Shown piece by piece: positions 1 through 32,000 of a stretch of DNA of 32,000 nucleotides. Where the stretch lies: contig NZ_FMXQ01000004.1 of NCBI RefSeq assembly GCF_900104485.1, forward strand, positions 355,898 to 387,897. The letters are read 5' to 3'. The translations under genes were made by a program, and so were the position numbers. This stretch comes from Bauldia litoralis. Its GTDB lineage: Bacteria; Pseudomonadota; Alphaproteobacteria; Rhizobiales; Kaistiaceae. Below the pieces are notes generated by a model. That model worked only from the letters and a program-made list of their open reading frames with translations, searched no databases and was not told the origin of the DNA. Within the stretch, counting starts at the first letter, position 1, and every line of letters starts with the position of its first letter.

Positions 1-2
1 CG

Positions 3-1217
3 ATGCGCATTCCGTTCATCAACGGTCGTCCGACGGCGACGCCGGAGGAGACCAAGGCTTCGGCGACCGCCGGGCTGATCGCCTTCCAGACTCATGGCGC
101 GCCGGCCTGGACGCCGCGCGACTATGCGGCGCTGGCCCGCGAGGGCTATGCGAAGAACGCCATCGTCTACCGCTGCGTGCGGATGATCGCCGAGGCGGCG
201 GCCTCCGCGCCGTGGCTGCTCTATGAAGGGGCGGCCGAACTCGACGATCATCCGCTGCTGGCGCTGCTCGCCCGCCCCAACCGCCGCCAGGCCGGGCGCG
301 ACTTTCGCGAGACGCTGTTCGGCCACCTGCTGGTTTCCGGCAACGCCTATGTCGAGGCGGTCGTCGCGGAGCCCGACGGCTTTGGCGATGCCGGGGGGGC
401 GCCGCGCGAACTACACGCGCTGCGGCCGGACCGGATGAAGGTGGTGCCGGGGCCGGACGGCTGGCCGGTCGCCTTCGAATACACGGTCGGCGGACGGACG
501 GTGCGCTTCGCCGATCCGGGCGAGGGGCGGCTTTCGCCGGTCCTCCATCTGGCGCAGTTCCACCCGCTCAACGACCACTACGGTTTCGCGCCGATCGAGG
601 CGGCGGCGGTGGCGCTCGACATCCACAATGCGGCGGGGGCCTGGAACAAGGCGCTGCTCGACAACGCGGCCCGGCCCTCCGGCGCGCTGGTCTACCGGAC
701 CAGGGAAGGCGGCAACTTGTCGGCCGACCAGTATGAGCGGCTGAAGGCGGAACTCGAGACCGGTTTCTCCGGCGCCCGCAACGCCGGCCGGCCGCTGCTG
801 CTCGAGGGCGGACTCGACTGGAAGGCGCTGTCCCTGACGCCGAAGGACATGGACTTCCTCGCCGCCAAGAACGGCGCGGCGCGGGAGATCGCGCTGGCCT
901 TCGGCGTGCCGCCGATGCTGCTCGGCATTCCCGGCGACAACACCTATGCCAACTACAGGCAAGCCAACCTTGCCTTCTGGCGCCAGACCGTGCTGCCGCT
1001 CTGCGGCCGTCTGGCCGAGGCGCTGACCGCGTGGCTGGCGCCGGCCTATGGCGACGGGCTGCGCCTGTGGTTCGACGCCGACCAGATCGAGGCGCTGGCG
1101 AGCGAGCGCGAGGCGCTGTGGGGCCGGGTCGCGGCGGCGGACTTCCTGACCGTCAACGAGAAGCGCGCCGCGGTCGGCTATGGGCCGGTCGAGGACGGCG
1201 AGGGGATGGGCCGATAG
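3..1217 (+). CDS. Phage/GTA portal protein, HK97 family (RcGTA g3-like)
   Basis: 404-aa ORF. N-terminal KASATAGLIAF...APAWTPRDY and the FGVPPMLLG...NTYANYRQAN block resemble HK97-family portals. It is the first gene of a canonical head-tail order. ATG 3 is 2 nt from the window edge, so the true start could lie upstream. Confidence 0.9.
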   Translation: MRIPFINGRPTATPEETKASATAGLIAFQTHGAPAWTPRDYAALAREGYAKNAIVYRCVRMIAEAAASAPWLLYEGAAELDDHPLLALLARPNRRQAGRDFRETLFGHLLVSGNAYVEAVVAEPDGFGDAGGAPRELHALRPDRMKVVPGPDGWPVAFEYTVGGRTVRFADPGEGRLSPVLHLAQFHPLNDHYGFAPIEAAAVALDIHNAAGAWNKALLDNAARPSGALVYRTREGGNLSADQYERLKAELETGFSGARNAGRPLLLEGGLDWKALSLTPKDMDFLAAKNGAAREIALAFGVPPMLLGIPGDNTYANYRQANLAFWRQTVLPLCGRLAEALTAWLAPAYGDGLRLWFDADQIEALASEREALWGRVAAADFLTVNEKRAAVGYGPVEDGEGMGR

Positions 1218-1285
1218 CGCGAGCCTTGCCGGTCGGCGACGATGCCGAATGCCTGAACCGACGGAATGGAATCAGAGGGCAGCCC

Positions 1286-1474
1286 GTGGACGATGTGACT
1301 CAGGTTTTCGCCCAGCGCGGCGACCTCGCGCACCTGGCGCTGTTTCTCTGGGCGAGCGGGGCGAGCGGGCTGCTGGTCTGGACGCTGCGCGAACTGGCGG
1401 CCTCGAACCGCCGCTTCAACGACTTCGTCAACGAGATCTCGCGGTTGAATCGGTTCTTCAACGAGCGCGACTAA
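1286..1474 (+). CDS. Small hydrophobic protein in the g3.5 position of GTA clusters
   Basis: In-frame GTG 1286 lies 6 nt after AGAGGG. The 62-aa product (VDDVTQVFAQRGDLAHLALFLWASGASGLLVWTL...) has one predicted TM helix. It sits between portal and protease, as g3.5 does in RcGTA. The longer track ORF from 1031 overlaps the portal and is not credible. Confidence 0.45.
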   Translation: MDDVTQVFAQRGDLAHLALFLWASGASGLLVWTLRELAASNRRFNDFVNEISRLNRFFNERD

Positions 1475-1548
1475 GCGACTCGTCCTGCTTGCATTCTGCG
1501 CGCGGGGCGCGCCGGCGGGCCTGGCGCGAACCACCAAGGAGACGACCC

Positions 1549-1686
1549 ATGCGACGCATGCTGTCCCTGATCGGGGCGGGCGGCGGCCGGGACCACCGCG
1601 CCGTCTTCCACACCTTCGCCGAGGGCCTGGCGCGGGTCATCCGGCCGACCCGCACGACCGCGCGGGTGCGGGCGGTCGAGGGGTAG
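1549..1686 (+). CDS. Hypothetical 45-aa protein
   Basis: ATG 1549 lies 7 nt downstream of a consensus AAGGAG (1536-1541). No recognisable family. It lies in a gap otherwise filled with repeats. Confidence 0.3.
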   Translation: MRRMLSLIGAGGGRDHRAVFHTFAEGLARVIRPTRTTARVRAVEG

Positions 1687-1812
1687 GGCTGTCTGCTCTT
1701 CCTCCCCCAGGAATGGGGTGCCTGGCTCCTGCCTGATCCGGGGCCGGGGTGACGTCGCCAGGCGACGACGGCGGCGAGTCTCTCGCAGAATTGGCGCAGG
1801 CGCTCCCACCGC

Positions 1813-1970
1813 TATCCCTCCCCGAACCGGGGAGGGTGGCTGCGCGCGGCGAAGCCGTGCGCAGACGGGTGGGGTTCGTCCCAAACCGGCATTGCTCTTG
1901 CCGCGACGCGGAACCCCACCCACCACCGCTTCGCGGCGGTCCCCCCTCCCCGGTTCGGGGAGGGATCGCC
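1813..1970. repeat. Inverted pair of ~60-bp palindromic intergenic elements (family 1, core CCCTCCCCG-N3-CGGGGAGGG)
   Basis: Hairpin cores at 1816-1836 and 1944-1964. Copy 1912-1970 is the reverse complement of the 1813-1877 type. 55 nt of it (GAACCCCACCCACCACCGCTTCGCGGCGGTCCCCCCTCCCCGGTTCGGGGAGGGA) recur identically at 12853-12907. Confidence 0.85.
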
Positions 1971-2063
1971 ATGGCAGCGTCGCGATCAATCCTGACGCGG
2001 TCGCGCCTTTGCCGCGAGGCCGCAAGCCGGCAGCACCGACTTTCGTATCCAGGAGAAAGCCCC

Positions 2064-2588
2064 GTGACCGCAACCGAACGGAAATTCGCGCCGGCCGACC
2101 TCGCCGTCGAGGCCGACGGTACCTTTTCCGGCTATGCCAGCCTGTTCGGCAAGGCCGACCTCGGGCGCGACGTCGTGCTGCCCGGCGCCTTCCGCGCTTC
2201 GCTGGCGCGGCGCGGGCCGGCCGGCGTCAGGATGCTGTTCCAGCACGATCCCAACACGCCGATAGGCGTCTGGAAGACGATCGCCGAGGACGGCCGCGGC
2301 CTGCATGTCGCAGGGCAGCTCGCCGCCGGGGTGGCGAAGGCGCGGGAGGTGCTCGCCCTGATGCGGGCCGGGGCGCTGGACGGGTTGTCGATCGGCTACC
2401 GGACGGTGCGCGGCCGCACCGACGCCAAGACCGGCATCCGCAGCCTGATCGAGGTCGACCTGTGGGAGATCTCGGTGGTGACCTTCCCGATGCTGCCCGA
2501 GGCGCGGGTCGAGGCGGTGAAGAGCGACGACCGCGCCGCGCTGCTCGACGCGATACGCCGGGCAACGGTGGCGATGCGGGCGGGGTAG
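2064..2588 (+). CDS. HK97-family prohead (maturation) protease, RcGTA g4-like
   Basis: GTG 2064 follows AGGAGA (2051-2056). The 174-aa product has FSGYASLFG..D..RDVV.PGAF and MLFQHD..PIGVW motifs of HK97 prohead proteases. The upstream part of track ORF 1749.. only translates repeat elements. Confidence 0.9.
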   Translation: MTATERKFAPADLAVEADGTFSGYASLFGKADLGRDVVLPGAFRASLARRGPAGVRMLFQHDPNTPIGVWKTIAEDGRGLHVAGQLAAGVAKAREVLALMRAGALDGLSIGYRTVRGRTDAKTGIRSLIEVDLWEISVVTFPMLPEARVEAVKSDDRAALLDAIRRATVAMRAG

Positions 2589-2595
2589 GGGCGGC

Positions 2596-3273
2596 ATGAC
2601 AGAGGCGAGGACCGCCGAACGGATCGCGCTGATCGCCGCGATCCGCGCGGCGACGGCCGCGATGCTGCCCGACACAGCGGCGACACGGTTCCACAAGGCG
2701 ATGGACCGGCTCGGCCGCCTGCTGGCCGAGCGCGACCTCGAGCGGCGGTACAATCCGGACTGGGCGTCGCAACCGCGTGTCCCGAGCGGCAATCCCGGCG
2801 GTGGTCGATGGACGGATGGTGGTCCGTCGATCATCGGAGAGGAACTTAACCCGTCAGCGTTCGAGGAGCAGGTTTCGGACGAACCGATTGGCGAAGAGCC
2901 TCCAGGCGTTCCGACCGTGCGGCCGGAGAAGGCACGTCGACGCAACAGATACGTGAAAGAGATCGCCCGGTGGCTCCTGCGGGGCACGCGGGTCGGTGTT
3001 CGTCTTTCGCCAATCGGTCGGGCCTTGGACATATACGAGGCGGGGCTCTGGATTCACGACCATTGGTCCTTCATCGAGGCATACCAAGACGAGCCAAAGT
3101 CTCTGGGAGAACTACGTGCGGCTGCCTCTCAGCGGAGAAAGGGATACGATATCCATCATATTGTCGAACGAGCGTCGGCCCTTGAGGATGATTTCCCTTT
3201 GTCGCGAGTCGATGGCGCGGAGAACCTAGTGAGTATTCCGACTTTGAAGCATTGGGAACTCAATCGTTGGTAA
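2596..3273 (+). CDS. Modular protein with C-terminal HH...N...H (HNH/EndoVII AHH/GHH-like) domain; putative nuclease toxin, truncated by an in-frame TAA (frame continues to 3396)
   Basis: ATG 2596 is 8 nt after the protease stop. The N-terminal ~75 aa are host-like in GC, followed by a Gly/Pro junction RVPSGNPGGGRWTDGG and then a low-GC C-terminal part. Signature residues are DIHHIV (HH codons 3154-3159), AENLVSIP (Asn 3223-3225) and KHW (His 3250-3252). TAA at 3271-3273 is followed by 40 more open codons ending at TGA 3394-3396. Confidence 0.55.
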   Translation: MTEARTAERIALIAAIRAATAAMLPDTAATRFHKAMDRLGRLLAERDLERRYNPDWASQPRVPSGNPGGGRWTDGGPSIIGEELNPSAFEEQVSDEPIGEEPPGVPTVRPEKARRRNRYVKEIARWLLRGTRVGVRLSPIGRALDIYEAGLWIHDHWSFIEAYQDEPKSLGELRAAASQRRKGYDIHHIVERASALEDDFPLSRVDGAENLVSIPTLKHWELNRW

Positions 3274-3392
3274 GAAATGAAAAACCCAAACTTCGGCTGG
3301 CTGACGCCAAGGCAATATGCCCGGGGGAAGGATTGGCCCACGCGCCTTAGACTAGGACTGGATGGGCTGAGAGACATAGGAGTCCTTGAGCG

Positions 3393-3764
3393 ATGAGTGG
3401 GGCTAGTCTCGACAGGAGATCGATCGAGGAACTCGTCGACCGCTACGCCGCGACGGGTGTGGCGCAAGACGAGGCCGAACTCAATGACGACATCGGCAAA
3501 TACAACCGCCTCGTCGACGACATCATCGCCGTGGAAGCGGAGCTGAAATCGCGAGCTGGCGATCAGCGCACGGCACTAATGAAGCTGTACGACCACCCCA
3601 ACATGCAGGTCCGCCTAAATGCTGCGCACGCCACGCTTGCGGTCGCACCCGAGGCGGCCCGGGCGCTGCTGATGACCATCCGGGAGTCGCGGTGGATGCC
3701 TCAGGCCATGCAGGCCGGGATGTCCCTGCGGAACCTGGAGAACGGCGTCTATCGGCCGGATTGA
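3393..3764 (+). CDS. DUF2019-like all-helical small protein; candidate immunity/antitoxin partner
   Basis: 123-aa ORF. LYDHPNMQVRLNAAHATLAVAPEAARALL and PQAMQAGMSLRNLENGVYRPD match my memory of DUF2019 proteins (HEAT-like helices). ATG 3393-3395 overlaps TGA 3394-3396 of the extended upstream frame (ATGA junction). GC is lower than the flanks. Confidence 0.7.
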   Translation: MSGASLDRRSIEELVDRYAATGVAQDEAELNDDIGKYNRLVDDIIAVEAELKSRAGDQRTALMKLYDHPNMQVRLNAAHATLAVAPEAARALLMTIRESRWMPQAMQAGMSLRNLENGVYRPD

Positions 3765-3790
3765 GTGATCGAGGGTTTTCGAATTGGGTG

Positions 3791-4155
3791 GGGCGCTCGA
3801 CGGGTTGTCGATCGGCTACCGGACGGTGCGCGGCCGCACCGACGCCAAGACCGGCATCCGCAGCCTGATCGAGGTCGACCTGTGGGAGATCTCGGTGGTG
3901 ACCTTCCCGATGCTGCCCGAGGCGCGGATAGAGGCGGTGAAGAGCGGCGACCGCGCCGCGCTGCTCTCCGCGATCCGGCCGGAGACGGCGGGGATGCGGG
4001 TGGGCTAGGGGCGGCGGCATGACAGAGCGAGGACGCCGAACGGTCCGCGCTTATCGCCGCGATCCGCACGGTGACATGCGCGCATCCCGACCCTGAAGCA
4101 CTGGGAGCTTAACAGCTGGTATGAAAGGCGGAATGGAGACTATGACTGGCTGACG
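3791..4155 (+). pseudogene. Degenerate second cassette: duplicated protease 3' end plus frameshifted 5' end and 3' end of a sister toxin-like gene
   Basis: 3791-4070 aligns to 2371-2650 at an offset of 1420. 2379-2507 equals 3799-3927, with 129 of 129 identical. Identity then falls to about 83% (2521-2580), and indels follow the ATG (4019). 4093-4155 encodes LKHWELNSWYERRNGDYDWLTP, homologous to 3244-3310 of the intact copy. The middle of the gene is deleted. Confidence 0.85.
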
Positions 4156-4185
4156 CCTCTGCTGGCGCGCCCGAAGATCGGATTG

Positions 4186-4698
4186 TCACTTGGCAGGATG
4201 CTCGCGAGGCTGCTGCTCGCGCTCTTGCCGCAGCTCTTCCGTCACTTTGTCCGCCAGTCGCCACAGAACGCGGGCGAGACTTTCTGCAAGATCTATATAC
4301 GGGGCGATTATTTCGGGACTAAGAGGCGTGGCTTTGCCGTCAAAACGGTGCTTCCCTCGGAAGGTGACCACCTCAAAATTTCCATCTTTGTTGGTGCCTA
4401 TCACGCCATGCGCGAGGTCGTTGCGGAATGCCACAAGCCGGCCCGCTTCATTGGTGAGTTTCAAGGTGTCGGCGTATGCTTCCTTCGTCCAGTGCTTCTT
4501 GGCGAACGCATCAAGTAGTTCGAGTTTCGATCTCGCCTGCATGCCGCTGAGGACCACTTGCGCCTGAAAGCCGGATAGTGCCAGAGCGGCGGCGACGGCA
4601 GTATTGAGTGCCAGGTCGAAGCCTGAGAAGTTCAGAAACAGCGCGCCGACTTGATGGGCCATCGCAATCTTGATTTTTGGATCTGGTTCCTTGGGCAT
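4186..4698 (-). CDS. HEPN-motif protein (Rx4H: R-N-D-L-A-H-G), putative RNase toxin / abortive-infection-type effector
   Basis: 170-aa ORF on the minus strand, predicted all-helical. FRNDLAHG is encoded at 4408-4425 (reverse complement CGC AAC GAC CTC GCG CAT) and fits the canonical R-N-x-x-x-H HEPN active-site motif. GC is about 53-58%. No obvious MNT or antitoxin partner is adjacent. Confidence 0.6.
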   Translation of the reverse strand: MPKEPDPKIKIAMAHQVGALFLNFSGFDLALNTAVAAALALSGFQAQVVLSGMQARSKLELLDAFAKKHWTKEAYADTLKLTNEAGRLVAFRNDLAHGVIGTNKDGNFEVVTFRGKHRFDGKATPLSPEIIAPYIDLAESLARVLWRLADKVTEELRQEREQQPREHPAK

Positions 4699-4872
4699 GA
4701 CAAAGAAGCCTCAAAAAGATGACCTAGCCGAAGGGCGACGCATTGCCGAGCGCATGCATCAAGATGCCGCCCGACCCGCACCCCGGTAAGAACTCGTTAA
4801 CCAAAGGCAAGGTACCGAAGAAAGGCGACGACCGGGTTGAGGCCGGCCGCCGCCCCAAGAAGAAGTAGTTAC

Positions 4873-4983
4873 CTACTTCCTCTTAATGGTCTCGACGACA
4901 TGTGTGTTGGGTTTCCCCGTTGCCGTCTTGACCGTGGTGAAGCGACCGGTGACGGCGCTTCTCCCGATTTTGCTGGTGGCCAT
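4873..4983 (-). CDS. 36-aa basic mini-protein MATSKIGRSAVTGRFTTVKTATGKPNTHVVETIKRK
   Basis: Below the ORF-track length cut-off. ATG (reverse complement of CAT 4981-4983) lies 7 nt after a consensus AAGGAG (reverse complement of CTCCTT 4991-4996). The S-x-x-T/S-G-R-F-V/T pattern resembles a widespread family of tiny bacterial proteins of unknown function. It has the same orientation as the HEPN gene, 174 nt upstream of it. Confidence 0.45.
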   Translation of the reverse strand: MATSKIGRSAVTGRFTTVKTATGKPNTHVVETIKRK

Positions 4984-5197
4984 TGGATTACTCCTTTGTC
5001 ACCCGAGCGGATGGACCGCTCGCCCTGAGACGCCCCGTGCGCCTCCAGCCGTCAAGGGCGCGGGCGAACGCGAATCAGATCGCAGGTTGAGTATACCAAG
5101 TCAGGGCTTCTGGCGGTTGCGCCAGCGCATGAAGTGACGGGCCTTCTGGCGAAGTGTCTTAGGCTCCACCAATCCGCCGACAATTAGGAATAAATTC

Positions 5198-5228
5198 CTT
5201 GACAGCGTGACGCTGGTCTGGCAATCTT
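5198..5228 (+). promoter_or_regulatory. Sigma-70-like promoter candidate (CTTGACA-N17/18-CAATCT) with an AT-rich upstream tract
   Basis: CTTGAC at 5198-5203 matches the alphaproteobacterial -35 consensus. It is preceded by CAATTAGGAATAAATTC. The -10 (CAATCT 5222-5227) is weak. Confidence 0.3.
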
Positions 5229-5233
5229 TGGCT

Positions 5234-5326
5234 ATGGTCAGAGAGGTGCGGGTGCGGGGCCTACGCCTGACGATCGAACCCAAGTGATTCTGGAAATGCG
5301 GTCGGGTTTTGCCCGGCCGTTTTTTT
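5234..5326 (+). ncRNA. Candidate ~90-nt small RNA or leader bounded by the promoter-like site and an intrinsic terminator
   Basis: The predicted start is ~5233-5236 and the end is the T-run at 5326. There is no ORF with an SD inside. GTCAG (5237-5241) can pair with CTGAC (5266-5270). No match to any RNA family I recognise. Confidence 0.25.
5299..5326 (+). terminator. Rho-independent terminator
   Basis: CGGTCGGG (5299-5306), loop TTTTG, CCCGGCCG (5312-5319). This is an 8-bp stem with one G-U pair, followed by T7 (5320-5326). Confidence 0.6.
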
Positions 5327-5396
5327 GGCGGAGCGTGGGAGCGCGCCCTCCGTCGCCGCTTCGCGGCGCCACCCCCGATCAGGTCGAGGGCAGGCT

Positions 5397-5417
5397 CTCC
5401 CCCGCTTCGCAGGGGAG
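5397..5417. repeat. Palindromic element, family 3 (CTCCCC-CGCTTCGCA-GGGGAG)
   Basis: The reverse complement recurs at 11317-11341 (TCCTCCCCTGCGAAGCGGGGGAGGA). Confidence 0.6.
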
Positions 5418-5520
5418 GAGCCAGGAGGCGCCGTCGCGCATGCCAGGCCGGCGCACGGTCGCACCGCGGACCCGGCACCGCGAATACGAAAACATGACAC
5501 CACGAGAAAGGAACCACCGC

Positions 5521-6765
5521 ATGACGCATGCTCCCCAGCCTGCGCCGGAGGCCAAGGCGGCCGATGGCGAGATGACCAGTGCCTTCGAGACCTTCAACCG
5601 GACCTTCGCGGCGTTTCGCGCCGAGAATGACGACCGGCTCGAGCAGATCGAGCGCAAGCTTTCCGCCGACGTGGTGACGGTCGACAAGGTCGATCGCATC
5701 AACCGGGCGCTCGATGAGCAGAAGCGGGCTATGGACCAACTCGTCCTCAAGGGGCGGCGGCCGGCGCTGGAGACCGGCGGATCGCGGGTGGTGACCTCGC
5801 CGGAGCACAAGGCGGCCTTCGAGGCCTATGTGCGCGGCGGCAACGAGGAGGCGCTGCGCGGTTTCGAGCAGAAGGCGCTGGCGGTGGGTTCCGACGGCGG
5901 CTACGTCGTGCCGGAGGAGACCGAGCGCGAGATCGGCCGGCGGCTGGCGAGCGTCTCGCCGATCCGGGCGATCTCCGGCATCCGCCAGGTGTCGTCCAAC
6001 GTCTACAAGAAGCCCTTCGCCATCACCGGTGCGGCGACCGGCTGGGTCGGCGAGACCGCGGCGCGCACCGAGACGGCGGCGCCGACGCTGGCCGAACTCT
6101 CGTTCCCGGCGATGGAACTCTACGCCATGCCCGCGGCGACGGCGACGCTGCTCGACGACAGCGCCGTCGACATCGACGCCTGGATCGCCGACGAGGTCGA
6201 GACCGTCTTCGCCACGCAGGAAGGCACGGCCTTCGTCACCGGCGACGGCACCAACAAGCCGAAAGGGTTTCTCAGCTACACCACGGTGGCGGAAGCCTCC
6301 TGGGCCTGGGACAAGATCGGCTACCTGGTCACCGGCGTCTCCGGCGCCTTCGCCGCCTCCGACCCGTCGGACGAGCTGATCGACCTGGTCTATGCGCTGA
6401 AATCCGGCTACCGGCAGAACGCCCACTGGGTGATGAACCGCTCGACGCAAGGGGCGGTGCGCAAGCTCAAGGACGCCGACGGCAACTACATCTGGCAGCC
6501 CTCGGCGGTGGCCGGCGGCACGCCGACGCTGATGAACTTCCCCGTCGCCGAGTCGGAGGACATGCCGGACATCGGCGCCGACACGTTCGCCATCGCCTTC
6601 GGCGATTTCCGCCGCGGCTACCTGGTCGTCGACCGGGTCGGCGTGCGGGTGCTGCGCGATCCCTATTCCGCCAAGCCCTACGTCCTCTTCTACACGACCA
6701 AGCGGGTCGGCGGCGGCGTCCAGGATTTCGACGCCATCAAGCTCCTGAAATTCGGCACGTCCTGA
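5521..6765 (+). CDS. Major capsid protein, HK97 family (RcGTA g5-like)
   Basis: ATG 5521 follows AAAGGA (5507-5512); an in-frame ATG at 5494 is the alternative. The 414-aa product has an N-terminal coiled delta-domain-like region (FAAFRAENDDRLEQIERKLS) and blocks such as GGYVVPEE, TGWVGE and FVTGDGTNKPKGFL typical of HK97-fold capsids. Confidence 0.92.
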   Translation: MTHAPQPAPEAKAADGEMTSAFETFNRTFAAFRAENDDRLEQIERKLSADVVTVDKVDRINRALDEQKRAMDQLVLKGRRPALETGGSRVVTSPEHKAAFEAYVRGGNEEALRGFEQKALAVGSDGGYVVPEETEREIGRRLASVSPIRAISGIRQVSSNVYKKPFAITGAATGWVGETAARTETAAPTLAELSFPAMELYAMPAATATLLDDSAVDIDAWIADEVETVFATQEGTAFVTGDGTNKPKGFLSYTTVAEASWAWDKIGYLVTGVSGAFAASDPSDELIDLVYALKSGYRQNAHWVMNRSTQGAVRKLKDADGNYIWQPSAVAGGTPTLMNFPVAESEDMPDIGADTFAIAFGDFRRGYLVVDRVGVRVLRDPYSAKPYVLFYTTKRVGGGVQDFDAIKLLKFGTS

Positions 6766-6807
6766 GCCCCCGCGTCCCTCCCCAGGACACGTGCCGAACA
6801 GGGCGGT

Positions 6808-6826
6808 CCCGCTCGTGACGAGCGGG
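6808..6826 (+). terminator. Stem-loop downstream of the capsid gene (possible partial terminator)
   Basis: CCCGCTCG-TGA-CGAGCGGG, an 8-bp GC-rich stem with only a weak U-tract (TCTTT) 15 nt later. Confidence 0.3.
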
Positions 6827-7037
6827 CGGGGCCGCCTGACTCTTTGCCCGGTGGATGCGCGGTGCGTCCGTCGAGGCTCCGCTGCGCGGAGCACCTCCGG
6901 ATGGCGGGGGAGGTGCCTAGGACAGCGGTTGTCATGCTGAGGCGCGCGCTGGAGGCGCGCCTTGAAAACGCGCGGGACCGTGGCCACCGGCAGATCGCCG
7001 GCGGGGACGAGTCTCGCCGAAGACGCTCCCCACACAC

Positions 7038-7145
7038 CGTCATCCTCCGGCTTGACCGGAGGATCGGTCTTTACCCGGCGCTCCGCTCGATCTGCAGGCG
7101 CCGTGCCGGCGAACAGCGATCCTCCGGTCAAGCCGGAGGATGACG
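7038..7145. repeat. RIME/REP-like element, family 2: two 29-bp hairpins in inverted orientation
   Basis: CGTCATCCTCCGGCTTGACCGGAGGATCG (7038-7066) is the exact reverse complement of 7117-7145. Each arm is itself a hairpin. Confidence 0.85.
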
Positions 7146-7259
7146 GTTGAGTGGGTGATGGTGTCGCGTGCGCTGGATGGCGGCGCACAGGCTGGATCGC
7201 GGCAGCGGACCCTCCGGGCGGAACGCGCCCATCAATCGCAAAACGGGAAGGACCTCACC

Positions 7260-7835
7260 ATGACCGCAGCCCTGATCACCGGGCCGGCGCTGGAGCCGGT
7301 ATCGCTGGCCGACGTCAAGGCGCATCTGCGCATCGACGGCGGCGACGAGGATGCGCTGCTGACCGCGGCGATCGTCTCGGCCCGTGTTCATGTCGAAAGC
7401 GCGACGCGGCGGGTGCTGATCGAGCAGGGCTGGCGGATCTATTACGACGCCTGGCCGAGGCGGCGGATCGTCCGGCTGCCGGTGGCGCCGCTGATGTCGC
7501 TCGATGCGGTGACGATCTATGACGCGGCGGGCGACCCGCAGGTGGTCGATGCCGAGGATTACGAGGCCGATGTCGCCGCGTCGCCGGCGCGGCTGGTGCT
7601 GGCGGCCAATGCGCCGACGCCGGTCGGACGCGCGGTCAACGGCATCGAGATCGACGTCACCGCCGGCTATGGCGCGACCTCGGTCGACGTGCCGGCGGCG
7701 CTCCGCCAGGCGGTGCTGATGCTGGTGGCGCATTGGTATGAGCATCGCGGCGCGGTCGGCCACGACCTCGCCGTGCTGGTCGCGCCGCTCGGCTTCGAGG
7801 CGCTGATCGCGCCTTACCGGCTGCTGTCGCTGTGA
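7260..7835 (+). CDS. Head-tail connector/adaptor (gp6-like, RcGTA g6-like)
   Basis: ATG 7260 follows GGAAGGA. The 191-aa product has VSLADVKAHLRIDGGDEDALL at its N-terminus, typical of gp6-like head-tail connectors. Its position is right after the capsid gene. Confidence 0.85.
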   Translation: MTAALITGPALEPVSLADVKAHLRIDGGDEDALLTAAIVSARVHVESATRRVLIEQGWRIYYDAWPRRRIVRLPVAPLMSLDAVTIYDAAGDPQVVDAEDYEADVAASPARLVLAANAPTPVGRAVNGIEIDVTAGYGATSVDVPAALRQAVLMLVAHWYEHRGAVGHDLAVLVAPLGFEALIAPYRLLSL

Positions 7836-8167
7836 GCGCCCGGGACTTCGGCCCGGGGCGGCTGTGCCACCGCGTCGTCATCGAGTCGGCGGCCGGCGCG
7901 CCCGACGGGGCGGGCGGCGAGGCGGTGACCTGGGACACCTATGCCACGGTCTGGGCGCGGATCGCGCCGGTCTCGAGCGGCGAAAGGATCGTCGCGGGGC
8001 ACCTTTCCGGCGTCGTCACCCACACCGTCACCATGCGCTACCGCGACGACATCGCCGGCGGCATGCGCATCCTCTATCGCGGCCGCATCCTGCGGCTGCT
8101 GGCGGTCGGCGACCCGGACGAGACGCGGCGCTTCATCGTCGCCAAGGCCGAGGAGCAGGGACCATGA
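7832..8167 (+). CDS. Head closure / stopper protein (RcGTA g7-like)
   Basis: 111 aa. GTG 7832 overlaps the g6 stop (GTGA). The pattern WARI.P.SSGE...H.VTMRYR..I...MRILYRGR resembles phage head-closure proteins. Confidence 0.8.
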   Translation: MSARDFGPGRLCHRVVIESAAGAPDGAGGEAVTWDTYATVWARIAPVSSGERIVAGHLSGVVTHTVTMRYRDDIAGGMRILYRGRILRLLAVGDPDETRRFIVAKAEEQGP

Positions 8168-8322
8168 CCACGCTTGACCTGACCACCGCCGGCCTGATCC
8201 AGGCGCTGCGCCCGGCGACGGCTGCCGGCAAGCGGATGCGGCCGCCGGAGAAGATCCATCGCGCCGCGGTGCCTCTGCGCGAGACGGCGGCGGACAAGGT
8301 CGACATGCGGAGGGACCGATGA
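8164..8322 (+). CDS. Hypothetical 52-aa protein nested between g7-like and g8-like genes
   Basis: ATG 8164 overlaps the g7 stop (ATGA 8164-8167), and its own TGA 8320-8322 overlaps ATG 8319 of the next gene (ATGA). It exactly fills the gap between them. Confidence 0.4.
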   Translation: MTTLDLTTAGLIQALRPATAAGKRMRPPEKIHRAAVPLRETAADKVDMRRDR

Positions 8323-8723
8323 CCCATCCGGCGCTCGCGCTCCAGAAAGCGGTGTTCGCCGCGCTGGTTGCCGACGGCGACGTCGGCGCGGTGCTCGGCG
8401 ACCGGATCCACGATGCGCCGCCGCGCAACGCGACATTCCCCTATGCGAGCTTCGGCGAGGCGCGGGCGAGCGACTGGAGCACCGGCACCGAGGCCGGGAC
8501 CGAGCATCGCCTGACGCTGCAGGTCTGGTCGCGGGAGCGCGGCAAGGCCGAGTGCTGGCGGGCTCTCGAGGCGATCCGCGCCGCGCTCGACGACGCGGCG
8601 CTGACGCTCGACGGCCACGCGCTCGTCAACCTGCGCTTCGAGGCGGCCGAAACCCGGCGCGAGCGCGACGGCATCACCTGGCGCGGCGTCGCGCGATTTC
8701 GCGCGGTGACGGAGCCGGCGTGA
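8319..8723 (+). CDS. DUF3168-type tail terminator/completion protein (RcGTA g8-like)
   Basis: 134 aa. LQKAVFAAL..D..V.A.LGDRI.D..P....FPY and L.VWSRE resemble DUF3168 GTA proteins. The gene order fits. Confidence 0.8.
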   Translation: MTHPALALQKAVFAALVADGDVGAVLGDRIHDAPPRNATFPYASFGEARASDWSTGTEAGTEHRLTLQVWSRERGKAECWRALEAIRAALDDAALTLDGHALVNLRFEAAETRRERDGITWRGVARFRAVTEPA

Positions 8724-8774
8724 GGGGGGCGCCAAGCAAAGCCTCGCATCCATCGGTTGGGAAAGGACACTGCC

Positions 8775-9188
8775 ATGACAGCCCAGAAGGGGAAGGATCT
8801 GCTTCTCAAGATCGACACGACCGGCTCGGGGAGCTTTGCGACCGTCGCAGGCCTGCGGTCGCGGCAGATCGCCTTCAACGCCGAAAGCGTCGACGTGACC
8901 GACGCCGAGTCGGCCGGCCGCTGGCGCGAACTCTTGGAGGGGGCTGGCGTGAAGCGGGCGAGCCTCGGCGGCTCCGGCATCTTCAAGGACGCGGCGACCG
9001 ACGCGACCGTTCGCCAGGTCTTCTTCGACGGGACGATCCGCGACTGGCAGGTCATCGTGCCGGATTTCGGCACGCTGGAGGGGCCGTTCCAGATCACGGC
9101 GCTCGAATATTCCGGCGCGCATGACGGCGAACTCGCCTACGAGCTGGCGCTGGAATCGGCCGGCGCCATCGCCTTCACGGCGGCCTGA
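8775..9188 (+). CDS. Major tail (tube) protein, TP901-1-like (RcGTA g9-like)
   Basis: ATG 8775 lies 7 nt after GAAAGGA. The 137-aa product begins MTAQKGKDLLLKIDTTGSGSFATVAGLRS..., typical of GTA major tail proteins. Confidence 0.85.
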   Translation: MTAQKGKDLLLKIDTTGSGSFATVAGLRSRQIAFNAESVDVTDAESAGRWRELLEGAGVKRASLGGSGIFKDAATDATVRQVFFDGTIRDWQVIVPDFGTLEGPFQITALEYSGAHDGELAYELALESAGAIAFTAA

Positions 9189-9190
9189 CC

Positions 9191-9511
9191 ATGGTCAACC
9201 GCCAGCGCGGCGAAGTTGCCGCCACCCTCGACGGCCGGACCTGGACGCTCTGCCTGACGCTCGGTGCGCTGGCCGAGCTCGAGGCGGCGCTCGGCGCCTC
9301 CGACCTGATGGCCCTGGCGCGCCGCTTCGAGGCGGGGGAACTGGCGGCCGGCGACGCGATCAAGGTGATCGGCGCGGGGCTGCGCGGCGCGGGAAACGAT
9401 GTCGACGATGGGGCGGTGGCGCGAATGCGGGCCGAGGACGGGGCCGCGGGGTTCGTGGCGATCGTCGCGGAGTTGCTGACGGCGACATTTGGCGGCGGGG
9501 AGGCGGGGTGA
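9191..9511 (+). CDS. GTA tail assembly chaperone (g10-like)
   Basis: 106 aa. RGEVAATLDGRTWTLCLTLGALAELEAALG matches the 'gene transfer agent family protein' that follows the tube gene. Confidence 0.75.
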   Translation: MVNRQRGEVAATLDGRTWTLCLTLGALAELEAALGASDLMALARRFEAGELAAGDAIKVIGAGLRGAGNDVDDGAVARMRAEDGAAGFVAIVAELLTATFGGGEAG

Positions 9512-9655
9512 CTGCGGGTGGGTGCCTGGTGCGTGCTTCGAGGCCCGGCTTTACCGGGGACCTCAGCATGGCGGGGTGGTGGGATGGCTTCGAGCGGGTG
9601 GAGGGGTGGGAGCGCGTCGAGGCTGCGCGGTAAGCGGGTGTCCTCTTCACCGCTC

Positions 9656-9744
9656 GTTCCCGCGCAAGCGGGAATCCAGACGTTCATACGGGCGGCGCTG
9701 TCCGGCAGAAGAAGACTGGGTCCCCGCTTTCGCGGGGATGAGCG
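9656..9744. repeat. RIME/REP-like element, family 2 variant (GTTCCCGCGCAAGCGGGAATCC / GGGTCCCCGCTTTCGCGGGGATGAGCG)
   Basis: Two hairpins (9656-9677 and 9718-9744) in inverted orientation. They are of the same type as 12731-12832. Confidence 0.8.
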
Positions 9745-9785
9745 GGTGGAGGGGGGGAGCCGCGAGGCTGTTTGGGGAGGAAAAT

Positions 9786-9995
9786 TTGAAACCTGAGCGC
9801 GACACCTTTCCATGGTCGGCGATGATGGCGGTGGGGTTCGGGCGTCTGCGGCTTTCGAGCCGGGACTTCTGGGGGATGACGCCGCGCGAACTGGCGGCTG
9901 CCGTGGAAGGCGCTTTCGGCGTCGCTGATGCGCCGCCCGACCGGGCGATGCTCGAACGATTGATGGGACGATACCCGGATCGCACGCCGCCCTGA
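9786..9995 (+). CDS. Second tail chaperone (rcc01693 / g10.1-like)
   Basis: FPWSAMMAVGFGRLRLSSRDFWGMTPRELAAAVEG is the conserved core of this family. The start is uncertain: TTG 9786 after GGAGGA, or ATG 9822. Confidence 0.65.
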   Translation: MKPERDTFPWSAMMAVGFGRLRLSSRDFWGMTPRELAAAVEGAFGVADAPPDRAMLERLMGRYPDRTPP

Positions 9996-10097
9996 TCGTC
10001 ACGCCGATCGTCCGCGATTGGCGCGGCGCGCATCCACGGCGTGACGGCGCGGGCCGGTGGAGTGCGACTTGCGGATCCAGACAACGAGGCGAAACCG

Positions 10098-10649
10098 ATG
10101 CCGACATCCATCGAAGACCTGGCCGATGAGGCTGAAAGCCGGACGCAGCCGACGCTCGACGCGCTGGTGGCGCTGAGCCGGCAGGCGTCGACCTTCTCGA
10201 CGGCGATCACCGGCGCATTCAAGGCGGCGGTTGTCGGCGGCAGGCGGTTCGAGACCGTGCTCAATGCCCTGTCGCTGAAGCTGGCCGGCATTGCGCTCGA
10301 CCGGGCGCTGCAGCCGATCTCCAATGTCATCGGCAATGCGATCGGCAGCGCGTTTACCGGCATCGGGGGCGGTCCGCTCAAGCCGTTTGCGCGCGGCGGG
10401 ATCGTTGGCGCGCCGACCGTGTTCCCGATCCGCGGCAGCCTTGGGGTTGCAGGCGAGGCGGGCGCCGAGGCCGTGTTGCCGCTGGCACGCGGCAGCGACG
10501 GGCGGCTGGGCGTTGCCGGCGGCGGCGGGCAGCCGATGGTCGTCAATTTTCACGTCACGTCGCCGGACGCGGGCAGCTTCACGCGGTCCGAGGCGCAGGT
10601 GACGGCGATGCTCGCCCGCGCGGTCGGGCGCGGACGGAGAGGGCTGTGA
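10098..10649 (+). CDS. Short tape measure protein (RcGTA g11-like)
   Basis: ATG 10098. The 183-aa product has a helical N-terminal half followed by FARGGIV..PT.FP...GLGVAGEAGAEAVLPL, typical of GTA tape measures. Confidence 0.8.
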   Translation: MPTSIEDLADEAESRTQPTLDALVALSRQASTFSTAITGAFKAAVVGGRRFETVLNALSLKLAGIALDRALQPISNVIGNAIGSAFTGIGGGPLKPFARGGIVGAPTVFPIRGSLGVAGEAGAEAVLPLARGSDGRLGVAGGGGQPMVVNFHVTSPDAGSFTRSEAQVTAMLARAVGRGRRGL

Positions 10650-10650
10650 C

Positions 10651-11301
10651 ATGCCGGCGCTGACCGCCTTTCACGACGTGCGCTTCCCGACCGAGATCGC
10701 CTTCGGCTCGGCCGGCGGGCCGGAGCGGCTGACCGAGGTGGTGACGCTCGGCTCCGGTCACGAGGAGCGCAGCAGTCGCTGGGCGGATCCGCGCCGGCGC
10801 TACAACGCCGGCTATGGCATCCGCTCGATCGACGATCTGCACGCGGTCGTCGCCTTCTTCGAGGAGCGCCGCGGCCGGCTCTACGGTTTCCGCTGGCGCG
10901 ACCGGGTCGATTTCAGCTCGGCCGCGCCATCCGGTGCGGTGACGCCGACCGACCAGGTGATCGGCGTCGGCGACGGGGCGACGACGACGTTTCAGCTGGT
11001 GAAGACCTACGGTGCGCTGCATGCGCCGTATCGGCGGACCATCGCCAAGCCGGTTTCCGCCACGGTGCGGGTCGCTGTCGATTCGGCCGAGTTGGACGAG
11101 GGCGACGACTGGAGCTGCGACCTGACCACCGGGATCGTAACGTTCACGCCGGGGTCCGTGCCGGCCGTCGACGCGGCGGTCACCGCCGGCTTCGCCTTCG
11201 ACGTGCCGGTGCGCTTCGACACCGACCGGCTCGACATCAACCTGAGCAGTTTCGCCGCCGGCGACATCCCGACCATTCCGCTGGTCGAGATCCGGCTTTA
11301 G
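10651..11301 (+). CDS. DUF2460 distal tail protein (RcGTA g12-like)
   Basis: 216 aa. FHDVRFP..IAFGS.GGPER.TEVV.L.SG.EERN.RW is the DUF2460/TIGR02217 signature. ATG 10651 is 1 nt after the g11 stop. Confidence 0.85.
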   Translation: MPALTAFHDVRFPTEIAFGSAGGPERLTEVVTLGSGHEERSSRWADPRRRYNAGYGIRSIDDLHAVVAFFEERRGRLYGFRWRDRVDFSSAAPSGAVTPTDQVIGVGDGATTTFQLVKTYGALHAPYRRTIAKPVSATVRVAVDSAELDEGDDWSCDLTTGIVTFTPGSVPAVDAAVTAGFAFDVPVRFDTDRLDINLSSFAAGDIPTIPLVEIRL

Positions 11302-11304
11302 GGA

Positions 11305-11372
11305 GGCGGCATCTCGTCCTCCCCTGCGAAGCGGGGGAGGAGCGCGGCGAGACTGCTCTTGCGAGATGCCGC
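11305..11372. repeat. Compound stem-loop: outer 11-bp arms around a family-3 palindrome
   Basis: GCGGCATCTCG (11305-11315) pairs with CGAGATGCCGC (11362-11372). The inner hairpin is TCCTCCCC-TGCGAAGC-GGGGAGGA (11317-11341). Confidence 0.7.
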
Positions 11373-11399
11373 GCGATCGTCGCGCGTTGAGGGTTTGAG

Positions 11400-12290
11400 A
11401 TGAGACAGATCGACGAAGGGCTTGCCGCGCATATCGCCGGCGGGGTGACGACGCTCGCCCGCTGCTGGCGAGTGACGCGGAGCGACGGGGTGGTGCTCGG
11501 CTTCACCGATCACGACCGGACGCTGACCTTCGATGGCGTCGACCACGAGCCGGTTTCCGGCTTCGACGCCAGCGAGGATGTCGGCACGACCGGCTTTGCG
11601 GTCGGCGGCATGGAGGTCTCGGGCGCGTTGTCGTCCGAGCGGCTCGATGCAGCCGATCTCGCCGCCGGGCTCTACGACAATGCCGAGGTCAGGGTGACCC
11701 TGGTCAACTGGACGACGCCGGCCGAACGGCAGTTGCTGCGGGTCGGCCACCTGGGCGAGGTTTTGCGCGCCGACGGCGCCTTCACCGCCGAGGTGCGGGG
11801 GCTGGCGGCGCAACTCGACGAGACCCGGGGCCGGGCCTACCGGCCGACCTGCGACGCCGATCTCGGCGACGCGCGCTGCGGTGTCGGCCTGGGAAGCGGA
11901 ACCTATACCGGCAGCGGCGCGGCAACGTCGGTCAATGATCGCAGGCGTTTCGCCGTCAGCGGGCTCGGCGGATACGCGGAGGGCTGGTTTGATCGCGGCC
12001 GGCTGGTCTGGACGAGCGGCGACAATGCCGGGCGGGCAGCCGAGGTGCGCAGCCAGCGGGCAGTCAGTGGCGCGGTTGCCATCGAGCTGTGGCAGCCGAT
12101 GGCCCGCGACATCGCCATTGGCGACGGCTTCACGATCAGCGCCGGCTGCGACAAGCGCTTCGCCACCTGCCGCGCCAAGTTCGACAACACGATCAATTTC
12201 AGGGGCTTCCCGCATATGCCCGGCAACGACTTCACGCTCTCCTACGCCCGCCAGGGCGACGACAACGATGGCAAGGCAGTGGTCAAGTGA
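11400..12290 (+). CDS. DUF2163 tail hub protein (RcGTA g13-like)
   Basis: 296 aa. L..H.A.G.TTLA.CW...R.DG...GFTDHD..L.FDG is the DUF2163 N-terminus. The C-terminal NF.GFPH.PG motif is also present. Confidence 0.85.
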   Translation: MRQIDEGLAAHIAGGVTTLARCWRVTRSDGVVLGFTDHDRTLTFDGVDHEPVSGFDASEDVGTTGFAVGGMEVSGALSSERLDAADLAAGLYDNAEVRVTLVNWTTPAERQLLRVGHLGEVLRADGAFTAEVRGLAAQLDETRGRAYRPTCDADLGDARCGVGLGSGTYTGSGAATSVNDRRRFAVSGLGGYAEGWFDRGRLVWTSGDNAGRAAEVRSQRAVSGAVAIELWQPMARDIAIGDGFTISAGCDKRFATCRAKFDNTINFRGFPHMPGNDFTLSYARQGDDNDGKAVVK

Positions 12291-12718
12291 GCCGCGCCGC
12301 GATCGTCGCCGAAACGTTGACCTGGATCGGCACGCCGTATCGCCACCAGGCGTCGCTGAAGGGCGTTGGCTGCGATTGCCTCGGGCTGGTGCGCGGCGTG
12401 TGGCGGGCGTTCCACGGCGCGGAGCCGGAACCGATGGTCGCCTACACGCCCGACTGGGCGGAGGCGCGGGGCACCGAGACGCTGGCGGCCGCTGCCGGCC
12501 GGCACCTGACGCCGGTGGCGATCGACGCGGCGCGGGAAGGGGACGTCGTGCTCTTCCGCTGGCGCGCCAGCCTGCCGGCCAAGCACGCTGCGATCCTGAT
12601 ATCCGCTGATCGCATGGTCCACGCCCACCAGGGCGCTGCCGTGGCGACCGCGTCCTTCACGCCGTGGTGGCGGCGCCGGGCGGCGTTCGCTTTCGCGTTT
12701 CCGGGGGTGGATTCCTGA
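12287..12718 (+). CDS. NlpC/P60 family cell-wall peptidase (RcGTA g14-like)
   Basis: GTG 12287 overlaps the g13 stop (GTGA). The 143-aa product has WIGTPYRHQ....G.GCDCLGLVRGVW (catalytic Cys) and a later H.AI...... motif. Confidence 0.85.
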   Translation: MSRAAIVAETLTWIGTPYRHQASLKGVGCDCLGLVRGVWRAFHGAEPEPMVAYTPDWAEARGTETLAAAAGRHLTPVAIDAAREGDVVLFRWRASLPAKHAAILISADRMVHAHQGAAVATASFTPWWRRRAAFAFAFPGVDS

Positions 12719-12730
12719 CGCGCTCCGTAC

Positions 12731-12907
12731 CGTCATCCCGGCGAAAGCCGGGATCCATCGATGATCGTGTCGTCCGTGCGTCGTGTCGGGGGCTGCGGCG
12801 GTGACGGATTCCGGCTTTCGCCGGAATGACGGGGTTGATCTGACCACCGCCTGAACCCCACCCACCACCGCTTCGCGGCGGTCCCCCCTCCCCGGTTCGG
12901 GGAGGGA
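12731..12907. repeat. Cluster of intergenic palindromic elements: a family-2 hairpin pair plus a family-1 copy
   Basis: CGTCATCCCGGCGAAAGCCGGGATCC (12731-12756) and GGATTCCGGCTTTCGCCGGAATGACGG (12806-12832) are inverted copies with stem-preserving substitutions. 12853-12907 is identical over 55 nt to 1912-1966. Confidence 0.85.
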
Positions 12908-13049
12908 AGGGCGCGAGGTCGGCTGTTGGATCCTCATCGTTGGTCGCGGCGCAAGCGGCATGACTCGCCTTGATCGCCGGGCGGCGGGGCCACCGCGCGA
13001 GGCGGTCACGAGCACCAGTTTCGAGCCGATTTTTCGAAGGCAGGTTTCC

Positions 13050-16000
13050 ATGGCCACTCTTGTTCTTTCCGCGGCCGGGGCCGCTGTCGGCGGGTTGTTC
13101 GGGCCGGTGGGTGCGGCGCTGGGGCGCGCGGCAGGCGCCGCGGCCGGTTATGCGATCGACCAGTCGCTGTTCAGCGAGCGGCGGACGGTCGAGAGCGGCC
13201 GGCTGGGCGACCTCGACATCCAGACCTCGCGCGAGGGCGCGCCGATCCCGCGCGTCTACGGGCGCGTGCGGATCGCCGGCCAGGTGATCTGGGCGACGCG
13301 CTTCGAGGAGGAGGTGTCGAAGGAAACGCAGGGCGGCGGCAAGGGAGGGAGCTCGGGCGGCACCACCGTCAAGACCTACAGCTACTACGCCAACTTCGCT
13401 GTCGCTCTGTGCGAAGGCCGGATCGATCGCATCAACCGGGTCTGGGCCGACGGCCGGCCGTTCAACATGGTCGCTGCCGACTTCCGGATCCACAACGGCG
13501 GCGAGAACCAGGATCGCGACAGCCTGATCGAGGCGAAGCAGGGGGGCAGCGAGACGCCGGCCTATCGCGGCACCGCCTATATCGTCTTCGAGCGGCTGCC
13601 GCTGGAGGATTACGGCAACCGCATTCCGCTGCTCTCCTTCGAGGTGATCCGCGCCGTCGGGCAACTGGAGAAAGACGTGCGGGCGGTGACGATGATCCCC
13701 GGCGCGACGGAGTTCGGCTATTCGCCGACCTCGGTGAAGGAGATCAAGTCGCCGGGCCACAAGGTGCCGCTGACCCGCCACACAGATCGCCGCCATACCG
13801 ACTGGGACACGTCTCTCAGCGAGCTGAAGTCGCTCTGCCCCAACCTCGAAAGGGTGGGGCTGGTGGTGGCGTGGTTCGGCAACGACCTGCGCGCCAACCA
13901 CTGCACGATCAAGCCGGCGGTGACCAATCGCGACATCAAGACGACCGTCGACTGGAAGGCCGGCGGACTGACCCGGGCGACGGCGCGGCTGGTCAGCCAG
14001 TACCAGGGCAAGCCGGCCTATGGCGGAACGCCGAGCGACGCCTCGGTGATCGCCGCGATCCGCAACCTCGACAACAACGGCCTGAAGATCACCTTCATCC
14101 CCTTCGTGATGATGGACATCGCCGCAGGCAACGGGCTGACCGACCCCTATGGCGGCGCCGAACAGGGCGCCTATCCGTGGCGCGGCGTCATCACCGGGTC
14201 GCGGGCACCGGGCGTTGACGGCACGCCGGACCAGACGGCGACCGCCGCCGACCAGATCGACGCTTTCGTCGGCACCGCCAGTCCCGGCGACTTCGCCCTT
14301 GACGGCGACACGGTGGTCTATTCCGGCCCGGACGAGTGGTCTTTCCGCCGGCTGATCCTGCACAACGCCTGGCTCTGCAAGGCGGCCGGCGGCGTCGACG
14401 CTTTCCTGCTCGGCTCCGAATTGCGCGGCCTGACGACGCTGCGCTCGGGAACGTCGAGCTATCCCTTCGTCGAAGCGCTGGTCGATCTCGCCGCCGATGT
14501 CCGCGATGTTCTCGGGCCGTCGGTCAAGCTCTCCTACGGCGCCGACTGGACGGAGTATTTCGGCCACCAGCCGGCCGACGGTTCGGGCGACGTCCACTTC
14601 CATCTCGATCCGCTGTGGGCGAGCGACGACATCGATGCTGTCGCCATCGACAACTACATGCCGCTCGCCGACTGGCGCGACGGCAGCGACCATGCCGACG
14701 CGGCGATATGGGAGAACGGCCGGAGCGCCGATTATTTCCGCGCCAATGTCGCGGCCGGGGAGGGCTTCGACTGGTTCTATGCCAGCCCCGGCGACCGCGA
14801 CGCGCAGACCCGGACAGCGATCACCGACGGCGCCTATGGCAAGCCCTGGGTGTTCCGCTACAAGGACCTGAAGAGCTGGTGGCGCAACCAGCACCGCAAC
14901 CGGCCCGGCGGCGTCGAGGCGGGAAGCCCGACCGGCTGGGTGCCGGAGAGCAAGCCCTTCTGGTTCACCGAGCTCGGCTGCCCGGCGGTCGACAAGGGCG
15001 CCAACCAGCCGAACGTCTTTCTCGACCCGAAGTCGTCGGCGAGCGCCAGTCCCTGTTACTCGACCGGTGCGCGCGACGATCTCGTCCAGCGGCGCTTCCT
15101 CGAGGCGGCGCTGTCCTTCTTCGACCCGACCCACGCCGCCTATGCCGGCGACAGCAATCCGGTCTCGTCGGTCTATGGCGGCCGGATGGTCAAGGAGGGG
15201 ATGACCCACCTGTGGACCTGGGACGCGCGGCCTTACCCGGCGTTTCCCTACCTGACCGACGTGTGGTCCGACGGCGAGAACTGGACGCTGGGACACTGGC
15301 TGACCGGACGGCTCGGCTCGGCGCCGGCGGCCGACCTGGTGGCGAAGATCCTCGACGACTACGGGATCGACGACGTCGCCGTCGGCGAACTCGACGGGAT
15401 CGTCGATGGCTACCTGATCGACGGCCTGACCTCGGCGCGCGGGGCGCTCGAACCGCTGGCGTCGCTGCTGATGTTCGAGGCGCTGGAATCGACCGACGTC
15501 ATCCGCTTCGTCCGGCGCGCCCGCAAGGCGGTGGCGGCGTTCGGCGAGAGCGACCTGGCGGAAGATTCCGGGCAGCCGCTGGTGACGGTGCGGCGGGCGC
15601 AGGAGACCGAACTGCCGGCCGAGATCAGCGTCGGCTTCGACGACCCGCTGGCCGACTTCCGGTCCACCGCCGCAAGCGCCCGTCGCCTTGTCACCGGCAG
15701 CGGCCGGAGCCAGTCGCGGGCGACCGGCGTGGCGATGAGCCATGGCGTCGCCACCGGACTTGCCGAAGCCGCGCTCCAGGACCTGTGGGCCGGGCGCGAG
15801 ACCTACGGCCTGTCACTGACCGGCAAGACGCTGTCGCTCGAACCGGCCGATGTCTGCGACCTGACCGCCGATGGCGTCACCCGGACCCTGCTGGTCACCC
15901 GCATCGAGGACGGGCTGGTGCGGCGGATCGAGGCGCGCAGCATCGAACCGGCGCTGCTGTCGCCGCCGCCGGCCGGGCCGCGGGTGCTCCTGCCGCCGAC

Positions 16001-16955
16001 AGCGATGGTCGCCTCCGCGCCGGAGATGATGTTTCTCGACCTGCCGCTGCTCGGCGACGACGGGCCGGGCTACGCGCCACGGGTGGCGGCATTCGCCACG
16101 CCCTGGACCGGGCCGCTCGCCATCGCCATCGGCACCGCCGGGGCCGGGTTCGTCCCGCGTCAGGCGATCGAGCGGCGGGCGGCGATGGGCGAACTCACCA
16201 TGGCTCTGCCGGCCGGACCTGTCGGCCGCTGGGACCGGGCGAACACGATCGAGGTGACGCTCTACGGTGGCGCCCTGTCGGCGCTGCCCGAGGCGGCGGT
16301 GCTCAACGGCGGCAACGCGGCGGCGATCGGCACGTCGGAAACCGGCTTCGAGGTCGTGCAGTTCGAGACCGCGACGATGCTTGACGGGACGACGTGGCGG
16401 CTGGAGGGGCTGCTACGGGGGCAGGGGGGAACCGGCGATGTCGCGGCGGCGGGTCACGAGGTCGGCGCGCGCTTCGTGCTGCTCGACGGGGCCATCGAGA
16501 CGCTGGATCTCGGCGAAGCCGAATCCGGGCTCGGCCTGACCGCGCGCTGCGGGGCGGCGGGAGCGGTCTATGACCCGGACGATTTCGTCGACATCACGCT
16601 GACGCCGGCCCGGCGGGGGCTGGCCTGCCTGCCGCCGGTTCATCTCGACGCGGAGCGCGATCCCGCGACCGGCGACGTCGCCATCGGCTGGATCCGGCAG
16701 ACGCGGATCGGCGGCGACGCCTGGGAGCAGGTCGAGGTTCCGCTCGGCGAGACGAGTGAGGCCTACCGGGTCGAGATTCTCGACGCCGGCGTGCCGGTGC
16801 GGGCGATCGCGGTCGGTGCGCCGGAAGCCGCCTACAGCGCCGCCGAACAGGCGGCTGACTTCGGCGCGCCACCGGCGAGCCTCCACATTCGCGTCAGCCA
16901 GGTGAGCCCGACCGAGGGACCGGGCCGCGCCACCGAGGGTGTTTTCGATGTCTGA
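13050..16955 (+). CDS. GTA host-specificity / baseplate 'megatron' protein (RcGTA g15-like)
   Basis: ATG 13050 gives MATLVLSAAGAAVGGLFGP.... The 1301-aa product has an N-terminal Gly/Ala-rich hydrophobic segment, a TIM-barrel-like glycoside-hydrolase-type middle region and a phage-tail C-terminal part. It is in the canonical last position of the GTA structural cluster. Track start 12960 only adds repeat-derived sequence. Confidence 0.9.
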   Translation: MATLVLSAAGAAVGGLFGPVGAALGRAAGAAAGYAIDQSLFSERRTVESGRLGDLDIQTSREGAPIPRVYGRVRIAGQVIWATRFEEEVSKETQGGGKGGSSGGTTVKTYSYYANFAVALCEGRIDRINRVWADGRPFNMVAADFRIHNGGENQDRDSLIEAKQGGSETPAYRGTAYIVFERLPLEDYGNRIPLLSFEVIRAVGQLEKDVRAVTMIPGATEFGYSPTSVKEIKSPGHKVPLTRHTDRRHTDWDTSLSELKSLCPNLERVGLVVAWFGNDLRANHCTIKPAVTNRDIKTTVDWKAGGLTRATARLVSQYQGKPAYGGTPSDASVIAAIRNLDNNGLKITFIPFVMMDIAAGNGLTDPYGGAEQGAYPWRGVITGSRAPGVDGTPDQTATAADQIDAFVGTASPGDFALDGDTVVYSGPDEWSFRRLILHNAWLCKAAGGVDAFLLGSELRGLTTLRSGTSSYPFVEALVDLAADVRDVLGPSVKLSYGADWTEYFGHQPADGSGDVHFHLDPLWASDDIDAVAIDNYMPLADWRDGSDHADAAIWENGRSADYFRANVAAGEGFDWFYASPGDRDAQTRTAITDGAYGKPWVFRYKDLKSWWRNQHRNRPGGVEAGSPTGWVPESKPFWFTELGCPAVDKGANQPNVFLDPKSSASASPCYSTGARDDLVQRRFLEAALSFFDPTHAAYAGDSNPVSSVYGGRMVKEGMTHLWTWDARPYPAFPYLTDVWSDGENWTLGHWLTGRLGSAPAADLVAKILDDYGIDDVAVGELDGIVDGYLIDGLTSARGALEPLASLLMFEALESTDVIRFVRRARKAVAAFGESDLAEDSGQPLVTVRRAQETELPAEISVGFDDPLADFRSTAASARRLVTGSGRSQSRATGVAMSHGVATGLAEAALQDLWAGRETYGLSLTGKTLSLEPADVCDLTADGVTRTLLVTRIEDGLVRRIEARSIEPALLSPPPAGPRVLLPPTAMVASAPEMMFLDLPLLGDDGPGYAPRVAAFATPWTGPLAIAIGTAGAGFVPRQAIERRAAMGELTMALPAGPVGRWDRANTIEVTLYGGALSALPEAAVLNGGNAAAIGTSETGFEVVQFETATMLDGTTWRLEGLLRGQGGTGDVAAAGHEVGARFVLLDGAIETLDLGEAESGLGLTARCGAAGAVYDPDDFVDITLTPARRGLACLPPVHLDAERDPATGDVAIGWIRQTRIGGDAWEQVEVPLGETSEAYRVEILDAGVPVRAIAVGAPEAAYSAAEQAADFGAPPASLHIRVSQVSPTEGPGRATEGVFDV

Positions 16956-18474
16956 TCCACTTGCCACCAATCTTCTCGGCCTGCCCTATCTGGCGGCAGC
17001 CCAGGCGCAGAAGCACGTCACCCATAACGAGGCGCTGCGCAGCCTCGACGCGCTGGTGCAACTGGCCGTCGCCGACGCGACGCTCACCGATCCCCCGGGA
17101 TCGCCAGCCGAAGGGGACCGCTACATCGTGGCGACGGCGGCGACCGGGGCATGGGCCGGGCACGCAAGCGACATCGCCGCCTATGTTGACGGGGCCTGGG
17201 CGTTCTTCACGCCGCTGGCCGGCTGGCTCGCCTTCGATGCCGGCAGCAGTTCGGTGCTCGTCTTTGACGGCAGCGGCTGGGAGTCGGTCGGCGAGTTTCT
17301 CGGCGTCATCGAACAACTCGGCATCAACGCGGTCGCCGACGCCACCAACCGGCTCGCGGTCGGCTCCAACGCGGTGCTGTTCGCCGGCATCGAGGCGGCC
17401 GACGGCGGCACCGGCGACATCCGCTTCGTCGTCAACAAGGAGACGGATGGCGATACGGCGTCGCTGCTCTTCCAGAGCGGCTTTTCGGGCCGGGCGGAGG
17501 TCGGGCTGGCCGGCGATACCGACCTGGTCTTCAAGGTGTCGCCAAACGGCGCCGACTGGGTCGAGTCGATCCGCATTGACAAGGATACCGGCCTGCCGGC
17601 GATCCTCTACGATAACGCGGTCTCGGGCCTGACCGCCGATACGGTCCAGGACGCCATCGACGAAGTGGAGGCCGGCAAGCAGGCGGCGCTCGGCTTCGCG
17701 CCCCGCGAGGTGCTGGCCGCCAACCGGACCTATTACGTCCGCACCGATGGCAGCGACGGGAATAACGGGCTGACCGACAATTCGGGCGGCGCCTTCGCCT
17801 CGATTTCCAAGGCGGTCGCGGTCGTCTCCGCGCTCGACCTGTCAATCTACAGCGTGACCATCCAGGTTCGTGACGGCACCTATTCGGAAGGGGTGATCAC
17901 GCTCGGGCAACTGATCGGCTCGGGGACGGTGACGATCCGCGGCAACACCGCGACGCCCGCGAATGTCACTCTCAACCCGACGAGCAGTTATGCCTTCCTG
18001 GTCCTTGCCAACGGCTGGACCGTCGACAGCGTCCGGTTCCACAAGGCGAGCGGGACGGCGATCAGCGCCTTCCGCGGCTATGCCTGCTACGCCACCGTCG
18101 CCAACTGCCATTTCGGCGCCGGCTTCACCTACGCGCATCTGCTGGTCGACGCGCTGTCCTATTTCCTGCTCTCCGGCGCGATCGTGGTCAGCGGATCGTG
18201 TCCACGCTTTGCGAATGTCAGCCTGAACGGACTCCTCAGCAAGGTCAGTTCGGCCACCGTCACCATGTCCGGGTCGCCGGCCTTTTCGGTCGCCTTCGTC
18301 GTGGCGACAACCGGCGGCATCGTCTCCCTTGGCGGGGCGGCCACGGTGACGGGGGCGGCGACCGGCAAGCGCTACGACGCGTCGCTCAACGCCGTCATCA
18401 CCTATTCGAGCGGCGTCGCCAGCCTGCCGGGCGATGTCGCCGGCAGCACCACGACGGGCGGCCAGGCCGCCTGA
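16948..18474 (+). CDS. DUF2793 protein with a beta-helix-like C-terminal half (tail fibre / receptor-binding candidate)
   Basis: ATG 16948 overlaps the g15 stop by 8 nt. The N-terminus has NLLGLPYLAAAQAQKHVTHNEALR.LDALV and GDRYIV...ATGAWAGH...IA.Y.DGAW.F, which is DUF2793. The C-terminus has RTYYVRTDGSDGNNG and repeated short beta-strand-like segments. Confidence 0.8.
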   Translation: MSDPLATNLLGLPYLAAAQAQKHVTHNEALRSLDALVQLAVADATLTDPPGSPAEGDRYIVATAATGAWAGHASDIAAYVDGAWAFFTPLAGWLAFDAGSSSVLVFDGSGWESVGEFLGVIEQLGINAVADATNRLAVGSNAVLFAGIEAADGGTGDIRFVVNKETDGDTASLLFQSGFSGRAEVGLAGDTDLVFKVSPNGADWVESIRIDKDTGLPAILYDNAVSGLTADTVQDAIDEVEAGKQAALGFAPREVLAANRTYYVRTDGSDGNNGLTDNSGGAFASISKAVAVVSALDLSIYSVTIQVRDGTYSEGVITLGQLIGSGTVTIRGNTATPANVTLNPTSSYAFLVLANGWTVDSVRFHKASGTAISAFRGYACYATVANCHFGAGFTYAHLLVDALSYFLLSGAIVVSGSCPRFANVSLNGLLSKVSSATVTMSGSPAFSVAFVVATTGGIVSLGGAATVTGAATGKRYDASLNAVITYSSGVASLPGDVAGSTTTGGQAA

Positions 18475-18516
18475 TCCTCCGGGCAGATCCACCGATCCAT
18501 GAAGGAAGACCTCGCC

Positions 18517-19362
18517 ATGCGTGTGAGCGACAAGGGGCTGGCGTTCATCGCCGACCATGAAGGCGTCGTGACCCGGGCCTACCGCGACGTGGCCGGCGTC
18601 TGGACCATCGGCGTCGGTCATACGGCGGCGGCCGGGGCGCCGAAGCCACGGGCCGGAATGACGATCACCCGGGCCGAAGCCTTCGCCATCCTAGCGCGCG
18701 ACCTGCCGCGCTACGAGCGTCGGGTCGCCGCAGCACTCGCCGCCATCGGCCAGCGGGCATTCGACGGCGCTGTCTCCTTCGACTTCAACACCGGCGCGGT
18801 GCATCGCGCCTCCTGGGTCAAGGCCTATCGCGCCGGCAACCTGACGGCGGCCCGGCTCGGCCTGATGAAATGGGTCAAGGCCGGCGGCCGGACGGTGCGC
18901 GGGCTGGTCCGGCGGCGGGAGGCCGAGGCGCGGCTGATCTTCGACGGAGACTACGGGCATGCCACGGTCACGGCGGAGCCGCGCGCCGACGTCACGACCT
19001 ACCAGGCGCAACTGGCGACACTCGGTTTCCCGGTCGGCACGCTCGACGGCATTGCCGGTCCGGCGACCAGGGCCGCCGTGCTGGCCTACCAGCGCACACA
19101 TGACGACCTGGTCGACGATGGCATCGCCGGCCCGGCGACACGCGCCAGCCTTGCCCGCGACATTGCCGCCCGCAAGCGCGTCGCCGAAATCGGCGCGGGA
19201 TCACTCGCGGTGGGGGGAACGGCCGGGATCGCGGCGGGCAGCGATCCGCTGCTGGTCGGCGTAGCGGTCGGGCTCGTCGTTCTTCTTCTCGCCAGCGGTT
19301 TCTTCGCCTGGCGCTACCGCGGCGAGCTGCGCCGTTTTCTTCGCACCATCAGAGGAGTGTGA
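18517..19362 (+). CDS. GH24 lysozyme with a peptidoglycan-binding repeat and a C-terminal TM anchor (endolysin)
   Basis: An E-8aa-D-5aa-T catalytic motif lies in ADHEGVVTRAYRDVAGVWTIGVGHT. PG_binding_1-like LDGIAGPATRAAVLAYQ and DDGIAGPATRASL are present. The C-terminal hydrophobic helix is LLVGVAVGLVVLLLASGFFAW. ATG 18517 follows AAGGAAG; ATG 18499 is the alternative start. Confidence 0.85.
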   Translation: MRVSDKGLAFIADHEGVVTRAYRDVAGVWTIGVGHTAAAGAPKPRAGMTITRAEAFAILARDLPRYERRVAAALAAIGQRAFDGAVSFDFNTGAVHRASWVKAYRAGNLTAARLGLMKWVKAGGRTVRGLVRRREAEARLIFDGDYGHATVTAEPRADVTTYQAQLATLGFPVGTLDGIAGPATRAAVLAYQRTHDDLVDDGIAGPATRASLARDIAARKRVAEIGAGSLAVGGTAGIAAGSDPLLVGVAVGLVVLLLASGFFAWRYRGELRRFLRTIRGV

Positions 19363-19363
19363 C

Positions 19364-19573
19364 ATGCTGGTCCGGATCGTCAGGGCCTTGCGCCCGTTGA
19401 AAGGCTGGAAGACGATGGGTGTGTCGGCGGCGATCGCCGTCGCCGGCGTCTTGCAATCGGCCGACTGGGCGACCATCGTACCGGAAGCCGATATCGGGCC
19501 GACCTTGCTGGCGATCGGCGTCGTGGTTGCCGTGCTGCGGGTGTTGACGGATACGCCGCTCGGCCGCAAGTGA
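19364..19573 (+). CDS. Small two-TM membrane protein, holin-like
   Basis: 69 aa, starting 1 nt after the lysozyme stop. It has two hydrophobic segments (VSAAIAVAGVL and PTLLAIGVVVAVL). The call rests on position only. Confidence 0.45.
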   Translation: MLVRIVRALRPLKGWKTMGVSAAIAVAGVLQSADWATIVPEADIGPTLLAIGVVVAVLRVLTDTPLGRK

Positions 19574-19648
19574 CTGGCGGCTGCGGTCTCCGGTCTGGCG
19601 CTTCGGTGTTCAGCGGGTATTCATGTTGGAGCTGGTATCCGGGGATCC

Positions 19649-19969
19649 ATGATCAGGAAATCGCTGCCCGCCCTCTTGCTTGGAATGACCCTGCTTCTCG
19701 CCGGCGCCACCGCGCCGGTCGACGAGGCGGAGGCTGCCAACTGCCTGTCGGACCGCGACGCGCGCTCGGCCGTGCAGTCGGGGCAGGCGGTTTCGCTGTC
19801 GAAGATGATCAAGCGCATCCAGTCGACGACGGGCGGCGAGATCGTGCCGCCGCCGAAGCTCTGCAAGCAGGGCGGTCAGCTCGTCTATATCGTCAACGTG
19901 CTGTCGCCCGACGGCAAGGTGACGAAGGTTACGGTCGACGCCGCAAGCGGTAGTATCCTCGGCTACTAG
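19649..19969 (+). CDS. Secreted PepSY-domain protein
   Basis: Signal peptide MIRKSLPALLLGMTLLLAGATA. A C-terminal Y.V.VL..DGKV.KV.VDA.SG.I pattern is PepSY-like. It sits upstream of a two-component pair, as is common. Confidence 0.7.
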   Translation: MIRKSLPALLLGMTLLLAGATAPVDEAEAANCLSDRDARSAVQSGQAVSLSKMIKRIQSTTGGEIVPPPKLCKQGGQLVYIVNVLSPDGKVTKVTVDAASGSILGY

Positions 19970-19990
19970 CCAGATTCGAAGGAAACGGCG

Positions 19991-20662
19991 ATGCGGGTCC
20001 TGATCGTTGAGGATGATGCCGATCTCAACCGGCAGCTTGCGACGGCGCTGAAGGAGGCCGGCTACGCGGTCGACACCGCCGCCGATGGCGAGGAAGGCCA
20101 CTTCCTCGGCGATACCGAGCCCTATGACGCCGTCGTCCTCGACATCGGCCTGCCGCAGCTCGACGGGATCAGCGTGCTTGAGCAGTGGCGGCGTTCGGGC
20201 CGGACCATGCCGGTGCTGCTGCTCACTGCCCGCGACCGCTGGAGCGACAAGGTCCAGGGCATCGACGCCGGCGCCGACGACTATGTCGCCAAGCCGTTCC
20301 ATATCGAGGAAGTGCTGGCCCGGGTCCGCGCGCTGGTGCGTCGGGCGGCCGGCCACGCCTCGAACGAGATCGAATGCGGCCCGGTGCGCCTCGACGCCAA
20401 GTCGGGGCGGGTGACGGTCGATGGCAACCCGGTCAAGCTGACCTCGCACGAATACAAGGTGCTGGAATACCTGATGCTTCATCGCGAGCGCGTGGTATCG
20501 CGCACCGAGTTGATCGAGCATCTCTATGATCAGGATTTCGACCGCGATTCCAACACCATCGAGGTCTTCGTCGGCCGGCTGCGCAAGAAGGTGGCGACCG
20601 ACCTGATCGAGACGGTGCGCGGTCTCGGCTACCGGATCGTCGCGCCGGGCGATGCGCCGTAA
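19991..20662 (+). CDS. OmpR/PhoB-family response regulator
   Basis: Receiver domain (MRVLIVEDD, DAVVLDIGLPQLDG, DDYVAKPF) plus a winged-helix C-terminus (LT..EY.VLEYL, IEVFVGRLRKK, RGLGYRI). Confidence 0.92.
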   Translation: MRVLIVEDDADLNRQLATALKEAGYAVDTAADGEEGHFLGDTEPYDAVVLDIGLPQLDGISVLEQWRRSGRTMPVLLLTARDRWSDKVQGIDAGADDYVAKPFHIEEVLARVRALVRRAAGHASNEIECGPVRLDAKSGRVTVDGNPVKLTSHEYKVLEYLMLHRERVVSRTELIEHLYDQDFDRDSNTIEVFVGRLRKKVATDLIETVRGLGYRIVAPGDAP

Positions 20663-22016
20663 CTCCCTTTCCTTCCGCCTCATCGCCGCGGCCACGCTGT
20701 GGAGTGTCGTGGCGCTCGTCGTCGCCGGGCTGATCCTCACCTCGCTCTACAAGCAGACGGTCGAGCAGGCCTTCGACGAGCGGCTGAGCGTCTACCTGCG
20801 AACGCTGGTCGGTAACCTCGCCTCCCAGGAAACCGACGAACTCGCCGATCCGGGCAACCTCGGCGAGCCGCGGTTCGAACTGACCTATTCGGGCTGGTAC
20901 TGGCAGGTGCGCGGGGCCGACGGCGGCCCGGTCGTGCTGGCGTCCAAGTCGCTCTTTACCGACATTCTCGATCTCAAGAAGGCGCGCGACCGGCGCGACG
21001 TCAACGGCATGACCGCCGGGGCGCTGGTCGGGCCGGACAACCAGGCGCTGCGCGTCCTCAGCCTCACCGTCGCGCTCGGCGACGACCGACGCTACGACGT
21101 GCTGGTCGCCGGCGACGCCGGCGAGACCGCCGAACAGATCCAGTCCTTCCGCTGGAGCGTCTTCCTGACGCTGTCGGTCTTCGGACTCGGCCTGATCCTG
21201 GCGACGACGGCGCAGACCCGCTGGGGCCTGCGGCCGCTCGACAAGGTGCGCAGCGCGCTCGCGGCGCTGCGCAGCGGCAAGGAGGCGCGGTTCGAAGGGC
21301 CATTTCCTGCTGAAATCGAACCCTTGGCCAAGGAACTGAACGCGCTGCTCGAATCGAACCAGCAGATCATCGAGCGCGCCCGCACCCAGGTCGGCAACCT
21401 TGCCCATGCCCTTAAGACGCCGCTCAGCGTCATCACCAACGAGGCACGGGCAGGGTCTGGGCCGCTGGCCGAGAAGGTCGCCGAGCAGGCCGAAATCATG
21501 CGCATGCAGGTCAACCACTATCTCGACCGGGCGCAGATCGCCGCGCGGTCCAAGGTGATCGGCGTCGTCACCGACGTCTTGCCCGCCGTCAACAGCCTCG
21601 CCCGGGCGATGCGCCGCATCCACGAGGATCGCGGCCTGGAGATCACCGTCTCGGTGCCCGAGGCGGCACGGTTTCTCGGCGAGAAGCAGGATCTCGAGGA
21701 GATCGCCGGAAACCTGGTCGACAATGCCTGTAAATGGGCGAAATCCCAGGTCGTCATCACGGCTGAGTACCAACCGCCGAAGGACGCGGAACGGGGCGAG
21801 CTCAAGCTTCTGATCGACGACGACGGTCCCGGCCTGACGGCCGAGCAGCGCGAGCAGGCGACCCGACGCGGCCGCCGGCTCGACGAGACCAAGCCGGGTT
21901 CGGGCCTCGGCCTGTCGATCGTCACCGAACTCGTCCAGCTTTATGATGGCCGCCTTGAACTTGACCGTGCGCCACAGGGTGGGTTGCGGGTCGTCGTCAT
22001 TCTGCCGGCCGCATGA
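20652..22016 (+). CDS. Sensor histidine kinase
   Basis: Two TM segments. The H-box is GNLAHALKTPLSVI, the N-box LVDNACKWA, and the G-boxes DDDGPGL and GSGLGLSIV. It overlaps the regulator gene by 11 nt. Confidence 0.9.
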   Translation: MRRNSLSFRLIAAATLWSVVALVVAGLILTSLYKQTVEQAFDERLSVYLRTLVGNLASQETDELADPGNLGEPRFELTYSGWYWQVRGADGGPVVLASKSLFTDILDLKKARDRRDVNGMTAGALVGPDNQALRVLSLTVALGDDRRYDVLVAGDAGETAEQIQSFRWSVFLTLSVFGLGLILATTAQTRWGLRPLDKVRSALAALRSGKEARFEGPFPAEIEPLAKELNALLESNQQIIERARTQVGNLAHALKTPLSVITNEARAGSGPLAEKVAEQAEIMRMQVNHYLDRAQIAARSKVIGVVTDVLPAVNSLARAMRRIHEDRGLEITVSVPEAARFLGEKQDLEEIAGNLVDNACKWAKSQVVITAEYQPPKDAERGELKLLIDDDGPGLTAEQREQATRRGRRLDETKPGSGLGLSIVTELVQLYDGRLELDRAPQGGLRVVVILPAA

Positions 22017-22101
22017 CCCGAAAATCTCATTTCCGCCATCGTGACATGGAATGTCGGACGTCCTAAAGATGGACGCAGTTGAGTATCCGGAGGCGACGCG
22101 C

Positions 22102-22512
22102 ATGGCGCGAGTGACGGGGTTTGCATTGGCAGTATTGGGCGCGCTGGCGCTCGCGGGCTGCAGCCAGACGACTGGTACGTCGGTGGCGCTGGCGGTGACG
22201 GGCGATCCCGCCATTGGCGGCAATCCCGTCGAAGACGCCGCAAGCGCGGCGATCCTCCCGACCCTCGACAAGGCGGCCCAACGCAGGGCCCGCGAGGCGG
22301 AAACCCGGGCGCTCGAGCATGGCCGCACCGGAACCCCGGTTCTTTGGCGAAGCGGGCGGACCCGTGGCGAGGTCGTCCCCGGCCCGCAATATCAGGTCAA
22401 CGCCTATACCTGCCGCGACCTGACCCAGACCATCTACGCCGACGGACCGCCGCGCAGCACCCGCACGACCTCTTGCCGCCAGCCGAACGGATCGTGGCAG
22501 CCGGTCACCTGA
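22102..22512 (+). CDS. Lipoprotein, 17-kDa surface-antigen-like (RT0821/Lpp0805-type)
   Basis: ATG 22102 follows GGAGG. Lipobox LALAGC. Two Cys-containing motifs (YTCRDL and SCRQPNGSWQPV) are typical of this family. Confidence 0.7.
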   Translation: MARVTGFALAVLGALALAGCSQTTGTSVALAVTGDPAIGGNPVEDAASAAILPTLDKAAQRRAREAETRALEHGRTGTPVLWRSGRTRGEVVPGPQYQVNAYTCRDLTQTIYADGPPRSTRTTSCRQPNGSWQPVT

Positions 22513-22637
22513 ACCTGTCGCGCCGATCCGCCGGGCCCCGGAGCCGGGGCTGCGGGAGCGGGGGGCGTGACGCGGCGTCGCGGCCTGCGAACGCAATTGT
22601 GAACCCCGTCCCCCTGGAAATGCACTAGACGAGCAGG

Positions 22638-23759
22638 ATGATTTTCTGGGTGATCATGGCGGTGCTGGCGGCTTCGGTGTCGTTGTCGGTGCTGATGCCG
22701 CTTTATCGCACCCGCCAGGTCGAGCGTCGGCTGGCGGAACAGGAGATGTCGGTCTATCGCGACCAGCTTGGCGAGATCGACCGGGACGTCGACCGCGGGC
22801 TGATCGCCGGTTCCGAGGCCGAGGCGGCGCGCAACGAGATCGCCCGCCGCCTGATCAAGGCCGATCAGGCGAAATCCACCGATGCCGTTGGCTTGCGCAG
22901 CGAGCGGCCGCGCCAGGTCGCCGCAGTGCTGGCTGTGGTCGGCCTGCCGGTTGCCGCGGTGGGGCTCTACCTGCTTGTCGGATCGCCCGGTCTTCCCGAT
23001 GCGCCGCTTGCCGCAAGGCTCGCCGCCCAGCCGGAGCAGCAGGACACCGCCGCGCTGATCGCTCGCGTCGAGAATCACCTGGCCGCCAACCCGGACGACG
23101 CCGAAGGCTGGCGGATCATCGCCCCGGTCTATGTCCGGATGGGCCGCCACGACGAGGCGGCAACAGCCTATCGCCATCTGGTTCGCCTGCTTGGCAGCAA
23201 TGCCGAGCGCGAGACCGCCCTCGGCGAGGCGCTGGTCCGCGCCAGCGGCGGCAGCTTGACAGCCGAGGCGAAGGAAGCCTTCGATCGCGCCGCCGCCCTC
23301 GACCCGCAGATGGTCGGCCCGCGCTTCTATCTGGCGCTCGGTCTCGGTCAGTCCGGCGATACCGAGGGCGCGGTGACAGCGCTGCAATCCCTGATCGACG
23401 ATTCGCCGCCGAACGCGCCATGGCTCGTCTCCGTCCGCGAGGTGATGGCGCGGCTGGAATCGGTTGACGCGCCGCCGCAGCCCGGCCCGACCGCCGACGA
23501 CATCGAGGCGGCCGGCGAGATGGCGGCGGACGACCGTGCCGCGATGATCGAGGGCATGGTGGCGCAACTTGCCAGCCGGCTGGAATCCGAGCCCGACGAC
23601 GCCGAGGGTTGGGCACGGCTGGTCCGCTCCTATATGGTTCTTGGCCGGCCCGACGACGCCCGCGCCGCGCTCGACCAGGCGCGGTCGGCGCTGGATGGCG
23701 ACGAGGACAAGCTGGCGATGGTCGAAGCCGAGGCGCAAGCCTCCGGATTGAGCGAGTGA
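22638..23759 (+). CDS. ccmI: Cytochrome c-type biogenesis protein CcmI (CycH)
   Basis: N-terminal TM followed by YRDQL.EIDRD...GLI....A.AAR.EI.RRL. It has a second TM and a TPR-like C-terminus, and sits upstream of ccmEFH. Confidence 0.85.
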   Translation: MIFWVIMAVLAASVSLSVLMPLYRTRQVERRLAEQEMSVYRDQLGEIDRDVDRGLIAGSEAEAARNEIARRLIKADQAKSTDAVGLRSERPRQVAAVLAVVGLPVAAVGLYLLVGSPGLPDAPLAARLAAQPEQQDTAALIARVENHLAANPDDAEGWRIIAPVYVRMGRHDEAATAYRHLVRLLGSNAERETALGEALVRASGGSLTAEAKEAFDRAAALDPQMVGPRFYLALGLGQSGDTEGAVTALQSLIDDSPPNAPWLVSVREVMARLESVDAPPQPGPTADDIEAAGEMAADDRAAMIEGMVAQLASRLESEPDDAEGWARLVRSYMVLGRPDDARAALDQARSALDGDEDKLAMVEAEAQASGLSE

Positions 23760-23780
23760 GCGGCCGATGACGGAGCAGGC

Positions 23781-24242
23781 ATGACCCGGAAACAGCGACG
23801 ACTTTCGCTGATCGGCGTCGCCGGGGTGGTGCTGATCTGCGCCGCCGGACTGGTGCTCTACGCCATGTCCGATCGCATCGTCTTCTTCAGTTCGCCGAGC
23901 GATATCGCGGCGAGCACGACCGCGCCGGGGACGCGCCTGCGTCTCGGCGGGCTGGTCGCCGTCGGCAGCGTCGAGAAGACCACCGATGGCGGCGTCACCT
24001 TCGCGGTGACCGACGGCGCGGCGACGGTGCCGGTCGCCTATCGTGGCATCCTCCCCGACCTGTTCAGCGAGGGCGAGGGCGTGGTTGCCGAGGGGCTGGT
24101 TGGCAGCGACGGGGTTTTCGCCGCAGACTCCGTGCTGGCCAAGCACGACGAGCAATACATGCCGCGGGAAGTCGTCGACGCGCTGAAGGCGCAAGGCATG
24201 TGGCAGGAGGACGGTGCGCCGCCTCACGCGGTGGAGCAATAG
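23781..24242 (+). CDS. ccmE: Cytochrome c maturation haem chaperone CcmE (CycJ)
   Basis: N-terminal anchor, RLGGLV..GSV, and the haem-binding [11 protein letters not shown] motif. Confidence 0.92.
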
Positions 24243-24252
24243 GGTAGGGAGC

Positions 24253-26232
24253 ATGATCGCCGAACTCGGCCATTTCGCACTGATCCTGGCGCTCGTCCTC
24301 GCGGTGGTGCAGTCCGTGCTGCCCTTCTGGGGAGCGATGACCGACGATCGCCGCCTGATCGCGGTCGCCGGGCCGGCGGCGGTGACCCAGTTCCTGCTGG
24401 TCGGCCTGTCATTCGCGGCCCTGGTTCATGCCTATATCGTGTCGGATTTCTCGGTCCTCAACGTGGTCGAGAACTCCCACTCGCAGAAGCCGCTCCTCTA
24501 CAAGATCACCGGCACCTGGGGGAACCACGAGGGCTCGATGCTGCTCTGGGTGCTGATCCTGGCGCTGTTTGGCGCGATGGTCGCAGCCTTCGGCCGCAAT
24601 CTCCCCGACCGGCTCAAGGCGCTTGTGCTGGCGGTCCAGGCGTGGATCGCTTCCGCCTTCCTGCTCTTCGTGCTGTTGACCTCCAATCCGTTCATCCGGC
24701 TGAATCCGGCGCCGATCGAGGGTAACGACCTCAACCCGGTGCTCCAGGATATCGGGCTCGCCGTCCATCCGCCGCTGCTCTATCTCGGCTATGTCGGTTG
24801 CTCGATCGCCTTCGCCTTCGCCATCGCCGCGCTGATCGACGGGCGCATCGACGCTGCCTGGGCGCGGTGGGTGCGGCCGTGGACGCTGGCGGCGTGGATG
24901 TTCCTGACGCTGGGCATCGCGATGGGCTCCTACTGGGCCTATTACGAACTCGGCTGGGGCGGCTTCTGGTTCTGGGACCCGGTCGAGAATGCCTCGCTGA
25001 TGCCGTGGCTTGCCGCCACCGCGCTGCTCCATTCGGCGATCGTCATGGAGAAGCGCGAGGCGCTGAAGATCTGGACGGTGCTGCTCGCTATCCTTGCCTT
25101 CAGCCTCAGCCTGCTCGGCACTTTCCTCGTCCGCTCCGGCGTGCTGACCTCTGTCCACACCTTCGCCTCGGACCCGACCCGCGGCGTCTTCATCCTCGCG
25201 ATCCTCTGCGTCTTCATCGGCGGCGGGTTGTCGCTCTTCGCCTTCCGGGCGACGCGACTGGCGCCCGGCGGCGTCTTTGCGCCGATCAGCCGGGAAGGGG
25301 CGCTGATCCTCAACAACCTGTTCCTCACCGTGCTGGCCGCCGTGGTGCTGACCGGGACGCTCTATCCGCTGGTGCTGGAAGCGCTGACCGGCGCGCGGAT
25401 TTCGGTCGGGGCGCCGTTCTTCAACCTGATCTTCATTCCCCTCGCCGTGCCGCTCCTCATCATCGTGCCTTTCGGACCAATGCTGGCCTGGAAGCGCGGC
25501 GACCTGCGGGCGGCCTCGGAGCGGCTGTTCGCGGCCTTCGGAGCGGCGATCCTCGCCGCCGCCGTATCCGCCTGGCTCGCCGGCATGGACGACGTGCTGG
25601 CGCTGTTCGGGGTGGCGCTGGCCTTCTGGCTGATCGTCGGAGCGCTCTCCGAGCTGGCCTTTCGCGTCAAGCTCGGCCGCGCCCCCGTGGCCGAAAGCTT
25701 CCGCCGGCTGGCCGGCATGCCACGGTCGGCCTTCGGCACGACGCTCGCCCATGCCGGCGTCGGCGTGACGGTGCTCGGCCTTGTCGCCGCGACCACCTGG
25801 GCCAGCGAGGACATCCTCACCATGAAGGCGGGCGACACCGTGGAGGTCGCCTCGCGGACGCTCAAGCTCGACGGCTTCCAGCAGCGCGCCGGCCCCAACT
25901 ACGCCGAGACGGTCGCCCGCTTCACCGTCTATGACGGCGGCGCCGCGGTGGCGGTGATGGAGCCGTCGAAGCGGAATTTCGCCGCGCGGCAGACGATGAC
26001 GACGGAAGCGGCGATCACGACATTCGGGCTGTCGCAACTCTACATTTCGCTCGGCGACATCACCCCCGAATCGGCGGTCACGGTGCGGGTCTTCTGGAAG
26101 CCGCTGGTGACGCTGATCTGGCTCGGCGCCGTCGTCATGGCGATTGGCGGGATCCTGTCGCTCAGCGATCGGCGGCTGCGGGTCGGAGCGCCGAAACCGG
26201 CGCGCCGCACCGTCGCCGCGCCGGCCGAGTAG
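24253..26232 (+). CDS. ccmF: Cytochrome c haem lyase subunit CcmF (CycK)
   Basis: The ATG 24253 start gives MIAELGHFALILAL. The WWD motif WGGFWFWDPVENASLMPWL is present. 659 aa, polytopic. Confidence 0.95.
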   Translation: MIAELGHFALILALVLAVVQSVLPFWGAMTDDRRLIAVAGPAAVTQFLLVGLSFAALVHAYIVSDFSVLNVVENSHSQKPLLYKITGTWGNHEGSMLLWVLILALFGAMVAAFGRNLPDRLKALVLAVQAWIASAFLLFVLLTSNPFIRLNPAPIEGNDLNPVLQDIGLAVHPPLLYLGYVGCSIAFAFAIAALIDGRIDAAWARWVRPWTLAAWMFLTLGIAMGSYWAYYELGWGGFWFWDPVENASLMPWLAATALLHSAIVMEKREALKIWTVLLAILAFSLSLLGTFLVRSGVLTSVHTFASDPTRGVFILAILCVFIGGGLSLFAFRATRLAPGGVFAPISREGALILNNLFLTVLAAVVLTGTLYPLVLEALTGARISVGAPFFNLIFIPLAVPLLIIVPFGPMLAWKRGDLRAASERLFAAFGAAILAAAVSAWLAGMDDVLALFGVALAFWLIVGALSELAFRVKLGRAPVAESFRRLAGMPRSAFGTTLAHAGVGVTVLGLVAATTWASEDILTMKAGDTVEVASRTLKLDGFQQRAGPNYAETVARFTVYDGGAAVAVMEPSKRNFAARQTMTTEAAITTFGLSQLYISLGDITPESAVTVRVFWKPLVTLIWLGAVVMAIGGILSLSDRRLRVGAPKPARRTVAAPAE

Positions 26233-26241
26233 GGAGGCCAA

Positions 26242-26703
26242 GTGCGCATCGTCGTCGCCTTGCTGCTGCTCCTCCTGTCGCTGGCGCCCGTCCACGCGGT
26301 GGCGCCGGACGAGGTGCTCGACGATCCGGCTCTCGAGACCCGGGCGCGGGCGCTTTCGGCCGGGCTGCGCTGCATGGTCTGCCAGAACCAGTCGATCGAC
26401 GACTCCGATGCGCCGCTTGCCCGCGACCTCCGCATCCTCCTGCGCGAGCGGCTCGTTGCTGGCGACAGCGATGAGGAGGTGATCGCCTTTCTCGTCGACC
26501 GCTACGGCGAGTTCATTCTTCTGAGGCCGCAATTCAACCTGAAGACCGCGCTCCTGTGGCTGGCCCCGGCGATCCTGCTGGTCGTCGGCGCCATCATCGC
26601 CTTCGGCGTGTTTCGCCGTCGTCGGCCCGTGGCTGTGTCAGGGTTGAGCGGCGATGAGGAAGCTGAGTTGCAGCGGATTCTTTCCGACGGGAAGAACGGC
26701 TAG
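26242..26703 (+). CDS. ccmH: Cytochrome c haem lyase subunit CcmH (CycL)
   Basis: Signal peptide, [19 protein letters not shown] (the LRCxxC motif) and a C-terminal TM. Confidence 0.9.
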
Positions 26704-26708
26704 CCGAC

Positions 26709-26728
26709 CCGGCCGCAGCTGCGGCCGG
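26709..26728 (+). terminator. Perfect 20-nt palindrome after ccmH (terminator-like hairpin without a U-tract)
   Basis: CCGGCCGCAGCTGCGGCCGG is self-complementary and starts 6 nt after the stop codon. Confidence 0.35.
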
Positions 26729-26963
26729 CGATTCGCATCGCGCACGAATCGGCAAGATTTTCCCACCCGCCACGCCATAACCGGAACGCTCCGCACCCGA
26801 CCGCGCGGTTTTTGTTGCCGGGAAGCCGCCGGATCCGATGAACATTACCGAAGTTTAATCGGCCTGACAGTGGCTCGTAAGGTTGGCCCTCCCATATTCG
26901 ACAGCGATAGGCGCGGCGCCGACTGGATGGCCACCGGCGCCCCATACCAGCCTGGAGACGAAT

Positions 26964-28448
26964 ATGAACGAACAGACCAACACCGCCCCCACCACCCGCA
27001 CGGTTCGCAACCGGGCCCTGCTCGGCACCGCCGTCGCTGTCCTCCTCGGTGGCGCGATCGCCGGCGAGGCGATCCTGCTTCCCAAGACGATGGCCTACGC
27101 CGATCCGGTTCGGGTCGAGGGCGTCCAGCCCGTCAGCTTCGCCGACGTCGTCGAGAAGGTGCGGCCCGCCGTGGTGAGCGTCCGCGTCAAGGGACCGGCT
27201 CGCGAGATGGCCGGCTTCGACGGCCAGGACTTCGAGTTCCCCAAGGGCTCGCCGATGGAGAAGTTCTTCAAGCAGTTCCGCGAGAACGGCCCGGATCGGC
27301 AGCAGCGGCCTTTCTCGACCAGCCTCGGTTCCGGCTTCCTGATCTCAGATGACGGCTATGTCGTCACCAACGATCACGTCGTCGACGACGGTCAGTCGAT
27401 GACCATCATTCTCGATGACGGTACCGAGTATGTCGCCGACGTCGTCGGTCTCGACGAGAAGACCGACCTCGCGCTGCTCAAGATCAAGAATCCGGATCGC
27501 GAATTCACCTACGTGAAATTCTCCGAGGAGCGGGCGCGAATCGGCGACTGGGTCGTCGCTGTCGGCAATCCCTTCGGTCTTGGCGGAACGGTGACCGCCG
27601 GCATCATCTCGGCCGACGGCCGCAACATCGGCGCCGGCCCGTATGACGACTTCATCCAGATCGACGCGGCGGTGAACCGCGGAAACTCGGGTGGCCCGGC
27701 CTTCAACCTCAATGGTGAGGTCATTGGCGTCAACACGGCGATCTTCTCGCCGTCGGGCGGCAATGTCGGCATCGCCTTCGCGATTCCCGCCAGCACCGCC
27801 GAGCGGATCATCGACGACCTCACCGACGACGGCAAGGTCGTCCGCGGCTGGCTCGGCGTCCAGATCCAGGGCATCGATCGCGACATCGCCGATGGCCTGC
27901 AACTCGCCGACGCCAAGGGCTCGCTTGTCACCGAGGCGCAGGCAGGCAGCCCCGCCGCCGCCGCCGGCCTGAAGTCCGGAGACGCCATCCTGGCGGTCAA
28001 TGGCGAGGACCTCGAAGACCCGAAGGCTCTAGCCACCAAGATCGCCAGCATGGCGCCGGGCGAGACGGTCAAGGTCTCGGTGTGGCGTTCCGGCAAGGCC
28101 GAGGAGATCGATGTGACGCTCGGCACGCTCCCCGGCGAGGAACAGCTTGCTTCGCTGTCGCCCGAGGAAGCGCCCGAAGTGTCGCCGCTCGCCGATTTCG
28201 GCCTGGTGGTCGCGGAAGGCGATGAAGGTGTCACGGTCGAGGACGTCGACCCGAACGGCCAGGCGGCAGAGCGCGGTCTGCAGCCCGGCGACATCATCCT
28301 CGCCGTCGGCAAGTCGGACGTCGCCAAGCCGGCCGATGTCGAGAAGCTGGTCAAGGATGCCGAGACCGACGGCCGCAAGGCGGTCCTGTTGCGGGTCAAG
28401 TCGGGTGAGCAGACGCGCTTCGTCGCGCTGACCTTCGTCCGCACCTGA
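26964..28448 (+). CDS. degP: Periplasmic serine endoprotease DegP/HtrA (two PDZ domains)
   Basis: ATG 26964 follows GGAGA. The triad contexts are TNDHVV, TDLALLKI and GNSGGP. Two PDZ-like segments (GSPAAAAGLKSGDAILAVNG and AAERGLQPGDIILAVG) are present. Confidence 0.92.
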   Translation: MNEQTNTAPTTRTVRNRALLGTAVAVLLGGAIAGEAILLPKTMAYADPVRVEGVQPVSFADVVEKVRPAVVSVRVKGPAREMAGFDGQDFEFPKGSPMEKFFKQFRENGPDRQQRPFSTSLGSGFLISDDGYVVTNDHVVDDGQSMTIILDDGTEYVADVVGLDEKTDLALLKIKNPDREFTYVKFSEERARIGDWVVAVGNPFGLGGTVTAGIISADGRNIGAGPYDDFIQIDAAVNRGNSGGPAFNLNGEVIGVNTAIFSPSGGNVGIAFAIPASTAERIIDDLTDDGKVVRGWLGVQIQGIDRDIADGLQLADAKGSLVTEAQAGSPAAAAGLKSGDAILAVNGEDLEDPKALATKIASMAPGETVKVSVWRSGKAEEIDVTLGTLPGEEQLASLSPEEAPEVSPLADFGLVVAEGDEGVTVEDVDPNGQAAERGLQPGDIILAVGKSDVAKPADVEKLVKDAETDGRKAVLLRVKSGEQTRFVALTFVRT

Positions 28449-28505
28449 CCCGGACGATCTGAACGGAAGTGCTCGATCGTCGCCCCGACGCTTTCGTTTC
28501 AGTGA

Positions 28506-28542
28506 GCGGCAGGCCGGTTCGCCGGTCTGCCGCTCTTTCTTT
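28506..28542 (+). terminator. Rho-independent terminator of degP
   Basis: GCGGCAGGCCGG-TTCG-CCGGTCTGCCGC is a 12-bp stem with one G-U pair, followed by TCTTTCTTT. Confidence 0.75.
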
Positions 28543-28604
28543 GAGGGCGGCAATCTGGCAAAGCAACGTCGGACCCTGACATGCAGCGCGAGCAGCGTGA
28601 TCCG

Positions 28605-29285
28605 ATGCGATTGCTGATCATCGAAGACGACAAGGAAGCGGCCGCGTATCTCTGCAAGGCGCTTCGCGAGGCCGGCCACGTCGCCGATCATGCCGACGAT
28701 GGCGAGACCGGCGCGGCGATGGCGATCGAGGGTGGCTACGACGTTCTCGTGGTCGACCGCATGCTGCCGAAGCGGGACGGGCTGTCGATCATCGAGGAGT
28801 TGCGGCGGCGCAACGACGAGACGCCGGCGCTGATCCTCTCCGCCCTCGGCCAGGTCGACGACCGGGTCACCGGCCTGCGGTCCGGCGGCGACGACTATCT
28901 CGCCAAGCCCTACGCTTTCACCGAACTGCTCGCTCGCGTCGAGGCGCTGGCGCGGCGCCGGCGTCCGGGCGAGGCAGAGACGGTCTACCGGGTCGGCGAT
29001 CTCGAACTCGACCGTCTCGGGCATACGGTGACCCGGGCCGGGCAGAGCGTACCGCTCCAGCCGCGCGAGTTCCGCCTGCTCGAATACCTGATGAAGAATG
29101 CCGGGCAGGTGGTGACCCGCACCATGCTGCTCGAGAATGTCTGGGACTATCATTTCGATCCGCAGACCAACGTCATCGACGTGCATATCTCGCGACTGCG
29201 CGGCAAGATCGACAAGGGCTTCGAGACGCCGCTGCTGCATACGGTGCGGGGCGCCGGATACATGATCCGTGACAGCGCTCGGTAA
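28605..29285 (+). CDS. OmpR-family response regulator
   Basis: MRLLIIEDD, VLVVDRMLPKRDG and DDYLAKPY form the receiver domain. The winged helix has LQPREFRLLEYL, IDVHISRLRGKID and RGAGYMI. An in-frame ATG at 28581 is the alternative start. Confidence 0.9.
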   Translation: MRLLIIEDDKEAAAYLCKALREAGHVADHADDGETGAAMAIEGGYDVLVVDRMLPKRDGLSIIEELRRRNDETPALILSALGQVDDRVTGLRSGGDDYLAKPYAFTELLARVEALARRRRPGEAETVYRVGDLELDRLGHTVTRAGQSVPLQPREFRLLEYLMKNAGQVVTRTMLLENVWDYHFDPQTNVIDVHISRLRGKIDKGFETPLLHTVRGAGYMIRDSAR

Positions 29286-30660
29286 GGTCGTCCGCACCAC
29301 CGCGTTCAAGCTTTCCGCCATTTACATCGCGGTCTTCTCGATCTTCGCGGTGTCCTTCGTCCTCTACATCTCCTACAGCGCCAATGTCCTTCTCAATGAC
29401 CAGATTCGCGCGACGATCGCGGCGGAAATCCGTGGCCTGGCCGAGCAGGGACGCACCGGCGGCATCGCGGCGATCTTCCAGACCATCGAGGAGCGCAGCC
29501 ACCAGCCGGGCGCCAGCCTTTACCTGATCACCGACGTCAACGGCCGGATTCTCACCGGGAACATCAGCCAGGTGCCGGCGGATATTTTCGAGCGTTCGGG
29601 CATCGGGCCGATCACTGTCACCTACGAACGCAATATCGGCGAAGGTTCGCGCCACGTCGCCATGGTGCAGGTGCTGCGCCTGCCGGGCGGCTTCTGGATG
29701 CTGGTCGGCCGCGATATCGGCGAGCATGAGCAGTTTCGCGAGATCATTGGCCGGGCCCTGGCCTGGGCGGCGGCGCTGATGATCGGCCTCGCGGTCCTGA
29801 GCTGGTTTTTCGTCAGCCGCCGCGTGCTGAAGCGGATCGATTCGGTCAGTGACACCAGCCGCCGGATCGTCGCCGGCGACCTGTCCGGCCGGCTCGAAGT
29901 CACCGGCACGGGCGACGAGTTCGACCGCCTGGCCGAGAGCCTCAACGCCATGCTGGCCCGGATCGAGCACCTGCTCTACGGCCTCAAGGACGTCTCCGAC
30001 AACATCGCCCATGACCTGAAGACTCCGCTGACCCGGCTGCGCAGCCGGGTCGAGGGCGTGCTTGCCGGGCCGGCCGACATCGACACCTATCGCGACGCTC
30101 TCGAATCGACGATCGAGGAGTCGGACCACCTGATCAAGACGTTCAACGCCCTGCTGATGATCGCCCGCACCGAGGCCGGCTCGGCCGACGGCGCGATGTC
30201 CGAGGTCGAGGCCGGGGCGATCGTCCGCGACGTCGCGGAACTCTACGAGCCGGTGGCGGAGGAGGAGGGCGGCGACCTGACCGTTTCGGTTTCGGAGCCG
30301 GTCACCCTCAAGGCGAGCCGCGAACTCCTCGGCCAGGCGCTCGCCAACCTGATCGACAACGCGCTGAAATACGCCAAGGGGGACGCCGGGCGACCCCTGA
30401 AAATCGTGGTTTCCAGCGCTCGCGAGGGCAGCGATCTCGTCCTGCGCGTCGCCGACAATGGCGTTGGCGTGCCTGAGGCAGATCGCGAGCGAGTGCTGCA
30501 GCGCTTCGTCCGGCTTGAGGCAAGCCGGTCGCAATCCGGGAGCGGGCTCGGACTCAGTCTTGTCGCGGCGGTCGCCAGGCTCCACCATGGCACGATCGAA
30601 CTCGGCGACAACCATCCCGGCCTCGTCGTGACCATCCGCCTGCCTATTGAAACCGCGTGA
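29269..30660 (+). CDS. Sensor histidine kinase (HAMP + HisKA + HATPase)
   Basis: GTG 29269 overlaps the regulator's 3' end. It has two TM segments. The H-box is SDNIAHDLKTPLTRL, the N-box NLIDNALKY, and the G-boxes DNGVGV and GSGLGLSLV. Confidence 0.9.
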   Translation: MTALGKVVRTTAFKLSAIYIAVFSIFAVSFVLYISYSANVLLNDQIRATIAAEIRGLAEQGRTGGIAAIFQTIEERSHQPGASLYLITDVNGRILTGNISQVPADIFERSGIGPITVTYERNIGEGSRHVAMVQVLRLPGGFWMLVGRDIGEHEQFREIIGRALAWAAALMIGLAVLSWFFVSRRVLKRIDSVSDTSRRIVAGDLSGRLEVTGTGDEFDRLAESLNAMLARIEHLLYGLKDVSDNIAHDLKTPLTRLRSRVEGVLAGPADIDTYRDALESTIEESDHLIKTFNALLMIARTEAGSADGAMSEVEAGAIVRDVAELYEPVAEEEGGDLTVSVSEPVTLKASRELLGQALANLIDNALKYAKGDAGRPLKIVVSSAREGSDLVLRVADNGVGVPEADRERVLQRFVRLEASRSQSGSGLGLSLVAAVARLHHGTIELGDNHPGLVVTIRLPIETA

Positions 30661-30661
30661 C

Positions 30662-32000
<1,339 letters not shown>

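Follow-up and report, generated by a model that had tools for sequence, protein, structure and literature searches.

Why does the gene transfer agent (GTA) of Bauldia litoralis carry 2.9 kb of DNA between two head genes, and where could that DNA have come from? GTAs are usually viewed as altruistic DNA-sharing devices and the reason for their maintenance is a standing question. The window analysed here, a stretch of 32,000 nucleotides, contains a GTA cluster that is interrupted between its prohead protease and major capsid genes. Our main reading, to which we give a probability of about 70%, is that toxin/immunity cassettes were stacked at the 3' end of the protease gene, together with a HEPN-like segment and a duplicated promoter, and that both toxins have since decayed.

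An insert in the head module

The cluster was assigned to the RcGTA type from a gene content and order running from portal to g15 and from the lack of lysogeny or replication genes. Portal, S78 protease, capsid, connector, head completion protein, gp17 and tail tube are followed by DUF2460, BR0599, NlpC/P60, GTA_TIM+Rcc01698_C, DUF2793 and lysozyme, and then by host ccm genes. Two of these genes border the insert:

2115..2588, plus strand: prohead protease (RcGTA g4, Peptidase_S78; PF04586, E 4.8e-34; TIGR01543, E 2.9e-34)
5521..6765, plus strand: major capsid protein (RcGTA g5; PF05065, E 1.5e-91)

The protease start is uncertain: the reading frame opens at 1749 and the Pfam match begins around 2115. 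Between the protease stop codon (2586-2588) and the capsid ATG (5521) the gap measures 2,932 bp, and the initial annotation had placed both genes correctly in setting them 2.9 kb apart. The median gap at this junction is 96 bp in 80 related RcGTA-type clusters taken from public genomes; it exceeds 600 bp in only 13 of them. Orthologues of these genes at the same junction in all relatives, with a host-like composition, had been named beforehand as evidence against an islet; instead, 67 of the 80 clusters have no insert there.

The mean GC of the whole window is 0.684 (sd 0.04, 300-nt windows) with a minimum of 0.527 at 3001. Within the first 27 kb, all 300-nt windows with a GC below 0.62 lie inside 2801-5350. 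Four GC values previously counted by hand (0.417, 0.533, 0.583 and 0.700) proved exact when recomputed, and the sliding profile that had been called for displays the dip, from about 0.72 to 0.53-0.60. It is composed of two troughs, between which GC rebounds to 0.70 at 3751-4050 because this segment is a duplicate of the protease 3' end (see below). GC3 is 0.90-0.94 in the portal, protease and capsid genes and lower in the insert (C-terminal part of the toxin gene, 0.60; HEPN-like gene, 0.63; DUF2019, 0.79). All Pfam-supported genes from 3 to 19362 are on the plus strand, the HEPN-like gene being the sole minus-strand ORF supported by homologues, as expected from the earlier remark that minus-strand genes of the first 19 kb are confined to the insert. 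The composition and the absence from most related clusters support the reading of the insert as a conflict-type accessory islet of foreign composition.

A putative toxin gene coupled to a presumed immunity gene

The modular toxin-like gene and the small helical partner that had been noticed in the insert are both present and form a first cassette:

2596..3396, plus strand: toxin gene of cassette 1, with leader, junction motif and C-terminal 'GYDIHHIVE...N...H' domain
3393..3764, plus strand: intact DUF2019 gene, presumed immunity protein (PF09450; PDB 2I9C, E 1.5e-28)

The junction motif of this toxin is NPDWASQPRVPSGNPGGGRW (codons 53-72). As read from the sequence, a TAC>TAA nonsense change at 3271-3273 has disabled the gene: the new in-frame stop truncates the product, and the original stop codon (3394-3396) overlaps the next ATG. 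Tyrosine or phenylalanine stands at the place of the TAA in 47 homologues of 225-265 aa, and a 98%-identical relative locus, L095, has TAC at the nonsense position. The start codon of the leader is changed from ATG to ATT in L095, so that the leader, which resembles the protease tail, may be dispensable.

The helical partner matches the DUF2019 profile over 104 of its 105 positions (E 8.9e-35, 119 bits for a cut-off of 23.3). It is translationally coupled to the toxin gene in cassette 1. In the loci examined, each HHIVE toxin gene has a DUF2019 gene directly behind it, the stop codon of the former often overlapping the start codon of the latter, and the DUF2019 product presumably neutralises the toxin.

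The 'DIHHIVE...N...H' domain is probably a His-Me-finger nuclease. H166 and N188 are invariant among the toxin homologues and D163, H165, E169 and H197 nearly so. The AF2 model of the C-terminal domain (pLDDT >95) presents a strand (GYDIH), a second strand (NLVSI) and a helix (TLKHWEL). Foldseek returned the His-Me nucleases SspE-CTD, Cap5, SciA and Cas9 without significance (E 1.6-8), no match to the HNH families of Pfam was found for the domain and a PDB profile search with it came back empty. The toxin proteins are 170-330 aa long and disordered around the motif, and no domain for receptor binding or translocation was recognised in them; profile searches found no known trafficking domain in the N-terminal part. 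An assignment to the MuF toxins was considered and rejected, as neither the window protein nor 42 homologues matched a MuF family (PF04233, PF06152).

A predicted nuclease-like fold encoded in the head and packaging module could also serve the producer cell, for instance by cutting host DNA for packaging, with DUF2019 as its regulator. Such a helper of GTA production is the least probable of the explanations considered here: the 67 clusters without any insert at this junction do without it, its C-terminal domain is elsewhere swapped for an RNase A type and others, and the toxin copies decay where the partner gene persists, which is the pattern of a conflict system.

A displaced protease end and a second cassette

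Downstream of DUF2019, the insert continues with a second copy of the protease gene end and the remains of another toxin gene:

2370..2595, plus strand: first copy of a 226-nt direct repeat (protease 3' end, stop codon and spacer)
3790..4015, plus strand: second copy, a displaced protease 3' end with its stop codon at 4006-4008 (PF04586, E 1.4e-11 on the translation)
4019..4157, plus strand: second toxin gene, a relic (recognised from repeat families D2 and D6, sequence and translation)
4186..4698, minus strand: HEPN-like gene, 170 aa, RNDLAH motif (homologue support; rare)

The two protease copies are 93% identical over 226 nt. Since 14 of the 15 mismatches cluster within 2508-2585, i.e. in the last 88 nt of the copy, a recombination boundary is placed near 2508. 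In the relic, an N-terminal piece (4025-4086, similar to 2604-2665) runs straight into a C-terminal one (4084-4157, similar to 3235-3308); the reading frame is shifted and about 570 bp are missing internally. The repeats of the toxin 5' and 3' ends are in register with cassette 1, and repeat analysis thereby locates at 3790-4157 the degenerate sister cassette that had been suspected. Because both toxin copies are dead, nothing in the window need work now.

A foreign segment flanked by direct repeats of a gene 3' end, with the gene itself left intact, recalls a small site-specific integrative element whose attL and attR would be the two protease copies, one of them supplying a replacement gene end. 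This origin is very improbable. No integrase or recombinase was found in or near the insert, nor any tRNA, and between the repeats there is just a toxin/immunity pair. A repeat of 226 nt that diverges only in its 3' third resembles a homologous-recombination tract and not a short att core.

The HEPN motif reported in the initial annotation (R-x4-H) is indeed present on the minus strand, but the Pfam match is weak and falls below the cut-off (HEPN_MAE_28990, E 0.056, 14.1 bits for a cut-off of 26.8). The protein is 100% identical to a Bauldia litoralis protein whose UniRef name says HEPN and has one further homologue (71%), encoded in locus L093, where its gene adjoins a GTA promoter element, directly upstream of it. 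A mini-ORF claimed for the same region (4886-5137 or 4743-4868) gained support from no library. The suggestion of a defence or toxin islet holds for the toxin/immunity part and not for a recognised defence system, as none of the four islet proteins had a PADLOC match at E <= 0.1. No account of GTA-associated toxin/immunity cassettes of this kind was found in the searchable literature.

A predicted second GTA promoter ahead of the capsid gene

The promoter/terminator unit described previously at the downstream end of the insert was recognised as being of GTA type:

5185..5260, plus strand: predicted internal copy of the GTA-cluster promoter (GGAA-N5-TTCC, TTGACA as -35, palindrome CAGCGT-G-ACGCTG, weak -10)
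5298..5330, plus strand: leader hairpin (10 pairs, 7 of them G-C) and T7 run resembling an intrinsic terminator, 200 bp before the capsid gene

The promoter pattern occurs once in the window and in none of 100 shuffles. In 28 loci the core is present a single time each, without exception on the strand of the GTA genes, and it usually precedes terminase by 0.5-1 kb. By this conservation, 5185-5260 is identified as a predicted copy of the GTA promoter, the cluster's own upstream promoter lying outside the window. Most copies have a stronger -10 hexamer than the one in the window (CAATCT). Internal copies downstream of inserts were also found in four other loci (L001, L003, L004 and L046), and a similar hairpin with a T-run follows the promoter in L046, L002, L056 and L012. 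The element is conserved at the cluster head, has its palindrome between -35 and -10 and is followed by a terminator; this is the layout of a GafYZ/GafA-type promoter, to which binding is putative. Interrupted GTA operons appear to have been mended with a copy of their own promoter, placed behind the insert. Whether the insert affects GTA expression, a concern raised at the outset, is partly answered by the presence of a second GTA promoter and leader terminator just upstream of the capsid gene.

A polymorphic toxin family recurrent in head modules

The toxin belongs to a family whose members all have the junction motif NPxQPRVPxGxPxGGxW and vary in their C-terminal domains. In Nitrobacter GTA clusters, the N-terminal module of this toxin precedes PF18431 (CdiA-CT RNase A; E 2.7e-13 and 1.8e-14); elsewhere, a weak SLT-like domain or one of several unknown C-terminal domains stands behind it. 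The RNase A-type toxin is followed by a different ORF of 79 aa and other C-terminal domains by a 158-aa family. Orphan modules, still with a piece of the upstream gene, occur in the window (3790-4157) and in ten other loci (L004, L009, L046, L052, L103, L104, L109, L120, L127 and L130). Whole arrays of orphan cassettes and duplicated ends of upstream genes are seen in L004, L009, L046, L052, L104, L109 and L130. Swapped C-terminal domains, a downstream putative immunity gene that depends on the C-terminal domain and orphan modules together define a polymorphic toxin family.

This family recurs in head modules. Motif-bearing ORFs lie on the GTA strand in 22 cases out of 22 (93 sequences). Of ten independently sampled homologues, eight belong to GTA head modules, where they come behind terminase, portal, protease or capsid, and two lie outside any GTA. 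Among 190 ORFs in head-module gaps, the toxin (16) and DUF2019 (12) constitute the largest families. IMG/VR holds the toxin in 36 loci, of which about 11 are RcGTA-like; in others it stands after portal, head protease or a recurrent phage protein, phrog_13692. In-frame portal-toxin fusions were found in L009, P0134, P0148 and P0154. The initial annotation regarded the GTA operon as a landing pad. The insertion site is confirmed, but the operon is not a chance site for the toxin family, because the latter occurs at four head-gene junctions and fused to the portal.

These contexts make it improbable that the insert is an ordinary toxin-antitoxin or defence islet without any tie to the GTA, brought by chance, like a moron, into a tolerant intergenic site. 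Its foreign composition would agree with such an arrival, as would the two homologues outside GTAs and the unrelated trypsin-like protease, aldo-keto reductase and MarR genes that head-module gaps also hold. However, eight of ten unbiased contexts are GTA head modules, the orientation is always that of the GTA genes, portal fusions exist, the cassettes carry their own tail of the upstream structural gene and PADLOC gave no match. Moreover, the order of toxin then immunity gene, with variable C-termini behind a conserved N-terminus, fits polymorphic toxins and not type II TA.

The junction motif is also encountered 3-11 times between the domains of proteins of 1,000-4,000 aa, which carry ART-PolyVal, Acb1, GNAT, NUDIX, Zeta toxin and ADP-ribosyl exotoxin domains. 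It is common to thousands of phage effector polyproteins, and a substring search found no published description of it.

Proposed history and function

The anatomy of the insert and the decay of both toxin copies follow directly from the features listed above; the order of events is a reconstruction. Cassettes would have accumulated at the 3' end of the prohead protease gene, each bringing its own version of the last ~25 protease codons, a toxin gene (short leader, NPxQPRVPxGxPxGGxW junction and variable C-terminal toxic domain) and a DUF2019 immunity gene. The newer cassette (2508-3789) would have entered by recombination through protease-gene homology, so that the earlier protease tail and cassette were shifted further downstream (3790-4157), where the older toxin afterwards would have lost ~570 bp and its reading frame. 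The newer toxin would then have been knocked out by TAC>TAA; its immunity gene still looks functional. An additional low-GC segment (4158-5184) would have contributed the HEPN-like gene on the opposite strand, and the duplicated promoter and leader terminator (5185-5330) would restart activator- and antiterminator-dependent transcription of the capsid and tail genes. In Bauldia litoralis itself, the local biology is probably limited to retained immunity and maintained GTA expression.

Elsewhere in the family, the toxin is presumably co-expressed with the head genes. The motif could be a processing or loading junction, in which case intact members would be enclosed in GTA heads and delivered to recipients, and kin with a matching immunity gene would survive. 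GTA particles may thus carry toxins as well as DNA. Judged from sequence, the portal fusions and the motif shared with polyvalent proteins point to possible head loading, and some cassettes, located after terminase, which is not a virion protein, argue against it.

The toxin could instead act like a bacteriocin, being co-expressed with the GTA in the few lysing cells, released free and entering neighbours unaided, with DUF2019 guarding kin and no packaging at all. In colicins, the immunity protein protects kin, and the same logic would apply here; at every junction the toxin gene has the same orientation as the GTA genes and is tightly coupled to them, and some cassettes follow a gene whose product is absent from the particle. 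Still, we regard a free toxin as unlikely. In-frame fusions to the portal C-terminus would be senseless for it, the proteins measure only 170-330 aa, are disordered around the motif and offer no recognisable domain for receptor binding or translocation, and the motif is common to multi-domain phage effector proteins.

A wider proposal is put forward tentatively, as a possibility about which we remain doubtful: RcGTA-type GTAs and related phage heads would deliver toxins tethered or loaded at the portal or protease via QPRVPxGxPxGGxW, set free within the head and injected with the DNA, making exchange kin-policed, and the motif would be a general loading or processing signal of polyvalent proteins. 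If true, kin would receive DNA and non-kin a nuclease or RNase, so that GTA exchange would be policed by toxin/immunity compatibility. Toxin/immunity pairs in head genes would then add a kin-discrimination or weapon role to GTAs. The putative toxin domain with its DUF2019 partner is undescribed and would give a role to the solved structure 2I9C.

Comparison with known systems

In CdiA and Rhs proteins, a conserved upstream part ends in a demarcation motif, VENN in CdiA and PxxxxDPxGL in Rhs, and the CT/immunity modules behind it are swappable; orphan modules that have been displaced retain part of this upstream sequence and degenerate. The family described here resembles CdiA-CT and Rhs-CT arrays in its demarcation motif, swappable modules and orphans, and one of its C-terminal domains is the CdiA-CT RNase A (PF18431). 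Unlike in these systems, the upstream homology is to a phage or GTA structural gene (protease, portal) and not to a T6SS-linked shell or a large secreted filament; the encoded proteins are small, and no secretion system takes part.

The GafYZ/GafA-controlled GTA promoter of Caulobacter crescentus contains a -35, a palindrome (the GafZ element) and terminators needing read-through (PMC11150451). The element of the window shares the -35, the palindrome between -35 and -10, the read-through terminators and, in many relatives, the position at the cluster head. The palindrome differs (CAGCGT-G-ACGCTG here, GCGCCCG-CTGGCGC in Caulobacter), as does the presence of a second copy inside the cluster, downstream of an insert; the Hyphomicrobiales site is a predicted one.

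MuF polymorphic toxins of temperate phages are head-module toxin/immunity pairs for which packaging and injection were proposed (Zhang et al. 2012, PMC3482391; Jamet et al. 2017, PMC5576092); RcGTA-type gene transfer agents are not mentioned in either paper. Both families place toxin/immunity pairs with variable C-terminal toxic domains in the head-morphogenesis module beside the portal gene. In contrast to MuF toxins, the present family has no MuF domain, its carrier being a short leader with a QPRVPxGxPxGGxW motif or the portal itself, its hosts are RcGTA-type GTAs and its cassettes occupy four different junctions.

Iyer et al. (2017, PMC5512222) proposed that the polyvalent proteins which phages and conjugative elements encode are packaged in heads and injected, entering the recipient cell together with the DNA. 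In the present comparison, these proteins share with the toxin family the motif K[FY][DN]PxQPRxPxGxPxGGQW[TR], which lies between their effector domains. Whereas polyvalent proteins are single giant polypeptides with many anti-defence domains and without an immunity gene, the GTA-associated toxins combine one motif, one putative toxic domain and a presumed cognate immunity gene.

The interrupted GTA head module

The window opens in an RcGTA-type gene transfer agent cluster with the portal gene (3-1217), the S78 prohead protease gene (g4, ending at 2588) and the major capsid gene (g5, 5521-6765). The genes for connector, head completion protein, gp17, tail tube, DUF2460, BR0599 and NlpC/P60 follow the capsid gene in this order, then those for a 1,331-aa GTA_TIM/Rcc01698_C protein, DUF2793 and a lysozyme; host two-component and ccm genes lie downstream. 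The initial annotation placed g4 and g5 about 2.9 kb apart at a junction where they normally abut. Both statements hold, since the separation measures 2,932 bp and the median gap is 96 bp in 80 related clusters fetched with the capsid protein (top matches Bauldia spp., 74-81%), 13 of which exceed 600 bp. Its four hand-counted GC values were all exact on recomputation, and the expected dip is present: from a level of about 0.72, GC drops to 0.53 at 3001-3450 and, further on, to 0.56-0.60 at 4050-5250, and between these two low-GC stretches it is back up to 0.70 (3751-4050). The GTA genes have a third-position GC of 0.90-0.94, the C-terminal part of the toxin gene described below 0.60 and the minus-strand gene 0.63. 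Away from the GTA cluster, close to a histidine kinase gene, lie two further short low-GC patches (<0.62; 27201-27650 and 29051-29450).

In the Hyphomicrobiales, inserts often break up the 'compact' GTA head operon, and they are common at every head junction. Among the relatives' loci L003-L082, 26 of 67 have a terminase-portal gap above 600 bp, 13 of 73 a portal-protease gap above 1.5 kb and 15 of 79 a capsid-connector gap above 600 bp. Other recurrent occupants were observed: a minus-strand trypsin-like serine protease gene in the capsid-connector gap (L061, L068, L069, L077, L083, L087) and, between the terminase and portal genes in Rhizobiaceae clusters, an eight-member family with no function assigned. 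The portal-protease interval of the window holds a small conserved ORF (1290-1474; ..RGDLAHLALFLWASGASGLLVW..RRFNDFV..) at the position of RcGTA g3.5, which is kept in L004 and L009 despite toxin cassettes inserted ahead of it.

Repeat structure and decay of the cassettes

A degenerate sister cassette had been proposed within the insert. Repeat analysis bears this out, showing a second, deleted and frameshifted toxin copy behind a duplicated protease end. The protease 3' end (2370-2595) is repeated at 3790-4015 with 93% identity, and each copy is followed by the beginning of one and the same gene (2604-2665, matching 4025-4086). That beginning is, in the second copy, fused straight to the end of the gene (4084-4157, matching 3235-3308), and therefore about 570 bp are missing. 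The first toxin copy (2596-3273) is terminated by a TAA, beyond which the frame continues to a TGA (3394-3396) overlapping the ATG of the DUF2019 gene. At the position of the TAA every full-length homologue has Tyr or Phe, and a 98%-identical metagenomic locus (L095) has TAC. Judged from these alignments, the first toxin gene is a nonsense mutant without its last 41 conserved residues. In L095 the toxin C-terminus is intact and ATT replaces the ATG start (L095 1160-1230, equivalent to window 2596); the two alleles are damaged differently.

Mismatches between the protease copies are unevenly spread, 14 of 15 lying in the last 88 nt and one in the first 138 nt. From this concentration, each cassette (protease tail, toxin gene and DUF2019 gene) has a protease tail of its own, with the recombination boundary near 2508. 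The DUF2019 gene (3393-3764) is intact (E 9e-35) and matches 2I9C, a solved structure without assigned function; its product is likely the immunity protein. We firmly conclude that the insert consists of stacked polymorphic toxin/immunity cassettes, acquired via protease-anchored recombination and later decayed, and that the window copy is the relic of a toxin/immunity system with one intact immunity gene left. An integrative element at this junction, a very improbable alternative, was rejected, as neither a recombinase nor a tRNA is present and the repeat is long and graded.

The toxin family

The toxin belongs to a small family (48 proteins in a word-indexed search). It has no match in Pfam, NCBIfam, PHROGs or PADLOC, nor by tblastn in 50,697 deposited phage genomes. 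AlphaFold predicts the C-terminal ~115 residues with pLDDT >95 and disorder around the junction motif, NPxQPRVPxGxPxGGxW, which separates the N-terminal part from the variable toxic domain. The conserved D-x-H-H-x-x-E, N and H are placed on two strands and a helix, respectively, the arrangement of His-Me (HNH) nucleases, and the top Foldseek matches, none of them significant, are enriched in such nucleases (SspE-CTD, Cap5, SciA, Cas9). On the predicted fold, the C-terminal domain would likely be a nuclease. The first 22 residues of the toxin resemble the C-terminal tail of the protease (10/20 identical; 74% over 62 nt). This leader could be a capsid-targeting peptide, which is kept as a bare possibility: the likeness is seen in post-protease cassettes only, and L095 lacks an ATG start.

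Recurrence in head modules

Ten homologues were sampled regardless of context, and eight lie in GTA head modules: after the terminase gene (L083, L089, L092), after the portal gene (L090, L002) or after the protease gene (the window, L001, L087). The other two (L085/L086 and L091) lie outside. Throughout the sampled loci, DUF2019 is next in line after HHIVE-type toxins like that of the window. A toxin-antitoxin or defence islet stranded here by chance is an improbable explanation of the insert. The enlarged head-module gaps hold 190 ORFs, whose two largest clusters are the toxin family (16) and DUF2019 (12). [quoted passage not shown]

Cassettes also follow the capsid gene, in the capsid-anchored loci L051, L052, L060, L069, L072, L077 and L079. 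Searched with a regular expression for the motif, 93 sequences gave 22 ORFs; every one is on the GTA strand, and their C-terminal domains vary. This diversity was taken from the loci and a representative library; the word-indexed N-terminal search returned only proteins <105 aa. In Nitrobacter the motif module is joined to PF18431 (CdiA-CT RNase A, above the Pfam cut-off), and the small ORF downstream differs from DUF2019. Cassettes are intact in Nitrobacter winogradskyi NBRC 14297 (L072) and in L001 and L087.

Structural gene ends are duplicated elsewhere too: the portal 3' end in L004, L009, L046, L104 (nine fragments) and L130, the protease 3' end in L052 and L109. The portal ORF of L009 runs in frame through the motif into a toxin domain, and an orphan (displaced downstream) copy keeps the portal end in frame; three more metagenomic proteins are portal-toxin fusions. 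In L009 the fusion (5519-7435) is followed by orphan cassettes (7914-8198, 8566-8727), each with a portal 3' fragment, and in L104 the portal fragments surround cassettes across 3987-9570. IMG/VR contains 36 loci with the toxin, about 11 of them RcGTA-like; in others the preceding gene encodes a PF04860 portal, a head protease or phrog_13692, a recurrent phage protein.

The HEPN-like gene and the putative promoter copy

Toxin homology ends at 4157. Beyond it lies a low-GC segment, which carries the first of these two features:

4186-4698, minus strand: 170-aa HEPN-like gene with an RNDLAH motif
5185-5260, plus strand: putative promoter element with GGAA-N5-TTCC, TTGACA, the palindrome CAGCGT-G-ACGCTG and a -10-like hexamer

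The HEPN assignment stands in part: the motif is present, but the Pfam HEPN match is below threshold, and Pfam, NCBIfam, PHROGs and PADLOC gave nothing else for this gene and no match for an 83-aa ORF (4886-5137). An identical protein is annotated in Bauldia litoralis, and a single other homologue exists among 5.8 billion proteins. It too adjoins a GTA promoter element (L093 8001-8735), in a relative orientation opposite to that of the window (4186-5260), which hints that gene and promoter moved together or are functionally linked.

The promoter/terminator unit suspected in the insert stands ahead of the capsid gene and proved to be a conserved GTA-cluster element with a hairpin and T-run behind it (5298-5330). 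The element was identified by conservation across loci; a sigma-70 consensus scan detected no promoter. Each of 28 related loci has it once, in every case on the GTA strand and mostly 0.5-1 kb upstream of terminase, i.e. at the cluster head, and its pattern has one occurrence in the window versus none in 100 shuffles. A hairpin and T-run follow 60-110 nt 3' in several loci, and the -10 hexamer of the window is weaker than in most copies. Further internal copies lie downstream of inserts, before the capsid gene (L001), the portal gene (L004), the protease gene (L003) or both portal and capsid genes (L046). In Caulobacter, the palindrome between -35 and -10 of the GTA promoter is the loading site of the antiterminator GafZ, and transcription of the cluster requires terminator read-through (PMC11150451). 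From conservation and architecture, we read the window element as a duplicated GTA promoter and leader, which likely leaves the capsid and tail genes GTA-controlled in spite of the insert. For 5230-5330, interpretation as an sRNA or a tRNA-att site was dropped because Rfam, at a permissive threshold, gave only a chance miRNA match and ARAGORN no tRNA.

Two long imperfect palindromes were also observed in GTA intergenic spaces: 1786-1839/1941-1994 before the protease gene (54 nt, 78% complementarity) and 7036-7071/7112-7147 in the capsid-connector spacer (36 nt, 94%). The latter contains TCCTCCGG...CCGGAGGA, a sequence also present 3' of the promoter copy in L004, and could represent either a REP- or MITE-like repeat or an extra terminator for the antitermination system.

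The junction motif, possible delivery and related systems

Among 1.84 billion representative proteins, 5,724 match a profile of the N-terminal module at E <= 0.001. The best matches are proteins of 1,000-4,000 aa with 3-11 copies of K[FY][DN]PxQPRxPxGxPxGGQW[TR] between domains, among them ART-PolyVal, Acb1 (anti-CBASS), GNAT, NUDIX, ADP-ribosyl exotoxin, Zeta toxin, ParB_N and topoisomerase IB. The motif recurs in thousands of large phage-type effector proteins (P0167-P0302, e.g. P0170, P0172, P0241). They belong to the polyvalent proteins, a class proposed to be packaged inside phage heads or to move along with the DNA (PMC5512222). A substring search of the literature found no description of the motif. 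Its most natural reading would be a processing or loading junction, because, itself disordered, it parts polyvalent domains from one another and portal or leader from toxin.

GTA heads may be loaded with intact members of the family and deliver them to recipients, with GTA exchange conditional on immunity; we tentatively give this reading a probability of about 0.3. Release of the toxin by lysis, as a bacteriocin, is unlikely, and a helper role in GTA production is the least credible of the explanations weighed for these genes. Literature searches that paired GTAs with polymorphic toxins or immunity proteins found no description. Among described systems, MuF toxins of temperate phages and the orphan arrays of CdiA/Rhs come closest, and the GTA cassettes share their logic. 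The cassettes differ from MuF toxins by the absence of a MuF domain, and from both systems in that their conserved upstream part is a GTA or phage structural gene and that they have a junction motif of their own.

Follow-up and report, generated by a model that had tools for sequence, protein, structure and literature searches.

The closest described counterparts of the locus presented here are the MuF toxins of temperate phages, for which encapsidation and injection are presumed (Jamet et al. 2017, PMC5576092), and the polyvalent proteins, which are predicted to be packaged into capsids and cut by virion peptidases (Iyer et al. 2017, PMC5512222). Two further points of reference are the AHH/WHH/LHH toxins of the HNH/EndoVII superfamily (Zhang et al. 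2012; PF14412, PF14414) and the orphan toxin/immunity arrays of CDI and Rhs systems (Poole et al. 2011, as relayed in PMC5576092). In the window, the whole 32,000-nt stretch of DNA analysed here, a polymorphic toxin gene and a DUF2019 gene stand between protease and capsid in the head genes of a predicted gene transfer agent (GTA). GTAs kill the cell that produces them, and the reason bacteria keep them is a long-standing open question. That this cassette recurs at GTA head-gene junctions suggests that the particles may carry protein weapons besides DNA, and it leads to a testable hypothesis in which toxin delivery and the enforcement of kin recognition may be GTA functions alongside gene transfer. 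The cassette is a new form of phage-head polymorphic toxin, for which literature searches on DUF2019, on the motif strings and on GTAs combined with toxins returned no prior description.

The cassette in the GTA head block

A profile scan of the window recovered homologues of g3 to g15 in canonical order, among them DUF2460, a hub protein with BR0599, NlpC/P60 and the GTA_TIM megatron, and by gene content the host element is recognised as an RcGTA-type GTA cluster. Rfam and tRNA scans of the window gave no matches. The features of the cassette and of the head genes that flank it are collected in Table 1.

Table 1. Coordinates of the toxin-immunity cassette, its displaced remnant and the neighbouring head genes in the window
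Feature	Position	Strand	Supporting detail
Prohead protease (GTA g4), upstream anchor gene	2064..2588	+	PF04586 E 1.2e-34; TIGR01543; S78 family
Toxin ORF as it stands, 225 codons to premature TAA	2596..3273	+	
Constant N-terminal helical region, residues 1-51	2596..2748	+	
Junction motif YNPDWASQPRVPSGNPGGGRWTDGG, residues 52-76	2749..2823	+	
Variable C-terminal toxin domain, residues 152-266, stop codon inside	3049..3393	+	alignments A3, A10
HNH-like core GYDIHHIVE...ENLVSIPTLKHW, predicted strand-strand-helix	3142..3270	+	
Premature TAA, 41 conserved residues lost	3271..3273	+	L168 TAC, window remnant TAT
DUF2019, predicted cognate immunity protein	3393..3764	+	PF09450 E 8.9e-35; PDB 2I9C E 1.5e-28
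Duplicated protease 3' end, edge of older displaced cassette	3790..4015	+	repeat D1, 93% identity to 2370-2595
Older divergent toxin allele remnant (IPTLKHWELNSWYERRNGDYDWLTP), frameshifted, without immunity gene	4019..4157	+	
Major capsid protein (GTA g5), downstream anchor gene	5521..6765	+	PF05065 E 8.5e-92

Most of what the preliminary description had read from this region holds. The ORF (ATG at 2596) starts 8 nt after the protease stop codon (TAG, 2586-2588); the GC content falls past RVPSGNPGGGRWTDGG, from 0.735 (2601-2800) to 0.51 (3101-3300); the putative nuclease motif lies where it had been placed (HH at 3154-3159, Asn at 3223-3225, His at 3250-3252); translation of 2596-3396 does meet an in-frame TAA at 3271; and the small downstream gene proposed as the second half of a toxin/immunity pair is a DUF2019 gene linked to this toxin domain. 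The low-GC island extends as far as about 5300. Between the cassette and the capsid gene there are also a terminator-like hairpin (5298-5320) and a gene on the opposite strand, two features that count against the explanation favoured below.

Read in frame, 2596-3396 comprises 225 codons, the TAA, 41 further codons and a TGA at 3394-3396. Full-length homologues of about 250-265 aa cover the read-through part up to 3396, so the window copy is truncated, and a 99%-identical contig (L168) encodes Tyr at the position of the stop. The two closest relatives are damaged as well, the start codon of L168 reading ATT and a second locus (L007) carrying indels, and the lesions in all three alleles suggest that selection on toxin function has been relaxed in this lineage. 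The TAA at codon 226 inactivates the window's toxin allele, beside which the predicted immunity gene is intact.

One element of the preliminary description has to be replaced. The degenerate second copy had been said to retain the first ~230 nt of the ORF; what it retains is 226 nt of the protease 3' end and only ~70 nt, interrupted by indels, from the 5' end of the ORF (4019-4086), joined directly to a 3' part of ~75-90 nt (4084-4157) that is 72% identical to copy 1. The same pattern of duplicated ends occurs at four other loci (L007, L099, L109, L134), successive cassettes are separated by duplicated 3' fragments of portal, protease or capsid genes, and displaced toxin/immunity arrays are found at L001, L047, L074, L097, L098 and L109. 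Such duplicated ends, along with decayed earlier cassettes, often accompany the copies that lie in GTA head modules. In the mechanism that we propose, new cassettes would enter by homologous recombination, with the upstream head gene's conserved 3' end and the toxin gene's constant 5' end as anchors, and the older cassette would be pushed downstream to decay there, in the window at 3790-4157.

Constant N-terminus, exchanged C-termini and the DUF2019 partner

Structure models were made of two homologues, P0002 and P0026, standing in for the window protein. In the AF2 model of P0002 the N-terminus is a single long helix (residues 6-50) followed by a junction segment predicted to be disordered (pLDDT about 50), within which Q59, R61, G70 and W72 are invariant (alignment A4). 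A word-indexed search with the 78-aa N-terminus alone returned only 4 close relatives, and an exhaustive profile search was needed instead; it recovered 4965 proteins, the short ones keeping the helix and motif ahead of unrelated C-termini. Clustering of the C-terminal regions in 188 complete ORFs from the fetched loci showed the same ~70-aa N-terminus fused to at least 35 unrelated C-termini. One of these (P0156) matches RNAse_A_bac, a CdiA-CT domain, at E 8e-12 and above the gathering score; another (P0093) is deaminase-like and is followed by an Imm1 gene; and other small ORFs come after other C-termini.

Three features of polymorphic toxins sensu Zhang et al. 2012 are present in this family: alternative C-termini, a co-varying downstream gene and displaced tips or orphans. 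The comparison strongly supports the earlier proposal that a polymorphic toxin lies among GTA head genes, its constant N-terminus set off by a junction from a C-terminus that differs between copies, and an immunity gene following it. C-terminal swapping after the GGxWT junction, which that proposal implied, is what the survey of homologues found. Three parts make up the toxin: a constant helix of ~50 aa, a disordered NPxQPRVPxGxPxGGxWT junction and an exchangeable C-terminal domain, which in the window belongs to an uncharacterised family with a predicted HH...N...H beta-beta-alpha core.

The partner gene is assigned to DUF2019 at 119 bits against a cut-off of 23.3, over profile positions 1-104 of 105, and its ATG (3393) overlaps the toxin's original TGA as ATGA. 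A DUF2019 gene lies directly downstream of this toxin domain in 96 of the 100 copies, so DUF2019 is likely to be its immunity protein. Orphan DUF2019 genes and toxin fragments are arrayed at many loci. Gene order thus points to a probable immunity function for a family whose structure, 2I9C, has so far been unexplained.

The catalytic identity of the C-terminal domain is less sharply defined. The preliminary description had likened it to the AHH/GHH/LHH-type clades, and the part of that claim that concerns residues and topology stands: H187, H188, E191, N210, P215 and H219 are invariant or nearly so among 45 homologues and again among 114, the strands YDIHH and LVRIP and the helix TLKHWELN are predicted with a pLDDT of 95-98 across the domain in both models, and H187, H188, N210 and H219 fall on strand, strand and helix as in HNH/EndoVII enzymes. 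The part that concerns membership of a known family is not established, all the matches from profile and fold searches being below significance. The repaired toxin matched nothing in Pfam, NCBIfam, PADLOC or PHROGs; the AHH family (PF14412) gave no match to the window protein at E <= 1, and 14 of the 114 members match AHH and one WHH, all weakly, with a best AHH E-value of 0.024 and no member at the AHH gathering score. Weak matches to LPD23 around the HH region occur in 12 of the 114 members, and in 24 the last ~20 residues show a faint likeness (best E 7e-4) to the domain by which Xre/MbcA/ParS antitoxins bind toxins. Sequence-profile searches of the PDB with alignments A1 and A3 returned nothing or chance matches at E >= 0.7. 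Against colicin E7/E9 DNase sequences, hhalign paired only 10-15 columns around the HH at a probability below 2%; the Asn-to-His spacing of 9 matches theirs. Foldseek with the homologue models likewise gave no significant match, but HNH endonucleases are enriched among the non-significant ones, with Cap5 and T5 SciA in the top 8 from the PDB and at least 11 named HNH endonucleases in the top 50 from BFVD. The domain is most likely a His-Me finger (HNH/EndoVII-like) nuclease, a tentative assignment that draws on conserved residues and predicted topology. With more than 540 homologues (cluster representatives), none with a Pfam annotation and all of those inspected called 'hypothetical', it represents a new toxin domain family outside the Pfam, NCBIfam, PHROG and PADLOC models.

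Head-gene linkage and the case for packaging

GTA structural genes lie within 7 kb of the toxin at 39 of the 78 species-genome loci and are always co-oriented with it. The commonest arrangement is portal>protease>TOX>capsid; all four junctions from terminase to adaptor are used (terminase|portal, portal|protease, protease|capsid and capsid|adaptor), and among the mapped loci none of the insertions is in the tail genes g7-g15. The other half have ordinary chromosomal surroundings or form free-standing toxin/DUF2019 arrays, so linkage to head genes is not obligatory. Apparently intact loci are present in the cultured Pseudolabrys sp. Root1462, Blastochloris sulfoviridis DSM 729, Nitratireductor spp. 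and Mangrovicella endophytica.

A second line of evidence comes from the junction itself. The motif K[FY][DN]PxQPRxPxGxxxGGxW recurs 3-11 times in giant phage polyvalent proteins, where it separates the domains of ART-PolyVal, GNAT, NUDIX and TopoIB proteins, and genes bearing it lie directly after a portal gene (L169) or between a portal-MuF gene and an S78_2 protease and capsid (L170). Because the motif recurs in polyvalent proteins encoded beside portal genes, packaging of the toxin into heads is favoured, and the earlier idea that the N-terminal part takes a nuclease cargo into the particle receives indirect support from this reuse beside portal, MuF and prohead-protease genes. A short linear motif common to toxins and giant polyvalent proteins may be a packaging or processing signal, and could then be used for loading cargo into capsids.

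The explanation that we favour, and consider probable, is that the locus is a polymorphic toxin-immunity cassette in an RcGTA-type head operon, whose toxin would be packaged, delivered and neutralised by DUF2019. Guided by its N-terminal helix and junction motif, the toxin would enter the procapsid as internal cargo, and the S78 prohead protease encoded next to it may cut at the junction. The toxin would then exit the particle along with the DNA and damage any recipient without a matching DUF2019 allele. RcGTA DNA reaches the recipient periplasm and is then taken up by competence proteins, so an injected toxin that acts in the cytoplasm would need an additional entry step.

A more specific targeting signal was considered and rejected. 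In the window, the toxin ORF opens with ~23 codons that resemble the last ~20 of the protease (repeat D2, 2516-2577 against 2604-2665, 74% nucleotide identity), with a local alignment score of 44 between protease tail and toxin N-terminus against a shuffle mean of 22, a score reached by 0 of 2000 shuffles. Only the window and L001 show this resemblance at significance, and 12 other loci lack it; since it is confined to the window's clade, it is not a family-wide targeting signal in which the toxin N-terminus mimics the protease tail.

The linkage data also allow a reading without packaging, which we regard as possible while leaning towards packaging. The cassette would be a passenger that uses the strongly conserved and vertically inherited head genes as homology arms for its spread, possibly moved by the GTAs themselves. 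It would profit from being expressed in lysing cells only, and its toxin would either be freed by lysis or serve as an addiction module. Insertion by homologous recombination would be expected to leave duplicated 3' ends of head genes beside the cassettes, as are seen, and the half of loci away from GTA genes also speaks for this reading. This reading leaves unexplained why the N-terminal motif is shared with head-module polyvalent proteins and why insertion is restricted to head junctions when the tail genes g7-g15 are equally conserved, and it supplies a 70-aa N-terminus with neither the receptor-binding nor the translocation domain that free bacteriocins need.

Packaging could instead serve the incoming DNA. 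An injected nuclease might nick the recipient chromosome to stimulate recombination or attack defence nucleic acids, with DUF2019 protecting the producer before lysis; the head-module position fits such an accessory effector, as does a motif common to polyvalent proteins, the domains of which are believed to act against host defences during entry. We judge it unlikely, because exchange of the C-terminus for a CdiA-CT RNase A or for a deaminase followed by Imm1, like the arrayed orphan immunity genes, is typical of competition and kin discrimination rather than of helper functions, and a producer close to lysis would hardly need several immunity alleles.

A structural or assembly role as a scaffold-like or portal-associated head factor, with DUF2019 as its chaperone, would suit the long N-terminal helix, the disordered linker and the weakly Xre/MbcA/ParS-like C-terminal residues, and is nevertheless very improbable: the invariant His/His/Glu/Asn/His set in a compact, confidently predicted fold points to catalysis, and neither polymorphism, orphan partner arrays, absence from most GTA clusters nor presence far from them is expected of such a factor. 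The weakest candidate, and one that we set aside, is the conservative alternative of the preliminary description, an accessory HNH endonuclease of phage type that belongs to the packaging machinery and assists terminase in the manner of HK97 gp74, for although the HH...N...H motif and the position among packaging and head genes are compatible with it, no Pfam HNH family reaches threshold, the gene is paired with an immunity-like DUF2019 partner, its N-terminus is common to RNase and deaminase toxins through C-terminal swapping, tblastn with the toxin domain found no match in 50,697 phage records or in the plasmid collection, its placement is variable, most of the positions at which a core packaging gene should occur lack it, and the allele is dispensable, being truncated in the window.

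A broader claim can be built on the packaged-toxin explanation, and here our confidence is low: Hyphomicrobiales RcGTA-type agents in general might be armed with head-borne toxins, targeted by the ~75-aa module of helix and motif, possibly freed by the prohead protease and delivered with the DNA, so that a recipient would survive only if its own GTA cluster held the matching immunity allele. If this were true, GTA exchange would be a greenbeard-like form of kin discrimination and a selective force maintaining GTA clusters, and tailed phages in general would use the linear motif as a 'head cargo/processing' signal.

Relation to known toxin and cargo systems

Set beside the MuF toxins, the cassette has the same overall plan, with a head-linked constant N-terminal module, variable C-termini, a small immunity ORF directly downstream and a gene located in the packaging and head module beside the portal. 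It differs in the module itself, for neither Phage_Mu_F nor Phage_min_cap2 (PF04233/PF06152) was found in the window protein or in the 45 and 114 homologues, and a MuF constant domain of ~300 aa is replaced by ~75 aa of helix and linear motif. The host differs too, being a chromosomal RcGTA-type GTA, with four insertion junctions and duplicated gene ends, rather than a temperate phage.

With the polyvalent proteins it shares the K[FY][DN]PxQPRxPxGxxxGGxW motif and the placement of genes between portal and protease or capsid. Those proteins combine 2-15 effector domains in 1000-4000 aa and have no dedicated immunity genes, whereas the protein described here carries a single effector in ~265 aa, has an immunity partner and swaps its C-terminus between alleles; the text of Iyer et al. 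2017 (PMC5512222) contains no discussion of the linker motif.

The C-terminal domain resembles the AHH/WHH/LHH toxins in its strand-ending HH, its Asn and its helix-starting His, in its position at the end of a polymorphic toxin and in having a helical immunity partner. It is distinguished from them by an extra invariant Glu (HHIVE), a 22-residue helical insert in the hairpin, a C-terminal extension of ~40 aa weakly similar to Xre_MbcA_ParS_C and an immunity family, DUF2019, that is neither SUKH nor an Imm family.

For capsid cargo in general, the T4 proteins IPI-III and Alt provide the precedent: a capsid-targeting sequence brings non-structural cargo into the procapsid, the prohead protease removes the peptide and the protein is injected with the DNA. 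The HK97 protease, in turn, reportedly carries a C-terminal encapsidation signal. The toxin N-terminus of the window's clade, as a copy of the protease C-terminal tail, recalls both, with no sequence relationship to either and with a putative mimicry that is specific to the clade.

The dynamics of the locus are closest to those of the CDI/Rhs arrays, in which an incoming module displaces the resident one, a truncated fragment of the constant 5' region fused to the old tip stays behind downstream, and a junction motif (VENN or DPxGL in those systems) marks the recombination boundary. The distinction of the GTA cassette is that its homology arm would reach into the neighbouring structural gene, at the 3' end of portal, protease or capsid, and because the arm extends into that gene, the end of the upstream head gene is duplicated along with the cassette.

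Constant N-terminus and divergent C-terminal domains

The interpretation of the window ORF as a polymorphic toxin, advanced in the preliminary description, is well supported by a shared N-terminus, unrelated C-termini and an immunity-type gene downstream. When a profile built on residues 1 to ~75 was run against 1.84 billion representatives it retrieved 4965 proteins, and the short matches among them (65-340 aa) have in common a helix and a Gly-rich junction motif, typically LLRLKWLAAATRFEIALRRHxxALKAGFNPDQPRVPxGNPDGGQWT, beyond which they diverge completely. In homologue P0156 the C-terminus is a CdiA-CT RNase A domain (E 8e-12, above gathering score), in P0093 it is a deaminase-like HAE...CxxC domain, followed by an Imm1 immunity gene, and the remaining C-termini are Cys-rich or otherwise unrecognisable. 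Domain swapping after GGxWT, proposed as a survey in that description, was found in the retrieved loci, where 188 complete ORFs with the constant N-terminus fall into 35 C-terminal clusters. Some toxins of the family (a P0029-like subgroup, ~330 aa; loci L164/L165, 9001-10526) have another, unrecognised N-terminal domain with a variant motif, DPKHPGWPAGTPGGKGGQF; they are paired with a DUF2019 gene of greater length (179 aa) and lie in ordinary chromosomal contexts. At least two N-terminal modules therefore serve this toxin domain.

The downstream window gene encodes a DUF2019 protein (E 9e-35) that matches the structural-genomics protein RPA1889 (PDB 2I9C; E 1.5e-28). Across 79 loci on one-genome-per-species contigs, a DUF2019 gene directly follows the toxin domain in 96 of 100 copies, and of the four exceptions at least one (L040) ends ~80 nt or less from the sequence end. 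Many loci hold extra DUF2019 genes and toxin fragments, with three consecutive DUF2019 genes at L001. From linkage, overlap and array structure we infer that DUF2019 is the immunity protein of the toxin; our literature search found no paper tying DUF2019 to any function.

AlphaFold models of two homologues (P0002 and P0026, 44-46 homologues each) comprise a single long helix (6-50), a disordered stretch (~51-110) spanning the junction motif, a helical segment and a compact C-terminal domain with pLDDT of 95-98. In this domain a strand YDIHH, a second strand LVRIP and a helix beginning at TLKHWELN form a predicted beta-beta-alpha-metal (His-Me finger) topology with the corresponding residue pattern, and H187, H188, E191, N210, P215, H219 and W220 vary little or not at all, both in 45 sequences and in 114. 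The Asn-to-His spacing of 9 agrees with that of the colicin E7/E9 DNase motif. Searches of Pfam, NCBIfam, PADLOC, PHROG and PDB gave no match to the toxin, Foldseek gave none at E <= 0.001, and hhalign against colicin DNases aligned the HH region alone. Three independent weak signals nevertheless agree: among 114 further members, Pfam AHH (HNH/EndoVII) is matched by 14, at E 0.024 or weaker, and WHH by one; the HNH effector Cap5 and the HNH endonuclease SciA of T5 are found among the top, non-significant PDB fold matches; and at least 11 named proteins among the top 50 BFVD matches, likewise non-significant, are HNH endonucleases. The earlier HNH-type nuclease call keeps its HH/N/H pattern, gains the predicted topology and the AHH/WHH signals, lacks a significant HMM or fold match, and is a plausible assignment; we consider a His-Me finger nuclease likely. 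In 12 of 114 members the sequence around HH also weakly resembles the polyvalent-protein domain LPD23. For 24 of 114 members, the ~20 residues preceding the C-terminal helix (GGLSPREYLRGK...) weakly match the toxin-binding domain Xre_MbcA_ParS_C of Xre/MbcA/ParS (RES/ParT) antitoxins, at E 7e-4 at best, and MbcA and ParS are also among the non-significant fold matches.

Cassettes at GTA head-gene junctions

Judged from its genes, the window gene set is a canonical RcGTA-type head-tail cluster, in which adaptor, head-completion, tail-completion, tail-tube, DUF2460, hub, NlpC/P60 and GTA_TIM 'megatron' genes lie 3' of the capsid gene and a 202-aa ORF occupies the place of the RcGTA tape-measure gene.

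Features of the window in and around the GTA cluster
Feature	Coordinates	Strand	Remarks
Portal gene	3-1217		PF04860; first gene of window
54-nt inverted repeat	1786-1994		between portal and protease; contains two palindrome copies
21-nt palindrome CCCTCCCCGAACCGGGGAGGG	1816-1836, 1944-1964, 12886-12906		three copies, 0.08 expected; third before g15
S78 prohead protease gene	2064-2588
Toxin ORF	2596-3273		start 8 nt past protease stop; 225 codons, then TAA 3271-3273
DUF2019 gene	3393-3764
Remnant second copy	3790-4157
170-aa ORF	4186-4698	-	in low-GC island, antisense to GTA operon
36-aa ORF MATSKIGRSAVTGRFTTVKTATGKPNTHVVETIKRK	4873-4983	-	in low-GC island, under ORF-list cut-off
Strong intrinsic-terminator-like hairpin	5298-5320	+	10 bp stem, 7 GC pairs, T7 tail; island end, 200 nt 5' of capsid start
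Major capsid gene	5521-6765		2.9-kb gap from protease
36-nt inverted repeat	7036-7147		94% complementary; between capsid and adaptor
Phage-type lysozyme with peptidoglycan-binding domain	18499-19362	+	~1.5 kb 3' of megatron gene

The 78 distinct genome loci are all alphaproteobacterial, for the most part Hyphomicrobiales, and at 39 of them RcGTA-type structural genes lie within 7 kb, co-oriented in every case, an enrichment that we estimate at >50-fold, since GTA cluster and flanks make up well under 1% of such a genome. In the loci mapped, cassettes occupy four head-gene junctions: terminase-portal (L166), portal-protease (L005, L008, L013, L103, L113 and others), protease-capsid (the commonest arrangement, and that of the window) and capsid-adaptor (L016, L100, L122, L153); there was none among the tail genes. 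Between one cassette and the next lie duplicated 3' fragments of the upstream head gene, as at L109, where at least six protease fragments alternate with three N-terminus-bearing genes, and as with the portal fragments of L113 and L146 and the capsid fragments of L122 and L153.

The remnant in the window has this same duplicated-end pattern. The preliminary description erred in having it retain the first ~230 nt of the ORF: it combines a protease 3' end (3790-4015, 93% identity) with no more than ~70 nt from the start of the ORF, and this piece is joined directly to ~75 nt from the 3' part of a divergent ORF allele (72% identity). On the simplest reading, incoming DNA made up of a head-gene 3' end, toxin and immunity gene would recombine upstream and push out the resident cassette, a displacement like that in the orphan arrays of CDI and Rhs loci. 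Within the clade of the window, the first ~23 toxin codons and the last ~20 protease codons show 74% nucleotide identity (ALLDAIRRATVAM versus ALIAAIRAATAAM), a score reached by 0 of 2000 shuffles. This likeness was not seen in the other clades compared, so we dropped it as a general signal and treat it as a probable local duplication.

Probable decay of the window allele, and its low-GC island

The HH, N and H codons that the preliminary description placed at 3154-3159, 3223-3225 and 3250-3252 are confirmed. Past the TAA, 41 further open codons lead to TGA 3394-3396, which overlaps the DUF2019-gene ATG as ATGA. A homologue search returned 48 proteins, and full-length homologues of 250-265 aa (e.g. 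P0002, 65% identity) align across the read-through segment, where P238, R239, Y241, G254, L258, G262 and L264 are nearly invariant. Where the window has TAA, a metagenomic contig of 99% identity to it (L168) reads TAC (Tyr) and the window's own remnant TAT, which together argue that the stop is a recent nonsense mutation (or sequencing error). The part lost is conserved and confidently folded in the predicted structure, and includes the Xre_MbcA_ParS_C-like segment (3310-3393, residues ~239-266). The three closest alleles bear three different lesions: the nonsense codon, an ATG-to-ATT start in L168 (1161-1163), and indels, possibly long-read errors, in the toxin 5' region of the next relative (L007, 6900-7110). 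The DUF2019 frame is unbroken in the window, and its full length aligns in L007, and the whole suggests that in this lineage the toxin is dispensable or decaying while immunity is kept.

GC falls from 0.735 to 0.51 along the toxin ORF, and the low-GC island reaches ~5300. The 170-aa ORF carries an RNDLAH (Rx4H) HEPN-like motif and weakly matches Pfam HEPN_MAE_28990 (E 0.056); a passenger gene for an RNase or of abortive-infection type is one possibility, and at L005 a weak HEPN_RiboL-PSP gene also adjoins the GTA cluster. The hairpin, in whose ~100 preceding nt Rfam found no family match, would block protease-to-capsid read-through, and together with the opposite-strand HEPN-like gene may disturb operon expression. 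All copies of the palindrome, which we identify as REP/MITE-like, lie in intergenic gaps of the cluster. The lysozyme may be a GTA lysis or entry enzyme.

Possible head cargo and related systems

The N-terminal profile matches most strongly a set of giant proteins, 1000-4000 aa long (P0053-P0062 among them), whose domains include ART-PolyVal, GNAT, NUDIX, topoisomerase IB and ADP-ribosyltransferase and are separated by 3-11 copies of K[FY][DN]PxQPRxPxGxxxGGxW or its short form QPRDxxGRW. By sequence we assign them to the 'polyvalent proteins' of Iyer et al. 2017 (PMC5512222), who argue that such proteins are packaged in the capsid, injected with DNA and cut by embedded or virion peptidases, and whose text does not mention the junction motif. 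At L169 (6687-10751) such a protein lies directly 3' of terminase and portal in a phage head module, and at L170 (10001-13675) between a portal-MuF and a Zeta-toxin/Peptidase_S78_2 fusion, with capsid next. In polyvalent proteins the motif is a candidate processing or docking signal.

Our best mechanistic guess is that the GTA toxin would enter the head as cargo, possibly with cleavage at the junction motif, because the motif is common to GTA toxins and polyvalent proteins, is predicted to be disordered and has an S78 protease gene adjacent. The speculative head-cargo idea of the preliminary description gains from this reuse in phage head modules, and is one that we still infer. Half of the loci are not near GTA genes: some adjoin a lone terminase fragment, others have ordinary chromosomal surroundings. 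Accessory genes of GTAs often lie away from the cluster, so these loci are compatible with packaging in trans; they fit equally well with a cassette that is merely carried in the GTA cluster as a passenger. For packaging as cargo, a further consideration is that RcGTA is thought to bring DNA into the periplasm, which complicates delivery of a cytoplasmic toxin.

Our literature search found no account of toxin-immunity cassettes in GTA head modules, of this toxin domain, of an immunity role for DUF2019 or of the motif. We regard the finding as real, and the closest precedent for a toxin that may be carried as cargo in a GTA head is the MuF toxin family (PMC5576092), beside which we would class this one as a variant of the polymorphic toxins associated with phage heads.

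Follow-up and report, generated by a model that had tools for sequence, protein, structure and literature searches.

Positions 3790-4157 of the window (the whole 32,000-nt stretch of Bauldia litoralis DNA analyzed here) are probably the displaced and decayed orphan of an older module, made of a protease 3′ end and a toxin, in a polymorphic toxin-immunity locus between the protease and capsid genes of an RcGTA-like cluster; this degree of confidence covers the account of origin, gene conversion, and head loading that goes with it. An orphan of this kind is nothing unusual in polymorphic toxin loci; the interesting part is the GTA-head setting together with a shared separator motif. An earlier sequence-only reading of this DNA had proposed a displaced sister copy of "protease end plus cassette," produced by recombination at the protease 3′ end. 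The architecture of a related genome (L003), the arrays at four other loci (L066, L075, L080, and L081), and domain swapping among the toxins all agree with that proposal.

The window holds an RcGTA-like head-tail cluster, with matches to Phage_portal, Peptidase_S78, Phage_capsid, DUF2460, Phage_BR0599, GTA_TIM, and Rcc01698_C. Portal, g3.5-like ORF, protease, capsid, connector/adaptor, DUF2460, BR0599, and GTA_TIM/Rcc01698-like genes are collinear, the part downstream from the capsid gene comprising connector, head-completion, DUF2460, and BR0599 genes and the gene for a 1331-aa GTA_TIM/Rcc01698_C protein. The run of portal, S78 protease, and HK97-type capsid genes is broken by a lower-GC insertion: GC content is 70-75% in the cluster genes versus 51-66% across 2800-3800 and 4100-5250. 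The cluster is identified by its genes, and particle production is predicted. An Rfam scan of the whole window matched no family. The genes around the cassette slot are as follows:

3-1217: portal gene (Phage_portal)
1286-1474: small g3.5-like ORF
2064..2588, + strand: S78 (HK97-family) prohead protease (Peptidase_S78, E = 1.2e-34; TIGR01543, E = 7.8e-35; PHROG head maturation protease)
5521..6765, + strand: HK97-type major capsid gene (Phage_capsid, E = 8.5e-92; TIGR01554, E = 3.8e-124), the downstream edge of the cassette slot

The 3′ end of the protease gene is present twice. A repeat search of the window returned a direct repeat (D1) of 226 nt, 2370-2595 versus 3790-4015, with 93% identity and a spacing of 1420, and gapped local alignment widens it to 2370-2654 versus 3790-4075. 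The sequence-only reading had placed the match at 3791-4070 and 2371-2650 with the same period, in good agreement. The two copies and the junction in front of the second are:

2370-2588, + strand: copy 1, the last ~73 codons of the S78 protease gene
3765..3789, + strand: 25-nt junction from the immunity gene stop to the duplicated protease end (…TTCGAATTGGGTGG / GGCGCTCGACGGG), also in L003
3790..4008, + strand: copy 2, protease residues ~109-174 plus stop, with a diverged tail at 3928-4008

Identity is distributed very unevenly along the repeat. Positions 2379-2507 and 3799-3927 are identical at 129 of 129 sites, a block bounded by mismatches at 2378 and 2508, and gapped alignment returns the same block that had been claimed before. 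From 2508 to 2589 there are 14 mismatches (83% identity), 10 of them inside 2521-2580, where 10 mismatches and about 83% identity had also been counted; both peptide tails quoted with that count are the actual translations. The step is non-random (0/129 vs. 14/82 mismatches, P = 8.6e-7, Fisher's test), and the uniform divergence that had been named as speaking against a recombination tract is not seen. The tail of copy 2 has more unique changes than any other; they include non-conservative ones (in the helix, R to P, A to E, and A to G) and look more like pseudogene decay than like a functional allele.

The tail is also more variable than the block between orthologues. Copy 1 of the window and its counterpart in L082, a genome 97% identical to the window, differ at four of 121 block positions and nine of 81 tail positions, and orthologue identities range from 94% to 97% in the block and from 80% to 89% in the tail. 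Part of the identity gradient is thus background, the tail being fast-evolving in all relatives. It could be argued that the whole step arises in this way, a conserved protease-domain part lying beside a hypervariable C-terminal tail, with no gene conversion at all, and the orthologue ranges, which hold even for L082, are what this would predict. We nevertheless judge it quite improbable: Copy 2 is non-coding, so that no constraint is expected there; scaling by the orthologue ratio predicts ~6-7 block mismatches between the copies, and 0 are observed (a Poisson estimate from these counts gives ~0.001-0.002); five window-specific block variants are present in both copies, with 0 orthology-type sites; and the copies in L003 are homogenized over their full length.

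The comparison with L003 bears on both the reality and the age of the tandem. L003 5315-7284 aligns with window 2041-4011 in a single collinear HSP at 87% identity, with the same order of protease, toxin, immunity gene, 25-nt junction, and duplicated protease end. Since the same order and junction occur in an independent genome, the tandem is not an assembly artefact and predates the split between the window and L003. The sequence-only reading had itself named an assembly artefact as what would refute it; assemblers can be misled into collapsing or mis-joining reads by just such a sequence as the 129-bp perfect block, yet we found no positive support for an artefact, copy 2 is flanked by sequence that is unique, and we give this explanation almost no credence. 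L003 and L021, a further relative, both belong to a single MAG, and the comparison takes its contigs and base calls to be accurate.

At 11 sites (five in the block and six in the tail), the two window copies agree with each other and differ from the two L003 copies, which likewise agree; the opposite, orthology-type pattern occurs at 0 sites. The window copies match at 121 of 121 block positions, as compared with 117 of 121 between copy 1 and the 97%-identical L082, and the two L003 copies are 98-99% alike across the whole repeat. Because the lineage-specific variants are common to both copies and the duplication is older than the split, these patterns indicate later gene conversion, that is, concerted evolution, on the assumption that copy 2 of the window and copy 2 of L003 are orthologous. 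The perfect block is best read as a recent gene conversion tract. It had earlier been taken to mark either a crossover or a conversion tract, and the 11 concerted sites against 0 orthology sites uphold conversion. An original crossover scar is rejected, since the duplication is common to L003 and yet the block has window-specific variants in both copies.

Between the two protease ends lie a toxin gene and its presumed immunity gene:

2596..3396, + strand: toxin 1, 266 codons, with an N-terminal helix, a linker (QPRVPSGNPGGGRWTDGG), and a C-terminal HH...N...H domain
3393..3764, + strand: DUF2019 gene, presumed cognate immunity, with an ATGA overlap with the toxin stop (Pfam DUF2019, E = 8.9e-35)

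The frame of toxin 1 contains an in-frame TAA at 3271-3273 and is then open to the TGA at 3394-3396. Its homologue P0001 in L082, 97% identical to the window, has TAT (Tyr) at the TAA, so that toxin 1 may be a recent pseudogene, or the window may carry a base error there. Protease and toxin cannot be read as one frame, since the toxin ATG lies in the +1 frame relative to the protease, 7 nt past the protease TAG; the window toxin is a separate ORF with no fusion and a single C-terminal domain. GC content drops to 51-63% in toxin 1, the variable part being low in GC and the handle (protease 3′ end plus linker) having the native GC content.

There are 48 homologues of toxin 1, none with a Pfam domain. 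The first ~75 residues of the toxin follow the pattern MT..R..LLAAIRAAT.AM...RF..AMDRLG.LL.ER.LERRYNPxWxSQPRVPxGNPxGGRWTDGG. This N-terminal region is also found in P0045, P0047, and P0048, whose C-termini are unrelated, and the C-terminal domain (GYDIHHIVE...ENLVRIPTLKHWE.N.W) stands behind other N-termini in P0012, P0029, P0037, and P0046. Altogether, the N-terminus and linker are joined to HH-toxin, GCHTCG/DHQ-type, RNase A CdiA-CT, colicin-E3, and other C-termini. Such swapping of N- and C-terminal domains, with a conserved N-terminal region and interchangeable unrelated C-terminal domains, is the modular build by which polymorphic toxins are defined (in the sense of Zhang et al. 2012).

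An AF2 model of P0001 has pLDDT >95 over residues 130-244, the C-terminal domain, and places the invariant HH, N, and H within a strand (162-166), a second strand (189-193), and a helix (194-205). As judged from the model, the HH..N..H core is beta-beta-alpha and probably nuclease-like. No fold or profile match supports an HNH assignment; the domain has no Pfam, NCBIfam, PHROG, PADLOC, or PDB family match, and a search of PDB sequences with the toxin alignment profile gave 0 matches.

The DUF2019 (PF09450) profile match has 119.3 bits, against a gathering cut-off of 23.3, and the protein is related to PDB 2I9C, a hypothetical protein (E = 1.5e-28). DUF2019 genes are always directly 3′ of the HH-toxin (in the window, L001, L003, L085, L083, and L090), and arrays are also seen. 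We presume from this arrangement that the DUF2019 gene is the cognate immunity gene of toxin 1; no paper in the library searched describes DUF2019 as an immunity protein. The pair of toxin and DUF2019 gene also occurs outside any GTA cluster, at L083, L084, and L087.

Little is left of the second toxin, and what should follow it has been replaced:

4019..4075, + strand: toxin 2 N-terminal remnant, starting with ATG (tblastn with toxN, query 3-29, E = 0.009)
4084..4157, + strand: toxin 2 internal fragment, IPTLKHWELNSWYERRNGDYDWLTP, corresponding to toxin 1 codons 214-237
4158..5184, − strand: window-specific lower-GC insert of ~1 kb (GC 54-62%), in place of the remainder of cassette 2 and its immunity gene
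4186-4698, − strand: ORF170, within the insert, with an RNDLAH (Rx4H) motif and a weak HEPN_MAE_28990 match (E = 0.056)
4876-4983, − strand: 36-aa ORF, within the insert

The remaining toxin 2 sequence amounts to 57 + 74 nt only. Copy 2 is longer by three bases at 4010-4012 and lacks single bases opposite 2604 and 2612, and the ATG at 4019 opens only a dead frame of 25 codons, caused by these two 1-nt deletions. The earlier statement that indels frameshift this start holds for the deletions. It does not extend to the 3-nt length difference, which we reject as decay of copy 2, since the longer form is also that of L021 and the shorter form that of L082. About 187 codons are lost between the N-terminal remnant and the internal fragment, and the last 29 codons are also gone. 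The internal fragment (4084-4157 vs. 3235-3308: 74 nt, 72% identity; tblastn E = 3e-9) is the surviving piece of toxin noticed before; it is real, although it represents internal codons 214-237 and not the last ~20 as had been thought.

The sequence at 4158-5184 has no homology to L001, L003, or L021, and 5185-5345 is again conserved with L021 and L001. Beyond the TAG of copy 2, L003 has unrelated DNA and an IS630-like transposase; the L082 sequence stops within the immunity gene. Neither ORF170 nor the 36-aa ORF matches anything in Pfam, NCBIfam, PHROGs, or PADLOC beyond the weak HEPN match of ORF170 (E = 0.056). Toxin 2 gained frameshifts, lost ~187 codons, and lost its 3′ end and its immunity gene to the 1-kb insertion. 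To judge by the reading frames, both toxins in this genome are dead (one through the TAA, the other through deletions), and the immunity gene alone is intact.

Was cassette 2 ever the same as cassette 1? The DNA of the toxin 2 fragment is 79% identical to L001 and 78% to L021, versus 72% to toxin 1, and by hand count 21 of its 25 residues match P0013 and 18 of 25 match toxin 1, P0013-type toxins being the closest. This favours an allele distinct from toxin 1, the identity gap being weak, over ~55-78 nt. The alternative, a plain in-place tandem duplication of protease end and cassette followed by independent decay, with no foreign allele or replacement, seems to us unlikely. Both toxin pieces do belong to the same HH-toxin family, the structure is old (it is also in L003), and the 28% divergence of a pseudogene could in principle accrue in place; such a duplication is at odds with the closer match of the fragment to L001, L021, and P0013, with the repeated handles in sister genomes that precede clearly unrelated toxin domains, and with the foreign-looking GC content of the variable part of cassette 1. 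The idea of a "diverged allele" put forward by the sequence-only reading therefore survives for the toxin 2 fragment and less well for the tail of copy 2, which looks decayed rather than functional. The search of other strains suggested at that time found no intact second allele in the relatives examined (GTDB scan, one genome per species).

Scanning with the toxin alignment, one genome per species (GTDB), yielded 79 loci, almost all of them labelled Hyphomicrobiales-type or generic alphaproteobacterial. GTA head genes are present in 48 of the 79, as judged by mapping the window proteins onto the loci. ORFs bearing the linker (QPRVPxGxxxGGxWTDGG) follow the protease gene in 24 of the 79 loci, the portal gene in 14, and the capsid gene in 18. 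The 3′ end of the upstream gene is duplicated in 11 loci (portal in seven, protease in three, and capsid in one). In-frame fusions of toxin to the portal C-terminus occur in L045, L051, L063, L068, L075, L076, L079, L080, and L081, and in-frame protease-toxin fusions in L061, L066, and L077. The known toxin domains after the linker include the CdiA-CT RNase A and the colicin-E3 "Cytotoxic" domain. IMG/VR contains 32 related loci.

The clearest arrays are in L066, L075, L080, and L081, which have two to four tandem handles, 79-96% identical, that consist of the 3′ end of the portal or protease gene and the linker; each precedes a different C-terminal toxin domain. Orphan cassettes are thus found at 3790-4157 of the window, in these four arrays, and as the 3′-end duplicates of the 11 loci. 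On this comparison, the window is one decayed case of an architecture that recurs among these loci and behaves as the orphan arrays of CDI/Rhs systems do, and GTA head genes are a regular swapping site for bacterial toxins in dozens of related genomes.

We propose the following history. A segment comprising a protease 3′ part, toxin 1, and the DUF2019 immunity gene would have entered the locus, its left end recombining homologously within the protease gene and its right end being joined immediately before the resident protease 3′ end (3789/3790), a site with only "GG" microhomology. We infer this route, homology on one side and an illegitimate join on the other, from a single junction whose microhomology is trivial. 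The resident protease end and toxin 2 would thereby have been cut off downstream, with neither promoter nor intact frame, and the two protease-end copies would have kept exchanging sequence by gene conversion. Such continuing conversion would explain why a 129-bp perfect block, with window-specific variants in both copies, lies beside a diverged tail.

The N-terminus of the toxin is part of an internal repeat across the protease-toxin boundary:

2516..2665, + strand: internal repeat D2 with an 88-nt offset (2516-2577 vs. 2604-2665, 74%)

The C-terminal helix of the protease (DRAALLDAIRRATVAM) is re-used as the N-terminal helix of the toxin (ERIALIAAIRAATAAM). The similarity between helix and tail peptides exceeds that of composition-preserving shuffles in four genomes (P ≤ 0.0006), L001 has the same pairing of protease tail and toxin helix, and the protease-tail-like helix is kept where the toxin is not beside a protease (P0047 and P0006). 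Duda and colleagues reportedly described C-terminal targeting by the HK97 protease in 2013. There are comparable capsid-targeting signals, such as the CTS of T4 IPIII and the N-terminal signal of P1 DarB, in which a short terminal peptide loads cargo into the prohead (PMC9024508). The window toxin resembles these in starting with a copy of the protease terminal helix, a likeness of sequence mimicry alone.

An exhaustive phmmer search with the first 77 toxin residues found 153 proteins. Many of these are 1000-2250 aa long and repeat (K/R)(Y/F)xPxQPRxPxGxxxGGxW three to eight times, every 150-300 residues; they carry ART-PolyVal (ADP-ribosyltransferase), Zeta_toxin, Acb1, colicin DNase, Phage_Mu_F, and Portal_Mu domains, and they are the "polyvalent proteins" of PMC5512222. 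A 44-aa linker profile searched against a 5.8-billion-protein set found only fragments of 35-77 aa, uninformative on carriers.

Taken together, the portal and protease fusions, the separator shared with polyvalent proteins, and the mimicry of the protease tail make loading into the prohead the most likely role of the toxin helix and linker. The toxin would then consist of a helix copied from the protease tail, a linker, and an exchangeable C-terminal domain, the helix and linker directing it into the assembling GTA head; relatives would reach the head by direct fusion to portal or protease. It would leave the producer with the particle, and DUF2019 would protect kin. We further infer cleavage at the linker and delivery of the toxins to recipients.

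A different reading, to which we allow a real though minor chance, is that the toxins are not packaged in heads. They would ride in the GTA operon, be made in the small lysing subpopulation of producers, and be released like colicins, or they would be addiction or defence modules that stabilize the locus. GTAs are released by lysis; the window-type toxin has an ORF to itself with no fusion, the pair of toxin and DUF2019 gene at L083, L084, and L087 has no GTA cluster around it, and colicin-type domains occur in these slots. On the other side, the in-frame portal and prohead protease fusions bring a toxin physically into the prohead, phage polyvalent proteins tied to MuF and portal domains use the linker to separate their domains, and the toxin N-terminus copies the protease tail.

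Head loading, as we prefer to read the helix and linker, leads to a broader and more tentative suggestion: that RcGTA-like particles of Hyphomicrobiales may be armed, delivering toxins loaded into the head (by portal or protease fusion or by a targeting helix, followed by the separator) while DUF2019-type immunity marks kin. We regard this as possible and do not favour it. RcGTA passes DNA to the periplasm of the recipient, so that a toxin acting in the cytoplasm would still have to cross into it. No paper in the library searched links GTAs with polymorphic toxins.

The suggestion matters because it has long been asked why GTAs are kept: The producing cells die, and their particles are not enriched for the GTA genes themselves. 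Toxin-immunity arrays at the GTA portal, protease, and capsid genes of dozens of Hyphomicrobiales genomes suggest a testable benefit, namely, kin-selective killing or policing of recipients without immunity. If this is true, GTAs would also be devices that deliver toxins and discriminate kin, head-gene 3′ ends would be recombination handles for cassette exchange that may itself be GTA-mediated, and the idea of polymorphic toxins delivered by capsids, so far concerning MuF proteins of temperate phages, extends to domesticated particles. Two leads follow, a candidate portable head-loading tag (helix plus linker) and a natural case in which the 3′ ends of structural genes serve as cassette-exchange handles with ongoing gene conversion. 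The window locus is decaying, with both toxins apparently dead and immunity kept, which is the expected end state if immunity alone is still useful.

The sequence-only reading had compared the locus with the orphan arrays of CDI/Rhs-type loci, and the comparison is apt for the mode of evolution and not for family membership, there being no CdiA or Rhs carrier. As in CDI (cdiBAI) and Rhs systems, displaced modules lie downstream from the expressed gene, each with a conserved upstream coding piece that can serve as a recombination handle; there are arrays in which every alternative C-terminal toxin is paired with an immunity gene of its own, and orphans are often truncated. Here, however, there is no VENN or PxxxxDPxGL boundary, and the upstream gene is an S78 protease; the cassette slot has no Rhs or CdiA ORF, and its toxin has no Pfam/NCBIfam domain. 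Unlike in CDI/Rhs loci, a GTA structural gene (protease, portal, or capsid) supplies the handle with its 3′ end, together with the QPRVPxGxxxGGxWTDGG linker, and the presumed vehicle is a virus-like particle in place of a T5SS or T6SS.

Phage polyvalent proteins contain effector fusions to portal and MuF that are proposed to be packaged in the head and injected (Iyer et al. 2017, PMC5512222); the words "linker," "glycine-rich," and "inter-domain" are absent from that paper. Their (K/R)(Y/F)xPxQPRxPxGxxxGGxW separator is also in window-type toxins. Polyvalent proteins have two to 15 effector domains per polypeptide and no dedicated immunity genes, whereas each module here has a single toxin domain and comes with immunity and cassette polymorphism; the window toxin, lacking the at least two effector domains of a polyvalent protein, has only the separator motif in common with them.

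Closest in concept are the MuF polymorphic toxins, for which capsid loading and delivery have been predicted (Zhang et al. 2012, PMC3482391; Jamet et al. 2017, PMC5576092); the word "orphan" is absent from PMC5576092. There, too, polymorphic toxins and immunity genes sit in the head-morphogenesis module beside the portal gene. In contrast to MuF toxins, the carriers here are the portal, the S78 protease, or a protease-tail-like helix, and the host is an RcGTA-like cluster of Hyphomicrobiales rather than a temperate phage. No MuF domain matched in the window at E ≤ 0.1, the domain being present in some distant linker-bearing polyvalent proteins only. Orphan arrays that carry their own handles, unlike in the MuF systems, are prominent here.

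The frame of toxin 1 is broken by an in-frame TAA (3271-3273) at a codon that reads TAT in the 97%-identical relative (P0001, the toxin 1 protein of locus L082), so both toxins of the window locus are dead, while its DUF2019 gene, the presumed immunity gene, is intact. Past the TAA, the frame stays open for 41 more codons, and the TGA that closes it shares bases with the ATG of the immunity gene. At the toxin start codon, L082 itself carries ATT rather than ATG (~1161, corresponding to window position 2596), and an internal Met is therefore chosen as the protein start by gene callers; either the gene has decayed at this point too, or the ATT serves as a non-canonical start.

For cassette 2, the displaced and decayed second copy, the 3′ part and its immunity gene are replaced by an insert with the following features:

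4158-5184: lower-GC insert specific to the window, missing from the related loci L001, L003, and L021
4186-4698, minus strand: ORF170, inside the insert
4876-4983, minus strand: ORF of 36 aa, inside the insert

ORF170 contains an RNDLAH (Rx4H) motif and has a sub-threshold match to HEPN_MAE_28990 (E = 0.056); no match to it was found in PADLOC or PHROG.

In two further relatives, a full-length portal is joined through an in-frame linker to a toxin domain, and the next gene is small and a candidate for immunity:

L076 4939-6816: portal-linker-toxin fusion
L045 4891-6468 and 6763-7083: portal-linker-toxin fusion, with a displaced portal 3′ end without a toxin downstream as well

Among the phmmer matches to the toxin N-terminal region are polyvalent-type proteins of 1000-2250 aa (P0175-P0261) that contain three to eight copies each of the linker motif (K/R)(Y/F)xPxQPRxPxGxxxGGxW, which acts as a domain separator in these proteins. 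Their domains include ART, Zeta toxin, Acb1, NUDIX, GNAT, colicin DNase, MuF, and Mu-portal. The terms "linker," "glycine-rich," and "inter-domain" are all absent from the searched text of the polyvalent-protein paper (PMC5512222).

The locus of the closest genome (L003) lacks the capsid-to-tail part, which this MAG carries on a different contig (L021). Upstream of the L003 portal (1-2100) we note an array of toxin-C fragments with four DUF2019 genes, and beyond the duplicated protease end (7285-8800) lies an IS630-like transposase.

Intergenic elements of two kinds lie around the protease and capsid genes of the window:

5186-5325: conserved element upstream of the capsid gene
1786-1994, 5344-5420, and 7036-7147: GC-rich REP-like inverted repeats of the CCCTCCCCG...CGGGGAGGG type

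The conserved element consists, in order, of a palindrome (AGGAATAAATTCCT), TTGACA, and a strong hairpin with a T-run (5298-5320); ∼55 nt of it are almost unchanged in L021 and L001. Rfam gave no match to this element; possible identities are a small RNA and a regulated promoter that carries an attenuator. The REP-like repeats occupy the gaps 5′ of the protease and on both the 5′ and 3′ sides of the capsid gene, and one pair has 36-nt arms with 94% complementarity.

Shortly 3′ of the GTA tail genes lies one further gene, which may provide a GTA-associated muralytic function:

18499-19362: protein with phage-lysozyme and peptidoglycan-binding domains

What the first reader, a model, noticed from the sequence alone, without database searches (positions are those of the whole stretch)
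4186..4698. Minus-strand HEPN-motif gene replacing the end of the displaced cassette
The 170-aa helical protein has FRNDLAHG (4408-4425), which fits the canonical R-N-x-x-x-H HEPN RNase motif in a typical mid-to-C-terminal helix position. Its GC is ~53-58%, and its orientation is opposite to the whole GTA operon. Its 3' end (4186) abuts the point (about 4155) where homology of the remnant cassette stops, which suggests a second insertion or deletion event. HEPN proteins act as toxins in TA, abortive-infection and other defence systems. No MNT or other obvious antitoxin is adjacent; only a 36-aa ORF lies upstream. It may therefore be a solo or unconventional HEPN effector.
Basis: inference. Interest (0 to 1): 0.7.

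Follow-up and report, generated by a model that had tools for sequence, protein, structure and literature searches.

The report
Transposon-borne HEPN gene inside GTA cluster
A real, horizontally acquired gene for a predicted HEPN-type RNase sits backwards between the protease and capsid genes of a gene-transfer-agent cluster, and it is the leftover cargo of an IS1595-type jumping gene, so it is a new member of a known toxin or defence class rather than a new kind of system.

Summary
ORF 4186-4698 (-) encodes 170 aa, and RNDLAH lies at 4408-4425. GC is 56.5% (GC3 63%, against 90-92% in the GTA genes). The cassette-remnant homology ends at 4157, where the gene's conserved 3' tail begins.

The gene is real: 61 family representatives were found, and dN/dS is 0.18-0.25. 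R92 and H97 are invariant in 46 homologues, and N93 is conserved in at least 90%. A high-confidence AF2 model (pLDDT 97) puts the motif at the end of the third long helix, as in HEPN domains. The best Pfam matches are all HEPN families, but all fall below threshold, and Foldseek found no solved HEPN structure.

It is not a solo gene. In homologous loci it is the last cargo gene of an IS1595-family transposon, bounded by inverted repeats. A small basic ORF ("ORF B") is transcribed divergently, and its start codon overlaps the HEPN start in an invariant CATG. The 36-aa ORF ("ORF A") belongs to a conserved family that sits just after the transposase.

The window keeps only ORF A, a frameshifted ORF B and the HEPN gene. 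It has no transposase and no repeats. RNase, toxin or defence activity is inferred, not shown. The gene is a new member of a known kind and of modest interest.

The parts
4186..4698 (-). 170-aa CDS of a divergent HEPN-superfamily protein (identical to a Bauldia litoralis hypothetical protein)
   Evidence: ORF. 100% match to P0001. 61 family representatives. dN/dS 0.18-0.25 against L001 and L004. AF2 model pLDDT 97.3, pTM 0.89.
4408..4425 (-). R92-N93-D-L-A-H97, the Rx4H HEPN signature, at the C-terminal end of helix 72-97
   Evidence: R92 and H97 invariant and N93 at least 90% conserved in 46 sequences. Secondary structure. Position rule from PMC3710099.
4158..4185 (-). Conserved 3' tail after the stop codon (..GATCTTCGGGCGCGCCAGC). 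Homology to IS-borne copies ends here, short of their right inverted repeat.
   Evidence: Alignment A5 with L001 and L004. The right inverted repeat lies 45-70 nt after the stop in L001, L003, L004, L006 and L013 but is absent from the window.
4697..4789 (+). ORF B, N-terminal fragment (MTKKPQKDDLAEGRRIAERMH..). Its ATG overlaps the HEPN ATG in CATG (4696-4699). The frame is broken by one extra base near 4758.
   Evidence: CATG is invariant in 7 aligned loci.
4764..4868 (+). ORF B, C-terminal part in the +1 frame (MPPDPHPGKNSLTKGKVPKKGDDRVEAGRRPKKK). It matches the 'PPKPHK' part of intact ORF B in other loci.
4873..4983 (-). ORF A, a 36-aa basic protein with an AAGGAG Shine-Dalgarno sequence at 4991-4996. 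It belongs to a widespread family of 36-46-aa proteins.
   Evidence: 152 protein clusters. dN is about 0.1 with saturated dS against Rhizobium and Bradyrhizobium copies. It occupies the same position upstream of HEPN homologues in L003 and L010/L011, and lies directly after the IS1595 transposase in L023-L032.
3790..4157 (+). Displaced cassette remnant that the HEPN segment abuts: a copy of the protease 3' end (3790-4015, 93%) and fragments of the 225-aa gene (4025-4157)
   Evidence: Repeat families D1, D2 and D4. Peptidase_S78 hit on 3784-4008.

Best explanation
The ORF is a genuine, horizontally acquired gene for a divergent member of the HEPN superfamily. It has four long helices with the R-N-x3-H site at the end of the third. 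A family-specific three-stranded beta insert follows, and then a long last helix. Elsewhere this family is the terminal cargo gene of an IS1595-family transposon lineage with the layout: left inverted repeat, transposase, (ORF A), variable genes, divergent ORF B, HEPN gene, right inverted repeat. The window retains only the right-hand cargo (ORF A, a frameshifted ORF B and the HEPN gene). It has no transposase or inverted repeats, and it is joined by a deletion or recombination junction to the remnant of an older toxin cassette between the GTA protease and capsid genes. By analogy with characterised HEPN proteins, it most likely acts as a metal-independent RNase (H97 as general base, R92/N93 stabilising the transition state, probably as a dimer). 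It would serve the mobile element as an addiction toxin or abortive-infection effector, normally restrained by the small basic partner ORF B. Shown here: the gene is real, the family exists, the motif is invariant, the helix topology fits, the gene is foreign, it is IS1595 cargo, and the small ORFs are conserved. Inferred: RNase activity, toxicity, the antitoxin role of ORF B or ORF A, and any effect on GTA or phage.
For: Family and selection. Motif invariance. Model and topology: with PMC3710099. HEPN Pfam families are the top hits: HEPN_MAE_28990 at E 0.056 for the protein; 12 of 46 relatives hit RiboL-PSP-HEPN and 10 hit MAE_28990; the family consensus hits RiboL-PSP-HEPN at E 1.5e-5, 25.4 bits, plus MAE_28990, Swt1 and Cthe_2314 HEPN. 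PADLOC gives only weak hits, most of them to HEPN-containing models (Csx1/Csm6, CARF-HEPN, RT-HEPN, Cas13a, AbiJ). IS1595 cargo: transposase next to homologues; inverted repeats AATTATATACTTGAC flank transposase through HEPN in L003, L006 and L013/L014, and a right repeat follows the gene in L001 and L004. ORF B is divergent and intact in L001, L004, L006, L007, L008 and L013, with the invariant CATG start overlap in 7 aligned loci. In a sister element, ORF B overlaps by 4 nt a 306-aa gene that carries RNPIAH. Foreign composition. Junction. Other cargo in the same elements includes a HigB/Gp49-HTH pair, and an AbiEii gene lies next to one homologue.
Confidence: 0.7

Rival explanations
1. A self-contained single-gene HEPN defence (Abi-like) effector that is inactive until infection. 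On this view the small ORFs are transposon backbone genes unrelated to its control.
For: ORF A sits directly after the IS1595 transposase even in elements without this HEPN gene. ORF B is broken in three distinct loci while the HEPN gene is intact. L002 and L005 have no recognisable ORF B. Single-protein HEPN Abi systems such as AbiD/F, AbiJ and AbiU2 are described in PMC3710099.
Against: ORF B stays next to the HEPN gene across family members down to 27% identity, with an invariant CATG start overlap. ORF B is also coupled to a second RNxxxH protein. There is no PADLOC match.
Confidence: 0.3
2. A decaying, non-functional relic in this genome. The gene was carried in by a transposon that has since lost its transposase, inverted repeats and ORF B, and it is silent or on its way to loss.
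For: The window has no transposase or inverted repeats. ORF B is frameshifted. No sigma-70-like promoter was found in 3900-5600.
Against: The 170-codon ORF is intact with every conserved residue present. dN/dS against the closest relative is 0.18. The promoter scan does not cover alphaproteobacterial promoter types well.
Confidence: 0.15
3. Not a HEPN nuclease. It would be an unrelated helical protein whose conserved R/N/H residues serve another role, such as binding or regulating transposition.
For: All HEPN sequence matches are sub-threshold and centred on the motif region. No structural match to a solved HEPN was found. The best structural neighbour is an unnamed viral protein.
Against: The motif has the exact canonical form [FY]RNx[LIF]AHG. 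It sits at the canonical topological position. Several independent HEPN models are the top hits.
Confidence: 0.1
4. An orphan immunity gene belonging to the displaced polymorphic-toxin cassette.
For: It lies immediately after the remnant of the older toxin gene, where an immunity gene would be expected.
Against: It is on the opposite strand. Its composition differs. Its homologues sit in IS1595 elements, next to an integrase or in a P22-like prophage, never after such toxins. The conserved module boundary falls exactly at the junction.
Confidence: 0.02

Closest known systems
RiboL-PSP-HEPN (PF18735) and MAE_28990/MAE_18760-like HEPN (PF18737), Anantharaman et al. 2013 (PMC3710099)
   Same: Same RNxxxH signature with a polar residue after R, at the end of helix 3. 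These are the best-scoring Pfam models for the protein, its relatives and the family consensus. UniRef uses the MAE_28990/MAE_18760 label for this protein.
   Different: Scores stay below both curated cut-offs (14.1-17.5 vs 26.8; 25.4 vs 28.4). There is a three-stranded beta insert after the motif. None of the contexts listed for MAE_28990/MAE_18760 is seen (ParB nuclease plus methylase operons, ParA/Soj, N-terminal fusion domains).
HEPN-MNT (DUF86) toxin-antitoxin pairs
   Same: A small HEPN protein with an Rx4H site, carried on mobile DNA and presumed to be an RNase toxin.
   Different: No nucleotidyltransferase gene is adjacent in the window or in any homologous locus. The recurrent neighbour is a 40-60-aa basic protein transcribed divergently.
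Single-gene HEPN abortive-infection proteins (AbiD/AbiF, AbiJ, AbiU2, AbiV)
   Same: HEPN proteins carried by mobile elements and acting without a dedicated enzyme partner. Only one relative gave a weak AbiJ-model hit.
   Different: There is no significant match to any PADLOC model, the protein is much shorter than most Abi HEPN proteins, and small-ORF neighbours are conserved.
Toxin-antitoxin pairs embedded in Tn3-family transposons (PMC7157771)
   Same: Toxin-type genes carried inside a transposon, close to the transposition functions. One IS1595 relative here also carries a HigB/Gp49-HTH pair.
   Different: The transposon family differs (IS1595, a DDE transposase with an N-terminal zinc ribbon). 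The toxin is of HEPN type. The partner is divergent, with overlapping start codons.
IS1595-family insertion sequences with passenger genes (ISfinder classification; my own knowledge, not checked here)
   Same: DDE_Tnp_IS1595 transposase with terminal inverted repeats that enclose extra genes.
   Different: I found no description of HEPN-type cargo with ORF A and ORF B. The window copy has lost the transposase and both repeats.

Membership tests
HEPN superfamily | Rx4-6H motif with a polar residue (N/D/H) right after R, conserved across the family | tested here: met
   R92 and H97 invariant and N93 at least 90% conserved in 46 homologues. Definition from PMC3710099.
HEPN superfamily | [quoted passage not shown] | tested here: met
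   AF2 model (pLDDT 97.3): H7-38, H43-50 plus H55-69, H72-97 ending in RNDLAH, strands 99-125, H128-162. Rule.
HEPN superfamily | Structural similarity to a solved HEPN domain | tested here: inconclusive
HEPN superfamily | Metal-independent RNase activity dependent on R and H | not testable with these tools
   Needs biochemistry.
Pfam PF18737 HEPN_MAE_28990 (the UniRef label) | Score at or above the gathering threshold of 26.8 bits | tested here: not met
   14.1 bits for the protein. 15.7 and 17.5 bits for the two family consensus sequences. 10 of 46 relatives hit weakly.
Pfam PF18735 HEPN_RiboL-PSP | Score at or above the gathering threshold of 28.4 bits | tested here: not met
   Best 25.4 bits, E 1.5e-5, with the family consensus. 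12 of 46 relatives hit weakly, best E 0.003.
HEPN-MNT toxin-antitoxin | Adjacent minimal nucleotidyltransferase gene | tested here: not met
   None among the neighbours in the window or in the loci examined.
Type II-like toxin-antitoxin pair | Small partner gene consistently adjacent to and co-regulated with the toxin | tested here: inconclusive
   ORF B is adjacent and intact in L001, L004, L006, L007, L008 and L013. But it is divergent, not co-transcribed, and it is disrupted in the window, L003 and L010/L011.
IS1595-family transposon cargo | Gene enclosed, together with a DDE_Tnp_IS1595 transposase, by the element's terminal inverted repeats | tested here: met
   Met for homologues: L003 (repeats at 5129/6558), L006 (1272/4065) and L013 (3531/5561); a right repeat follows the gene in L001 and L004. 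Not met in the window itself, which has no transposase and no repeat within 3 mismatches.
Known anti-phage defence families (PADLOC-DB v2) | Significant match to a defence-system model | tested here: not met
   No hit at E up to 1 for the protein. Relatives give only weak hits, E 0.001-0.06, most of them to HEPN-containing models.

The most novel reading that the evidence does not exclude
ORF A, ORF B and a swappable RNxxxH effector (the 170-aa HEPN protein or an unrelated 292-306-aa protein) form an undescribed cargo module of an IS1595 transposon lineage. The module would work as a toxin/antitoxin or abortive-infection switch. The toxin and its small basic partner are transcribed divergently from start codons that overlap in an invariant CATG, possibly as leaderless transcripts from mutually exclusive promoters. 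In Bauldia the partner is broken, leaving a re-wired or unguarded HEPN RNase inside a GTA head operon, where it could gate GTA production or exclude phages.
Probability: 0.15. Interest if true: 0.6.

Novelty: new member of a known kind. Interest (0 to 1): 0.35.

Why it matters
The result turns an isolated motif hit into a defined, rare protein family: 61 representatives among 1.8 billion clusters. The family has a clear mobile-element lifestyle as IS1595 cargo next to the right inverted repeat, and two conserved micro-proteins that gene callers mostly miss.

If the predicted RNase and its small partners prove to be a toxin-control or defence module, IS1595 elements would join Tn3 transposons as carriers of addiction or defence cargo. 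The module would also offer a compact three-gene system to test.

For the GTA cluster, it shows that the protease-capsid gap is a landing pad for selfish cargo. That gap now holds a toxin-immunity cassette, a displaced cassette remnant and a transposon remnant. This may affect expression of the head genes.

Tried and rejected
- **PDB sequence searches.** Searches with the protein, the family profile, the ORF A and ORF B profiles and the 306-aa family returned no relevant hit.
- **Family libraries.** NCBIfam, PHROGs and PADLOC on the protein returned nothing.
- **Public collections.** tblastn of the HEPN protein against the plasmid and phage collections gave no match. An IMG/VR scan found no relative. 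ORF A in plasmids gave one unannotated Alteromonas hit in an uninformative context and none in phages.
- **RNA and signal scans.** Rfam on 3000-6000 gave only a chance miRNA hit. The promoter and terminator scan gave no promoter and one terminator-like site, within chance expectation. No tRNA was found.
- **Link between the two cargo proteins.** hhalign of the HEPN family against the 306/292-aa RNxxxH proteins aligned only the 15-residue motif at 1% probability, so I do not claim that those proteins are HEPN.
- **Immunity-gene reading.** Rejected on strand, composition and homologue context.
- **Literature.** Searches for IS1595 passenger genes returned nothing specific.

Full report
**1. Observation**

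The window has an ORF at 4186..4698 on the minus strand. It is 170 aa, starts with ATG, and has an in-frame TGA five codons upstream. RNDLAH is encoded at 4425-4408, and the full FRNDLAHG spans 4428-4405.

GC of the ORF is 56.5%, against 68.3% for the window. Third-position GC is 63%, against 90-92% in the portal and capsid genes. The gene is therefore compositionally foreign.

The surrounding plus-strand genes form an RcGTA-type head-tail cluster. Pfam identifies Phage_portal, Peptidase_S78, Phage_capsid, Phage_connect_1, Phage_tail_2, DUF2460, Gp84_N+BR0599 and GTA_TIM+Phage-tail_3+Rcc01698_C. The protein is identical to a Bauldia litoralis 'hypothetical protein', which UniRef labels 'MAE-28990/MAE-18760-like HEPN domain-containing'.

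**2. Is it a real gene and a HEPN protein?**

A word-indexed search found only one relative, at 71% identity. An exhaustive HMMER scan of 1.84 billion cluster representatives found 61 proteins with E below 1e-3, most of them 150-220 aa. In an alignment of 46 of them (20-71% identity to the query), R92 and H97 are invariant. N93 and K58 are conserved in at least 90%. Among closer relatives, F113, G115 and R118 are also invariant. dN/dS is 0.18 against the 71% relative and 0.25 against the 54% relative.

AlphaFold2 with the 46-sequence alignment gave pLDDT 97.3 and pTM 0.89. The elements are helices 7-38, 43-50, 55-69 and 72-97, three strands between 99 and 125, and helix 128-162. The motif occupies the last turn of helix 72-97. 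[quoted passage not shown]

Sequence-profile evidence points the same way but is sub-threshold:
- The protein hits HEPN_MAE_28990 at E 0.056, 14.1 bits against a cut-off of 26.8.
- 12 of 46 relatives hit RiboL-PSP-HEPN and 10 hit MAE_28990. Others hit Csm6, Cthe_2314, Apea and Swt1 HEPN models.
- The HMM consensus of the family hits RiboL-PSP-HEPN at E 1.5e-5, 25.4 bits against a cut-off of 28.4, followed by MAE_28990, Swt1 and Cthe_2314 HEPN.
- PADLOC gives only weak hits, most of them to HEPN-containing models such as Csx1/Csm6, CARF-HEPN, RT-HEPN, Cas13a and AbiJ.

Three results count against the assignment:
- Foldseek against the PDB found nothing below E 0.1.
- The PDB sequence-profile search found no HEPN.

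I conclude, at about 0.85, that this is a HEPN-superfamily protein of a separate, uncurated family nearest to the RiboL-PSP and MAE_28990 groups. By Pfam's own thresholds it is not a member of either.

**3. What the homologous loci show**

I fetched DNA around homologues.

*A transposon association.*
- An IS1595-type transposase (Zn_ribbon_IS1595 + DDE_Tnp_IS1595) lies next to the gene in L006, L007, L008 (two copies flanking it) and L013/L014.
- It is also present on the 8-kb contig of P0064, and as a fragment in L003.
- Inverted repeats with the consensus AATTATATACTTGAC enclose transposase through HEPN gene in L006 (1272/4065), L013 (3531/5561) and L003 (5129/6558).
- The same right repeat lies 45-70 nt after the HEPN stop in L001 and L004.

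The HEPN gene is thus the last cargo gene before the right end of an IS1595-family element. Other cargo and neighbours include a HigB/Gp49-HTH pair (L006), an AbiEii gene and a tyrosine integrase (L002). In L003 the truncated element sits between a P22-like portal gene and the other head genes, on the opposite strand. This resembles the situation in the window.

*A divergent small basic ORF ('ORF B').* It is 40-60 aa, with the pattern MAKPPK..RRMLxTPPKPHK.. It is intact in L001, L004, L006, L007, L008 and L013. A 46-aa gene is called at the same place on two contigs for which no DNA was available. In seven aligned loci the two start codons overlap in an invariant CATG.

- It has a strong AAGGAG ribosome-binding site.
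- Against the Rhizobium and Bradyrhizobium copies, nearly all differences are synonymous: dN is about 0.1 and dS is saturated.
- It lies 170-190 nt upstream of the HEPN gene, on the same strand, in the window, L003 and L010/L011.
- It also lies upstream of a very distant 184-aa protein with RHWTTH in Rhizobium.
- It occurs directly after the IS1595 transposase in L023-L032, where the cargo slot holds a different gene pair. That pair is a 306-aa protein with RNPIAH whose 3' end overlaps ORF B by 4 nt, on the other strand. A 292-aa relative of the 306-aa protein (29% identity, E 1e-34), carrying RNPLMH, lies beside ORF A in Bradyrhizobium.

ORF A and ORF B therefore look like backbone genes of this transposon lineage. 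The slot next to the right repeat is filled by alternative RNxxxH proteins. I could not show that the 306-aa type is HEPN.

**4. The copy in the window**

The window has no IS1595 transposase (tblastn) and no inverted repeat within three mismatches. Homology to the IS-borne copies runs from ORF B through the HEPN gene. It ends about 28 nt after the stop codon, near 4158-4161, short of where the right repeat would be. At that point the homology to the duplicated toxin cassette begins (D4, 4084-4157).

ORF B is broken here. Relative to L001 there is one extra base near 4758, which splits it into 4697-4789 and, in the +1 frame, 4764-4868. ORF B is also frame-disrupted in L003 and in L010/L011, where the same lesion appears in two independent assemblies. 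These are the only other distinct loci that combine ORF A with the 170-aa HEPN gene. I have no explanation for this pattern. It could be decay after functional replacement by ORF A, or an unusual expression mechanism.

**5. Mechanism**

Characterised HEPN enzymes are metal-independent RNases. The H and R of the motif are essential, and the products carry 2',3'-cyclic phosphate ends (PMC3710099). That they act through paired HEPN domains is established knowledge that I did not test here.

I infer that this protein cleaves RNA and serves its mobile element either as an addiction toxin or as an abortive-infection effector, with ORF B as the usual restraining partner. Three observations fit this: toxin-type co-cargo, the coupling of ORF B to a second RNxxxH protein, and the precedent of toxin-antitoxin pairs inside Tn3 transposons (PMC7157771). 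The divergent orientation of ORF B, and its loss here with an intact HEPN gene, argue against a simple obligatory antitoxin. Nothing here shows activity, toxicity or any effect on GTA.

**6. Novelty and score**

The HEPN label already exists in UniRef for this protein. HEPN toxins on mobile elements are well known. What this analysis adds:
- the delineation of the family;
- its IS1595 cargo status;
- the two conserved micro-ORFs;
- the CATG start overlap;
- the reading of the window copy as a transposase-less remnant lodged in the GTA protease-capsid gap.

This is a new member of a known kind, with interest of about 0.35.

Noticed in passing
window 4696-4699; L001, L003, L004, L006, L010, L013: The start codons of the HEPN gene and of divergent ORF B overlap by two bases in a CATG that is invariant in all seven aligned loci. 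Each gene's upstream region therefore lies inside the other's coding sequence, which raises the possibility of leaderless or mutually exclusive transcription.
   Followed up: partly
window 4697-4868; L003 5805-6010; L010 1745-1942: ORF B is frame-disrupted in exactly the three distinct loci that also carry ORF A upstream of the 170-aa HEPN gene, each at a different position. It is intact in loci without ORF A. L010 and L011, which are independent assemblies, share the same lesion.
   Followed up: partly
window 2596-3764: A 225-aa ORF follows the GTA protease gene. Its C-terminus reads ..GYDIHHIVE..NLVSIPTLKHWELNRW, which looks HNH/AHH-like by eye but has no Pfam hit. A DUF2019 protein follows (3393-3764, E 9e-35). 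This arrangement resembles a toxin-immunity cassette inserted between GTA genes g4 and g5.
   Followed up: partly
window 3235-3308 vs 4084-4157: In the displaced copy the 225-aa gene's stop codon TAA reads TAT, and protein-level similarity continues in frame past it (W*EMKNPNFGWLTP vs WYERRNGDYDWLTP). The stop at 3271-3273 may therefore truncate a longer ancestral toxin ORF that ran into 3277-3396.
   Followed up: no
window 5298-5320 (+): A terminator-like hairpin with a T-run (GCGGTCGGGTTTTGCCCGGCCGT TTTTTTGG) lies on the GTA strand about 200 nt upstream of the likely capsid start (5494-5521). One such site is within chance expectation for the scanned region.
   Followed up: no
window 7036-7071 / 7112-7147: A 36-nt inverted repeat, 94% complementary with a 40-nt spacer, lies between the capsid and head-tail connector genes. 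A second one (54 nt, 78%) lies at 1786-1839 / 1941-1994, inside the 5' end of the long protease ORF.
   Followed up: no
L023 1342-3824 (also L024-L032); L017 3001-4104: A sister IS1595 element carries the transposase, ORF A, and on the other strand a 306-aa protein with RNPIAH whose 3' end overlaps an intact 62-aa ORF B by 4 nt. A 292-aa relative with RNPLMH lies beside ORF A in Bradyrhizobium ottawaense. Neither protein matches Pfam or PADLOC.
   Followed up: partly
L013 811-918 and 5549-6418: A Mg-chelatase/ChlI (comM-like) gene is split by about 4.6 kb of inserted DNA. The right-hand 2 kb of that insert is the IS1595 element ending with the HEPN gene.
   Followed up: no
L008 1920-2412: This HEPN homologue matches in three frames and is probably a pseudogene. 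It lies between two IS1595 transposase copies in the same orientation, arranged like a composite transposon.
   Followed up: no
model mb5833a0bb0ed vs BFVD: The only structural neighbour of note is an unnamed viral protein, A0A4Y5TZQ9 (159 aa, TM 0.65-0.69, E 1.7e-3, 16% identity). This suggests that phage-encoded relatives exist which sequence searches of the phage collections missed.
   Followed up: no
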